Below, piece by piece: positions 1 through 64,000 of a stretch of DNA of 64,000 bases (position 1 is its first letter; every line of letters starts with the position of its first letter). The position numbers and the translations under genes are program-made. The stretch spans positions 6,324,001-6,388,000 of the forward strand of contig OZ004609.1 of NCBI GenBank assembly GCA_963924565.1, in the 5' to 3' direction. Source of the DNA: Ascidiella aspersa (taxonomy: Eukaryota). The notes under the pieces are model-generated. The model worked only from the letters and a program-made list of their open reading frames with translations. It was not told where the DNA came from and did no database searches.

Positions 1-363
1 CTTCGCAACAATGACCAAATACAGTTCCCAAATGCTAAAACCGGAGAAATTTTTATTCCTGTAAGACAGAGGCTCCAAAGGGGCGGAAAGTAGTAATGAC
101 CGGCGATTTTATTCACTTAAAATATTTGACCGAAGGAAAAATATGAAATCATTTAGCAATTTAAATAGTGATAGTTATAAAATGAACGTTTACATCGCAA
201 TTTCATCAAACTTGTTTTGATTGATATCCTACGACCTATTTCGTTGAATAACTTTTAACTTCGTTTTCCTAAAGATAAAGATGCCGCGATGCGCGAAAAT
301 TTACCCTGTAGGTCGCATCTGGCCGCAATTTGTTGAACATTTCGTTAAATAAACAGCACTTAC

Positions 364-589
364 TAGTTTCCGGGTGTCCAGGCTTTGTAGGCTGAGCTCC
401 CATTCCAGGATGTTCACCAGAGTCCTTATCGTTTTCCGATCGGACGCTACCTTTCTTGCCAGCAGCCGTCGGTTTCTTAGAGCTTTTAGACTTGGAGCTT
501 GAAAAGTCGGCAGCGGCTGTTCCAGAAGCGGAATCGGCTCTGGCCGAACGGCGCCCATGCTTTTGCTGTGTTGAACCCGCGATGCCCAT
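364..589 (-). CDS. First coding exon of an unidentified gene continuing off the left edge; N-terminal myristoylation motif plus Lys/Ser-rich linker
   Basis: ATG at 589 with an in-frame upstream TGA (635-637). MGIAGS fits MGxxxS. Exon ends at a consensus donor A|GTAAGT (GT 363-362, phase 1). CpG-rich sequence lies upstream. Confidence 0.7.
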
Positions 590-1110
590 TCTTTTGTCGG
601 CCGCGTTCCGTTCTAATTGTCCGCGAACGCTTGCTCAATATTTGCGCGCGGCGAAATAAAAGCGCACCGGCGTCGATTAGAATCGTCGCGAGCAAAGTGA
701 GACCGACCTTCAGTCGTAACTTTCGCCATTTGCACCTATTAACGCCATCCTCATATAGGTCTATGTGCCGAACGGCAATAACACTGCGCAACAAAAGAAG
801 AGTTGACGAGAATTGAGCGTTAAACGGATCTCTCACACGATGTTTGCCCACATAATCCCGCTCGACAATGTGTCTCGCCGTTATACCTATTGTGGTAAAG
901 CGAGACCCCGTTTATAAGGCCTGTGAGTAGCCCTTGAAAATATTTGTTTTTTTGTCAAAGTACCAGTCGCTTCGAGTGGCGTAACGCGGTCTACAAGTAG
1001 CGCAGTAGGCGGTCGTACTCGACTCGGCTTTTTTGCTGAACGGATTACGAGATAAGCCTCTTGCTGAGCTTTAAGCACGTTTGTTTAGATGCGTTTTGCG
1101 CGTGGCGGCG
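590..1110 (-). promoter_or_regulatory. CpG-rich 5' UTR/promoter region of the left-edge gene
   Basis: High GC and CpG density directly upstream of the ATG exon, falling to AT-rich sequence after about 1110; start site not located. Confidence 0.45.
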
Positions 1111-1755
1111 ATAAATGGAGTAGGGTATGGTTGTTGGTTGGGGTTTTGTTATTTTTAAGGAAATAGCACTGCACCAATAACTATAGTACATTTTTGAACT
1201 TTTTGTCGCCGGAAACTTCTCAAACTGACAATTCTGCGTTTTTCGTAGAGGTTTTTCTTTTTATGTGAGCATTGCCGTAGTTTTGAAGTAAAACGAACAG
1301 TTTGGTTACATTTAGAAATCGAAAAAAGAAAGTTTTTTGACTAAGGAACGAAAATTGTGTTTATGAGAACTTTGATTAATTTAAGAAAGAAAAGTTTCAG
1401 ATGATACCTTTTTCTCCAATTTTCTCTCACAAGTTCACCGATTTTCATTCAATTGTTTATTCACCTTAGAAAATCTTTGTTCATACTTCAGATATGTTTC
1501 AGACAACTATTGCAAACGATATGGGTAATGCGACATTGTCGGTGTTTGCCAAGACGATAGTAAATGTTTCAGGTAAAACGCCTAACTAATTTTAAAATTA
1601 TTATATTTCAGCTATTACTCGGATAAAGCCTAGTTTTTAATTTTTTGCCTTAAGGTGCGCGCTTTTTTTAATTTATTGAATAAAGAATTAGAATTAGAAT
1701 TATATCCTTAATATATCAACAGGGACTGTACAGTAAGTGAATTTCAACATTAGTA

Positions 1756-2455
1756 CAGTGATTCTTAACCCATGGGTCGCGACCCAAAATTGTGTCGCGG
1801 TTTAATTTGTTTGGGTCGCTAACTGCATTAATTTTATATCAGTGATTCTCAACCTTTTTTAGACCCAGAGCCGCATTTCAAACCTAAGGATTGCAAGGAG
1901 CCGCATAAAAAACAACAGTAGGCATATAATGAAAAAACATTAAAATAGCAACAAGAAAACAACAAATATACATCACGCTAGCCTAGGCTAACTAATTAAC
2001 AGTGTTTGCCATAGCTTTGCCTATTGCCATAGCTTGGCGATCAGGACTAAATATATTGTGACGTAACAAACCACAAAATTATTTTAAAGAGCCGGACGGA
2101 AGTAGGCTACCCGGTAACATTAATACTTCGTACTCGGGGTCCTTGCTGATCAAATTCATTCACTTTTAATTTATTTTACTTCCTTTGTTGCAGTTCTGCT
2201 ACTGCTACTAACTAATTTTTCACTCCGTTAGTGAGAGCCGCAAAATGTACAGTTGAGCCGCGGTTGAGAATCACTGTTTTATATGGTTAGAATTATTGAT
2301 GTTGATTCTGCAAAACATTTCCACAATACTTGAAACACTGGTGGAACCAGAAGAAGACATGGCTCATATTAATCAAATTTAAACTGATTAATGCCAATGT
2401 CTTATGTTTGGTTCGCTTACAAAGTTCAGTCAAGAGAATTGGGTCGCCAAACTTT
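1756..2455. mobile_element. Older hAT-type MITE interrupted by the 1840-2276 element; right end not defined
   Basis: Starts CAGTGATTCTTAACCCATGGGTCGCGACCC; GGGTCGC motifs recur near 1813 and 2441, either side of the insert. Confidence 0.5.
1840..2276. mobile_element. hAT-type MITE with perfect TIRs and 8-bp TSD
   Basis: 15-bp TIRs CAGTGATTCTCAACC ... GGTTGAGAATCACTG; TSD TTTTATAT at 1832-1839 and 2277-2284; subterminal GAGCCG(C) motifs. Confidence 0.9.
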
Positions 2456-3190
2456 CGCCTTTTAAATTTGAATAACAGAACAACGAAAGATTCGCGCCAC
2501 GCACAGGAGTGCTTACTCTGTCACGTGTGTTTCGCTGTTGGGGAGAACAGTACAAAGGCGAAAATGCGCCAGATATCGATTGACCGCGTCTGCCGTAAGT
2601 GCTTTAGCGTTCGACTTTAGCGCGCAAACCGAGAGTCTAAGACCGCAAGTCAATGAACGTCAACTAACATGCAGAAGCGCTAGGGTAAAATGGGCGCCAT
2701 TTGTTGACATGTTACATTGATATTAGCAAGTTAATTCCTTAGAAGTTTATATGGCCACTATAGCCGAAGTTTTTTATGGCCAACTTTGAAACCACTGTTC
2801 CCTCTAAAAGATTTTCAATCTAAATGAACTTATTTTACTAGAGTGGCTATTGTTAGGCAGAGTAGCCGAGTTCCTAATAAAAAAAATTGTTTTAAGTAGT
2901 AACAAAATGCGACCTTAGCACACCACTAACAAAATATGAACAAACGGCACATTTGATTCACATAAATTCTCTACGTTATTCTTTTCCAAAGTCTAATTAC
3001 TTTGTTTAGATTTATTGGTGAATTTTAATAACAAATCACATTGCATTGCTTTTTAACTTGCATTTTGAAAACCTGAAATAACATTTGTTATAGCAGTGAA
3101 ACGTCAACATAACGGGAAATTAAGTATTTTTATTTTCAAATATATCTTACTATTTGGGTACACTATGCACGGATCTGTAATGTAGCTTAA

Positions 3191-3291
3191 TAATAAATTT
3201 CAAAGCCAAAAAGGTGATACAAGTTCGTATCGAAACGTCTTAATCAAGATGCTGTCGTTCTACTCGACCTTTTTGGCTTTGAAATTTATTA
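3191..3291. repeat. Perfect 25-bp inverted repeat with 51-bp spacer; possible Penelope-like element remnant
   Basis: TAATAAATTTCAAAGCCAAAAAGGT (3191-3215) and its reverse complement (3267-3291); 13-bp direct repeat TATATCTTACTAT at 3141 and 3290. Confidence 0.8.
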
Positions 3292-3363
3292 TATCTTACT
3301 ATCTTTCATAAACTAGCCAAGCTACAAAACTATAAATATTTTGAAGACTAATTTTAACAGAAC

Positions 3364-3440
3364 CACATATGAAAATTGCAATTATGAAAAAAAAACACAT
3401 ATGAAAATTGCAAAGAAGACACATATGAAAATTGCAATTA
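3364..3440. repeat. Short tandem repeat, three copies of CACATATGAAAATTGCAA
   Basis: Three copies with short A-rich spacers. Confidence 0.85.
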
Positions 3441-6400
3441 CTGCCTGACAATTTGAATGATTTGAAATTTTATAGACAACTTGACGCATTTAAACACAAA
3501 AAAATCACCTGTATCATAGTAGCATCCCTTTTCTGAAATACATTGACATTTTTATAAAAGCGTGTCAACAACAATAGTAAACTTTGCAAAATTATCTGCA
3601 CAATCACATGCAAACATTTCCAACTCAACTAATGACCAGCAAATGTCATATGGCACTTTTTCCGAAGATCAAATGCTTTAAAACGCCATACAATGGGAGT
3701 GCAAATTTGCCCACAAATCAAATGTACCTCAAAGCGAATTCAATGCGGAGCAGCGGAAACAGCTGCGTCAGCATTGGGGCATCTATGTCCTTTACACAGC
3801 AGTCCTATAGAAAACTCCTTTATGTATCCGGCCTACAGCTCAAACATCGGGCATTTAATTTTGGCGCTGAGGTGCATATCAGAACGCACGTCGCGCGAAT
3901 AAGAGGAATACATGTATTTGGAAAGGGGTTGGGCTTGTCCAGAGTATGTGGGCAGAGAGGCGCGTGACTACACAAAGCTTCGTTTACAGATGAAATTACA
4001 GTTTGGACGGATAGTCTTCCCAGCTCACGAAGTGTCGAAAACGCGCTAGTTTACTGACTCAATTCGTTGTTTAAATTGAGCAAATATCAGAGGCAATCAC
4101 GCCCGAATCAAACCACACCTGCGTCGCTTCTAGGGCGAGGAGCGTCGCTTGGCAACCGATGATGTTGACAGGCGATAACATAACTTGTTATGTCACCTTC
4201 GCACAATGTCTGTCAATTAAGATGGACCACCAGCTGAAATGTAAGCCAGCATCCTGGCTTCAAGGTTTAGCTTTGGTGGCTGTCAAACATAAATTTTTAG
4301 TGGCCGTAACTATTTATCTATATATGTTATCCATATTTTAGGTACGATGAATATTTTAAAAGGGCGTTATGCAAAATATAAGAAACTTTTTTTAACTTCC
4401 TTAATACACTTCTTAATCACGTCCTGTATACTTTGCGTATACTTATGTTAACGACCATACTCCATTCGTATTTCAACAAAAGCAAAACATACAGCAACTA
4501 TAGCAAAACTAGCTTTTTTGCAAACTGACACAATATCTAAAAGGCAACTGCTTTTAGATTAACAAGATTGAGTTCTCAGATAAAACACACTTTCAACACA
4601 ATCCACTTCCTTTCAACAAAAAATCCACACTTTCTTGCGGCGTAGCAAATTCGACGCTTGAAAAGTTTTTCCTGCTTTTAACATGATTCTAATTTTACAC
4701 GACGAAGTTCTTATTAAAGGAAATCGTCTGAATTTCCTGACTTAGGAACATCCTGATTTTGGATTTGTTTAGCAAAATGTTTATGCGGCTTACACTCAGC
4801 TGGACTATTATCTACGCTGATTTCAGCAATACAATATTATTATGTGCTCTGCATTCTTAAAAATCCGATTTAAGCCTTATTTTCTAAACATAACTAAACA
4901 ACCTGCGCCCAAGAAGGTGGTATAGGCTTCTATAGTCTGCTTTAAAATCCTATTTGCACAAAAGTTTTCCATTTGTCGGCTACTGAAACTCACAATTTTA
5001 TTTCCGTCATATCAGTTATCTTCAGGCACTGGACATTCAAAAAAGCAGCACGGCATCAATATATTTTGTTCACTGAATTTCTGAATAAGGTTTTTCCGTA
5101 TAACGAGTGCCAATTATACGACAAATTTAACTGCTTCCATGACAGTACGAGAAAGCCGTGACTACACGACTGATTTGATTAACGTTATCTCGAGGTAAAC
5201 CTTTACCTGAGCTCGCCACAACAGTTCTATCTTCCTCAACATCGTCTGTGACATGGGTTTACTGAAACACAAAGCAGAAGACAGATTATCCCATTGAGCG
5301 CTCGAATCTTGCCTAAACCACAGTGCAAACATAGAAAAGTAGTAAAACTCGAACAACAGATAAATACACACGTCGAACACATTTGTTTAAAATTCTAAGT
5401 TGTCAATTCATTTACCAAACTTGAACTTGATTGTATTAATCTAATACCTGACTTGATTACGTTAAGCTTAAAACTCTTACGTCAAATATGTGTTTTAGCC
5501 ATTAAAGTCAAATTGATTTAATAGTTTGATTGTTTATTTTTTCCAAAAGGATTGCAACAAACCTAATCGCAAATGTTCCCTACGTAATAGACAACAGAAA
5601 GTCAATTCCAAGTAAGTATACTTGACTCAAACGAGACGATTAATATGTATCACCACTTATGGTCAATATTTAATCAAGTATATATTGACGTAGAAGAATA
5701 TCGTAAATGGAACGTCGCACACCTCATATGACTGTGACAGTGATCTATCACCATTATGCTGAACCAGGTAACACATTCTAGGAATATCAAAGCCTATAAA
5801 CATAGCGATACTCGAAACGTTCAAAATGTTACCTTAATAACCTTAATACTTCTATATAAGTCTTGGCATTTCTACTATACTATATAGGTATACTATAGGT
5901 AAAACCAAAACCGCCAACGATTACGCTCCAAAGTAGCATGTTAATTTGTCCGTTTAAACAATAAATAACGATGATTTAAAACACATAGAGTGAATGTGTG
6001 CTGAATCAACACGAATTAGGCTTTAAAATAAACTTATGCTTCAACATAAATAATTCTTTTTTCGAAAGTATATTTTCTCCGTTACAAAATTTCACCTTTT
6101 CTGAGACTGTTGTTTGCATAGGACGTGTTGGATAAACTTACTTCGCAGGAACCCTGTTCTGCGTCATAAGGTTCAAGGGTGCCTTGAGACAAACTGACAA
6201 ACGTACGCTTGGTTCCCCATGATAACAGAGTAGTGCTTAAATGCTTTTAAAGTGTACGAAACGTGCTTATCGCTACAAAGTTGCGCAGTAAAATCACAAA
6301 AATGCGTTGTATACGCAACAGCATTGGATTGTGTTGGCAGGTTTACTGGAACACAATAGTGGCTATCGCATAAAAATCGTGTTCGCGTATCGCAAATGAA

Positions 6401-6878
6401 CCATAAAACTTACAGTTTTGTAAATCCTCCATTATTACCGTCACTGTTGCAATATGACGGGCGGATTATGTCTGAGCTAAACTTATGCCTATTTCAACCT
6501 AACGCTTATGTAAAAAGTTTCTAGCCTGATTTAACCCTTACTCAACCTTCCGTTTAAAGTTTACACCCGCGCCTTTTTAAAACACTTTCGCGGACAGTCA
6601 ACGAATAGTATGGACCCCGCCACGAAGCCACAATAAACACAGAATTTACCACAGAACCCCATTGGCTCAAAGGTGTTGATATATTAGCTTTAACACGTAC
6701 AACGCGCTTGGCGAAGCCGCCTGTCTGACTCGTGAACCAACATAAAAGCTGGGAAAGTTTCCAACGACACGCAAAGCCGAAAGGCAAAGAGTCTCATCTC
6801 TTATCATAGCAACATTGGTCCTGTTACCCTCGCTGCGGCTAATCAAGAATTAACAGTGGCAGAGATATAGTTCGTTTA

Positions 6879-7128
6879 AAATTTTACTTCACGCAATTAT
6901 TGTGCCTATTAATAATGATACTTTGCCGAAACTGCAACCTTCTAGATTTTATATTCATTCGTCACCACCCGCGGTAATTAAGAATAAACAGGGGCTGAGA
7001 TAAAGTTTGTTCGAAATTTTACTCAATTAATGTGCCTACACTAGCAAATATGATCCAAATCCGCAACCTTCTAGATTTTGCCTTCAAAGGAATTTGTCAT
7101 CGCATGTGGTAATCACGAATAAACAGAG
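6879..7128. repeat. Diverged two-copy tandem duplication, unit about 135 bp
   Basis: Repeated anchors AATTTTACT, TGTGCCTA, GCAACCTTCTAGATTTT, GAATAAACAG. Confidence 0.7.
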
Positions 7129-9630
7129 CCACTGCTAACTTTCCATTTGGTCTGCAAGTTTTGCCTATACCTTTCCGTCCTGCTGCTACACACTGTTCTT
7201 TCTTCCCGACGACCCTAATTAAATTTCAAGGTGAGACAGGCTCACAGAACCACCGCCCCCCTTCTACCCGCTTATTCTCGCTCTCTGCGTAAATAAGTCC
7301 ACTTACTACACACCCGCGCCCGGCGAGTATTGATTTTGTCAAATATGGTCGGAGCGCCGATTAGATACGACGCGGCCCGGAGCCCACTTAGCTCGTCGTT
7401 TGTGCGCGATCACCTCGCTTAAGTGGATTAGGCAGCGATTAAACGACCCAGCCGGAGCCTACAGGTCGGCTCTGTTCGCTTTATACTGTAGCTGCTTTAA
7501 TGGGGGAAGCCGCTAGCGCCACCGGTACTTACTTCTGAGCTATAGTTATAAGTACTGCATTGCCCACGTCGGCTTATTTTGTTCAACTATGGTTATTTAA
7601 GATTTTTTTTTCTAAACATCACGTTAAGCTTTTTTTTCTAGTAGTACCACAAAACTGCTTACTTATTTTACATTACGTTGATGATATCTTCAGTATATGT
7701 TAGTTATTCAGGATTCCCGATAATATCAGATAACATCATCCGATTTCGATTTTAAGTGGTAGTTTATAATAGTAGCCTGATACTGGGTTGTTTCGGCGCC
7801 GATTCAATTCCAAATTGATAGAATGTTGACTAGTGGTAACGAAGCGTTCTCTGCCTCAAAATTAACGTTTTTTTGTGTAAGTTGGTTAACAACTGCGGTT
7901 ATCTGAATTTTTAACAGCAAAATAAATTTGTGGTCTAATTTTCGATCTTATAATCGTTTCAGCTACAAGTGAGTTATGTATGGCAAAAAATCACTCTTAA
8001 ACCGCAGTTTCGTTTTCATTATTTTTCTTGTAACTTTCAATATGACAGCGAAACATCAGCTTAATTTATATATAGTTTTCTTCCATATAGTTGTGTTGTT
8101 GCACATTAAACTTGTTTTATAATCTTTACACAACCATTAGTGTGGCAACACCAATAAAATCCTTCTGACCTAACTAAAGACATATTGCAAGACATATGTG
8201 GTAAATAACTAGTGGTAAAGTTTTGGAATAAATATTAATAGAAAAACCGTAGAAGTTTCAAATGAAGCATGGCTAAGACGCCGGCGGTTCAATAAGAAAA
8301 TATTACCAACTCCGTAGTTCCGTAAAGACCAGATGCTATGAGTAGCACAGGATTGTGAGAGCTGCATGTATTAGTGGTGACTTCGCAGTGACCGGAACAC
8401 TCTGTCAAACAAACTACACGGCGCACACCACAATAAAAAGTATATATAGTTAACGAACGAAGTATAACGAAGTGACCCATCTGAATGTAAAATGTCAAAC
8501 TATATGGTAGGCCTATAAGAATAGAAAGTGATGGAAGGCGTGGTAAAGACAGGGGGTAGGCTAATAGTAGAAATCATTCTGGTGTAATTTTTATTCTAAA
8601 AATTTTTATTTCAAGTTGTCCTGCTAATTACATCATGTGATTTTTCGGTCGCGCCTTTATGCTGCTCTACTCGTGGCAGGTTAACTTATTTTAATGCCCG
8701 TATGGCGTATGCGCACCAACTTCTGCTTTCAAATCAACAATCCAATTTGCTAGACATTCTAAGATGCCAATAAATTACATCAAGAAATTAGTATGTAGTA
8801 GTTTAATACGTAAAAAAACTAAATGTCGCGGATGTCAGAATAAGACAGATCATGATTCAAAACGACTTTTTTTAATTATAAAACTTTTTCTAATTATATT
8901 CTATTCGTATGAAACATTTACATTTTTTTACTTTGGTTTAGAAAAGCAACAGTTTCAAACAAAACTAATTACAAGTTAAATTACCTTGTCTGTAAAAATT
9001 AAAAAAAAATCCATAAATTATATGCTAAAGACAAATCGTTAACAAATGTAAAAATGAAAGTTTTATAAAAATTTAACCCATCTCACTGACATGCCTGGTT
9101 ACTGAGAGAAATTCATTACTCTGTACGAATAAGAACAACAGCTGGATGTGATTGCATTTTTGATGATTTATTTTGGCATAGGATTCGGATAAGAAGAAAC
9201 ATCATGGCAGCTTCTATAAATTTATGTGCACATATTATATGTAACGCGGGATAGCAACAATATAAGCATATAAGGAATATAATATAGGCAACTCAAGCAA
9301 CGGCTAAAAAACAGTATGTTTAAGGTAATCGAAATGATCGGTTTAATATCTTTACTACAGTTAATCTTAGAATGAGTTCTGGTCATCAATGAACAATTGA
9401 AATTGCCGTACTAGTGCGTGGAGTAAACACCAAGGTCTACAGTATATAAAAGTAGAACGCAATATTTTCCCGTTTTGATAAAACATTTATTAACTTTTAT
9501 AATTCGATGAAATTTATCTATAACTAAGATCTATTTATTCGTTTGTTCAGGATGAAGTTATTTCAGTAAACGAGAGGATGAATTTACCGTGAAAGCAGGA
9601 GTTGTTACGCTGCTAATATGACTTAATACA

Positions 9631-9636
9631 TTTATT
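9631..9636 (-). terminator. Candidate polyadenylation signal of the VWA-pentraxin gene
   Basis: AATAAA on the minus strand about 45 nt after the stop; others occur further downstream. Confidence 0.4.
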
Positions 9637-9680
9637 TTTGGTTATATATAATTATGCGACAAAAGCTGTTATGCTCCCTT

Positions 9681-9891
9681 TTATCCGGAGCGATAAGGTC
9701 TCTGGGAACATACGTCACACCAGTTCTTGGCCGACCTGCTGACGTAAGTACCGTGCACTTCAAGGTTATCGGGGGTAACGTGAAGGACATTGCCGAACAC
9801 GTTCTGACACGTGGAGGCGATCTTCATTTCCCGTCGGTTAAGCACATACGACCACATGTTGAAACCGGATATGGAGCCCCTGAACTGCTGG
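9681..9891 (-). CDS. Exon 17 (last): pentraxin C-terminus
   Basis: QQFRGSISGFNMWSYVLNRREM...C...GNVL matches the pentraxin FxGxIxxxNxWxxVL and GNV motifs; acceptor tttag; TAA at 9681-9683. Confidence 0.9.
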
Positions 9892-12800
9892 CTAAAGGAA
9901 ATCATTTGATCTTAGTATTTTGAAGCAAGAAGGCCTCTCAACGGCGCTCAAGCTATCGACGTTTAGTGTTAAGGTAAGTTTGGTTGTGGATATTGAACAT
10001 CAAGCAAAAAACGATCGTTATCTCTGGATGACAAAACGAAAAGGAATCAAACCAATATTTTGTTGGATATTGAATACATATTTATATTGCTCCATTAGTA
10101 GAACATCGGTCCCTGTTTGACCACGGTCGTGAGTTCGAACCTCACCGCAAGCCAGTTGTCCTAGCCTGGCCTTGGCTTGCTCGAAAATCCATATATATTT
10201 ATAAATATATACACATATATGCAACAACGGTTTTTACTTTAGGATTATTAAATAGAAAATAGGATTTACAATTTTATGCAAACATTTTTTTCGTTGGTGC
10301 TGCAACCGTCATAAATTTGCAAACTTTGCACCTCAAAGCCAGAAATACGTTTAGCAAAATATATGATTAACTGAAGAAACGTATCCGTTTAAACCCTGAT
10401 AAATGCTACCACATGCAGGAAAAGTTAATGCTATTGAACAAGCAGTTGTGTTTGGGTATATATATTTAAACATCGCTTTACAATAATTTCATTAACCCAT
10501 TGGTCGTATCGTTTCACCATACGTAAGACCGGTGGTTCTCAACCGGGGTGCCGCGGCAATCTCGGGTGCCATTTTTAACACTCATGGGTGAGAAATATTT
10601 CACATTCTTTAGGATTCCAATTTTTGCTCTATTGTTAAGCTTCTTAATACAATATTTTGTGTACGATAAAACCGCCAAAAATTAAAAAAAATTTGAACCA
10701 TTTTTTACAGTTAATGTGCTATTTCAATCTCGTTTATTTATCGTTACAGTTAACCACCCAGCAAAAACACGAGTAAAGGTGCAACATTCCATTTATAATT
10801 TCTGCATGGATGCCGCAAGCCAAAAAAGTTTGCGAAATACTGCGTTAGTTCAAAACGTAATTAAGTTAAATCTGGTAAACTAAATTGGTTTAAAAACTAT
10901 AATTAAGGATAAAGTTGTTTTGAATATAAAAAATAGCTACGTGATTAACTTGCGAGCTTTGGGGCGTACAGTATACGAAAAAAATTACTGCCTGTTTTGG
11001 GATAATAGAATAGCTATATAGAGCGGATTTGGACTTACTGGTATTGGATGCACCCCCCTGGGCAATCCTGGTCGGTTCCAAGATACAGACTTCCACCGCC
11101 TCTGACCTTGCGGTTAAGAGCATGTGGTTTCTTAGAGGTGCCCAAGATTCTGCCGTTTACGTAAACTATCGACTGTCCTATCCTCCCGTCCCAGCTTGCA
11201 CAGACGAAAGTCCAAATTCGGTGTGGAAGGAACGGTCTGTTGCCTGGTTTGGACAATACGCGTGTTAGCCGTCGAAAAGCACAAAAAACACAAACAAATC
11301 CTCAAACACGTTCACAGTCGAATAGTTATGGGGTTAATCCACTCAAAATAATGTCCTTTGCGTGTGTTGCTAAGTCAGGATTCGTATGAGCCCGTGTTAT
11401 TAGGTTGTTTCAGGTGGCGCAAATGTCGAAATATTAATCTTAATATTACGAAAAGCTTAAAAACGATGCATATTATTGATCACTCAATAAAAACAAACAT
11501 ACTTTTAGATGCCTGCTGATTTTTACTGTGGTATATTTCAAACTTGCCTTTGAAGATCAATAATTTTACGAGATACTATTTTATAGAATTTTACTTTCTT
11601 CATAGAATTAAGCGAATTTTGTTATATAAAACATTTTGAAGTTTAAAAACGATCCAGTAAATTAAAGTTACTTCGAGAAAACTTAAGCTTTAGATACGAG
11701 CATCTGAGTTAACCTGTTGAAATAATTTATTATTTTTTCGACTATTGTGAGCTTCATTGGGATAAGTTAGGAATTCCTTAGCTTGTTATTTCAAATTTAA
11801 TTATACTTCCACACAAACTTACAAAATTCCCCGAAATATATGCCAGCATATATCAATCCATGTTAACGATAAGACCTCTTTAGATTCCAGCTGAACATTG
11901 CAAAGGTAAACGTTGTTCTATATCTATTTGCTATTTCGTAATACCTTGATATCTTTTGTCGTCAACCCGAAAGTGGAAACCGTTCATGGCGTGCAGATAG
12001 AAAAGGATCTCGTTGTCTTCTTCTGGGACAGCATAGCTGAATATCGCCGCATGCTGAAACCTAAAGGATGGCAATTGACACTCTTAAAAACGAGATATTC
12101 TTTCATTCAGACTCTTGGCGTTCTAGTAAAAGCTTTATGTCTAACTCCTTACGTTGTATTTCTCTTAATTTCATAACCAACCAATATCAACTACAGATAC
12201 TGTATTTAATTTGTTGACAAAATACCCTAACAAATTATTTCGCGGACTCCTGGGAAGAAGCCTCCCGGGTAACACCTTTAAAAATATGTATGTATCACAC
12301 ATAAGTCGGGCAATATCATTCCTTTAAGTTTTGTCCCATAAACCGCGTGCCTTTTCGGGTTTCGCCCCAAAATCCTACTCCCCACTAAAGCATTGGACAC
12401 CAAATCCAGGATAATGTCCAATGGATAAAATACCTTCAATCATATATCTTTAATATGAGTTGTTGTGGAGGACAAACTGCAAGCAGCTCAAGCGTAGTGA
12501 TTAACTAACAAACTTGGCTAACTGGATGTTTGAAACATTTGCCATTTAAGTGGCATGAACAGATAGGGATTAAACTGCGATTAACAAAAAAAAAAATTCA
12601 TATGACGTTTTAGCAAAACCCTTATTCATAGGCGATTAGCAAAACCCTATTTCATGAAGTGCCAATGTAAAACTTCTGTTTGAGTTGATAAGCATTTATC
12701 CTACAGTTAATTTCTCATTATAGGTATAGCAACACGTAGGAAAACAATAGGCTTTTGTGATGGAAAATAAATTCATTCAAATAAATACCCTTATTTATAC

Positions 12801-15800
12801 GGTACAGCAATTTAAAATGTTTAAAGAGCAAAACAAACAACGCCTTTATTCACTAAAGAGTATGAAACAATACTCCACTTCTCATGTATGTAATGACACA
12901 CGAAAACACACCTCTGGTTGCTTTTAATCCAGGTGCAAACAGTGAACGCTTCCATTGTGGGGATTGTGGCGTTTACAACTCGAGCCCAATTTTGCCTTTT
13001 CCGCAATCTGGGAAAATCCACCTGGTACGTGTCGCTAAAGCAGCCTGGTTTGGAGAAAGCAAAAAATATATCAGATAAGAGGCTTAAAAGGTGGCTAACG
13101 TCTGCAGACTAACTAGAAATATTTTAATATTTATACGGTAACCACATCACTTTAGACTTACCCTTTTCCATTCTAAACGGGGGCCTGGTGGGTTTCGGTG
13201 TGTTTATTCGAGATCTTGCCATTGTAGGTTTTGTTGTTTTTACTATTGTTCTTTTTGTCGGTTTTGCTATTTCTGTTGTGGCAGTTGTTTTTTTAGGTTT
13301 TGTTGTTGTTGTTGTTGTTGTTGTAGGTGCTTTAGTTGTTGCTGTCGTTGTAGGAGGTTTAGTTGATGTTGTTGCTGTTGTCGTAGTAGGAGCTTTAGTT
13401 GTTGTTGTTGCTGTTGTCGTTGTAGGAGCTTTAGTTGTTGTTGTTGTTGTTGTAGGAGCTTCAGTTGTTGTTGTAGGAGCTTCAGTCGTTGTTGATGTTG
13501 TTGTTGTTGGTGCTTTAGTTGTTGCTGTCGTTGTAGGAGTTTTAGTTGTTGTTGTTGCTGTTGACGTTGTAGGAGCTTTAGTTGTTGTTGTTGCTGTTGT
13601 CGTTGTAGGAGCTTTAGTTGTTGTTGTTGTTGTAGGAGCTTCAGTTGTTGTTGTTGCTGTTGTCGTTGTAGGAGCTTTAGTTGTTGTTGTTGTTGTTGCT
13701 GTTGTTGTTGTAGGAGCTTCAGTTGTTGTTGTTGCTGTTGTCGTTGTAGGAGCTTCAGTTGTTGTTGTTGTTGTTGGTGTAGGTGCTTTAGTTGTTGCTG
13801 TCGNNNNNNNNNNNNNNNNNNNNNNNNNNNNNNNNNNNNNNNNNNNNNNNNNNNNNNNNNNNNNNNNNNNNNNNNNNNNNNNNNNNNNNNNNNNNNNNNN
13901 NNNNNNNNNNNNNNNNNNNNNNNNNNNNNNNNNNNTTGTTGCTGTTGTTGTAGGAGCTTTAGTTGTTGTTGCTGCTGTTGTTGTTGTAAGTGCTTGAGTT
14001 GTTGTTGTTGCTGTTGTCGTTTTAGGAGCTTGAGTTGTTGTTGTTACTGTTGTCGTTGTAGGAGCTTTAGTTGTTGTTGCTGCTGCTTTTGTTGTAGATA
14101 GTTCAGTTGTTGTTATAGCTGTTGTTGTTGCTTTAGTTGTTGTAGGTGCTTTAGTTGTTGTTGTTGTTGTTGCTGTGGTTGTAGGTGCTTTGGTTGTTGT
14201 TGCTGTGGTTGTAGGTGCTTTAGTTGTTGTTGTAGTTGTTGTTGTTGCTTTTATTGTCGTTGTAGTTGGCGGCGCAGTTGGGAGTACATCTGTAGAACAA
14301 GTGTTTTTTATCAATATGGAAATGTTGGTGAAACCAATTATATACAGATTAGAATACCTTCGGGTGGTTCAATGACTTCAACTTTTTCCGCAGTTCGAAT
14401 AAGGTGATTTCCTAAAACGTAATTCTTGTTAAAAAAATCCTTAAATGGTATCACAACGTAGAATAGCTCTGTTTGACTTTTTTCCCAAAGGTAGAAATTT
14501 CAACAAACTTCAACGTTGGATCGCTTGCCATAGCTGAAATACCCAACCTAATTTGTGAATAACACATTGATTCTAGTATCTAACTAGTGCAATATCACCA
14601 ACTGGGTTAATGTTAGCATTAATGCAGATTTTTAGACAAATGTATCGCAATGTAATTTGATTTGAGAAACGCCTACCCGGCCGTTGGGTGAGAGTGACAT
14701 CCACCGGATGGTCTGACTTCGATGTAAGAGTGAGAAAAAGTTGCACGGACGGAGTTCCCGAAACGCCGGATACCACAGCCTTGGCGGTTTGGTTGCGAAC
14801 TGGCCATCCGGCTGTCAAGTCGAACGGATTGAAGAAGACCTCGGCCATGTCGTTGGTAATGTTAAGCAGGAACGCGTGTAGTGCCTATAACACGTTACGA
14901 TCAATGAGCCTTAAAGTTTAAGGCGTAATGTTAGAAGTAAAACGCTGCCCTTTCTTTTTAGTTGAGTTGTTCAAGCCACCAAATCCTTTAACCAAGATAT
15001 TACGGCTTTGTTTTGTAGTTAGTGGAAAACTCTGTCAGCCAAAATTCACGATAATCATATTCAGTTAAACGTTTTGGTAAATGTAAGGATGTTAAAACTA
15101 CAATGAGATTTGGACCGGGTAATTCACACCAGGATACTGAAAGACATAATATATATATCATTTATCAAAAGCAAATAACTTAACTAATTAAAATGGTCGC
15201 AGATATTTTAATTTAGTAACGTTCAAAAACTTTTATATGACTGCTTTATTATATACAATACATACTATGTTGTACACTGTACAGTGGTATGTTATTCGGA
15301 ATATGCATTTGTGGATTAAAAAACGTATTTGAATAACATTAGCAAGAAGAGCTTGCTCAGCTCGAAATTTAACTTGAAACTCGCTATAGAAGTTTTACTT
15401 AGCTGTCAGTAGTTTTTTATTAACTTTTGAATAACACGTCGCCACTGTAGAGCATTACATAATAAAGTGTAGTAATATTGAACGTTTTGTAAATGTCACT
15501 AAATTAAAACGCCAACTATGCAGCATTTTTCATCAGTGATTGTTGAAGATTTTCTCAAAAAGTTAAACATAAACTCCTTAGCAATGGAAAACACACACTT
15601 CTAATATCGCCAACATTGCACAATATAGCTACAAACTCCTAATGACTTTGTTTTCAAAGGACTTACATCGTTGGGATCCGTAATGTAGGTGGACCCGACC
15701 ATCACGAGCGATCCGTTGGCCGTTTCCAGTCGGAGTGTGATTCCCTTGTCAGTAACCTGTATCTTCAAGTGCTTTTCTTCGCCGGGAAGGAACACGCCTA

Positions 15801-18800
15801 AAAGTTGCTGTAAATTAAGTCAATGAATTGCGTAGGCCTACTAAGTGCACTTAATTCACTGTTTTAAAATTACTTGATTTTACTTTAGTCTTGCGACTGC
15901 TATGCCTCGTTTGCAGCTGGCGAACGCTTTTTTTATTAAATGGCCAGGTATCCCGGAACGTTTTACAATTAAACTTGAAGTCGCTTTGAAAATTTAGACA
16001 TACCTAACCGATTGGCCAAAATATTCATAGTTTGTTCTCTTTTCAGCAGAGTTGCCATTCTAGATTATTTTAATCTAGAATTAGATGTTTTGGTTTGAAT
16101 CTAGATGTAGGATAATGCAGATTTTGATATTAGGTAAAGATACGCCGTACGAAGAGGTATAAATATAATAACTATTAAAAGTGTTAAGTATGCCGACGTT
16201 GGTAATAACAAATAGCCATGAACCTCTCTTTATAGCTAATACGGTAAATTGTAAAAATAAGTTTTTTTAATTTAGCATTCTACGTAATTTGAAAAAGATG
16301 TTTTGAATTGTACATGCTCAAGTGTACTTCCACTTAGATACATAAATCGTCTTTTAATACATACAATTTACATAAAAAAAACTCAAACACAAAAAAGTCT
16401 TCAAGAATATCAAGTCATGTCAATCGCACCATCTTGGTTTATTAAAAACAAAATTTCTTGTGAAGTCCAACGCTGGCAGTAACAAACAGTCATTCACTTA
16501 ACATCTGGATGAGTATAATAACAAATTCCAAGAACTATATTTATTTTAATATGACAGATTACTTACTGTTTACTTCCTGTTGAGCAGGTGGCCATCTCGC
16601 AGCTTCAGTGCACGCTCTACTTTGCAAGACCTGCTTCACGAACTGCAAAGATCTAAAAGCAATTGGCAACGTTATCAACGACATTCCAAACACGGCCATT
16701 TTTACGTAGAAAAGAAAATGAAATATATAGCAAAGAAATACGGCTCTGGTCTAGAATCCTGCCACAAGGAGCATTATTTGGGTTAGGGTGCCGTTTAGCG
16801 TTTGGGTTTAGGTGGTTGAGCAATAATATTAAATAATAATAATATTTGACCCAACCTCACCCAAACACTCAATAATGTTATAATTGGTTTTGCACTTCAA
16901 TCCTGTTCGCCCACTGCTGGTTGTTCAAATGTGGTACAACTATTGCGTTACTGCCAAAGCTGTACTACAATTGTTGTTTGTTAATTCTATATGACAACTG
17001 ATGTTAAAGAAGGGTTATTAAACTATAGTTATGATTAAGTACCAAACAGCAAATTTCTTGTCTTTACTGCTCTTTGAACAAACTATTTGACTAAGTCTCA
17101 GGAGTGGGGAAACAATTTTGACTCGAGGCAGAATTGGAGTAAATAATTAATATTTAGCACCCTAAATTATCTTCTGGCTTATCATCTAAAGGACCACCGT
17201 GTTTCACTGGTAACCTATGGCGCTTTGTAGTGTTTGAAAATCCACTAAAAATATATACACTTAGACAGAACATCATGGGCTTCGTGTAAGTCGAGTTATT
17301 TCTGATTTTTGTTTATTATAGTAATAACAAACCTTGCTTTAATTTTTTTATATCAGTGGTATGAACAAGCAAATTTTAATTGACTGAAGTCCCAACCTAA
17401 TACGTAAAGAATAATCAAAGTGAGCTCAAGTCATTTTGCCAAAAAAAACTTTACAACACTCGGTTTTAACCTTCTCGTCAAGCTTTCGCACAATCGTGCT
17501 TCATCAGGTCAAAGTCACCCAATGCTTGCCGAGAATTCAATACAATTTTACTTTATACAGTGCCACCTGATTTATCTTAAGTTTTATTAACGTTTAGTCT
17601 TGTGGAAGATTGCTCTTAAAACTGAGTTAAATAGCATCAGATTGTTTGGGGCTTACTTGTAGTTTGTGATTTCAAACACGTGGGTGGACTCGGCGCCGCT
17701 CGCGATGGTCACCAGTTCGTCTTTGTTGACTACTTCAGTCACTCCAACAGCGAAAACGTTGATCCCGGACAAATGGTTGCGACGGGCGGCGGCTACAAAG
17801 AGTGATACAAGAAACACGTTTTACTCATCTTTGCAAAATGCCTAGCGGTAAATGTTTTTTCGGTAAGATGGCTTACGAGCACATTCCTTTTGAAAATCCT
17901 TTTAAAATTCGACCTGTCCCGTAAATAACAGCATTTCATAGAATTGTCGCAACAGATTTAAATTTTATAGAAATAACGATCATTCCTGAAATTGCTTACC
18001 CTATAAAATGGAGCTGATTTTGTACGGAAGGGTTAAGAACCGGGGAATAATTCAAATCAAGACTCAGTTATGCTTTTCGTTAGCTATACATAGGAAATAA
18101 ATCATATAGATATAATAATATAATAACTTGTGTTGAACTAGTCTTTTTTGCGACTTGAAAGGTATGCGATTTTTGTAAATTAAAGGATGCGATTTTTTGT
18201 AAATTAGCGACAAAAGATAGAAAATGTGGGGCATTTACAAAGAAGGACCTTTTTCAAATGAGGACATTGTTTCAATATTGAAATATTTGTAAATGGACAA
18301 AAATAAACAAAACTATAAAATTCGCCAATAGGACAATGTGATTTTGATTATGGTTTAATGAGATTGCCAAAAGGGATTAGTTTGCATGGGAATAGAAAAC
18401 CCACATTTTTAAATTAGAGAGGAAAACTTTGTGAATATAAAAACGTAACATTAATGAATACGTATCAAAATGTTTTGAGAACAAGAATTTGTAAACGGAA
18501 ATTTAAAGATTTTTGAATAGGAACGTTAAATCTGAAAATTGGGTACAGAAGGTGTATATTATATATATGTCTAAATATCCAAATAATTTGAAAAGGCCAA
18601 AACGTGAATTGAGGATAAACATTCACTAAAATGAGAAAACATGTCTCACAGATGACGCTGTCGTGGCTCTGTCCGTCCGTCACAACGATAAGGACCCTCG
18701 GAACGAGCTCGGATGTCCTTCGTGCTCCTCTGATGGGAGTGAACATCCGTCGGAAGACAGTGTTAAGGGCAACGCCCGTCAGGGTGGTTCCACCTTTGTA

Positions 18801-21800
18801 TTTGACGCTGCAATGAAATGGAATTTCAAGAATCAAATAAAATAAAAGTATCGGTGGTGCAAACAGGAAGTTGACTAGTTCGGGAATCATCAAAAGTTTT
18901 TTTGTTGGCCAAAGTTGCCCAGCATGTGTTGGCCCGTAACTATTTATTCAAATTAACATCAGAACCATTATGTTTTTTTCATTTTAACTTTAGTACGCAA
19001 GTCACAGCGGTTTATTATCTTAAACACTGCTAAGAGTTATTGGTGGATTTTTTAATTAACTGCTAACCTTTACAATCTCAGCACAGTGAATGCTATCACA
19101 TTAAAAAATGAAAACAAACGACGATTGAAACGTAGTTGTCCATACAGCAACAGTTACTGAAGGAAAAGTTTAGCGAATAAATTAGGGGGCAATTAGTTTA
19201 GGGTTGGACAGGATTGCAGACACCATTATGATTATCCGCCCGCTGTTTTGATAAGAACTTTGGTTGGTTTTCTGAAAACTATATTAGTACTCTAAATCTA
19301 TCAAATATTCTGAAGGAAACTCCTACTGGCGCGCCAGTTAAGTGCGGCAAAACTGCGTTATTGTGTAAGTGGTTTAATAATGTACTTAACAAATGTAAGA
19401 GTGCCCCTGGCTTAACTTTGGTTTACGTTTAAATGACTGAATATTGTCAACCTACCATGACCGCAATGCTAGGTGAAAACTGCCTCTTTGGTTAACTTGA
19501 AAAACTCCCTTCTTTATCTAATCTATTCGTTAAAAGTTTTCGGCTTTTTCGGCAGAAACTGGTACGACAAGCTTGGAAGTGAACACAAACAATTAGACCT
19601 TGAAACCTTTCGAAATTCGAGGATATTTGGCAGCAAACGCCTTCCTCCAACCAACGTTTAGAGTGTGTATACAAATTGCGGGCATAAAGCTTAACCTATG
19701 AGCATCGCACGTGCGCGTCTAAAGGCCTTCGATCTTATCAGTTCGAGAAAAATCTCAGTCTCACTTGCGGATCGCCTTCAGCAAGGATGGTCGGTTGAAA
19801 TGCTCACGCAAGTAGAACTCGACCCGCGGAGTTCCCGAGTATTGCGCCATTCCCACCCTGGCACCGTTGCGATCGATCTGGAAAAATAAGTGCGCGAAAG
19901 GTCAGGGCATCACGCGATAAGCTTTCGTCGAATCTGGCGGAAATTTTGTAAGTTGATAAACAAGCAATCTATACCCAGTTGTCTGTATTTTGATGGACCC
20001 CAGCTATAAAAAATAAACTACAACAACATCAAGGTCGGAACAAAACACACTTCAGAATAAGACTAAAATAGGACTACTATTATACCTAAAAGCCGTATTA
20101 CCTAAATCAACATATGTCCTAACTCGTCGGTATAAGACCTAAATGGCCATATTTAGGTCTAAACAACGTTATACCTAACCCCAGCCCCACCCGCAAGTGG
20201 GCTACATCACTAACTCTCATATTAATTCCAGCCCTAACCTATTTACTAACCCATCGCATTACTCACCAATAACCCGAAACAGGGCCATAAACTACGTTAC
20301 CAAAACAATGGCTCCCTAACGGCGCCTATCAAACTAGGGAGCCCAAGTGGCCGATACCAGGCCCATGGCCCCTGATTGTCCCGTACGCTCTCCCTAAAGG
20401 TTCATGCGTTATTTTATGCCTTATTCGGATGAATTTAGGACTTATTCTGACAGGTTTGTCTCTTATTCAGGCGATTCAGATCTTATTATGCCATGATATT
20501 AATGCGTATTAGATTTATTATTTTCGTTGGTCTTAATTATGATTTAGATATTGTTGCTTTTTAGGTCTTATAGTGTGTTCCCATTTTGATTGTTTTAAAG
20601 TTTTGCGCACTTTAGATTTGCAATTTGACCTTATTTTTAATTCCTAGTCATGCATACCTTAAAACTGTTACACAAATACTTTGTAATTTAAAAATGCATC
20701 AGTTAACTAGATAACAACGGAAAATATTTGGACATGTTGTACATGACCTTGCTGTTTTAAATTATTATGTTCGCAATACAACTCTAACGATGTGGATGTG
20801 ATTTTGTGGTCACAGCTCGTTTTAATAACCAATATTAGCCTCTATAATTGCTCCTGCACGTTTGGTGCGTTTTTACAGTTGAGCTCAAGAGCTTTAATAA
20901 GCCCTCTGGATGAATTTGCGATGTGGTTTTTCACATTAAGCGTTGAGAGGCTTAGCTGCGTGCAATCAGGACAAACTTATGGTTGGACTTTACAAAGGTT
21001 ATTAACAATTCAAAATGGCATTTTGCTAAAAAGGAGCGGTGCAGGTATGTGAACTTAAACAAGCAAACCGCAGTGCGATAAACATAGACGTTTTATCACG
21101 CGAAACGTTTTGCTAAAGTTGTTTCGTAAACTCTTAAAAGCCTATTAAGACTCGTGCGTCGAAACACCTGGTCCTTGCGGATTACTTACGTAAAGCATGG
21201 GGACAATTTTAAGCATTAGGGTTAACAGCGACGGTTTAACTTATGCGCGTTTTTTCAAAAGTAAATTCCAGAAATAATTTGAAAAGAAAACAGTATTAAA
21301 GTTAAAAAAAATAAACTGTTTCCTTTTCGAAAAAAATTAGCTTAATTTTAACAGTGTGGAAACATGAGTATTCATATTTCACCATGTTGAAAGAAAATAT
21401 ATATATTTACTCAATAGCTAAACTTGTAAAAAACTTGTAAGTCTTTTATTAGGGCTTCAACATTGTTCAACCATGATGTAGATCTTAATATATTTTCAAA
21501 CTGATTTGATTTTATTCAGTTCAAATTCAGGTAAAAGCACAATAGAAATTAGCCATAGATCCGCTAAGCTCTATTATCACAAGAGAATCTAAAATACGTG
21601 GCACATTTTAATTATTTTAAATATTCGTAAAGACGTTCCCCTGCTGGCCATCATCATGTCTAAACCCAACTTCGTCGGAGCAACTAACATACCGTGAGTG
21701 GCTCTATAAGACTTTCGACGAAATCCATGGCCCGTTTGAAGTCGGAGAATCCAACGCTTCCGCTACCGTCCATTAGGAAGATGAGATCCACTTTTCCCAC

Positions 21801-24800
21801 TGCACAAGCTGCAAAAAAAGTGTTTTTTTCACTGATTATACCCGTGTTGTATTAACTCAAGACATTGACTTGACTTAGGTGCACTTAAGTTTCTATTTTC
21901 AAATAAGTAGACTTTACTCAGGCATTTTGGGAGAATTGACTTGTTTTGACTATACTTAATTCTTTCGGAGAAATGACTTAACTAGACTTATGTCTTTCAA
22001 ACAAATTATATAGCTATGTTGAAATTAAGTGTTGTCACTCAGAATTTTTTTTACAAAATTGGTTTATTTATCTTAATTTTTGCAGGAGCTTATTGTATTT
22101 TGCATTTTTGTTATTTTTAGTTGAGTTATTGTTCATAATTGGACGAGTTTCTCCATTGTAATATTTTAACGTTTAATTTTTATGAAAACGACTTGACTTG
22201 GAATTGACACGCTCTAATTATGACTTTATTTGCTGTTTATTCAAAAAAACTTAACATCGACTTGAGGTATTTTAGAAATCAATTAAATTGCACTAGAGTT
22301 GTTTAACCAATGGCTTGACTGGGACTAAAATCTTTTTAAAATGATTTGTTTACAACACTGGATTATATTATCATTTGTGTGTGATTGTTGTTTCTTCGTT
22401 TTATGGTTGTACGACTGTTCTTTTTCTTTTCAATCTTCCTTTTCCACTCACGCAACTTATATCGCTCCTTAACTTTTGCAGCTTACCTTTGCCGCTTTAT
22501 ATCTGATCTTATTACGTTTTCTGTTGGCCCCTAATAACAATTAGTTTAGCCACATTCGGCACTGACACCTTTTTACCCTCGTTGTGGTTTTAGTGGAAAT
22601 GAATGGAAAATTAGAGCAGACGGGTTTTTAGGAAGCGCAGGAAACATTCTAAACTATTGAAATTTTACGTTCTCGCTCGTTTTTAGACATTGGTCGCTTT
22701 TGGTTGTTTTACGCCTTATATTGTTTTATTCATATTTCTTCCTCATTTAACACAGTTTAAATATAATTTTCATTCCGCATAGCATTCGACAGGACGTTTA
22801 GCATAGGACTCGCAAATTGGTGTAACATAATTACAAGTTTATTTGTAAAGCTCATTTGGAATGCTAGTATGTCTATTGTGTCGTTACGAGCCCAATACTG
22901 AGTATGAGTTCTAACCGGTGGGCCACAGAAACGTTTTGAGGTGGGCAACAGAGCATTGGCAAAATTGTGAAGTTGGTGAAAATTTTTGTTCTGTTCGTTT
23001 ACTTCTTTAATTTATTTTATAATACAATCTCAAGTTTTGCATGAACAGTTGCGATATGTGTAGGTTATTATAAAATATTCTTATTTTTTATTGTTTCAAA
23101 ACAAAAGTGGGCCACGACCGAAAAAAGTTAAGAACCCCTGATGGAGAGTGAATCTTGACACCTATACTGTTAGACACGAAATTCCTTTTTGTTAGACCGT
23201 TTTTAGTTGCCAATGCTTGTTTTATTATATTGATTTGTCTCCAATCACAAAAAAGTCGACCTATTTAGTCCCGCTATCACAATAAACCACGAAGTAATAG
23301 CAATTACGGGTGTTTTTGTGGTTGTACGGTTCAAAGTGGACTTCACGTCAAATCTTGAACCGTGATGATTCATGATACTAACCTATTAATTATTAAATTC
23401 ACACTACTCATTTGCGAAAATATGTTGCCTCTAAATATAACTATTCAGTGTTATTTAGTCGTAAATAAAACGCAGAAAACATAGGACTCCCCTTTAAAGT
23501 TACGATGAGTTGCAGTCAATATTTCGGATGTATGGACCGTTGCGATAATGTAAATCCACGATAAAACCTGTTTTGCTAGAAGTGATTTAGTGATGGAATG
23601 CAGATAAGATAACTAAGTCCTAAACCTACACAGCCCCGGTACACATAGTCCGCCTTAATAATGACGCTTAAGTTTTTTTACGTTAAATTACGTTAAATCC
23701 TTATAAACTTGGAGGACTTAGTCTGAACAACTTTTTACGTTATCTTGGCCCAATAGTGGGTGTGCAACTATCATAAGATCGTTCGATGCAAAAGCGTAGT
23801 TAAATATCCAAATCGTGCGATGTTTATCATCGCCAATTTTAGACGGTTTGGACTTTTTAATATTTAGAGTCAAAATTTTCCGTATTTTGTGTCGAATTTT
23901 GAAAATCCTCCATCAACCTTACGAAAGTAATTTCCTAAAACAATACACTTTGAACGCTTTGGGCAAGTATTCATGCTTGTAATCAGTGTTACATTTATTT
24001 CCGTCTATTTACTTTATACTGAAGCGAAAAAATAATTCCGCCAAGGACTAATTTAAGTGCGAAAATGCTTTTAAATAACAATTAAAGAGTGATGTTGCCC
24101 TGGAGCCTGTAATCATTCTAAACCGTCGTTAACTGTATTGCAGCGTCATAGCGGCCGCAGCATAACAACTTAAACAGGCAGAATGCCATTTTTCTGTCAG
24201 TGCATATTGATCCTAAACTAAGTCATTGGCATCGCGAAAGCAGGTCAAGAAATCTGCCTATACAGTCCCTTATGTTTTTTATCCAAGTTTATTTCAGGTT
24301 AGTTTCCAAAAATGTTGAGGTCAATCCTTTGTTCAACTCTAGTCAAGTCATTAGCTTCATCTATTATAATAAAGATGAAATTTTGACTATGCATTATGAT
24401 TAACTACAAATTCTAAAGTAGTTATTAACCGGAGGGATGCAAGCTTTATTACACATTGTGGATTTTTCTTGTTAAGTTATTTGTTCCGCAAGTTAATTGT
24501 GCATTGTTAATTGTTCCGCCAACTAACCTATACTGTTAACAAACCAACTATCGAAAAAACGTTAAATTTTCTCTTAAACAAAATAGGTGAACTTTTAAGT
24601 TTAAACAAAATGGGAATATCCTAAACTATAGTTTTCTCAACATACACAAACGCACATAGGCCCTTCAATCGTGAGTACAGTTTTAAACAAAGTTGTCAAA
24701 CAGGCTTTCGGCTGTTATTCCAAGTGTCAACATTTTCCCAGTACTTACTGTCGTTCCTTTGCTGTTGATCGACCATCTCCACAAACGACGAGTTGGTGAC

Positions 24801-27800
24801 GGTGGAGACCTGGTCCTTGCTTACCGTGCCCTGGTCCCTATCGCTGTTATAGAAGTGCTTGATCCAGATCACGGCTTGTGAGTTGATGTCCTTTGGGATG
24901 TCAGGGTAGAGCAGAGACAGGTACAGGCGAGCGGCCAGGCCCGAGTACATAGGTTTGCGCAAGTCGACCCACTTTACGTCGCGCCAATCGATGCCGAATC
25001 TCCACTTGATTCCCTGAATCTGCGCGTAGAAAAATAGAGGGTTGCGTTTGGGAACGGATCATGTCTTTAAAAGATCCTAAGTACTTGAGACTTTGGTGCC
25101 CTATATGCGTCATTCAAAAATAATTGAGAGTTTAGTTATGGGTAATTTACTTGATTTCTGTTACGGAAATAGTTCTGCGACCTACAAACATTAACAGCGA
25201 GGTTTAAGATGATAGTTTATATTTCATATATCAAGGGGCCACTATTGAGGTCTTGATCTGTCTAAATCTGACCAACTCAAAAAAAACTTTTTTTTTAATC
25301 AAATCTCAGTTGTGGTACTCGGGGCCTATATGCTACTGTTTCACCACGGAAATGCAATCAGGCTCTACAGTTATGATTTGCGTTTCAGTGCAGCAAATTC
25401 CCATATAAGAAGTACATATGTAAACAACGACTAGGACACGCTAAAACATATCTTGGCTTCATAACCGGAAAACACTATCTTTTGCATTTAAGTAAAAAAA
25501 ATCACAGTCGGGGTTTGGGCAGAGTGTTTTTACAAAAACAGTCGTTTGTTTTGTTAGGCAATGTGATGATTTAGCGAGTATAAAATGTAATATATTTCAT
25601 CAATGACTCACCCGGTTTTGAGTAGATCACAACAAAAAATAAGTTTTTGTTATTCAATCCGCGACTGTGTTATCAAAAACCTAATTTCTATGCTATCAAA
25701 CAAACCTCTGATACCGCGCTATACGATTTGAGCATACCTGCGTTCTTAAATCCGGCGACATTGTTTCATTCAGCATTTCTTCGCTCACGCCCCAAATGCC
25801 ACCGAAAAAATACGGATCATCGTACGTTCCTGGCACAGTTCCTGAAAATGAGGGTAATAGTTTAAAGTATGTACGTTTAATAAATAGAGCTAACTAGATT
25901 ATTGTTTTAAGGTGAATGTATATACTTAGCTATAAGCACCGCTGAAAATTTTCAACCCTTCGAGGCCCTTTCTTAAATAGATTTGCATCCTTTTAGCCAT
26001 TTTATTAAATCGATTGTTTACTCTATATGACCCAAGAACAATTACTTCTTCGAAGTGATTAGCAAAGAAAAAAAAATAGAAAAAATGTTTAGGAGCAGTT
26101 TAGCAATTTTGCTTAGAACACAACAAAAATTGACACGTATCAAATATGTTTACACATAACATAACTTAATAATACTTAAAGAACTACTGATTGTGTAACA
26201 AAAGTTAGGGTGTTTTAACCGTACTAACAGTGGAAAATCCAAGTTGTCCTTTAAGCTTTAAAGGTAAGAAACAGAAGAACACTGTGCGGAAAATTGCAAG
26301 CTGTTGTAAGGAGAAAGGAAAGTCTTTATAAGGGTTTAGGTTTGCTCGGCGACGGGTACACTTTAGTAAGATGTTAGCAGCACGTCTTTAGCACGTCTCA
26401 ACTCCTTGCTACTTGAACAATGGATCAACTCCAACAACTTTATGTTCTAATCATCGCATTTAGTTGGATTGCTTCACCATATTTGCATGTCCAAAATAGT
26501 CAAAAAAAGCATTTTCACAATGTCATTATAAAACCTATGATGTATTAAGAGTAAAGCAATAAGAAAAAGTATAATTGATTCATCAACAGAAAGGTGTTTC
26601 TTTTTTTCATGTTTTAAACTTTGGGTTTTTTACTAGAACCTGCGCTCGAACATTTGATTATGCCTGACACATTTTCACCCGATCCACAGACGTATAGAAG
26701 CTTATGTCCAAAACACGGTACGATTAAGCGAAAAGGGATGTGGTTATAACGCAAGAATGGTCCTTTTTGAAACACTATTAACTTGAAAAACGGGTAGCGC
26801 CATCTGCGATACATATCTCGGGCATCTTAACCACGTTTTTCGTCTTATTTTAAAAGAACTTATTCAAAAATTTTGCATTTCACGCAAATTTATCAACGGT
26901 CGTTTTTTCTGATAAATCCATTTTAAGGATAAAATCACCCTAGAATAAATAATCCTAATCAATTATTAAGGTCGATTTACTAAAAAATACTTTGATATTT
27001 TGTGTTTAGTGTTTCCAAAGGACTTCATGTCTACCAACAGACATGAAGTAATAAAAATATACGTGCAGTAGTATTTAAACTATGTTTCGTAGTTTTTCTT
27101 TGTAGGAGAATGTTAGCTATAAAGGTAAAAACGGCTAATGATTACACGTAATTTTGCATTAAGAAAAATCTTTGCGTAAATATTACAGAATCAACTTTTC
27201 AGACGCCCGTCCAAGAATGAATTTCGTGAATTGCTCAATTCCAACTAGTGTGGCCAATCCGACCGCGCTAACATCAAGGCAATAAATATCACAACAGAGC
27301 AAATTACCGTCTCTCGTTTGAACGTATGCCAAGCGCCGCATAAGCAGAAAATCGTTGGAGAAAACTTGCGACACGTCCAACTTCTGAACGACAGCTTGGA
27401 CCACCTCCGGGCCTGAAATTCAGATTACAATCGCATTTGGACCTGCGACATTTCCACCCCTGAAGGCGAGTGTTAAAACACAGAGTGGTTTTAGTAAACA
27501 ACATTATGAATGAAATGTTAGTTGGCCAATTACGTAAGTCATACTAGCCGCAAAAGTGCGTATGAATCCTTAAAGGTGCGCTAAAACTAGCTTAAGCACC
27601 TGGGTGAAATATAAATTCAAGCAACAGTTTATCAATAAAATCGACCTCCTCATGTCAGCGTTATAAACCAATATGGACAGTATATTCCAAAGACCGCGTT
27701 AAATACTTACTACGAAAAATTACTTAAAATACCAATTAACTTAAAAACAAGCATCATAAAATAGTGACAAGATTACCATAGGTTAACATTAAGTCTATTG

Positions 27801-28033
27801 AAGCCATTATAGCCTATAGGTAAAATAGTAATATTAATCTCAATACTTTCACTAAAAACAATAGGTTGCAATAGTCAGGGAAAATATTACTCTCCAGAAC
27901 CCTAAAAACATAAACACGACAAAGACAAACCTCTTGCGCCAGGCCAGAGCGTGAAATCGATTGGTCCCTCAAAGTAGTAGACTGCATTGGCCGTTCCGAA
28001 CACACAGGACAAGGCAAGGACCAAACGCAACAT
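9681..28033 (-). CDS. Secreted mosaic protein, 17 coding exons, about 1125 aa: signal peptide, lysozyme/transglycosylase-like domain, VWA, beta-sandwich, Thr-rich mucin, pentraxin
   Basis: Exons 28033-27931, 27412-27308, 25841-25738, 25019-24749, 21808-21693, 19877-19765, 18807-18650, 17792-17657, 16652-16567, 15797-15667, 14884-14677, 14411-14358, 14289-13162, 13044-12912, 12060-11945, 11243-11039, 9891-9681. All 16 introns are GT-AG with matching phases; total 3378 nt including 132 N. Confidence 0.88.
10105..10225 (+). mobile_element. tRNA-derived SINE-like fragment in the last intron
   Basis: B-box-like GAGTTCGAACCTC in a T-arm-like stem followed by a TA-rich tail; no complete cloverleaf. 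Confidence 0.45.
10530..10842. mobile_element. Degenerate hAT-type MITE
   Basis: Left end CGGTGGTTCTCAACCGGGGTGCCGC; right end TGCCGC...AAAAAGTTTGCGAAATACTG; flanks match at 5 of 8 positions. Confidence 0.6.
11039..11243 (-). CDS. Exon 16: pentraxin core
   Basis: WTFVCASWDG (pentraxin signature-like), VYVNG, GGSLYLGTDQDCPGG; phase 1 to 2. Confidence 0.92.
11945..12060 (-). CDS. Exon 15: pentraxin (absent from ORF track)
   Basis: FQHAAIFSYAVPEEDNEILFYL contains the pentraxin FSY...DNE motif; phase 2 to 1. Confidence 0.92.
12912..13044 (-). CDS. Exon 14: pentraxin N-terminus
   Basis: CFSDTYQVDFPR...PTMEAFTVCTWIKS (FP...FTVCxW motif); phase 1 to 2. Confidence 0.92.
13162..14289 (-). CDS. Exon 13: Thr-rich mucin-like stalk with (T)n-K/E-A-P repeats; includes N gap 13804-13935
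   Basis: Open frame of TTTTKAP/TTTTEAP repeats between acceptor ttctacag and donor G|GTAAGT; phase 1 to 1. Confidence 0.9.
14358..14411 (-). CDS. Exon 12: 54-nt linker
   Basis: GNHLIRTAEKVEVIEPPE; acceptor ttttag, donor AAG|GT; phase 1 to 1. Confidence 0.75.
14677..14884 (-). CDS. Exon 11: second half of unassigned beta-rich domain
   Basis: ALHAFLLNITNDMAEVFFNP...VQLFLTLTS...VDVTLTQRP; phase 0 to 1. Confidence 0.85.
15667..15797 (-). CDS. Exon 10: first half of unassigned beta-rich domain
   Basis: VFLPGEEKHLKIQVTDKGITLRLETANGSLVMVGSTYITDPND; donor GTAAGT; phase 1 to 0. Confidence 0.88.
16567..16652 (-). CDS. Exon 9: VWA C-terminal helix and closing Cys
   Basis: SLQFVKQVLQSRACTEAARWPP; phase 2 to 1. 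Confidence 0.85.
17657..17792 (-). CDS. Exon 8: VWA domain
   Basis: GINVFAVGV...DELVTIAS...HVF; phase 1 to 2. Confidence 0.93.
18650..18807 (-). CDS. Exon 7: VWA domain (MIDAS Thr and Asp)
   Basis: YKGGTTLTGVAL...GAR...VPRVLIVVTDGQSHD; phase 2 to 1. Confidence 0.95.
19765..19877 (-). CDS. Exon 6: VWA domain
   Basis: IDRNGARVGMAQYSGTPRVEFYL...LLKAIR; phase 0 to 2. Confidence 0.93.
20037..20581. mobile_element. Degenerate foldback/MITE-like element with internal CCTAAC repeats
   Basis: Left arm rich in ATAAGAC/CCTAAA, right arm rich in the complements GTCTTAT/TTTAG; imperfect ends GGAAC...ACACT and AGTGTGTTCC. Confidence 0.5.
21693..21808 (-). CDS. Exon 5: VWA N-terminus with MIDAS DxSxS
   Basis: CAVGKVDLIFLMDGSGSVGFSDFKRAMDFV; phase 1 to 0. 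Confidence 0.95.
21842..22360. mobile_element. hAT-type MITE (CAGTGTTGTAA/GACTT family)
   Basis: Ends CCGTGTTGTA ... TACAACACTG; flanks GATTATAC and GATTATAT (7/8 TSD); internal GACTT(G) repeats. Confidence 0.8.
22903..23140. mobile_element. Degenerate hAT-type MITE
   Basis: GTGGGCCAC motifs at both ends; right end AAAAAGTTAAGAACCCCTG. Confidence 0.55.
24749..25019 (-). CDS. Exon 4: C-terminal half of lysozyme-like domain
   Basis: FGIDWRDVKWVDLRKPMYSGLAARLYL...IP...QAVIWIKHFYN; donor A|GTAAGT gives the phase 1 needed by exon 5. Confidence 0.85.
25738..25841 (-). CDS. Exon 3: lysozyme-like domain
   Basis: GTVPGTYDDPYFFGGIWGVSEEMLNETMSPDLRTQ; acceptor ttttcag, donor CAG|GTATG; phase 1 to 0. 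Confidence 0.85.
27308..27412 (-). CDS. Exon 2: start of lysozyme-like domain
   Basis: GPEVVQAVVQKLDVSQVFSNDFLLMRRLAYVQTRDG; phase 1 to 1. Confidence 0.85.
27931..28033 (-). CDS. Exon 1 (coding): signal peptide
   Basis: MLRLVLALSCVFGTANA|VYYFEGPIDFTLWPGAR: hydrophobic core and A-x-A site; donor AG|GTTTGT phase 1; acceptor-like tttagccag just upstream of the ATG. Confidence 0.85.
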
Positions 28034-29220
28034 CCTGGCTAAATTAACGCACACAGAAAAACAAGCATAAAGTCTATGTCAGTAAACTTAAATAATATGT
28101 ACACACTTGTACCCATGTAACAGGGATCAGCTGCTGTAAACGTTTAAAGCCTGTATTCGATTACATTACGCCAGATAAGATATTTTACGAGCGGCACATA
28201 ATTTAAAACCATTAAAAAAGTTTTTAATTTTGGATTTAAACCTTCTGACTATTTCAGTATATTGCTCTTCGTTATAACTGAACTAACAGATGCTCCAAGC
28301 ATATTTATAGGAGTCTCCACGTAGGCGTTTTGCTTTATAAATATGCCTGTCTGCCTGCCCGATGCTATCTGGCCCGACGATCTTCCAATCTCGAAATGTT
28401 TGTTGTATTAAAAGACACAGTATACTTGCGGCCGGTGCGCCCTGGCGCAACTAGAAGACCAAGCTTCCTATGATGTCTTCAGAAAACCAAACCTTCTAAT
28501 TGGCAAATTGATCAAAATGTCAAAATCTGGGGTAGCCAGATAGTTAATAATGGGTTTTAACACAAATAAAAACGCTTTTCAGATTCCCGCGGAAAGATTT
28601 TTGAGTTAAAATAATATTTTATTCTGGTGTTGTATAGGACATCCATACATCAACTGGTAACCTTTGTTGGCCAGGAATTATACACTATAGTCCAGTTTGT
28701 GCTATCTTTTGATACACCTGTTAAACAAAGGATTAAGTACCAACGATCTAGTCATTAAAAATACAATTGATGTTTTAAGTAGGTATGAAGCTTTCTAACA
28801 ACATAGACTCGGTTGAAATTGAAATAAAAATCATATTTTTATGGATAGATGACTAAACTTTTTTTTCTCAATAGTAAATATATTCCGTTCTTGTTTACTG
28901 AGTTGGAATTTTCTGCAAAAAATGAGCAATTCGAAAAAAATGAAAAAATCAACACAAAGGCTTGAACAGGTATAAAACAACTTCATTTAAAAACACTAAA
29001 TACTTTATTCACGACGAGAAAGACTTAAATTCAATGTTTCTGAAATTTCTTAGTGTTTTTTCAGCATTCCTTGAACTGATAATGCCATTATCGGTGTAAT
29101 TCTGTGTTTAAAATAAAGTCGTTTTTAATCTTTCTGAAATAATGCTTTATTTAATATGCGACCCGATATATATCAACTCATAGGCGCGATATGTTTCTTC
29201 TGACGCGACATTTAACTGAA

Positions 29221-29360
29221 GGAGTGCGACTGTGGTAAAGATGTCGAGCTTTATCGCAAAGGACTGACGTTTGCGAGTGTGGGTTCATCCCATGCCTAAA
29301 GGACGCAAAAATGTCAATTTCTCCAGTAAAAGTTGGCGATGTGGATAACGAGTGAGTTAA
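29221..29360 (+). mobile_element. Possible degenerate tRNA-derived SINE
   Basis: A-box-like TGCGACTGTGGTAAAG and B-box-like GGGTTCATCCC at tRNA-like spacing. Confidence 0.3.
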
Positions 29361-32300
29361 ATGGCCTTTCTAAATATAGGGTCTAGAAGAAAGTGCTTCA
29401 AAATGATACGCTATATATGCTTGTTATTTTGTTCAAGAATTTGCCATTTGATAACAGAAAAGAATAGCAACATTGTATAGAGTCCTAATTTATACAGTTT
29501 TAAGATTGCGATTATTTTCGCTGAACTGTTCATTTTCGTAAATTAGGATTTGTAACTGTTTACAAAACTTACTGAGTTTCAACTCACCTGTATAAATACT
29601 TCGTGCTGCCGTCTTCGACTTAGCTAACTTGTATCAACAGCTTGTAGGATGAATAGGTTTTAGCCAAAGAGTATGAGCCCAAGTTCAAACAACCACAACA
29701 ATAACAGATGCTATCTTAATATACGACGACATTTTGCCATCCTTATCTGCAGGCAACGGCAGTTGTTGAACAAATATTGATCATAAGGTGATAAAAGGCT
29801 GCCATCTTCACCAAACAGTGGATAGTTATTATAGATTGCACACGAAGATAGCTTTGTTAACGTTCTTGGGTTGAATAGGTTGCCCGCTTAAATTATCCTC
29901 GGTAATAGTAAGTTTTTATCGCACAGTCCTATCACGGCTTGTCACGACCTATGTGGCGAAATGCACACGGCTTAAACTTTTCCTTTATACATCATCGAGA
30001 TAACATTCTTCAATTTAGACAGGCGTGTTGTCCAACGTTGCGAAACGTAAACGAATGATTGTCGACGAGAAAATTAGCTTGTTAATAAAAAATTGTCAAA
30101 GACTTTGACGGTTGCAATATGTTAGATAGGCTTGAATACAATAGGTGTAACTGGTATGACTCAAAAGTTCTATTGAGTTTAAAAAATAGCGGATTTAACA
30201 CGGAACAGAATTTCAACATACTTCCATAAAGTACAAAACGGTGTTCATGAAATTTGAAAAAATACAATCAAAATACTTTTCGAATGTGCCGAAAAATGTT
30301 TTATACAATTACATAGATACTAAAAACAACGATTTATTGAACCGTTACCAAACCTTATACTATTAAAAACATGCAAGACGACGAAATAAAGCAATATTTT
30401 GACTAAGTCACATTATTTCGCAAGAACGCTTTGATTTTATAAAACATAAGACTGTTTTGTCCACTGTAAGAATCGATTTACCCAGTGATATTGTTGACAT
30501 TTCAAAGCATACAATATCCTGAAAACGCATTATCGCCAAATAGTAGAACATTTCGAGGCAAGATATTTGATCCACAATCTGTGGTATTTTATATGGATGT
30601 GTAAAAACACGTTTATGCCCATGTGCCAAGTGACAACCATTGAGTGTCAATTTGTAAAGACATGATTACTTTGAACTTTATGAGACAATTAATTTGTCAA
30701 GCAAAAAACGACATTTTACAACACTAAGAGGTTTAACTAAAGTTAGTAACTATAACTTGTTGATTGTTACTGTCAAACAAAATAAAACTTTATTGAAACT
30801 GCTTGCCCAAGTTGAAAACTTCTAAAAAGACCATTATAGTCAGGAGCCATGCAGTGAGCCACCGAAAGATTATTCGGTTTCAATACCTTAATTTGCTTAG
30901 ATCTAACAATTCCTACCAAATATGTTATCATGTATGAAAAGGACATTACCTTTTATACTTTTAATTTTCAACTGCATCACTTTGGAAGTTGATAATGGCA
31001 TTGATTTTACCCTAAGAAATCTTACAGGTTTTTTTACAGAGGAATATTCTGCGGACAGGTCAGATTGGCTAAAACTTGTGTTATAGCTTATTTGCATTAA
31101 CTGAAATCATATAATCTTGACGTGTATTCTTTTTTTAAGTCTTCGATATCATACTGTTTCAGATCTTGATCGATTGAATGGTTAAATTAGCACTCAGTTT
31201 TTTAGGTACAGCAGTATCGTGTGTATTATTGTCCGTAGTACACTTAAAGAGAAACGAAACCGAAATTACGTCGTTATAAAAAGACAAACTTGAAAGAGGG
31301 TGTATAGGTAACAATCTTGACGGGCAGAGCATGTGCTTCTGATTACCGCGCAATCAATTTAAAGCAGCAGGAAATAGAACAGGAAACGAGTGACGCGTTT
31401 TAGCTTTTGCCCGCAACATTACACGTCGCACGGTGGCGCCAAAGGACGAGTAGTATCAAAAATAGAGTTTTACATTCGTAGAAAAGTATACTGTAAAAAC
31501 ATCCGGAAGATGGCAACAGTAACTATAATTCCGATGAATTTTGTTGCGTTATCACAAAAGATAGATTGAAGAAAACAGTTTCTTTTTTGATCGTTAGAAA
31601 GTACAAAACAAAACAAACGGAAACGACAACTTAAAGGGCACATTTTGAAAGAAACGTTGGAACTCGAATAACTACTCTTTCACTATAGCTAGCAGTTTTG
31701 AACAAGTCTTAGAAAAGTATCGCAATCGAATGGCAGATTTTGTCAAGGTAGCGGTAAGTGTTGCACGATTCAAATTAGATTTCGTCACAATGCAATGATC
31801 GGAGTTATCATGTTTATGAAAGCAAAAAACAACCAGTTGACCACTTTGGTAATAAACGTTTCACCTTCGAAATAAGGAGTTGTTGCCGGCCAAAATACCG
31901 TTAGCAAAGTATTGCTAATAATACGAGCAGTTAGCCCTGGTATCAATGTTGTAAATTTACCAAGCGTTTAATATAGCATTGTTTTTGGAGACGAAATATA
32001 TTTTAAACCTATCCAGATAAGGGGAGAGAAATAGCGGAAAAAATTGCAGTAATAAGCGTCAACTCTTTTTTAGGCAAGAACAGTTCAGATTACAAAAAAC
32101 ATAACAAACTGAAAACAAGTAAATAACAGGAACGGACAAACAATGGAAAACAAATCGACAATGAAGATATTACCATTGATGACGTAAGGAACGTATAGTA
32201 CGAACAGAAAAAGAACGTAACATAAACAACAAAAGAGAATTGATGCTGCTTGATCAGCAATAAATATAGAAAAAAAATACTGAACTAAAGAAAAGCATGA

Positions 32301-33766
32301 TGGGGAAAAATAAAGGAAAACTTTTTTCCAACACATTTCTGACTTGGTGAGGCCACACAGAAAGTTAACTCAAGAGGCCTAGAGAAAAAGCTTCCAACAG
32401 CACACAAACATGATTAGGCTGAACGTTATTGCAATTCCTGAATTTTTAGGCAAACAATTTTGGTTTGCCGATGACTAAGCACAGAATTGTCAGAGCAATT
32501 TTAAACTAGGCTGCTTTCTAGTTGTTAATATTTCACGTTGTATTCCCCGTAAAACTGATTATGTTTTTCGTATTCTCATATGTCAAAGGTTTGGTTAGAT
32601 ATTCTAACTTACTACAGACAGGTGGTTTAAAACGCAAACTTATGTCATCTAACCACCAATATGCTATCGCAAGAAGCGGGAAAAACCCACATGTGCCTGA
32701 ACTATTTTCGTGCAATTTCAACCTACATGCGTTGTCAGGACCCCCTGAAAATGCGTTGTCAGGGCCCCCCCTGTTGCAAGCAAACCTGGTGACGATGCTA
32801 TGATTGCCAAAAGCGCGCGCTTACCGCCGCAGCTCACATGAGGTACAAAAAATGACAAATAGGATCAAGAGCGTATAGCAGAACGACCATGGCGAAAACC
32901 ACCCGGCCGCTGAGCCGCTTGTGTATGCAGTGGTGAAGAGTAAATGGCAATAGGCGTCATCACGAGAAACAGTGGAAACAAAAAAAACACAAAAAATACC
33001 ATTACCCTTAGTTTGGCGGCACGCGTTCGCGCTTACCTGCGACAATCGTCGTTACTCCATTGATCGATTGCTTTGATTGCGGCGAAAAGAGGCGGGCGAA
33101 ATTCGATTGCACATTTGCCGATTTTTTTCAAACGAACAAGTGAAGAACTTGAGTAGTAGGGGATTGCGCCGACCGACAGCAGTGAGACTCATATCAAGAA
33201 ACGCTTGTTGTGTTACTGGTTTGGGTTAGGGACTGGCCTTGGCTGGAAAATTGGGATTTGCTTTATTGGAGGGCGAAGTAAGGAGGGTTAAACTCGCAAA
33301 AAATCGGTGGGCAAATCAACCATGGCGCTTTTTGTTAGAGGTGACCCAAGAGAGAGCGCTTAACGCTACTAAGGAACAGGCACGTGTGATACCTTGTATT
33401 TTGTCCCGATGCCAATATTAGATAATTTGAGAAACGCAATTGCCGTACTATACAAAATGTGGTAATTAATAACAAGTTTTTAAAAATATTATTGATATTA
33501 AACGAGATAATTTTTCCAAGTTATTGGAATAAAACTTAGCTTCAGAATCATGTTACCTTGGTGTGTTAAGATTTTAAGGTCTGAAATATTGAACTGTATC
33601 GGTTGCAAACGTTCAGTGGCCAAAAATAATGACTTGAACACCTACATTAATCCCGAACTGGCCGCACTGTTTACCCAGTATCGGACGTGCACTGATATAT
33701 CCACATAGCATCGAGTATCGGCTCCCATCCAATATTATCAGACGACCTTACTGAGGACTTATATTA

Positions 33767-34296
33767 TCACCGTGTCCCATCCTTATGCAAACTTAAGGAG
33801 GCGGTCCCTAATGATCGCTTAAACCTTTGGCGCAAAACGCGAAGCAGTCGACGCGAAAGGGATTTCCGCAATCTTCCTTTATCCGGGAGGCGGCGGGATG
33901 ACTTCGACGAAGATGAAGAGGACAAACTTCGCTCTTCATTAGAAGAAGATAAGGCGTTGGACTGTTGTAGAGGAGCGTCCTCTATTGAACGGCTAACTCG
34001 CTTTTCGGCTTTGTTAGTTTTTCCTCTCGACCCTTTGCGTTCTCGCCTTCTCTTCTTGCACTTCTTGCGCTTTCGGCTCTTCTTCGACTTGCATCGCTTC
34101 TTCTTCTTCTTTTTCTTCTTTTTCTTTTTCTTCCTCCTGCGACACTTCCGGCCTTTGCCGTTCTTCCTGCACTTTCTCCGTTTCCGTCTTTTGTTCTTCG
34201 TCTTCGTTTTGTCGCTGCTCTGCGAGACTTTGGAGGTTCCGGACTTCGTGGGTGAAGGTGTTACTGCTAGAATATCTCGTGTAGTGGCCAGGGAAC
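33767..34296 (-). CDS. FGF: FGF last exon: Ser/Thr linker, Lys/Arg/Cys tract, basic tail (frame absent from ORF track)
   Basis: Acceptor ttcacag, phase 1; open to TGA 33769-33767; encodes KRRKRRKCRKNGKGRKCRRRKKKKKKKKKKRCKSKK. Confidence 0.82.
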
Positions 34297-37200
34297 CTGT
34301 GAATAAAACTCTGGTAAGTTTTGAGGAATTTTGCCAATAACGTCGAAACGTAAAAGTTTGTCCAGGGAAGCTATACCTACGAACAAGGCTTCCGAAAATG
34401 GTGTATGAATAGGGTCAACGCTTTTCAGCGGTTGAAATTAGGCCTATACATAGTTATTTTGCCAATAATGTTGCAACGTGAACTTTTGTCCAGCAAAGCT
34501 GTACCTACGATCAGGGCGTCCAAAATTGATGCATGAGGTCTGTCAATGAGTTTCAGGGGTATAAAAGAGGTATATATATATATATATCAATTTTTGTCCA
34601 GATATACAAATACAGTGCATATAATTACTTTGTAAATTGCTGTAAAAACTTGGAAATGTTTGTTTATTATTGTGATACAAGGAATTGTTAATAGGTCGAA
34701 AGGCTTATAAACCAAATGATTTGAAATAGCCTGTCTGACTTACATAACATTTCGATGGATTGCATTAGCAAAAATAACTAAGCTTGGAATTTCTAACTAA
34801 TTTCTGGATATTTGTGTCACTTTCACTTTACTGATATTTGATACACTGACATTATTAGAATCTAGATAAAAAAACATTTGAGATATAAAATCACTTGTGA
34901 ATTCTTTAACAAAGAATGAAATAACATCCTTTATATGTTCATGTAGGGGGCATATACAAAGTAATAATCTGATAGCCGTTACAGACAAAGCTACTACAAG
35001 CACGCAGAACGAGTCAAATTGGAATATACGTTTTACAAAAAACGTTACAGTGCGCCAAATTAATTTTAGTTTTAAACACTGTTTAAAAAGGAAGCACGGG
35101 CTTTCACTTACTTAACAACGTTGAAATGCTTGTCGTCGGCTTCGTCGTCGCAATTGCACTGGTCTTTTCCTCAGCCTCAGGAGTACTATGAAACGCAGAA
35201 GATGGTAAAAGCGGCGCCCTAGTGGCCACTTTCGTTTGCGTGTCTCGCCGTAAGGTGTCGTCGCGGAGTAGCAGCTTGAGTCGGTCGCTGATGTTACGCA
35301 CGAGAAAGTGCGTCTTGTGGTCGCTGCCGCTTTTGATGCGTCGCATAGTCGGCTGGCCGTTGCTCCGCAGCGAAATAAAGAAGCCATGCTTGACCGACTT
35401 GTAGGCGTCGTGGGAACGCGGGTCGTAGATGTGCTGGAAGTCGGTGTTTGGGTCCGCTGAGTCGGCCTAAATGTAACGGAGATTTATAAGCCTAGGACCG
35501 CTATGATATATTTACAATTATAGTTGTACGAAATACATTGTTAGGAGACGTTAAATGGTAATTTGTTACTACACGTCAGTGTAAAATGGAGGTCAACGCA
35601 AAGACGGCAACTTCTTTTTTTTTTATTTGCAAAATGAAATCAAGAACTCGTTAGTCATGATATTACGAAGAGTTTATATTATAAAGCAATAGCTTTCTTC
35701 GTGAGATACATGTACCACTATAATTGTACGAAAGGACTTTTAGGTGATGCGCCACGTTAATTGCTAATCTGATGCAGAATTGAGGACAAACTAAACGTCA
35801 GTGTAAAAAAACGGTCAACGCATAGATTGATATTTGTTTGCAATATCAAATCAACCTATCACCAGAAATCGTTTTTCTGAGCACGGTTAAGTTTTTTACT
35901 TTTCCGAATTAGTAATATCACCAACATAATAAACATAACACAAGATGGTTAACGACTACAGAAAAAGTTGTGTGAATCACCGTGGCATAAATAGAGCTTA
36001 ATGTCGTAATTTTTGTAGAGTTGTTTCTTCGTGTGATATTGTAATATATAGGACTGGTATGTGTGATCTTATGACGTAATCAAGTGCCTGTAAATATACG
36101 TGAGTCTCACAGGAGTGAGTGTTCCATTAAATGTGTTCTAATTCGTCGTGTTGTTTTACATGCGACACTGCCCTACCAGTAAATATTGCAATTTGGTTAA
36201 TTTATCTACTGAATAGCGCGATATTTTGCGTATGCAAAATGGAAATGTCACCAGTTTTCTAAATTGAGTTAGTTGAAACTCATAGCGACAAAGTTATTTC
36301 CAACCGGATTTTATAGCGTGGGAACTTTAGGTGATTTGTGTAAAACCTGGGTTTGGCGAGCAAGAAAGAAACCTTCAACGTTTCGAGGGGCAAAACAACA
36401 CTTATGGCGACAATATCGAAAAACAGATTGCATTTCGCGTTTTCACGCCAATTTGTACTCTCGGTTGGCAAAAAGGAACAAAAATGAAATCGCACGCCAA
36501 GATTGGTCGTGAAAACACTTACGGTGGCGTAAAGGGCGCCGTCGTCGCGCATGGCTAGGAACAGTCGGGTCTTTTCGCTGCGAATCTTTACGAGCATATG
36601 GCCGTCTCTGGATCCCATCGTTTTTACGGTGACGACACCTGCAAAAGAAAAAAAGCAACACGTCATCAAAGCATCAAAACATTGCAATCCAATATGGGCA
36701 TTGCAGCAATCGGGACCTTTTTTTCCCATGGCATTGAACAACTTGCAGCGACCTTCAAGAAGGGTGCTTTGCCTTTGGCGAAACCCAACACAGAAGTGCG
36801 CCAATTTTCTCGCGCGTATTTCAAGGGCCAAAAGTCATGTTTTTAGAGTCGTTTACAGTTAACAGCGGTCCGCAAAGCCGTGGCGTTTGATATCACCCAG
36901 GTTTCAGTGTTGTAGTTTGTCGCAGGGGGTTACAGGGGGCGTAGGGGGGTCGATGTTTGTCGTTGCCACACACCGGGGGTCCGTTGTGCGGCGATGAACC
37001 GGAGCCGGTCGTCGCCTGAGAAAGTCGGATCGCTTCATGTCACACACGAGGGTCCAGCGGAAACGCGCGTTCGGGCCATCAACGCGATTTTTCCAAAGGC
37101 TGTTTACGCGGGGCGCGCGTGTGGCGAGCGAGTCTTCTGTTCGGCCGCCACATCAAACGAGCATAAGGAACGAAAAATAACCAAAGCGCCCGTCAAATGT

Positions 37201-40200
37201 CAACGACTCGGCGCGTGCGCGCGTATAACAAGGTAAATTACAGTTTCCGTACTCGGGGGAAGTCTATTTTTAGCTGCGCCGGTCGTTTGTAAACTTTGCC
37301 CGCTCAGGAAAGGCTCACAAGTCGCTCAAAGGACGAAGCGGAAAGCAATGGGTTCCAATAGACCGCTGGCGGCATGTAATAAATGACAAAAGAGAAATAA
37401 CGCAAGGCGAGGTTCGGCTTGTCGTCGGACAAATCGAATTAGTTTGAAAGAAAAAGAGCGGGTGTGGCCAGACGGCGGCCTTTTGAAGCCGGCGCAATTC
37501 TGCCCTCCGCCACAAGTGCCATTCGCGCCCATCAAACATTTCGCGAAAAATTAAAAAATAAAAAGAACCAAGCCGGTACTCGAACGCGTGCTCGAGTCGG
37601 CGGAGAGATCAGATCAATGTACGGACGGTGGTTGGTTATGGAGCTATTACAAACGTGATTTCGGCCAGAAGTAGGGTAAACGGTGCCCAGAGTGAGTGTT
37701 CGATTTTTTTTTTAATTTTGTTTGTTCGACAAGCATGATTACGAGTGTATCAATAAGCGATCTGTCTGGCCCAGGCGCGGGATTAGGTACAAAAGGCGCA
37801 GCGCGTTTCGAGAGTCGTTCGCTTTATTGCTGAAGTGGCGCGGCAAGGCAGGTGATTGCAGCTTCAATTGGATCCAGGGGCGGCCTGAAAACGTGAGAAG
37901 GCGACTATGACGTCACTCGTGATTGTCCGTCGCGACGGGATTACGCCCCTTTTTCCACTTTGGCAACCCCCTCCCCCCAATCGTCATTTTTTTCGCGTAT
38001 GATTCGACTCTTTTCCGGGTTTGCCGCGAGTGTTTATCTCCGAGAGAAACAAAGCCTTGTATAATTAAGCGCTGCTGCTTGATTCGAGTGCGCGCCAATG
38101 GGTTGTTAACAGTACAAAGTTTTAAAAGCTTTACAGTCGGCGTGTACGTGTAGACTGTAGATCAAAGTTTCAAGACTTTTTTGTAATGACTCACATAACA
38201 TACCGACCATTATAATTACTGCACAACAGATGAAACATCTTACTTTAGTCAGCTTTGCATGAACGTATCGGTTTTAAATTGGGCAATGTCGAACAGAGTT
38301 TTTATTCTTTTTCTTTGCGACACACAAAACCTGCCGACCACTATATTTAATGCCCAAATCAGATTTTCATAATCGGTTTAGGATTGGGTATATAAGTGTG
38401 TTAGTTGGAAATACTTAAATTTTTTTAAAAACAATTTAAAAAAATGGCACATTGTCGAATAGAGCTTTCATTCTTGTGTCTTGATATACACAAAACCTTT
38501 AGTGTTGAACATTCTTTATTGTACAACCGACTAAATATTTTACTTTAGTCAGCTTTTCATGAAATCTATCGGTTCGAAAAAAAATTACTGAATTTTTAAA
38601 AGACGACTTCTAAAAAAATGCACATTATCGAACAGAGCTTTTATTCTTTTCTCGTAAGACTCACAAAACCTGTTGACCATTATACGTATTGCACAACCAA
38701 CTAAATATTTTCCTTAATCAGCTTTGCATGAAGCGTGTCGGTTTAAATTCGCGCATCTGCATGGTATATGAAGATACCTCAGATTTTAAGAGATTTTTTT
38801 TCAAAATTGCACATCAACCTGCTAAATATTTTACCGTTTCAATTCATAAAAAGCGTTTGCAATCATATTTCTTAGTTTTTCTAACGTTGAACTTTCGGGC
38901 ATATATATATGTAACATGGAGCTTTGAGCTATTTTCACTGGTTTCATATAAGAGTTTACGTATTATACTTTAAAACAAATAAATATATGCGCTATCATGC
39001 AAAAAACTCTACATGCGAATTAAACAAAATGCACACATCAGCTAACACGATATTTAACAGACTTTTATCATTTTGTTTGCAACAAACCATCTTTCGGAAA
39101 ATGCATGGCTAATAGGCGATATAATTTTCGCCTTATCATGGTTCGGCGATATTAAAACTTTTACTGTGACCGCACATAGTTTTACGTGATTGAAACGCGT
39201 TCGCAATTCGCTCAGTTCCACTTCTAAATGCAAACCACTAGTTTCTTCATAAAAACAATGCAATTTCCTGCGCGGCCAATCGTAAAAAGATACGAAAACA
39301 CTTTTGCAGCGGGAGAGAAAGGGGAAAGAGGGGCGCTTGCATTTTCCCAGAACGGCCGAAATGTGCCACGGGAAAGGAAGGGAAGAAGAACAAGGAGCGC
39401 GGTCTTTGCGTTTCCAAATGTCACACACACACACACCTTTACGTGCGGGTTAAATACTCCGCAAAACGTACAGAAAGCGTTCGCTCCGCTCAAAATGGGA
39501 AACGATTGTTTGGGCTTCTGGATTTTGATCGCTTTAGGGGTGATCAACCAAGCCGAAGGTTATTTTTGGTAACCTAAAAGCCATCGCAGAATGACCGAAA
39601 CTGACGATCAATGATGCAAGCAATAGGCTAGAAAAAACTTTTTCCTTGCGAATCGATTAAAAACGGTTTTAAACCCCTTTTCTAGCCTGCCCTGCTTGCA
39701 TCGTTGATTCACAGATTCGGCTGGTCTGCTACGATGGCTTTCGGTTCACTAATAAAGCGTGAGCAATCCTTGGTCAATAAGAAGCTTAAAAAGGGTTAGA
39801 TCACAGCTGTTGAGCACCTGTTTTGTGTGTGTTTCTTTTTTATTTTTGGTAAAGACGAAAAAATTCGATTTAAATTGATATACTTCGGCTTCTTGAAAGC
39901 AAACGGTTCCACATACTTTCACCACGTTTAGAGTTGCTTGATATAACGTATTTGTTTTTATTACACGTACGTATAATACGAGAAATAGTCGCAAAAGTCA
40001 TGTGTGCTTCGAAGTTACCCTAAATTTTCACCCAAATTAATACAATTAATGCATTGTGCTCAAAATTTACGTGAGTTACAGTTCGCAGGTTGCTTTCAAA
40101 GTTCACCCATGTTAACGTGATACTTCACATGGGTAAAACCTACGTACCTGAGCGATTTAATCACACACTTAACAACATCTTCGTGGGGTAGTGTTATAAA

Positions 40201-43200
40201 ATCAATGCCGACGTATATTACAAAGTTTTCATTTATTCTGAGTGAGCTACATGTTGAAAAACAATATCTTACAAGGCAGCACACATTATCTACAGGATTT
40301 ACACGGTTTCCCGAATTCCACGTGTATTAGACATTTACTTCCAACGCACACGTGGATTGCGTCATTGCGCTTAGATTTCTAAATCTAAAAAGTGTCTGGA
40401 CAAAATTAGCAAGGACCCCAAAACGGCTCGGCCCTGGACCCAAGCCAAGCACACCGGGGTTCAGCTGTTTTGTCGCTTTTGCCGAACCTTTTTAGCAGGC
40501 TTAATTATAGCGGCTTAACGAGCGTCTTTAGTAGCGGCCGGGTTTAATTATACAGGCCTTTCGAGGTGCGGAAATGGCTCAAAGCCCGGCCCTCGAGAGT
40601 TTTCCTTTCGATTAAATCGCGCCGCGGTTGGGGAAAAGAAGTGACCGGGAAATAGACTATAGGTGTACGCCGACCGCAGCCATCACTCAAGCAATGGGGT
40701 TTGGGGGTGGGGTAGGGGGCTTGGGCGCGCTGCGACCCCATCGCTATCAGGTTTCTTTGTAAATAGATATTTCCTCTATCGGAGTGCGCGAAATTGGGCT
40801 GTAGCGCCGCCGCCGCCCGCCGCAAGGCATTATATAGGACCCTTTCTGCGGAAAGCGGCATTGTATGGGCGCGCACCTGTTTTTTTTATAACGCTCGGCG
40901 TGAGAGACTTTCGCAATCGCGCACAACAACAATCTGAAAGCGAAAGACGGCTCGAATTAACTGGCGGCTGTTTGTCAACACCGGTCAATAACCCTTTGCG
41001 ACAACGCGACAGCTGCTGACATTGGCTACTTCAAAAGCGCGACACCCCCCTGTTTTTCCCGCGCCGTTTTGTTGTCTATACCCTGTTTACGGCTTTCGTA
41101 AGGAAGTTGGTAGTGCTTATATGAAGTGCTGGTAAAAATGGCGGTAAAACATTCTACCTGTATGATTTGTGCTTAAATTTCCAATCGTTATGTTGTTTAA
41201 ATACAAACATAACATTTTTCAACAACATTGAACCTAATCTGTTTACGCCTACGGTCAAATCTAGGCGAAAATTAAAAACAAATCCTGTTTAAGTGAGGGT
41301 CAAACCCGACAATCTACCGATGTACCACTACAAACAGAATATTATTTAGCGCTCAACATTGCTGTGCAAAATAATACTTACAAACAGGCGAAACAGCTCT
41401 TATGCTAATAACCCTAAAAATGGGTGTAATATAGGAACGTCGAAAGTTAGGAAGAAAAATCGAGGAGGCGAGATGTAGTTTGTTGTGAGCGTGGTCTGTG
41501 GTTCCAAGATTTATGTGGCAAAAACATGAGAAAAACGCAAAAACGAGCTCGAAAGATAGTTGCCTTCCAAAGTGGCCGTGCAATTTTCACACTTGCAACT
41601 CAATAAATTTGTTGAGTATAGAGGGTCTCTGTTCAAACACGGAACGTGGTTTCCCACGTTTACTCGCACGCTATCAAATCAACTGGCGTGCGGAAAAAAG
41701 GAACGTTGACGTAATAGTGACGTCATAAAAAATCGCGAATCTGTGAATTTGTGATGAGGTTCTCATTTTGTAACTGGCGCTGACCACATGCTACTCGCTC
41801 TGTTGCTTTTGTTATGTAAACATTCGCGCCCAACGACCAAGCAAAAACCTGCTGTTGTTTTCAAGAATGAACTGCTGAAAATATACTCGGGTTAAGGGGT
41901 GTTTGATGACCATAAAAAAGAAACATGGTAAAACAAATGTTATCGAAAACCACTTTTATCGCTAGTTAGTCATATTCAGCGTGAAAACTAACTGAAACGT
42001 TAAGCAGTAATATATCTCGAGTGTTTCAATTTTCTAGCTCCGAAATTGCAAAATCATTGCAGGTAAAACAAACACTCGCTACTTCTTGTATGCTTTTTTC
42101 ACGAATAAACTTCCTTTTCCAACGACCATTTCAAGCCTAAAGTTTATACATGCCTAATAACAAAGCTAGGGCAGAACGGCTTTATAAGCCAGGCTGTTAA
42201 TTTCGCGTTATCTGCGTAAAAAGTAACGTCACGCAACTTTCGGCCAATCGGCTCCGGGCTACGCTTCGCGAATGCGCATTTGCGGGCGCCGCACACCTTG
42301 GTCACCAAGGTTTTGTTCTGATCGGGTGCGATTAACGTTGCATCGTAAAGCATTTAGCCTAAATGCGTGCCGAAGATGACATTTTGGTTGTGCTTAATCC
42401 GCTATTAGGTTCTGTTAATCCATTGGAATATATAAAATAAAAAGACGCTAAAAATTGGACGAGTACCGGAGAATATCACGCATTGGGGCCTTTTGTTTTT
42501 CATTCCAAAGTTCTCCAGTTTTAATCAATATTAAGCAAGGAAATTTGTCACCTTTAGACATTACAATCAAAATTTTCTGTCAAATAACAAAATCTGCCTG
42601 AATCCGAATGGTGAACAACAAACGCTTCTTGTTGCACATCAGTGATAAGGAACTAAGAACAGAACTTAGTAAACCGAAAATCAGTTTGTTTGGGGTGTTA
42701 TATAATAAATATAGTTCTTCATTCCACTTAAGATACTGACAATGCTTTTAGGAGCGAAATATAGTTATCATATGAAATCCAAACAAACTGACTTTCGGTT
42801 TACTAAGTAATCGTTAAGCTTAATATTTTCAAACGCTGCGCCTAATAAGAGCCTGAAAGCCTCTGGGCGTTTGAAAGTTATCCCTAAACGTTTTATTTCT
42901 TAAAAAAAACACTCCGTTTGTTCACAAAACACATTTCCCCGAGAATGAGCGCTATTTATACAGCGCTCGAGTTTAGGCGAAGATCCGATTTTGGCGCGTG
43001 CAAAAATCTGCCTAAGTTTACAAAGTTTATTGTAAAAACAAACCTGCGGCTCTTCGCGGAACACGCGCCAGTCGCACTTTTCTGCGCTAAACCCTGACCT
43101 CACTTGGCAGCCAGCGCTGTTCTGGCATTTTCACTCCAATGACGTGGGTAAATTGCTTTCAGCACGTAATGCGCTCGACTTGCATTCCTAGGCGGTCGAA

Positions 43201-46200
43201 ATCTTTGCGTCTCATTTGGGATTTTATATAATACAGTGATTCATCAAGTTAATTATCATTGTTATCTCAATTAAACTTTGATATGTAAGCATAGTTTGGT
43301 GCTCTAAACCTTAATAATAAAATGTCCCTAGGTATGTAGCTGTTTTCTAAATAGGCTGTATCAATTTGGGATCCTTAAAGCAGTTTTCCGCAAATAAAAA
43401 GTGTCAGATCTGAATCGAACACAATAACGGAATATAGCCGGACTCAATTTTTTAAGATTTGTAATGTGGGGTTTAAAATAAATAAACCGAAAATTATTTT
43501 TTTGGTGAAAAAACCTTCGTTTTAAATTCCACGAAACGTCCACAGTATCAGTAAACGAGATAATCAGGCCAGTCAGGGTATGATGAAAAACTAAAATAAT
43601 TCAATACATTTTGATATTAAACATATTAAACATGTTGTAATGTCAACCTCTTATTTAGTGCCAGTAAAAGAGAATGCTGTCTTTATAGACAAGAACGCGG
43701 CTGCAACAAGAAAATGCAGCAATGCAAGAAGCTTTTAACAACGAATTCTGTAAATTTATTTCCCGAAGTAAAAAAGGGAATGTATAGGGCACTTAGTGGG
43801 CGGTTAGCAACGTTGAAAAAAGCAGAAAACCGCATCTAACGCCAATTGTACACGCTTCCGCGAAACAATCAACGAAAAGCTTGCGAGAAGCCGAAATTCC
43901 CCAAAACTTTCCCGCATGGGCTTGGCACCGTGCCAGAACGCCGTACGGCGAGATTGTTTCATGACAGTTCCGTGCGTCATATACGCGGTCTTCCAAAGTC
44001 ACGCTAAGTTTGCGGCGTCGCAATGAATACGTAATGAAACGAGCCGGATGTTGGAATGGGGTAAAATGGGATGATGGGGTTTGTCTGTGCTGTAAAGACT
44101 AAGTCAATGACTTGAATTAAGCGGACTTAAGTCACTGTTTTTCTTCTTCAATTATCTTACTTGACTGAGGTCTATCGGATAAAATGTCTTGGCTTTACTT
44201 AAGGCTTTCGGACAAATGAGGGTTGTAAATTGTGTTCAATAGGCATTTTTCATTAAAAAAAATGGATTCCCAAGTTACGCATATAAAACAATTTGCTTGC
44301 TTAAATTTGGCGTCTTATGTTATGTTATAGTTGAGGTACTGCTCATAATCGGATTAATCTTGAAATTCAATTTGAAAACGTTAACGCTTAATTTGTATGA
44401 CAAGGACTTGTCTTGAAATTGACTTGCTCTAATACTTCCTTATTCAAAATATATTTAAAATGACTTGATTTGCACTGGAGTTATTTCGAAAATGAATTGA
44501 CTGGTACTGAAGTCATTTAAAAATCACTTGGTTTGAACACTTAGATGTTTAAACCCGCATTAGGGGATTTTGGAAACATCTCCCAATAAAATTGCGGTAG
44601 TTCTACAACGAGGCATGTTTGACATTTTTCCTCCAATGGTAAAAAGTATTAGGAGTTAACAACATTAATTATATAAAGTTACCACTTGTTGAGCTTAAGC
44701 GTTTAACTAACATGGAAGACAACGATCATGTGTTGGACGAGTGCTCACACTGTGCCTTGCCAAAGCAATGTCAAATAAACCGGGTGGGCAAACAACCGGA
44801 CAAAAGGCGTCGCGTGCCGTCGACATTTTGCGGACGGGGAAAGAGAACCAAAAAGAAAACGGTTCAAATCGACGCGATTTCTTCCTCGTGAGTTCACCTG
44901 TCGCAAAACTTTCCACGCGCTTCCAAACGAGTTCCTTTATAACTGGCGACCGCAAACCGGGAAAAACAGCTCGACGCGGCTCGCGAAGACCAATATTTGC
45001 AGGACTCTGTGACGCGCGTTTTTTTTCGGTAATTCGCGCTTAGAAAGCAAACGCCCGAGTGGTCGAATATAGTCGGCGCGGCGCTATTTTAAGTGCGGTG
45101 TACAAACAGAACGTTTTTTTTAAGTCGCGGCCCTCTCTGTTATCCTTTCACATTCCGCAAGCTGGCAAATTACACGTACGCCGTCGCCTTGCACCAAGCC
45201 GCCGATTTTGAACGTGAACCCTCAACTTAAAAGCGAAAAATAGAAAATAATATGCACTCGCCGAATGGATAAACTATAAAAGCCGGACAAGTATACTTTG
45301 CACTTCTTGCGAGAAAATTTCCTAGCATTTTGGTTTATACAAAACGCTATAATATTAGTGGAAACAATGAATGTTCGGGGCATTTTAGTCCAAGGGAAAC
45401 ATTACGAATAATGCTGCAGAAGGTAAAGAAATATTAGAAATTATAAGTGTCCTACAATTTCAATCAAATAATGTTTTTTAGCATTTTATGCGACATAAAC
45501 AAATATATTGGGCTTGCTACTGTTTTTTAAAGCAAAAAGCAGAAAACTGGAAATGCGTTTCGGAAAGCTTAGACCTAGAAATTAAACAACTCGCCAATTC
45601 TCCAAATCAAGTGTTAGCAAAGTTGACCACTCCGAACCGAGGTAAATTGATTCTTAATTCAGGTATGTTTTCTATCTTTAAATAAGCTGATGAATCTAAA
45701 GTAACTGTAGTACTTACAGTAAGGGTCGTTGTCGTCTCGCACGAAGGTCGCCGTTCCGTCCTTGTCTATCCTAAGCGTGGTCCCTCCTTGTTTGTGGTAA
45801 ATGGTGTGCTGTTGGGCGTGAACAATTCCTCCGGACAAGCTTTCGCTCGGCAGGGATCCGACGTTGCTTAGAGCGTAGTCGGAAGATGATGAGGATACAG
45901 GTATCGCAAGATCAACTTCGTCATCCTCCTGTCGATCCTTTGCAAAGTCTTTGAAGATGTCGCCTAGGGACGTGTACTCGCCCGGTCGCGAGGGGGCATA
46001 GCGCTTCACGTGGTGGCCGTGACGCGACAGGCGACGCACCAAACGCGACAGGCGTTGTCGCGTGTCGCGCCGTCCGCCTTCAAGCAAGAAACGTAATTCG
46101 CCGAGGAACCGCACATCTTCGGCACTTAGGTTGCGCGAACTGAAGAGCTCATCCAGAAAGTCAAGGAACTCGATTTGTGTTGCTTCGTCGATGTCGCGCG

Positions 46201-46615
46201 TCGCGTTCACGCTGTCGCTTTGGCTGGACGAGGTGGCGGCGACACTTTCACTTGCGTTTATATCGAACCGAACCGGTTCGATTTCGGGCACAGTTGATGA
46301 CGTTGTGGTTGTGACGTGTGGTGATGACGTTTGCAGCGGTTCGAGGCTCCGTGCGCTGCGCTCTCGCGCCCTCATCTGGCGCAGCGCGTGAGGGGAAGCC
46401 CCGGCGAGGCGTCGTTTGAAAATGGCACGTGACAAGTGTCGGCGAATCAGAAAGCGCGTTCTTGCTCCGCCTAGCCTTCGTCCGGTCGATTGAATTGGCG
46501 CCTTGTCTTCCATTGCCTCCTGTGTCCTTATGGCACCGCCGGCGCAGAGGGAACAAAGACAGAGGACAGCCATCAGGAACAATATCCAACATCCGCCGAC
46601 AGAATTTGACGTCAT
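33767..46615 (-). CDS. FGF: Large secreted fibroblast growth factor family protein, about 632 aa (662 aa from ATG 46705); FgfL-like, subfamily uncertain
   Basis: Exons 46615-45718, 36638-36523, 35466-35112, 34296-33767 (1899 nt, phases 1/0/1). Core: IYHKQGGTTLRIDKDGT...DPYC, VKIRSEKTRLFLAMRDDGALYA, F...HDAYKSVKHGFFISLRSNGQP...THFL. The two core introns are at the usual FGF positions and phases. Confidence 0.88.
34329..34560. repeat. Diverged two-copy tandem duplication, unit about 128 bp, intronic
   Basis: Repeated TTTTGCCAATAA...TTTGTCCAG...AAGCT.TACCTACGA. Confidence 0.75.
35112..35466 (-). CDS. FGF: FGF coding exon 3: end of core plus Ser/Thr linker
   Basis: ADSADPNTDFQHIYDPRSHDAYKSVKHGFFISLRSNGQPTMRRIKSGSDHKTHFLVR; phase 0 to 1. 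Confidence 0.88.
35513..35822. repeat. Diverged two-copy duplication, period about 200-220 bp, intronic
   Basis: Repeated TTGTACGAAA and ACGTCAGTGTAAAA...GGTCAACGCA. Confidence 0.65.
36523..36638 (-). CDS. FGF: FGF coding exon 2: central core (116 nt)
   Basis: VVTVKTMGSRDGHMLVKIRSEKTRLFLAMRDDGALYAT matches FGF VxIxxxxTxxYLxMxxxGxLY; acceptor ttttgcag, donor GTAAGT. Confidence 0.92.
38180..38830. repeat. Degenerate tandem repeat, 3-4 copies of a unit of about 170 bp
   Basis: Recurrent TCGAA.AGAG.TTT.ATTCTT, ACAAAACCT and TCAGCTTT.CATGAA...TCGGTT blocks. Confidence 0.7.
39571..39746. repeat. Long imperfect inverted repeat (arms about 65 bp) in FGF intron
   Basis: AAAGCCATCG/CGATGGCTTT, ATCAATGATGCAAGCA/TGCTTGCATCGTTGAT, AGGCTAGAAAA/TTTTCTAGCCT. 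Confidence 0.85.
42664..42808. mobile_element. 145-bp foldback, probable MITE with 30-bp TIRs
   Basis: ACTTAGTAAACCGAAAATCAGTTTGTTTGG and its reverse complement with one mismatch; no clear TSD. Confidence 0.7.
44085..44542. mobile_element. Degenerate copy of the CAGTGTTGTAA/GACTT hAT-type MITE
   Basis: Colinear with 21842-22360 (GACTTG...TTGACTTGCTCTAAT...TTGCACTGGAGTT...TTGACTGG...AACACT). Confidence 0.7.
45718..46615 (-). CDS. FGF: FGF coding exon 1: signal peptide, long pro-region, start of core
   Basis: 348-codon ORF; hydrophobic WILFLMAVLCLCSLCAG after M46615; ends DPY at T|GTAAGT. Exon acceptor ttttcag precedes 46866; in-frame upstream ATG at 46705. Confidence 0.9.
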
Positions 46616-49600
46616 TTCGATGAAGTCTTCTACTTGTAATTCCGCTACTTTATCTTCGCTTTGAAAGTTCGCTAGTAAGTCGTGTAAAGGCTCGTACAGT
46701 ACCATTCGATCGCTGACATTCTGTTAAGGTCGCACTATGGTGACAGTATACGGGCTGTTTCTTGGTTTCGTTTCGTTACAAGCTCCTAGTACGATAGCAG
46801 TCGGCGATGAACAACATGCTAGTAACGTGCGTGACGCGAGAAAAGCGGACGAGCTTGCATCGAAACCTGAAAATACAGGAAAACATTTGCCTTTTGAAAT
46901 ATTCAGTTTGTGTTATTATTTCTTAGCAGCTTGAGAATGAATTGCAAAGCCAAAATGTCGATTAAATCGATATCACCTTTAGGAAGTATACAAACTATAT
47001 CTGAACTTCTAAAATAATAATGTAGTTTGATGGTTAAGGCATCTTTCACTTTCTGTCTATAGTTTCTGCAAAATCTCTCTTTCTATCCTGTTCGTCTGAA
47101 CCCCTAATCGCTATCTCTCCTGATCGCATTCCCTTTGTTTTGGAGTTCACAGTGCGCCGCAAACGCGTGGAAACGAGATGCTATCATCCGTTTGCAGACA
47201 CGAAGGCCGCCTCGAAACTCACATAAACAAGTACGATAATGCGAATGCGCGCGAAACCACACGACATGCACGTTGCTGAATTGTCGAGGATGAACGACCT
47301 TCGCAGAGCAATGCGATTTCTTATCGCGAGCGTGACGAATTTTGGTCGGAAATGGGAATTGCAACGTTGGCAGCTGGGCCTTATATACGCGTCGGTTCAA
47401 CCGGGGTTTTCTTACTTCGGATTTCTCCCTACTTGAACTTAAACACGAGGAAGCATTTAGTGCTGAAAAAGTCTATCTAGATTTAGTTGCCAATTTCAAA
47501 AATATTATTAGTTTAAACAAATGATTTCTATGTATTAACGACCTATGTTATAACGTGAAATGTTGGGGGGTTAATTAGGCTATCTATTACTAGTGTGGCT
47601 TAATCAGAAAATGGTTGTTTGGGCTAAATTAGATCAACTAAAACAAAACTGTATAGTGTTATATATAATTGACCGCTTTAAATACCAGATTGTTCCCTTC
47701 GGATTATTCGAATTACTCTGCCGGTTTTTTTTTGAAGTCAGTTATATCAGCGCTTCGGCATAGAACTGAATATCCATGGCATAAAAACGATGTCGTGTAC
47801 AGCTGACTGCTTAATGTGTGACCTACATTACAATACAACTTTTTATTTAAACTTTATAGTAGCAGAAGAAATCTCGATTCGTGTGCTAATATCTCAAAAC
47901 ATTAATACCTTCAAAATAGACCGTTCTGAACGCGTTAAACACAAACACAAACCTACACTGGGACTTCACCGATAATCCAATTCAATTATGAACTATTAAT
48001 ATCAGAAGGAAATCAGCGCGTTGTCACCCCTGTCTTGATTAGTGGGCTCCATCGATTCAGGAATAACTATAAGCCACACTATGGCAACTGAGAATAACGC
48101 GCGTGACGATACGAGGACTAACATCCGTTTTTCGTCATCGGTACAAACTATCGGGAATACAAGGGTAACTCCGCCTTAGCCAACAGGCCTATTGCTTTAC
48201 CGAAAATCTACTTGAAATTCGATTACTTCCTTGATTAGAAATAACCCCCCGTTGAGCCAAACTAAAGGGAAACAACGGGAATTTACATCCTACACATAGA
48301 TGGATAGGTGCCGTGTTTTTTCGAGTACGCCATCGGTTTCTGTTGTGATTTGGTGACGTTTTTCGACATTTGCTTACAAAAATTTGTAAAACGTAAATCA
48401 ACAGTAACTAATTCGTAAATACTAAACTGTTTTTGTAATACCTCCTTCAACTTTTGTGCTTTAATGCAAAATAATTCTTCAAAAGCATAACAGCTATTTT
48501 CAATGGAATGAATATAAAACTAAAAGGTATAAAAGTTCTATCGCATTCGAAACCAATATAATAATTATTCGAAACTTAAAAGTTGTTTCTCAGGAACTTA
48601 TTTTGACAAATCACACATTTCTATTTAAACCTGTGGAACAATTTTCGGATTTTAATACAAATTTGATTTAAAACAAGAATCATTCTTTAGCTTTGTGTTG
48701 ACTGTGAGATTTCGCGGATGCAAAAAAGTTTTTTAACCAATCTCGAATCGTTCGAAATCAAAGGTTCATCGTCGTGTCAAACACATGACAGAGTTCGATC
48801 GACCAAACTTAATATTTTCGGCGCCGCTTCGCAATAAAAATAGCCAAACAAGTTCCTAAAAGGTTTTTACATTAGCAATGGGCAAGCGAGTCCGGAGGTG
48901 ATCAATCAAAACAGCGAGATTTATTTAAGGCTACGGTCTTTTCCTGTTTTCAGGTTGGCGAAAGTTGCCGACGGGAAAACTATACACGAAAAAAAACTCG
49001 AGCAAAATGCAAAGTATTAAATCAAAGGTTTCACAAACAGTGATAAATTAATCATAAATAAATAAACAAATTGGCGTTTTGGGAGATAACATTGTCAATG
49101 ATGACCGCTTTGACGTAATGTGAATTTTTTATTTGAACGCAAATTTTTATGGTAGTTTTATTTAATTTTGTCAATTTTTACTTTTTTTACTGTTATTTGT
49201 AAAACTTGTTCATATTTCGTTCCTTTTTGTATAACTTAACTAAAATCAACTAAAAACGTCAGCTCTTTACATGTTTGAAAACAATAAACTGAACTCTACT
49301 TGCATATAGTTTCAAAATTTCAACACATATTTTAAAGCTATAATTAAAATAATCAGTCATGCTGCAGTTTTCACAGGAGTTTAGAAACACTAAAAAGAGC
49401 TTTACCTGCAATTAGTTGCAAAATATAAAAACATTTTTTTAAGTTAATTAAAATCAGCTATGCTGCAGTTCTCACACGAGTTCAAAAATGCTAGTAAGAA
49501 CCACTGACCCGGGCAAAAATTCGAAGGCGAGCTAATTAGAGAATCGCAAAAAACCTCGAAGTTTCAACTGGGGGATGGTGGTCGGGGAGGAGGGGGGGCA

Positions 49601-50996
49601 CTGAATGAAGCTCGGTAAAACTCCAATTCGCGGTTGGCTGTCGCTGTCGCGAATACGTGACAATCAATCGATCGCTCGGTCGCCAGACTGTTCCCTCGCG
49701 CAGTTCGCAATTAAAACACAATTAATGTAACGCGAAACGCGAGGGGGGAGAAAAGGTCAGGCCAAGTGCGCCGAGTGCTGCCCGCAACCACCGGGACAGA
49801 CACGTTCAACCTTTTGGCTCCGGCACACCAACCCTGCCAAACTGATTTAATTGAAAATTTGACAAATAAAATAAAGGATGTATTGTAAATTTCGTGTGGG
49901 ATATGCAACATCACCTTTAACATTTAAATCAAACGGTTTTCTATACTTGGTCATAATTAGTTTGAGCATGACTTGTTAACACATTTTTGTTGGGCAAGTT
50001 TAATAAACATTGTGACATACGTCAACCATAATGCCCGGCGTGTCGGTCAACAGTCTGCTCAACTAAAGATCGCTGACTGCACATAATGCCTTGAAATGGC
50101 ACGAAACGCATATTTTGTAGTCAACGCTTCTGAAATCGAAGAGTTCTTGGACCATTGAGTCTTCAAACTGCATTCTAAACTAAACAATTAAAAAAAAATA
50201 TTGAATGTTTGTGTGTAAGCGCAACATACGTAACCTCAAGTTTTCATACTGAGTTAATATAAACCAAATCAGTAAACAAACGTATCTAAACATCGCATAG
50301 TTGTACAGATTACGAATTTCTCACTGAATTAGTTGACGAACATTAAAAATTAAATTATGACGTCCTGTAGAAACAACTAAAGAAAAAAACGTTAATTACA
50401 CCTTAACTGAACTGTAAATCCTTCGCGGAAAGCAAAACACGTGGGTCAAAATTATCGCGTTACAGACACGTGGCTCAAAAAACACATTTCGCGCTTACAG
50501 CTGAAATGGGGCAAGGGGTGCTACGAGGGGGTAAAAGGGTTAAAAACCGTGTTGGGGGTGGGGGTTATCGCGGGTCGTTTTACACCGCAACGGCGACAAC
50601 GAATAAACGCAAAGGTTGCAGCGGTGAGATGTAGTTGACCGCGCGGTCGTACAGCAGCTCATTAGCACGATTAATGCCGGCGCTGTTTGGCCCTTTAGCC
50701 CGCGACATCGCGACGCCGGCGATTCGATTACAGCCAATTCGAATTGACAGCTCGGCCCCTTTTAAAAGCGCACGCGCGCGTCAAAGCATTGCACCTATAG
50801 CGGCATTGTCCGCGTGCGCTTTCCACGAACGAATGTCGATTTTCGCCTTACGCTAAGTTTTTTTCCGCGGCGGGCTGAGGCTCGCGCAAACTCGGCGGAA
50901 ACCCGGTGAGCCGCGACGATGATTCAGTTTTGTTTTTTTTTCATCCCAGTGGGAATTCTACGCATTCCTGGCACTTTGAATTTACAAAAGGCTCAC

Positions 50997-51400
50997 CTGC
51001 GCTCTAAACTGTCGCGCTTTAGCTCATTGTCTGTTGCTGTTGTTGTTGTCTTTTCTCCCTTTCGCTCTGACAACGACACACGGCGACTGGAAAGACCGAG
51101 TTTTGGTTTTGAATCGCTCGTCTGGCCGGTCGCGCAAGACACACCGGTCCGGTTACAGAACAAACACAGCAGGAATGCAGTGTAGTAACCGCTTTTGCCG
51201 CCCACGCTTACTACGATGCGACAATAAACGGCAAGTAGCTTTCTGACTAAAAACTTTCTTTTAAAAACTCAGAATCGCCTGACTCACTCAAACTACAACG
51301 CCGCCTTTTTCGCGCCGTTTTTTGTTTATTTTCGTTCTCGCTGTGTCACCTACCCTACGCACACAAACAAGAGCCTGCGCATTTCAGAATCACCGACTGA
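50997..51400 (-). other. Candidate non-coding first exon of the FGF gene; 5' boundary unknown
   Basis: Consensus donor CAG|GTGAG at 50997/50996 within the largest CpG-rich block; the coding exon has an acceptor at 46867 that needs an upstream exon or trans-splicing. Confidence 0.4.
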
Positions 51401-51651
51401 GAAACGCGCTAGTTTTGAGGACGTACATCAACCACTTTCTAGCGGCGATACAAACGGAAAAAGCAGGCTGAGAACTCGGCTCGGGCATCTGAGTCGTAAA
51501 TCCAAAGGACAGCTCCATGGTGAAGCGTGCTAATATTTTTTTCGGCGCCACGTTACGGCAAAAAATGCCTTTCGAGTTTTCCGAGTCCGCAAATGCGCAG
51601 CAACTAAATAAAGAAGCGACATAACTAACCGGCTTCGAGAAGAGACGACGA

Positions 51652-51689
51652 TGACGTCACACCGCAAACGGACTGTTGCGCTGACGTCA
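51652..51689. promoter_or_regulatory. Two palindromic CRE/ATF sites (TGACGTCA) 30 bp apart in the candidate FGF promoter
   Basis: TGACGTCA at 51652-51659 and 51682-51689 inside the CpG-rich block 50440-52250. Confidence 0.45.
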
Positions 51690-54600
51690 CAAGGCAAACA
51701 TGGCGCTTTTAGGCGCACGTGCAAAATGTGGAGCTGCAGTTGCAAGGAGAAAACAGCGCTGCGTCCAAACACAAAGTCCAGACTCTGCCTTTTCCAGGTC
51801 GAAGGACGTTGCAGTCGGGGAGCAACCTTAGTTCAAAGACTTTCTCGACCCATGCCCGCGCTAATGATTCGCCGAACCGTGTTTATTTTGTCTTATCGCG
51901 ACACCCGACAGCCTTCCCTGCTAACTCCCAAGCCTGGTTTCGTCAGTCGTCATCGCAGCCTGCTTCGAGCCACCCCTTCAAGCACAGCCGTAGAACCAAG
52001 CCACCGCCAATGTGCACCTGTTAATGCAGAGCGCTGCCGCCGATAAATTGAACGCGGCCTGAAAACGCGTGTTTTACAGCGGGACCAGCTGTCCGCCAGC
52101 CGCAAAAGGCAACTAACTGGGGCTGTAACAATAAACAAACCGACCGCCATTTGCCAGTCTCGTTTACTGACACCCCTACTCTTTTTTGGAATAACCACTC
52201 TCATCACGCCAACTATGGTTGCCGAGTCGCTTCGTGAAACCGAATTTTCCAATTCTAATCGATTTGTCCAAATTTTTAAATTTAATCAATAAATTCAAAG
52301 GTTTAAATATAGCGCCAATTACTTTTGGGTGAACTATTATACTGAAACAAACTTAATATTCAATTTATTCTTCCCAGGGAAAATGCTCCCAAGTGTCTCA
52401 TAAACAACGTGAGTAGCAATCCGTATCATGAACGCAATTACAAGACAACTGTTACAACAATAAACTATTTCAATCTCTGTCATCCGCAACAAAAATAACC
52501 GCTCTAATCCAAGCAGCTTTAGTTGTAGAATACAACATTAAAAACGATTCTAGTGGGACCTTATCTCAATCGAACTCTTACCTATACTTCCGCATGAAAT
52601 GCGACGAGCCTGGCCTAACGAAGTTGCCCTTTTAAAATATTTTCATTAATCCGATTATCAGGTTATTAACTAAAAGAAACCTTCGCCTAATTCTTTTCCA
52701 AGAAAAAATAGCGCTCTATATAGCTCAACTAAGCACCTCTAAAACGCCTAATTCTTTATTTACGGAAACAAACATAACTGCTACCCTAACTAATCGGCCT
52801 TACGAAATCTTTAAACTATACCACGAATTGCAAGGCGACAGCTTGCGAATGATCATCTCCCTGTTTTCCTGCATCGCAAAAAAATGCATTTAAAAAATCC
52901 TTTCACCAAAACGGCATACTGGTGACAGTACATAAATCTAAGTTTTGCATACATTCTTTTTTTTTAAAAAACGACTGCTCTAGCGAGCTTATCTGATATA
53001 TTTTTTTACCAGGAAATCTTGCAAATAATAATGTGGCTCTATCTGATGAAAACGACAACATTTCTACCCCAACTCAGCCCGGCCTTTGCCGCTCAATTTC
53101 ACTAAAACGACGTTTCGTCATCAAACTGGTATTAGCTTTCGGCGAAATAGCAAAGGCGTGCGTCACTTACCACAAGCACCGCACACGCGATCCAGCTCTA
53201 ATATGCAATTCCGCGGCCGGGCAACCTTTCCGCAATCACCTGACCCTTCATTGCACTATATAGCTGCTGCCCTACACACAATCCGCAACAAGCCATTCTG
53301 ACTTGACTTTCCTGCAAATGAACAAATGCGAGGCGGCGCGCAAACCTACTACAACCCTTATCAGCTTCCTTTCTACACCTTGCCCTGCCGAGTGGTTCTG
53401 TTCCCGCGTCTCTGCTGCGCTGGTGTCAGGTGCGGCCTCCAGCGCAAATGACCTGCGCCGTCAGCAATCATCATCTGCCATTTTGACAACTTTTTCTCTT
53501 CGCGTCGGGCACTCGGGCAAGCAAAAAACGGGAGAGCGCTCTGCTGATCATCTGGGCAAGCAGAAAGGGTTCCTATTTTTCGACTGAGTTTCCTGGAGTC
53601 TATATTCCCAGCCTAGCAGATGATGCACTTTAAGAGAGAATGCCACCTTTCTTCGTTTGCGCATTAAACCATATTTGTGACCTTTTTATCACGTTAATTA
53701 ACCATCGTTTAATATCTAAAGGCTCCTTTTTGCCAAAATTAAACCTTCTAACGTAAAGTTAAAATCTCTTAAAGCAGTGCTTTCCTAAATTTGTAGTCTG
53801 CGACCCGTTTTCATTTATAGACACTTTTTGCGTCGATTAAGGCCAAATTTAGTTTGACAAATTTAAACTGCTTCTTCCAAATGACTTGTACACAATATGT
53901 AAACATTAATTTGGCCCGTTTGCCAAACATTTTGCTAAATGTCACGACCGCCGTGAAATTTTAAGACGTTTGAACTTGCTTACATTTTACTCTTTTACCA
54001 ATTTAACCGGCCATGTGTAATGTGCGAAAACTTTACTTTAACGACCACTTTTAATTTTGCATTATTATTACAACCCTCTGTCATTCACAAACAGTCGAGA
54101 AAAACTGGGCTGATACGGGTCTACGGCCTCGCCGAAAGGGGGTGTTAAAAAATAACCACGGGCCGCTTCAAAATAGGCCAGAAACACGGGACTAATTCGA
54201 TCGCTTTTCCAGTCTTTGCGACTTCAGCCCAAGTCGAAAGGGAAGTTTTTTCTTTGTGTGCTCCAAACAAATTTCCTGTCCGAGCGCAAGCTCAGGTACA
54301 GTTCGCTGGCTGGGAAAATACACACGCATTTTTTGGCCCCGAAAACCGTTTAACAAGTTTTAATGCTACAAAAAATTAAGCCGTGCCTTTCTAAGAGATT
54401 GCTTAGCGTGTTAATGTCGACTTTGCTCATAGAGATATTTTTACACCAACGTTGATTCCAGGCTAAATTAGGAAGGACAAAGTATACGGCCTTTAGATTT
54501 GCCTTATGCATTGCGCTAATATACGTTATATATGCAGTCGAAGCTATCTTGGAACACCATACGGCCGTTGTATATATTAACGCAGATTTTACAAAAAATA

Positions 54601-55343
54601 TTTCTAGGTGTCTATTTCGAAGAATTAGAGTGATCACTGCTAATTCTTATCCTAATTTTATTGGTGAAACACTAATGAATTTCAATTTTAGTTTTAATCT
54701 AATTTCGATATTTTTCGAATCAGCTACTTTTTTAGCGGCGTTGTTTATAGTCTATGTTGGAACAAATTTACAGCCATAAGGGAAATTTATAAGATGATGC
54801 CAATCATAACTGACGAATCTCCAGAACTTACATTCTTTGGATAAAATGCAATTATATATAAATTTATTGTGAATAAGGTAAGCCCAAATGTATGTCTATT
54901 TTTCAAAGAGTTGATTTTAATCTAGTTTGGGAAAACTGAAAACTAATGATCATAATTCTAAACCAATGCGAAAAGCAAAAATACTTTTCAACGCAATGCC
55001 GATGTGGCAGCAATTATAATACTGGAATACAGTTTCGGATCTATTTCACCACTGTGTAAATCACTGATGACTCGTCGTTGTACGCCGATTTTTAACGAAG
55101 CATTGATTCCACCATATACGCTTTCTGGTATTGCGTCATCCCCCATATTGGCCCAGCATTGCAGAGAGCCAAAGCGCTCTGTGACAAATGAAGGGACGCT
55201 GCGTGGACAGCGCCTTGTGGCAACGGAGCTTCCACGTCACGTTGCCACTACGTCATCACAATGCCTCTGAAAGGGGGACGGCAAATATCGGCCGCCCTTT
55301 GTGCGTCGGTATGCGAGCACGTTTCTCAGGTCGACGACCCGGT

Positions 55344-55413
55344 GAGAGAAAAAGAGAAAGAGAAAAAAGAGAAATAAAATAAGAGAAAAAAGAGAACAAG
55401 AAAAAAGAGAGGG
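55344..55413. repeat. Polypurine GA-rich low-complexity tract
   Basis: About 70 nt of almost only A and G. Confidence 0.8.
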
Positions 55414-58068
55414 AATGATGACGAAGGCTTGAGTTGAAATCAATTAGTAAAGCATTGCTCTGTGTACTTTCGAGACGGGGATTATTTTCTATAAGCGACC
55501 CTACACGTTTATGAGTAGCCAGGCACAAAAAATTTCGTCACCTATTATCGCCTGATTTCCATTCAAAGGATTTCCTGCTAGACCTAACCGTCCTTAGTTG
55601 TGTACTCGAAACCCGTGTTTATTCCTCACTGCACGATCCTTGCGTTTTCCATATCGCACGTTCGGTGTTTCCCCTTGATTCCAAAAGCTCGTCTGGAATG
55701 TCGTTTGTTTTAGGAAGGTACCACACCCGTGGTATTCAGCAACAACTTAAACGCTTTCTTGTGTAGTAATCGTGCTTTATCGTGACCAAATACCTAGCTG
55801 CTTAGCATAACATTGCACATCCGAGTGTTAGAATCACGTACAGAGGTCGGGGCCAAGTGGGAAGGTATATATGGGGCCGGGGGCAAGATGGCATGAGTTG
55901 AAGTTAATGTTCATGTTTGCAATAAATACCTCTTTTTTACTTTGTTCTTAAAAATTTCTGGTGGGAATTATTGATAACCGTATAAGTGTCAGGTAATCTA
56001 CAGAAGAGTTACCTGGAAGGAGCCAAGAGCGGACATTGGAAAGTTAAGTGAGGTACCAAAATATGCGTCCCGTTAAAGTTCGCAGAACGGTGCTTCCAAC
56101 TTGGAAATTGTAGACTAGAGTTGGATACCAGTACCTATGACTCTAATGCCCTTAAGATTTACCCAATACACAAGTAAATATGGAAAACGTTAAACGTCAA
56201 ACAACCTGTGGATCACCCAAGCGTCAACACTGAATGCCAGTTGCGTATGCAGTATATAAGAGTTCAATTCGTTTTTAGGTGCGTTTACTTTTTACTTAGG
56301 GTCAACTGGTACGGTTGTGCAACACTCCTTTGTGTGGAGCCACGGCAGCACGATGTGTTGACTCCAACGAGCCGATCAACCCAGCTGGCCTCGACGCTTG
56401 TCGTGAACGCAAACAACGTCCCCTGTTGGTTTTGGGCGTGAAACGTCGCTTCCAAACCGCGTCATACGACCGCTGAACGTACAGTTTGCGTGTTAGCTGT
56501 TCTGTCGACGCGATCACAACGTCAACGTTTTTAACTCGTATGACTCCTGCGAATACGTATCTTTTTGAGATCTGTATAGTATGCCTAGCCATTATTACAT
56601 AAATTGTTTGACTACTGCTATTAACTGTATGCAGTTATTGTCGACATTCTAATTTTGTTTGCAAGAGTTAAGAATATTTTGCAAATCTTACGATTAGTTC
56701 AACATTGTAAAATATGCTAATTTCCTGTGGCGTTTTAAATGCATTTTTATAGTAACGACCAGACCTGAACAGCAAAATTATGTTGCTGTATACTCTCACA
56801 AAAAATAAGAGTGGTTTGTATGACTACCTAAATTAGACCTTTCCAATCTTGGGGTCTTGACAAAACTGTAGAAGTTTTTGATATTTTATGGCGGTAACGA
56901 TACCCGACTGTCGACTTATATTCTGGCGATCCGGTTAAAAAACAAATTATGTCATTATTACGGAGAAATAAGCAGCACAGAACAAACTGCGGCCTTCCAT
57001 GTTGTACACACATGGTCTAGCACTGCGAAATATTACATCTACGTAAGTTGCACTTTCCTATAAGCCAATATGCAAATGTATAAAACAAGCCAATAAACAA
57101 TTCCACAAAACCGTTGGACAATACTTCAATAAGATTGGTTTAAACTCTGAGGATTTTAAGCACTGTCATAAATGGGCCGCGGCAATCCTAATAAACAATG
57201 AATGTATACGGACTAGAGGACTTATAGATAGATGACCACTCTAGTATGACATCCATAAGATTTTACTCGGCAGTAGTACATCGTTGGCGTTGTCAACATA
57301 AAGATTTTCATGGGATCTGAATAATAATTTGGTGCCAACTTGTTCATTTTTTTTAATTTTTTTTGAGGAAAGGCTAAAGTACCTACACAAAAGTGCAGTA
57401 CAAGCTCTGCGTTGATACACTATGCCTATATTTTAGCTCAAAATCCTAAACAAATACCACAAACTGAACAGAAGCTTTAGTTAAAAGATGACATGAGAAT
57501 GCCTCTTATAAGCTCTATAGTGACCAATTAAGACTGCCGCTTTGCTTGTGACCAAGTTGATCCCTTCCAACTAAGTTTAAATGTTGGACCTTTGCAACAT
57601 ATATCAAGTATTGTTAGACTGTATAACGCGCTAATTGCTGCCAAGCCATACCGATGAAGTGACGTAAAACCTGTCAAGTTTTGACAGTTTGTGTGTGAAC
57701 CTTTATTTTTAGACGCGGAGGTGATATGGCGCGCAAACATTTGCTCCCGTCTTAAGTGTGAGGCCTGACGGTTTTCCGGTTCGGTCGACCTTTCCGTTTC
57801 AAAAAGCGACAAACAAAGGACACCTGGAAATTGCTGAGGCGTCGTTCCACGTGCTATTTGCCAAGCATTTCCACACCCACAAAGTCGCCCAATAGCCCAG
57901 CGCCAATCTGTTTGTTTACTCTGCCCGTAAAAGTGCACGTTGTTTCCTAGAGATGGGGCATTTGAACAGGCAAAGGCATTTGAACAGGCGTGTGCTGCAA
58001 CACCAACGTACTTTATGTGGAAGGTCTCTAAATTGTGCAAATGGTTGGGGGATTTTGCGTTGTGACGA

Positions 58069-58350
58069 GGGATATCCGATATTTTGGGATATTTTCCTAA
58101 ATCGATATATGATACTGTTCGCACGAAACACCACTAGAGACGATCTGCTTATCAAGGGCAACATTGTTAAGGACAAATCAGCAAAATTCTACACATTGAA
58201 ACGTCGTGGAGGGGGATGTCCGACATTTTGTGATTTTTTTCCTAAATCGATATATGATCATTTAGCACGAAACACCGCTACAGACCCGATGTGCTAATAA
58301 ATCGCACCATTATTAAGGACAAATCTGCAAAATTCTATAAATTTAAACGT
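58069..58350. repeat. Two-copy tandem duplication, unit about 145 bp, probably part of a repeat element starting near 57950
   Basis: Repeated TTTTCCTAAATCGATATATGAT, GCACGAAACACC, TTAAGGACAAATC.GCAAAATTCTA; preceded by two GGCATTTGAACAGGC. Confidence 0.85.
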
Positions 58351-61320
58351 AAAAACGTGACGTTTGCGTGCTGTCCATCAATATGCCTCAGTAATCACAA
58401 ACGTTCTTATTGGTAATATGCATTTTTTTTACAAAAATTTTAAAGTAAAAAATGCTTAGTGGTATCAAATACCTTGGCTGCAATAATTAAATTGATTTGG
58501 TATAAGATCGCAAACGATACCACTTAAGTATCGGACAAGTACCGATACTACAACTTGACATGGTGTTCAGCTGACTCTGATGTTATCAGACATACAACGT
58601 TTTAGTAGTAATTGGAACCGATTTTAAAGGACTTAAACATAACGCGTAAGCAACTAAATTCCACATAGTGGGTTTTGTATCATCTGTAAACAAGCTTTTA
58701 TGGAGGGGGATTTTATTGTAGTATACAAACAAACATTAGCTGGGGGATTAAGTTAATATTGGGTTTGCATTTACAAATTCCTAGAGGGGTTGACGTCGAG
58801 TTTAATCGCTTGTCACACAAACAGGCTCACGGTTCGCCAAACGCAGCATTTACAGTTTGTAATAATTAATAAAAGTTTAGTGGAAAATATTTTGTAATAA
58901 TCATCGCGGAAATTTTGCGTGGTGGATTCCGTTTTTAAATTTTTTTGGGTATCTTTCAACGCTAAGCGCATTATTGGTAATCCTCCGAGATAATTACTAT
59001 GTTTCGAAGAGTATTAGCTCCACCGGATTTACGAAAAAACATGCTAACTCACGCACTGGAACGAATGGATTTTTAAATAAGAAAATTACCACACTTAACC
59101 ATGCAAGACGTAAAGATGAAAAATAAATTTCACACTTCTTTTGTTATTATTAAACATTTTTGCTTCAAACAATTCTCAATATATTGTTGCAGGAAAACAC
59201 GACTGTAGGCCTAGAAGCAAATGCATCACATTTCCCGCCGTCTGCTACTATACTTTCCAACAAAAACTATATTTAACAGCTATACCCAGCCTGTACACGT
59301 TTTACGAGAACCAATTACATTCTGCCTCGCATGGTGTTTCAATGGATATCGAAAATACAATCACATCTATACGTCCATTATGTTAATACAACGAGTGAGC
59401 AATGTTATACGTCAACCCTAACCACGTATTGTTTTTCTAAGGGCTTTCTTTCCATAAACAATAATTGTTGTCGTTGATTCAGGTGTGCTGGGCAAAATAT
59501 CATACATTTGACCCTGGGCTGCCATTAAAGAAGTGATTAAGTCTATTTTTGCGAATTTAAAAACAGGATTTGATTCACGTTTAATACAATAACTAAATAT
59601 AAAACATCCTAAATACATGCGCAAAGTGCTACCAAGTCAATGACATACGCAACAGGTTCTTGGATGAAGAAACCATTCTATTGTTAAGACTTGAATCACA
59701 CTTAAACGCCTTGGAACGTAAAACGCATAGGTTTGTAAACAACCATATCATTATAACCTGTAATTAGAAAACTATTATACATTTCGGTAAGCTACATGTC
59801 CAGTATTTCTTAAGTTACTAAATACCATTCATTTACCTGATTAACTGTGTAGAACTATGGTTCTCATAAGAAATATTGATGTAGCAACCTCTTGCAGTAT
59901 TCTAGTGATTGGCGGTCCTTTGCCATAAACACTATACGTTAAAAGAAAACATGTCACTAAAGTTAAGTTAAACCGCTATAAAACGGGGTAAAACATAACA
60001 CACGTATATTTAGAGGGTTAGTGAGAAGGCGTAAACCACCTTCAAAACCGATGGCCTAACATGAATTCTGCACCGCTATACGACAGATGACACCCATTAT
60101 AGTGTCAGGAGCAACCAAACACGCGTGCATTACGAAGTGTTTATTCGCAGGGTCTATTTCGTTGGCTGGCCTATAGAGACCGCCGTTCGTTTCTGGCTCG
60201 TCACTCGATCGATTCGGACTACTGTCAGTTCCCAGGCAGCGCTAAACTCACAGGCGATGCCTGCCCGGGTCCTCGGCATCTTAGCGCGGCCCGTCGCTTC
60301 CGTAAAGTTTATTCTGCTCGGCTTTGATCCCAGTCGAGGCAGCCGACTGCCATTAAGCGCACAGAGCCGGGCGAAACCCATTTCTTGCCGAATGCTTGTT
60401 GTTGTATACACGCTCGGCGCTGTCATATAGTCTTCTGATGATGCCTATGATACGCACCCCCCCCCCCAACCTCTCTTTCTCGGCGCGATTTTCTCTTTGT
60501 TAACTTAAGGTCGCCGTCGTATAGGCTGGAGCAGATACCAACATCCCTACCGTGTAGCTCTCCCTCAGGCTTCTAAAGTTTCGCCTCGTCAAAACACTAT
60601 ATATATATATACAATTGTTCTTCCAGCAAAATTTTAGCAAAGTGCCAACGTTTCTACCATTATTTCGGGCAATTTTCTTCAGGGCAATATCATTTTTGCC
60701 GGAAAGAACAATTGTACAATTAAAAAAACATGTTTACTGGACATTAGCGGCGATAACCTGAGACACCGAACCGCGATAAATCTAAGTGAGTGTGATACTT
60801 GATGCTAATCGGTGGTATCGGTTCTCGTCCTATGCAAAAACAGTGGCTAATTCGATGCCAATCGATTTGAAGTTTGACCTATAATTTGGTATTCTACCTT
60901 AAAACAAATTTCGAAGAATACATTTTATTTACAGTAAAAAGGTTATTAGGCTTTTTTTCTTAAAACCCTGAATAAAATTACTTAAACACGTTGTAATTTT
61001 TTTAATTTTGTTTAGTTCATATATGGTAATGGAGCATATATAGTAATGGAGTTTGGGTATCGGATATCGGACGACCGTTCTTTCTGCCCAAAATATTGGG
61101 TATCGGTAACAATATATAAGACGAAGTGTCGGGCATGCCCAGCTAAATTATAAGATGGTTTAACTTCCATTTAGCCTAACGTTGTCAAGTTGCCCATTTA
61201 GGCTGGCTGGGTATCAATCTTATTGCCGAATGCGACCGACTAATCCTTGCTAAACAGATACTTTTTAAGCGGAAAAAATCAAGAGCCACAATTTTCTTGC
61301 GAATGGCGGAAAATGCGAGA

Positions 61321-61713
61321 CAGTGTTGTAAACATGTCATTTTGAAATGACTTAAGTCCCAGTCAAGTGACAAATAGAGAAAGTCATTTTCACTTCAAGT
61401 GGTTGTCATTAAAACTGGACGTTAAACTGCTAAAATTGGTTAACTCTTCCGATTATGAGCAGTAAATTTACTCAAAAAAAACACCAAACGCGAAACATAG
61501 CAAATAAATCGTTTTACGCACTAAACTTAAGATAAATAGCCCGATTTTTATCATGAAAAATGCCTAACCAAAGCACTTAATTTTAACCTAAGTCATTGTC
61601 CAAAAGACCTAACATAGTCCAGCATTTGTCCAAAATACTAAAGTCAAAGTATCAAAAATCAGTGACTTAAGTGCACTTACGTCAAGTTATTGGCTCAAGT
61701 CGTTACAACACTG
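61321..61713. mobile_element. hAT-type MITE (CAGTGTTGTAA/GACTT family), inverted relative to the 21842 copy
   Basis: Perfect 11-bp TIRs CAGTGTTGTAA ... TTACAACACTG; flanks ATGCGAGA and ATGCGAGG (7/8 TSD); AAGTC repeats. Confidence 0.88.
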
Positions 61714-64000
61714 ATGCGAGGCATGAAAATCGGCGATTTGGAATGCAAGAGTCTACTCTCGGCTGGTCGCACTTTTTCACGCCGCAAATATCGACGCGGC
61801 TTATCCGGCTTGAAAAGGACCGCCCGGCTCCGGATTAGACGCCCCGGCGCAGATTATCGCGAATTCTTGCGGCATGCACGCACAACAAACGCGTGGGCAG
61901 TTTTTTCACGAAAGAAACGTGGGGAGCATCGTCGGGCGGACACTAAGAGACACATCACGATTATTTTCACCTTTCTAACTAAAGGATGTTGTGCGGAAGT
62001 GATTATAAAACAGGGATACGAGCGCAATGCAGACATACCTCAATTCAAATTATTTCAAAAGTAAAAATGCCGTGTTTGAATGTACGAGGGAAAAAATCAT
62101 TTTTCCAATTGTGTAACCAATGATTAGATTATGACACCATGCCATAGGTAGGCCCACATTGTAATTTACGAACTTTTTTCTACGCGACTAATATAATTAA
62201 CCGTTGACGCAGCAAACAACATCACAACAGACTAAACATCGCACTTTTTCCATTTAAAAGTTTTTGTAATAAAAAATGATTTTGATCTTTAGAATGGAGC
62301 TGTAAGACTGAATTGTATCGCCTATTTCACAACCCGCATCCCTCTCGCACCGGAAACATATCGACCGACGACATTTGATTCTTTCCAGTAAAACTTCATT
62401 CATCGGCGCATACAAGAAAAAGCGCGACAAATAGCGACACGCCTCGATGGCAATCGACAAAGCGAACGATTTTGTTTTGGGGAGGCGCGTAGGACCTCAA
62501 TTAATCGAGAATAACAATTTGGCGCGACGCTGGCGCCATTAATTCGATTCCGGCGGTAGAGCGTCGGCAACGGCCCGTTTCCCGGGGAATGCAAAACGAC
62601 TCCGACGGGGAAATAGGCTTCGTAGGCCGGCAAGACGAAAATATTTCAGCCTATTCGATCACCGCACAAGCCGTTGCCACCGATCGATATCTGCTAATCC
62701 AATGAAATCGCGGCCCGGCTTTATGACGTCATAGCGGTGTGTGACACGCGGTAAACGTATGCGCTGGATACAACCAACACGGATTGCTGAAAAAAAATTT
62801 GTTTCTTTGAAACACTATTTGTGGAAGTGTCTGTTCGAAAATTCTTGTCCTTTCATTGAAAAAATATTTCAAAGTTTATTTAGGTTCCTGAAGGCTTAAA
62901 TAGTTTGCTCTTAAGTTATACCTTATCATCAAGATAAATCATCATTGTTCATTTTTCCGATTTTAACTTCAAAGTGTTTAACATCCTTAATTTACTATTT
63001 AAAATCTGAGGTAAATGTTCCAGGAGTACAATGAAATGGAGGTTAATCCGATATTGTGTGGTTTATAGACAAACAGTAATTTAACATAGTCGCTTTTATT
63101 TGTCTTTATTTATATTTTATGTTTTAATTTCTTCCTTTGGACAATTGTAAGGCGATAAACTAGAGGAAACCCTCATAAAGCCATATTTATTTATCGTTTC
63201 TGCTAAACTTTAGGTGTACGTCAATGTTAACTTTGTCACGTATTGATACAAATAACAGCAAAACGATTAGTACTGAGGGCTCTTAAAACACAGACAGAAC
63301 TTTGAAGAGCTTGCGTTCGCCGAATGAATCATCGAGTGTTAATCGAACCGCACTTGTTCGTTTAACACCGAATATGTTGCGCATTTCGACACCGGCATTG
63401 TTGAACTTGTCGAAATTCCAACGCGGCGATCAATAAAGCGAACTTATACCTAATATGTATAGTTGGTCGTGATAATGGTTAGATCGCCACTAACTTAACA
63501 AAACATGAGAAATGCACTCTTGTGTCACCGATTTCTCGTTGATCAGATATTAAGGACGAAGCTTTCAAAATTAACCGAATGGACATTTAAATTACTTTAA
63601 GTCAAAGTCAATACATTTTTAAATTACGTAAACAAATCCTGTCGCTTACAAGTGATTTTCGGCTTGTAAGTGAAAATATCATTGACATCAAACGCTAATC
63701 TTAAACCAGCACACGAATCCGCATTCAGATGATTACAGTCAGCACTTGTTTTAGAAATAACCAAAACTAAAAACCTTGCAAACTATTAAACATGTGCAAA
63801 TTTCACGAAAATAAAATTCAAGTTTTACGAATACAGTTTGTTGAACAACTTATCGTAGTCGATGTTGTATTAGAAAATATAAAAATGTGTAAAGTTGGAA
63901 GCGTATTATATCACATAACAAAAGTAGAGCATCAGCAAAATAAACCAATCATCTTACCACGAACCGAAACAAACTACAGAAGCAAAGAGTCACAAGAAAG

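What the first reader, a model, noticed from the sequence alone, without database searches (positions are those of the whole stretch)
24749..28033. N-terminal domain looks like a catalytically disabled lysozyme/lytic-transglycosylase fold
Seen: RRLAYVQTRDG ... GGIWGV ... DLRKPMYSGLAARLYL ... IP ... QAVIWIKHFYN. Established: SLT/goose-type lysozyme folds carry a helix-end catalytic Glu (ES/ET), a GxxQ hairpin, a central helix and a late YN motif. The order and spacing fit, but the Glu position reads Gln (QT) and GxxQ reads GIWG. Inference: a pseudo-enzyme retaining glycan binding. The C-terminal half resembles from memory bacterial/phage transglycosylase-like proteins, so an old horizontal origin is possible; I cannot verify that here.
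Basis: partly seen in the sequence, partly recalled or inferred. Interest (0 to 1): 0.8.

Follow-up and report, generated by a model that had tools for sequence, protein, structure and literature searches.

The report
Dead lysozyme-like domain, phage-related family
The first four exons of a secreted animal gene encode a lytic-transglycosylase-like (lysozyme-fold) domain that has lost its catalytic glutamate. It belongs to an unannotated family shared by phages and many invertebrates, so it is probably a sugar-binding module, not an enzyme.

Summary

- **Gene model:** window 28033-24749 (minus strand) holds four GT-AG exons: a signal peptide plus a domain of about 170 aa. It heads one gene (28033 to about 9690) that continues into VWA, an unnamed conserved domain, a Thr-rich mucin stretch and pentraxin.
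- **Family:** the domain matches no Pfam, NCBIfam or PDB sequence. It does belong to a large family: 442 hits, from molluscs, annelids, echinoderms, mites, a tunicate, and phages (PHROG 3108, "unknown function").
- **Fold:** AlphaFold models of one animal and one phage member both match GH23 lytic transglycosylases best (MltE Z 8.5 and 9.2). Nearly every top-50 match is a lysozyme-superfamily enzyme.
- **Catalytic positions:** the helix-end residue is Glu in 103 of 115 family domains; the window has Gln. Motif II reads GGIWQVD in the family and GGIWGVS in the window. Other conserved residues are kept.
- **Conservation:** the Clavelina lepadiformis orthologue has the same architecture and also carries Gln and Gly. 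The same genome holds 15 or more paralogue loci, and most of those read at the motifs keep the canonical ES and GGIWQV.

Glycan binding, expression and the direction of phage-animal transfer remain untested.

The parts
27931..28033 (-). Exon 1: ATG at 28033-28031, signal-peptide-like hydrophobic start; the donor GT follows at 27930
   Evidence: weak colinear match to the Clavelina orthologue P0050
27308..27412 (-). Exon 2: first helices of the lysozyme-like domain, ending in RRLAYVQTRD(G), which is motif I with Gln in place of the catalytic Glu
   Evidence: family profile E=1.7e-5; 63% identical to P0050
27318..27320 (-). CAA codon (Gln) at the position that is Glu in 103 of 115 family domains and that aligns with MltE Glu64
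25738..25841 (-). Exon 3: loop and motif II, reading GGIWGVS where the family has GGIWQVD
25783..25791 (-). Codons GGC GTG AGC (Gly-Val-Ser), where the family consensus is Gln-Val-Asp
24749..25019 (-). Exon 4: C-terminal two thirds of the domain (GIDW, DLRKPMYSGLAARLYL, IP, QAVIWIKHFYN, QGT...F). Nearly all conserved positions are kept, including the Y-N of motif III at 24846-24851
   Evidence: (E=2.1e-24); the donor at 24748 gives the correct frame into exon 5
17614..21808 (-). Four VWA-domain exons (about 21808-21693, 19883-19764, 18806-18618, 17787-17614). The DGSGS MIDAS motif is visible in the first
   Evidence: Pfam VWA hits on exon pieces; tblastn of P0050
14675..16657 (-). Exons of a conserved domain with no Pfam match, lying between VWA and mucin. 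The exon at 15798-15664 is 71% identical to Clavelina, the best-conserved exon of the gene
13127..14368 (-). Thr/Pro-rich mucin-like exon. It contains a 132-base run of N (13804-13935), which was left untouched
9696..13045 (-). Pentraxin / laminin-G-like exons at the C-terminus (approximate limits from tblastn)
   Evidence: Pfam Pentaxin on orthologue P0050 residues 788-965

Best explanation
Exons 1-4 encode the secreted N-terminal domain of a multidomain extracellular protein: signal peptide, lysozyme-like domain, VWA, an unnamed conserved domain, mucin stalk, pentraxin. The domain belongs to an unannotated branch of the lysozyme-like superfamily. That branch is closest in fold and motif order to GH23 family-1 lytic transglycosylases (MltE, Slt70, phiKZ gp144). 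Its members occur in phages and in many invertebrates. In T7-like podophages the domain sits at the C-terminus of an internal-virion protein. In invertebrates it occurs as small secreted proteins and as VWA fusions. In this gene the general-acid Glu is Gln, the motif-II Gln is Gly and the following Asp is Ser, while the fold-defining residues are kept. Shown: family membership, the substitutions, their presence in the Clavelina orthologue, and the lysozyme-like fold of family members. Inferred: the domain cannot cleave glycan, because E-to-Q mutants of MltE and Slt are deposited in the PDB as inactive. It has probably been kept as a non-catalytic module that binds GlcNAc/MurNAc-type polymers (peptidoglycan or chitin). 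That would place the VWA and pentraxin heads on microbes or in a chitin-rich mucus or matrix, much as non-catalytic PGRPs and chitinase-like lectins work.
For: Family: 442 hits. Profile E=2.1e-24 for exon 4 and 1.7e-5 for exon 2. Exons tile the domain colinearly. Fold: the P0018 model (pLDDT 88.5) matches MltE at Z 8.5 (128 aa, rmsd 3.7), phiKZ gp144 at 8.1 and Slt70 at 8.0, and rows 1-47 are all lysozyme-like enzymes. Foldseek's top PDB hits are GH23. The BFVD top hit is E=3e-6, with LT_GEWL proteins below it. An independent phage-member model (pLDDT 86.4) gives MltE Z 9.2 and MltC 9.1. Motif states: Glu 103/115, Gln 91/136, Asp 75%, Y-N 80; the window has Q, G, S and Y-N. Inactivity of E-to-Q: PDB titles for MltE E64Q and Slt E503Q, 'inactive mutant'. 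Selection: orthologue P0050 (Clavelina lepadiformis) is colinear over 44-993 with no frame break, also has Q and G, and its N-domain exons are about as conserved as its VWA exons. Phage role: the T7-like structural module around P0040 and PHROG 3108. Redundancy: most own-genome paralogue loci read at the motifs keep canonical ES plus GGIWQV. Loss of Glu recurs: at least 9 state changes on the tree, and 6 of the 12 domains in the VWA-fused clade holding P0050 lack Glu.
Against: There is no sequence-level link to SLT. Pfam, NCBIfam and PDB sequence searches are blank. The hhalign alignment to MltE/Slt70 lands on the catalytic motifs but is not significant (E 0.081). Z of 8-9 is only moderately above what unrelated models reach; the case rests on how uniform the hit list is. 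The window's own domain was not folded. No RNA reads covered the locus in the one RNA run (about 6% of that run was read). Glycan binding is untested, and losing the motif-II Gln could weaken it. Acidic residues next to motif II (S-E-E) could in principle take over some role.
Confidence: 0.65

Rival explanations
1. The domain is still an active glycan hydrolase or transglycosylase that uses another acidic residue. Candidates are the Glu-Glu pair right after motif II, or the Asp three residues after the Gln.
For: Both ascidian orthologues carry an acidic cluster just after motif II: S-E-E in the window and E-E-E in Clavelina. The Asp in Q-T-R-D is present.
Against: The helix-end Glu is the only general acid in GH23 enzymes, and E-to-Q mutants are deposited as inactive. 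The +3 Asp also occurs in canonical members, so it is not a replacement. Three cleft positions changed together, and Clavelina has also lost the Y-N motif (FR), which suggests relaxed catalytic constraint.
Confidence: 0.1
2. The dead domain no longer binds sugar at all. It serves as a structural or protein-interaction module, for example packing on the adjacent VWA domain or mediating oligomerisation.
For: The LT-like domain followed directly by VWA (VWA starting at about residue 160-205) recurs in molluscs, annelids, echinoderms and tunicates. That pattern suggests the two domains act as a unit. The motif-II Gln is lost; from general knowledge, not checked here, this residue contacts the N-acetyl group in SLT enzymes.
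Against: Many VWA-fused members keep all catalytic residues, so the fusion does not require a dead cleft. Other conserved positions (Trp86, Tyr133, Ser134, Tyr166 and Asn167 in P0018 numbering) are retained in the window. Whether they line the cleft was not checked.
Confidence: 0.2
3. The locus is a decaying or unexpressed gene copy, and the substitutions are neutral drift.
For: No RNA-seq reads over 22101-28100 in the one RNA run of the species.
Against: Fourteen colinear tblastn segments across the gene show no frame break against the Clavelina protein; the one stop in a hit lies past a splice donor. The N-domain introns have canonical splice sites. The same Q and G occur in a distant orthologue. 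Almost every conserved non-catalytic position is retained. Only about 6% of one run, of unknown tissue, was read.
Confidence: 0.05

Closest known systems
GH23 family-1 lytic transglycosylases (E. coli MltE, MltC, Slt70; phage phiKZ gp144; T7 gp16 N-terminal domain)
   Same: They are the best structural matches for two family models, over the whole domain (Z 8.0-9.2). The motif order is the same: helix-end E-S/T, then G-x-[WM]-Q about 15 residues later, then a late Y-N. Phage members sit in an ejection-protein context like T7 gp16.
   Different: No detectable sequence match to Pfam SLT. Motif II has Trp instead of Met in the animal members. The window copy has Gln, Gly and Ser at the three cleft positions, so it should not cleave. 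It is fused to VWA, mucin and pentraxin in a secreted animal protein.
Goose-type lysozyme (GEWL/LYG) and the GH23 chitinase of Ralstonia sp. A-471
   Same: Same superfamily. The family consensus G-I-W-Q-V-D recalls the GEWL motif G-L-M-Q-V-D (recalled from memory). The Ralstonia GH23 chitinase is Foldseek's top PDB hit (probability 0.85-0.90). G-type lysozymes also appear in the lists (Z 5.5-6.3).
   Different: Structural scores are lower than for lytic transglycosylases. No Pfam SLT/GEWL match was found anywhere in this genome, searched exon by exon. The window copy lacks the Glu.
PHROG 3108 (phage family of unknown function), including Klebsiella phage phiKO2 Gp54 and C-terminal domains of T7-like internal virion proteins
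   Same: True sequence relatives. Animal members hit the PHROG at E=5.7e-18 and 8.8e-10. IMG/VR phage proteins are 33-39% identical to animal members. All phage copies read here carry E, Q, D and Y-N.
   Different: Phage copies are canonical, and from their context they probably degrade peptidoglycan. The window copy is an intron-containing animal gene with the catalytic residues replaced. Exon 4 alone reaches only E=0.13 against the PHROG.
Non-catalytic PGRPs, chitinase-like lectins (YKL-40 type) and alpha-lactalbumin. These are functional analogues named from general knowledge, not tested here
   Same: All are cell-wall or glycan hydrolase folds that lost a catalytic residue and were kept as recognition or binding proteins alongside active paralogues.
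   Different: They have different folds and families. Binding by the domain studied here has not been shown.

Membership tests
GH23 / SLT lytic transglycosylase (Pfam PF01464) | Sequence match to the SLT profile above its gathering score | tested here: not met
   No hit for any exon, for 56 family members or for phage members. The only trace is P0004 at E=0.0026, below the cut-off.
GH23 / SLT lytic transglycosylase (Pfam PF01464) | Lysozyme-like alpha-helical fold superposable on an SLT domain | tested here: met
   Met for family members, not for the window's own joined sequence. P0018 model: MltE Z 8.5, rmsd 3.7, 128 aa. Phage model: MltE Z 9.2, MltC 9.1. The hit lists are almost purely lysozyme-superfamily.
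GH23 / SLT lytic transglycosylase (Pfam PF01464) | Motif I: catalytic Glu followed by Ser/Thr at the end of a helix | tested here: not met
   The window has Gln-Thr. The family has Glu in 103 of 115 domains. In the model this residue ends helix 59-68 and aligns with MltE E64 in a weak hhalign alignment.
GH23 / SLT lytic transglycosylase (Pfam PF01464) | Motif II: G-L-M-Q | tested here: not met
   The window has G-I-W-G. The family has G-I-W-Q in 91 of 136 domains, and phages have G-I-M-Q.
GH23 / SLT lytic transglycosylase (Pfam PF01464) | Motif III: A-Y-N-x-G | tested here: inconclusive
   The window has H-F-Y-N-S-D: Y-N is present, the flanks differ. Clavelina has F-R at this position.
GH23 / SLT lytic transglycosylase (Pfam PF01464) | Cleaves the MurNAc-GlcNAc bond of peptidoglycan | not testable with these tools
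   Needs an enzyme assay.
Unannotated phage/invertebrate LT-like family (PHROG 3108 and relatives) | Significant match to a profile built from family members, covering the whole domain | tested here: met
   Exon 4 E=2.1e-24 and exon 2 E=1.7e-5 against profile A1. Exon 3 aligns in register. All four exons are colinear with homologues.
Unannotated phage/invertebrate LT-like family (PHROG 3108 and relatives) | Conserved non-catalytic core positions (Ala64, Gly83-Gly84-Ile85-Trp86, Trp120, Pro131, Ser134, Pro150, Gln158, Trp162; P0018 numbering) | tested here: met
   All are retained in the window exons.
Goose-type lysozyme (LYG) | Glu73 plus the Asp86/Asp97 acidic set, and GEWL-level sequence similarity | tested here: not met
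   No Glu. The Asp after motif II is Ser. There is no Pfam SLT/GEWL match. Structural Z is only 5.5-6.3.

The most novel reading that the evidence does not exclude
A phage cell-wall-lytic domain, of the kind carried by T7-like ejection proteins and classed as PHROG 3108, was taken up early in animal evolution and is now spread across bilaterian invertebrates as an undescribed lysozyme class. In a VWA-fused lineage it was repeatedly converted, here and in Clavelina, into a catalytically dead peptidoglycan or chitin sensor. Together with VWA, a mucin stalk and pentraxin, that would form a new type of secreted pattern-recognition molecule.
Probability: 0.3. Interest if true: 0.8.

Novelty: new variant of a known kind. 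Interest (0 to 1): 0.6.

Why it matters
Public records annotate only the VWA, CBM_14 or pentraxin parts of these proteins, under names such as "uncharacterized", "matrilin-2-like" or "collagen alpha-1(XXI)". No curated library names the N-terminal domain. Three things would follow if the reading is right:

- Animals would have a further lysozyme-like enzyme class beside the c-, g- and i-types, with close phage relatives.
- This would be a clean natural example of an enzyme turning into a binding module next to active paralogues in the same genome.
- This gene would be a candidate microbe- or chitin-recognition protein in a chordate relative.

It also gives PHROG 3108 a testable function.

Tried and rejected
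- **Sequence libraries, all blank.** Pfam, PHROGs and the PDB sequence search on single exons gave nothing, apart from phrog_3108 at E=0.13 for exon 4. A PDB profile search with A1 returned only two chance hits. Pfam on 56 members and on phage members found no SLT. NCBIfam found nothing.
- **Atlas feature search on exon 4.** Only unnamed clusters came back; lysozyme-type families appeared at a low score of 0.78-0.79, which is a lead only.
- **hhalign of A1 against MltE plus the Slt70 C-domain.** The best local alignment falls on the E-S and G-L-M-Q motifs, but it is not significant (E 0.081, probability 0.7). I use it only for register.
- **Bacterial and archaeal genomes.** A phage protein used as query found no relative. 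These are pattern-based scans, so the result is weak evidence of absence.
- **Word search with the Clavelina orthologue N-domain.** It found only itself. I could not run the word search on the exons because of its length window, so I used the single large search on exon 4.
- **RNA reads.** No reads lie on the exons. This is no evidence of silence.
- **VWA fusion versus loss of Glu.** The raw counts are skewed, but the independent-pairs test has too few pairs. I make no claim of correlation.
- **phiKO2 Gp54 as an endolysin.** It follows a holin-like 101-aa protein, but the record marks gp60 as holin-like, so its role stays open.
- **Literature.** Four searches and one paper gave nothing on this family.
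- **Joined protein.** There is therefore no fold, search or tree of the window's own full domain, and the Clavelina orthologue stood in for it in the tree.
Full report
**1. What is at the coordinates**

The window looks like an intron-rich animal genome at about 37% GC. On the minus strand, 28033-24749 holds four short open stretches joined by GT-AG introns.
- Exon 1 (28033-27931) starts with ATG and encodes a hydrophobic, signal-peptide-like start.
- Exon 2 (27412-27308) ends in RRLAYVQTRD plus a split Gly codon.
- Exon 3 (25841-25738) holds GGIWGV.
- Exon 4 (25019-24749) holds DLRKPMYSGLAARLYL, IP and QAVIWIKHFYN.

The phase-1 end of exon 4 at 24749 joins in frame to an exon that starts at 21808 and encodes the start of a VWA domain, with DGSGS visible. 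The finding's limits are therefore exactly exons 1-4, and every quoted string is real.

**2. The whole gene**

Downstream exon pieces hit Pfam VWA. A long Thr/Pro-rich exon follows. It carries a 132-base run of N, which I left alone.

The closest public protein is P0050, a 996-aa uncharacterised protein of the ascidian Clavelina lepadiformis. It has VWA at residues 204-377 and pentraxin at 788-965. By tblastn it is colinear with the window from 27416 down to 9696 in fourteen segments (P0050 residues 44-993). None shows a frame break; the single stop in one hit lies past a splice donor. Exon 1 adds a weak match.

The locus is therefore one gene, from 28033 to about 9690: signal peptide, N-domain, VWA, an unnamed conserved domain, mucin, pentraxin. 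The genome is probably a tunicate's; this is inferred from the best hit only.

**3. The N-domain belongs to a large, unannotated family**

The single exons match nothing in Pfam or the PDB sequence set. In PHROGs the only trace is phrog_3108 at E=0.13. The family scans left the protein open, and the word search cannot reach longer proteins from an exon-sized query. I therefore used the one exhaustive search on exon 4. It gave 442 proteins at E<=1e-3 and 18 at E<=1e-10.

Named members come from:
- molluscs (Haliotis, Saccostrea, Argopecten);
- annelids (Owenia, Helobdella);
- echinoderms (Acanthaster, Patiria, Amphiura);
- mites (Medioppia, Halotydeus);
- Clavelina.

All are "uncharacterized" or are named after their VWA domain. 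Many members are secreted-looking proteins of 170-250 aa. Others carry the domain at the N-terminus, directly followed by VWA and then CBM_14 chitin-binding, EGF, MAM or pentraxin modules. The four window exons map colinearly onto these proteins. A profile of 56 stand-alone members (A1) matches exon 4 at E=2.1e-24 and exon 2 at E=1.7e-5.

**4. Fold**

Alignment A1 gave a confident AlphaFold model of member P0018 (mean pLDDT 88.5; residues 30-180 at about 97).
- Foldseek against the PDB found nothing at E<=0.001. Its top rows were still GH23 proteins: the Ralstonia GH23 chitinase (probability 0.85-0.90), g-type lysozymes, MltE and phiKZ gp144.
- The Foldseek-independent scan of 48,161 chains put MltE first (Z 8.5, rmsd 3.7 Å, 128 aa, model residues 36-187). 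phiKZ gp144 (8.1), Slt70 (8.0) and MltC (8.0) followed. Rows 1-47 are all lysozyme-superfamily enzymes (GH23, GH73, GH19, GH22, GH24, T6SS muramidases).
- Against viral models the top hit was an uncultured phage protein (E=3e-6, rmsd 2.4 Å), with LT_GEWL and SLT proteins below it.
- As a replicate, I modelled a phage member with a different alignment (pLDDT 86.4). It gave the same list: MltE 9.2, MltC 9.1, a fungal GH23 muramidase 8.8, gp144 8.7, and even T7 gp16 further down.

The tool warns that Z of 8-9 alone is middling. The case rests on how uniform both lists are and on coverage of the whole domain.

**5. Catalytic positions**

MltE and Slt70 share E-S, G-L-M-Q and a late Y-x-N-G. In the family alignment (115-176 domain instances):
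- the residue ending the helix before the long loop is Glu in 103 of 115 domains (Gln 6, Ala 3, others 3), followed by Ser or Thr in 113;
- about 15 residues later comes G-G-I-W-Q-V-D (Gln in 91 of 136, Asp in 75%);
- near the end comes Y-N (80 of the 172 domains that cover it).

In the model the Glu closes helix 59-68. The structural ranges place it within two residues of MltE Glu64. The only hhalign alignment to MltE/Slt70 pairs VES with IES and GGIWQ with GLMQ. That alignment is not significant on its own (E 0.081).

The window reads Gln-Thr, G-G-I-W-G-V-S and Y-N. The three cleft positions (Glu, Gln, Asp) are replaced, while almost every other conserved position is kept: Ala64, Gly83-Gly84-Ile85-Trp86, Trp120, Pro131, Tyr133, Ser134, Pro150, Gln158, Trp162 and Tyr166. 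E-to-Q mutants of MltE and Slt are deposited as inactive (titles). Loss of catalysis is thus a strong inference, though not a measurement.

**6. Is the dead copy maintained?**

- The Clavelina orthologue also has Gln (VQS) and Gly (GGIWGL), and has additionally lost Y-N.
- The N-domain exons are 38-63% identical between the two species, close to the VWA exons at 52-60%.
- The Gly codon differs from any Gln codon at two or more bases, so a sequencing slip is unlikely.
- The same genome has at least 15 further loci of the family: a tandem cluster on contig C7 (7.52-7.65 Mb), four on C5, two on C1 and one on C9. All C7 copies read at the motifs have ES plus GGIWQV. One C1 copy has AS.

Probable active enzymes therefore coexist with this dead, fused copy. 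One RNA run of the species showed no reads on the exons, but only about 6% of it was read and its tissue is unknown. Expression is therefore open.

**7. Phage relatives and likely ancestral function**

- Animal members match PHROG 3108 ("unknown function") at E=5.7e-18 and 8.8e-10.
- Four IMG/VR contigs encode relatives at 33-39% identity (E 1e-25 to 7e-31), next to a head-maturation protease and a ribonucleotide reductase.
- A metagenomic member (P0040) carries the domain at the C-terminus of an 853-aa protein. That gene lies inside a T7-like structural module: connector, scaffold, capsid, tube and nozzle, then a gp14-like gene, then this gene, then a 1514-aa gene. This is the position of the ejection proteins; in T7, gp16 carries an SLT domain (general knowledge).
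- GenBank phages such as Klebsiella phiKO2 (Gp54), Salmonella PMBT28 and Shewanella 1/44 also have it, always as "hypothetical".
- All phage copies read here are canonical (E, Q, D, Y-N).

The family's original job was therefore most likely cutting peptidoglycan. A quick tree of 111 domains places the phage sequences in one poorly supported sub-group of canonical sequences. It places Clavelina on a long branch inside a 12-member clade (SH-aLRT 94). Eleven of those members have a VWA domain by Pfam; one was not scanned. Six of the twelve lack the Glu. Loss of Glu needs at least 9 state changes on the tree. The tree is unrooted and most rows have no taxon label, so neither the direction nor the date of any phage-animal transfer can be read from it. 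A pattern scan of bacterial genomes found nothing, which is weak evidence.

**8. How it most likely works**

Shown:
- a secreted multidomain gene model;
- a lysozyme-like family domain with the general acid replaced;
- conservation of that state in a second ascidian.

Inferred:
- The domain does not cleave glycan.
- Its cleft scaffold is kept to bind a GlcNAc/MurNAc-type polymer: bacterial peptidoglycan, or chitin.
- Chitin is plausible because relatives often carry CBM_14 chitin-binding modules and because GH23 enzymes also handle chitin. A GH23 chitinase and chito-oligomer complexes are among the best matches.
- The mucin stalk, VWA (MIDAS motif present) and pentraxin would then make a two-headed recognition or matrix protein.

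Non-catalytic PGRPs and chitinase-like lectins are the obvious analogues (general knowledge). The rivals are residual activity through another acid, a purely protein-binding role, and a silent decaying copy. They are weighed in the rival list.

**9. Known or new**

The fold class is known and pseudoenzymes are common, so this is not a new kind of thing. What appears new:
- the family itself, which is absent from Pfam and NCBIfam, is "unknown function" in PHROGs, and did not turn up in four literature searches or in a recent tunicate HGT survey;
- its spread across invertebrate phyla with close phage kin;
- the recurrent dead, VWA-fused form.

I rate it a new variant of a known kind, of moderate to good interest.

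Noticed in passing
G000 contig C7 7.52-7.65 Mb (loci L002-L004, L006, L008-L010, L012); also C5 28.44-28.57 Mb, C1 33.91-33.93 Mb (L007, L011), C9 14.96 Mb (L005): The same genome holds at least 15 further loci of this lysozyme-like family, including a tandem array on C7 whose copies keep ES plus GGIWQV. One C1 copy (L011) has Ala-Ser and AGIWQV, a second probable dead copy. Some hits contain stop codons, so they may be broken copies or contain introns.
   Followed up: partly
window 15664-15798 and 14675-14884 (minus strand): The exons between VWA and the mucin stretch encode a domain with no Pfam match. It is the best-conserved part of the gene against Clavelina (71% identity over 45 aa).
   Followed up: no
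window 13127-14368 (minus strand), N run at 13804-13935: A Thr/Pro-rich mucin-like exon built of short repeats is interrupted by a 132-base run of N. I left it as it is.
   Followed up: no
L021 3100-3899 (Klebsiella phage phiKO2 gp53-gp54): Gp54 (163 aa, unannotated) is a canonical member of the family. It lies directly after a 101-aa protein with three hydrophobic segments that looks like a holin. The record marks gp60 as holin-like instead, so a lysis role for Gp54 is possible but unsettled.
   Followed up: partly
L020 8001-10562 (metagenomic T7-like phage contig): In this T7-like structural module the lysozyme-like domain sits at the C-terminus of the protein just after the gp14-like gene. 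It is not at the N-terminus of the largest internal protein, where it sits in T7 gp16.
   Followed up: partly
L019 (metagenome contig, 3.5 kb) and protein P0135: Intron-less genes with the LT-like domain plus VWA, lacking the Glu (Val or Ala), occur on short metagenomic contigs of unknown organisms. I could not tell whether they are eukaryotic or bacterial.
   Followed up: partly
window 45659-46705 (minus strand): A 348-aa uninterrupted ORF with one hydrophobic segment and Arg/Ser-rich stretches. I did not examine it.
   Followed up: no
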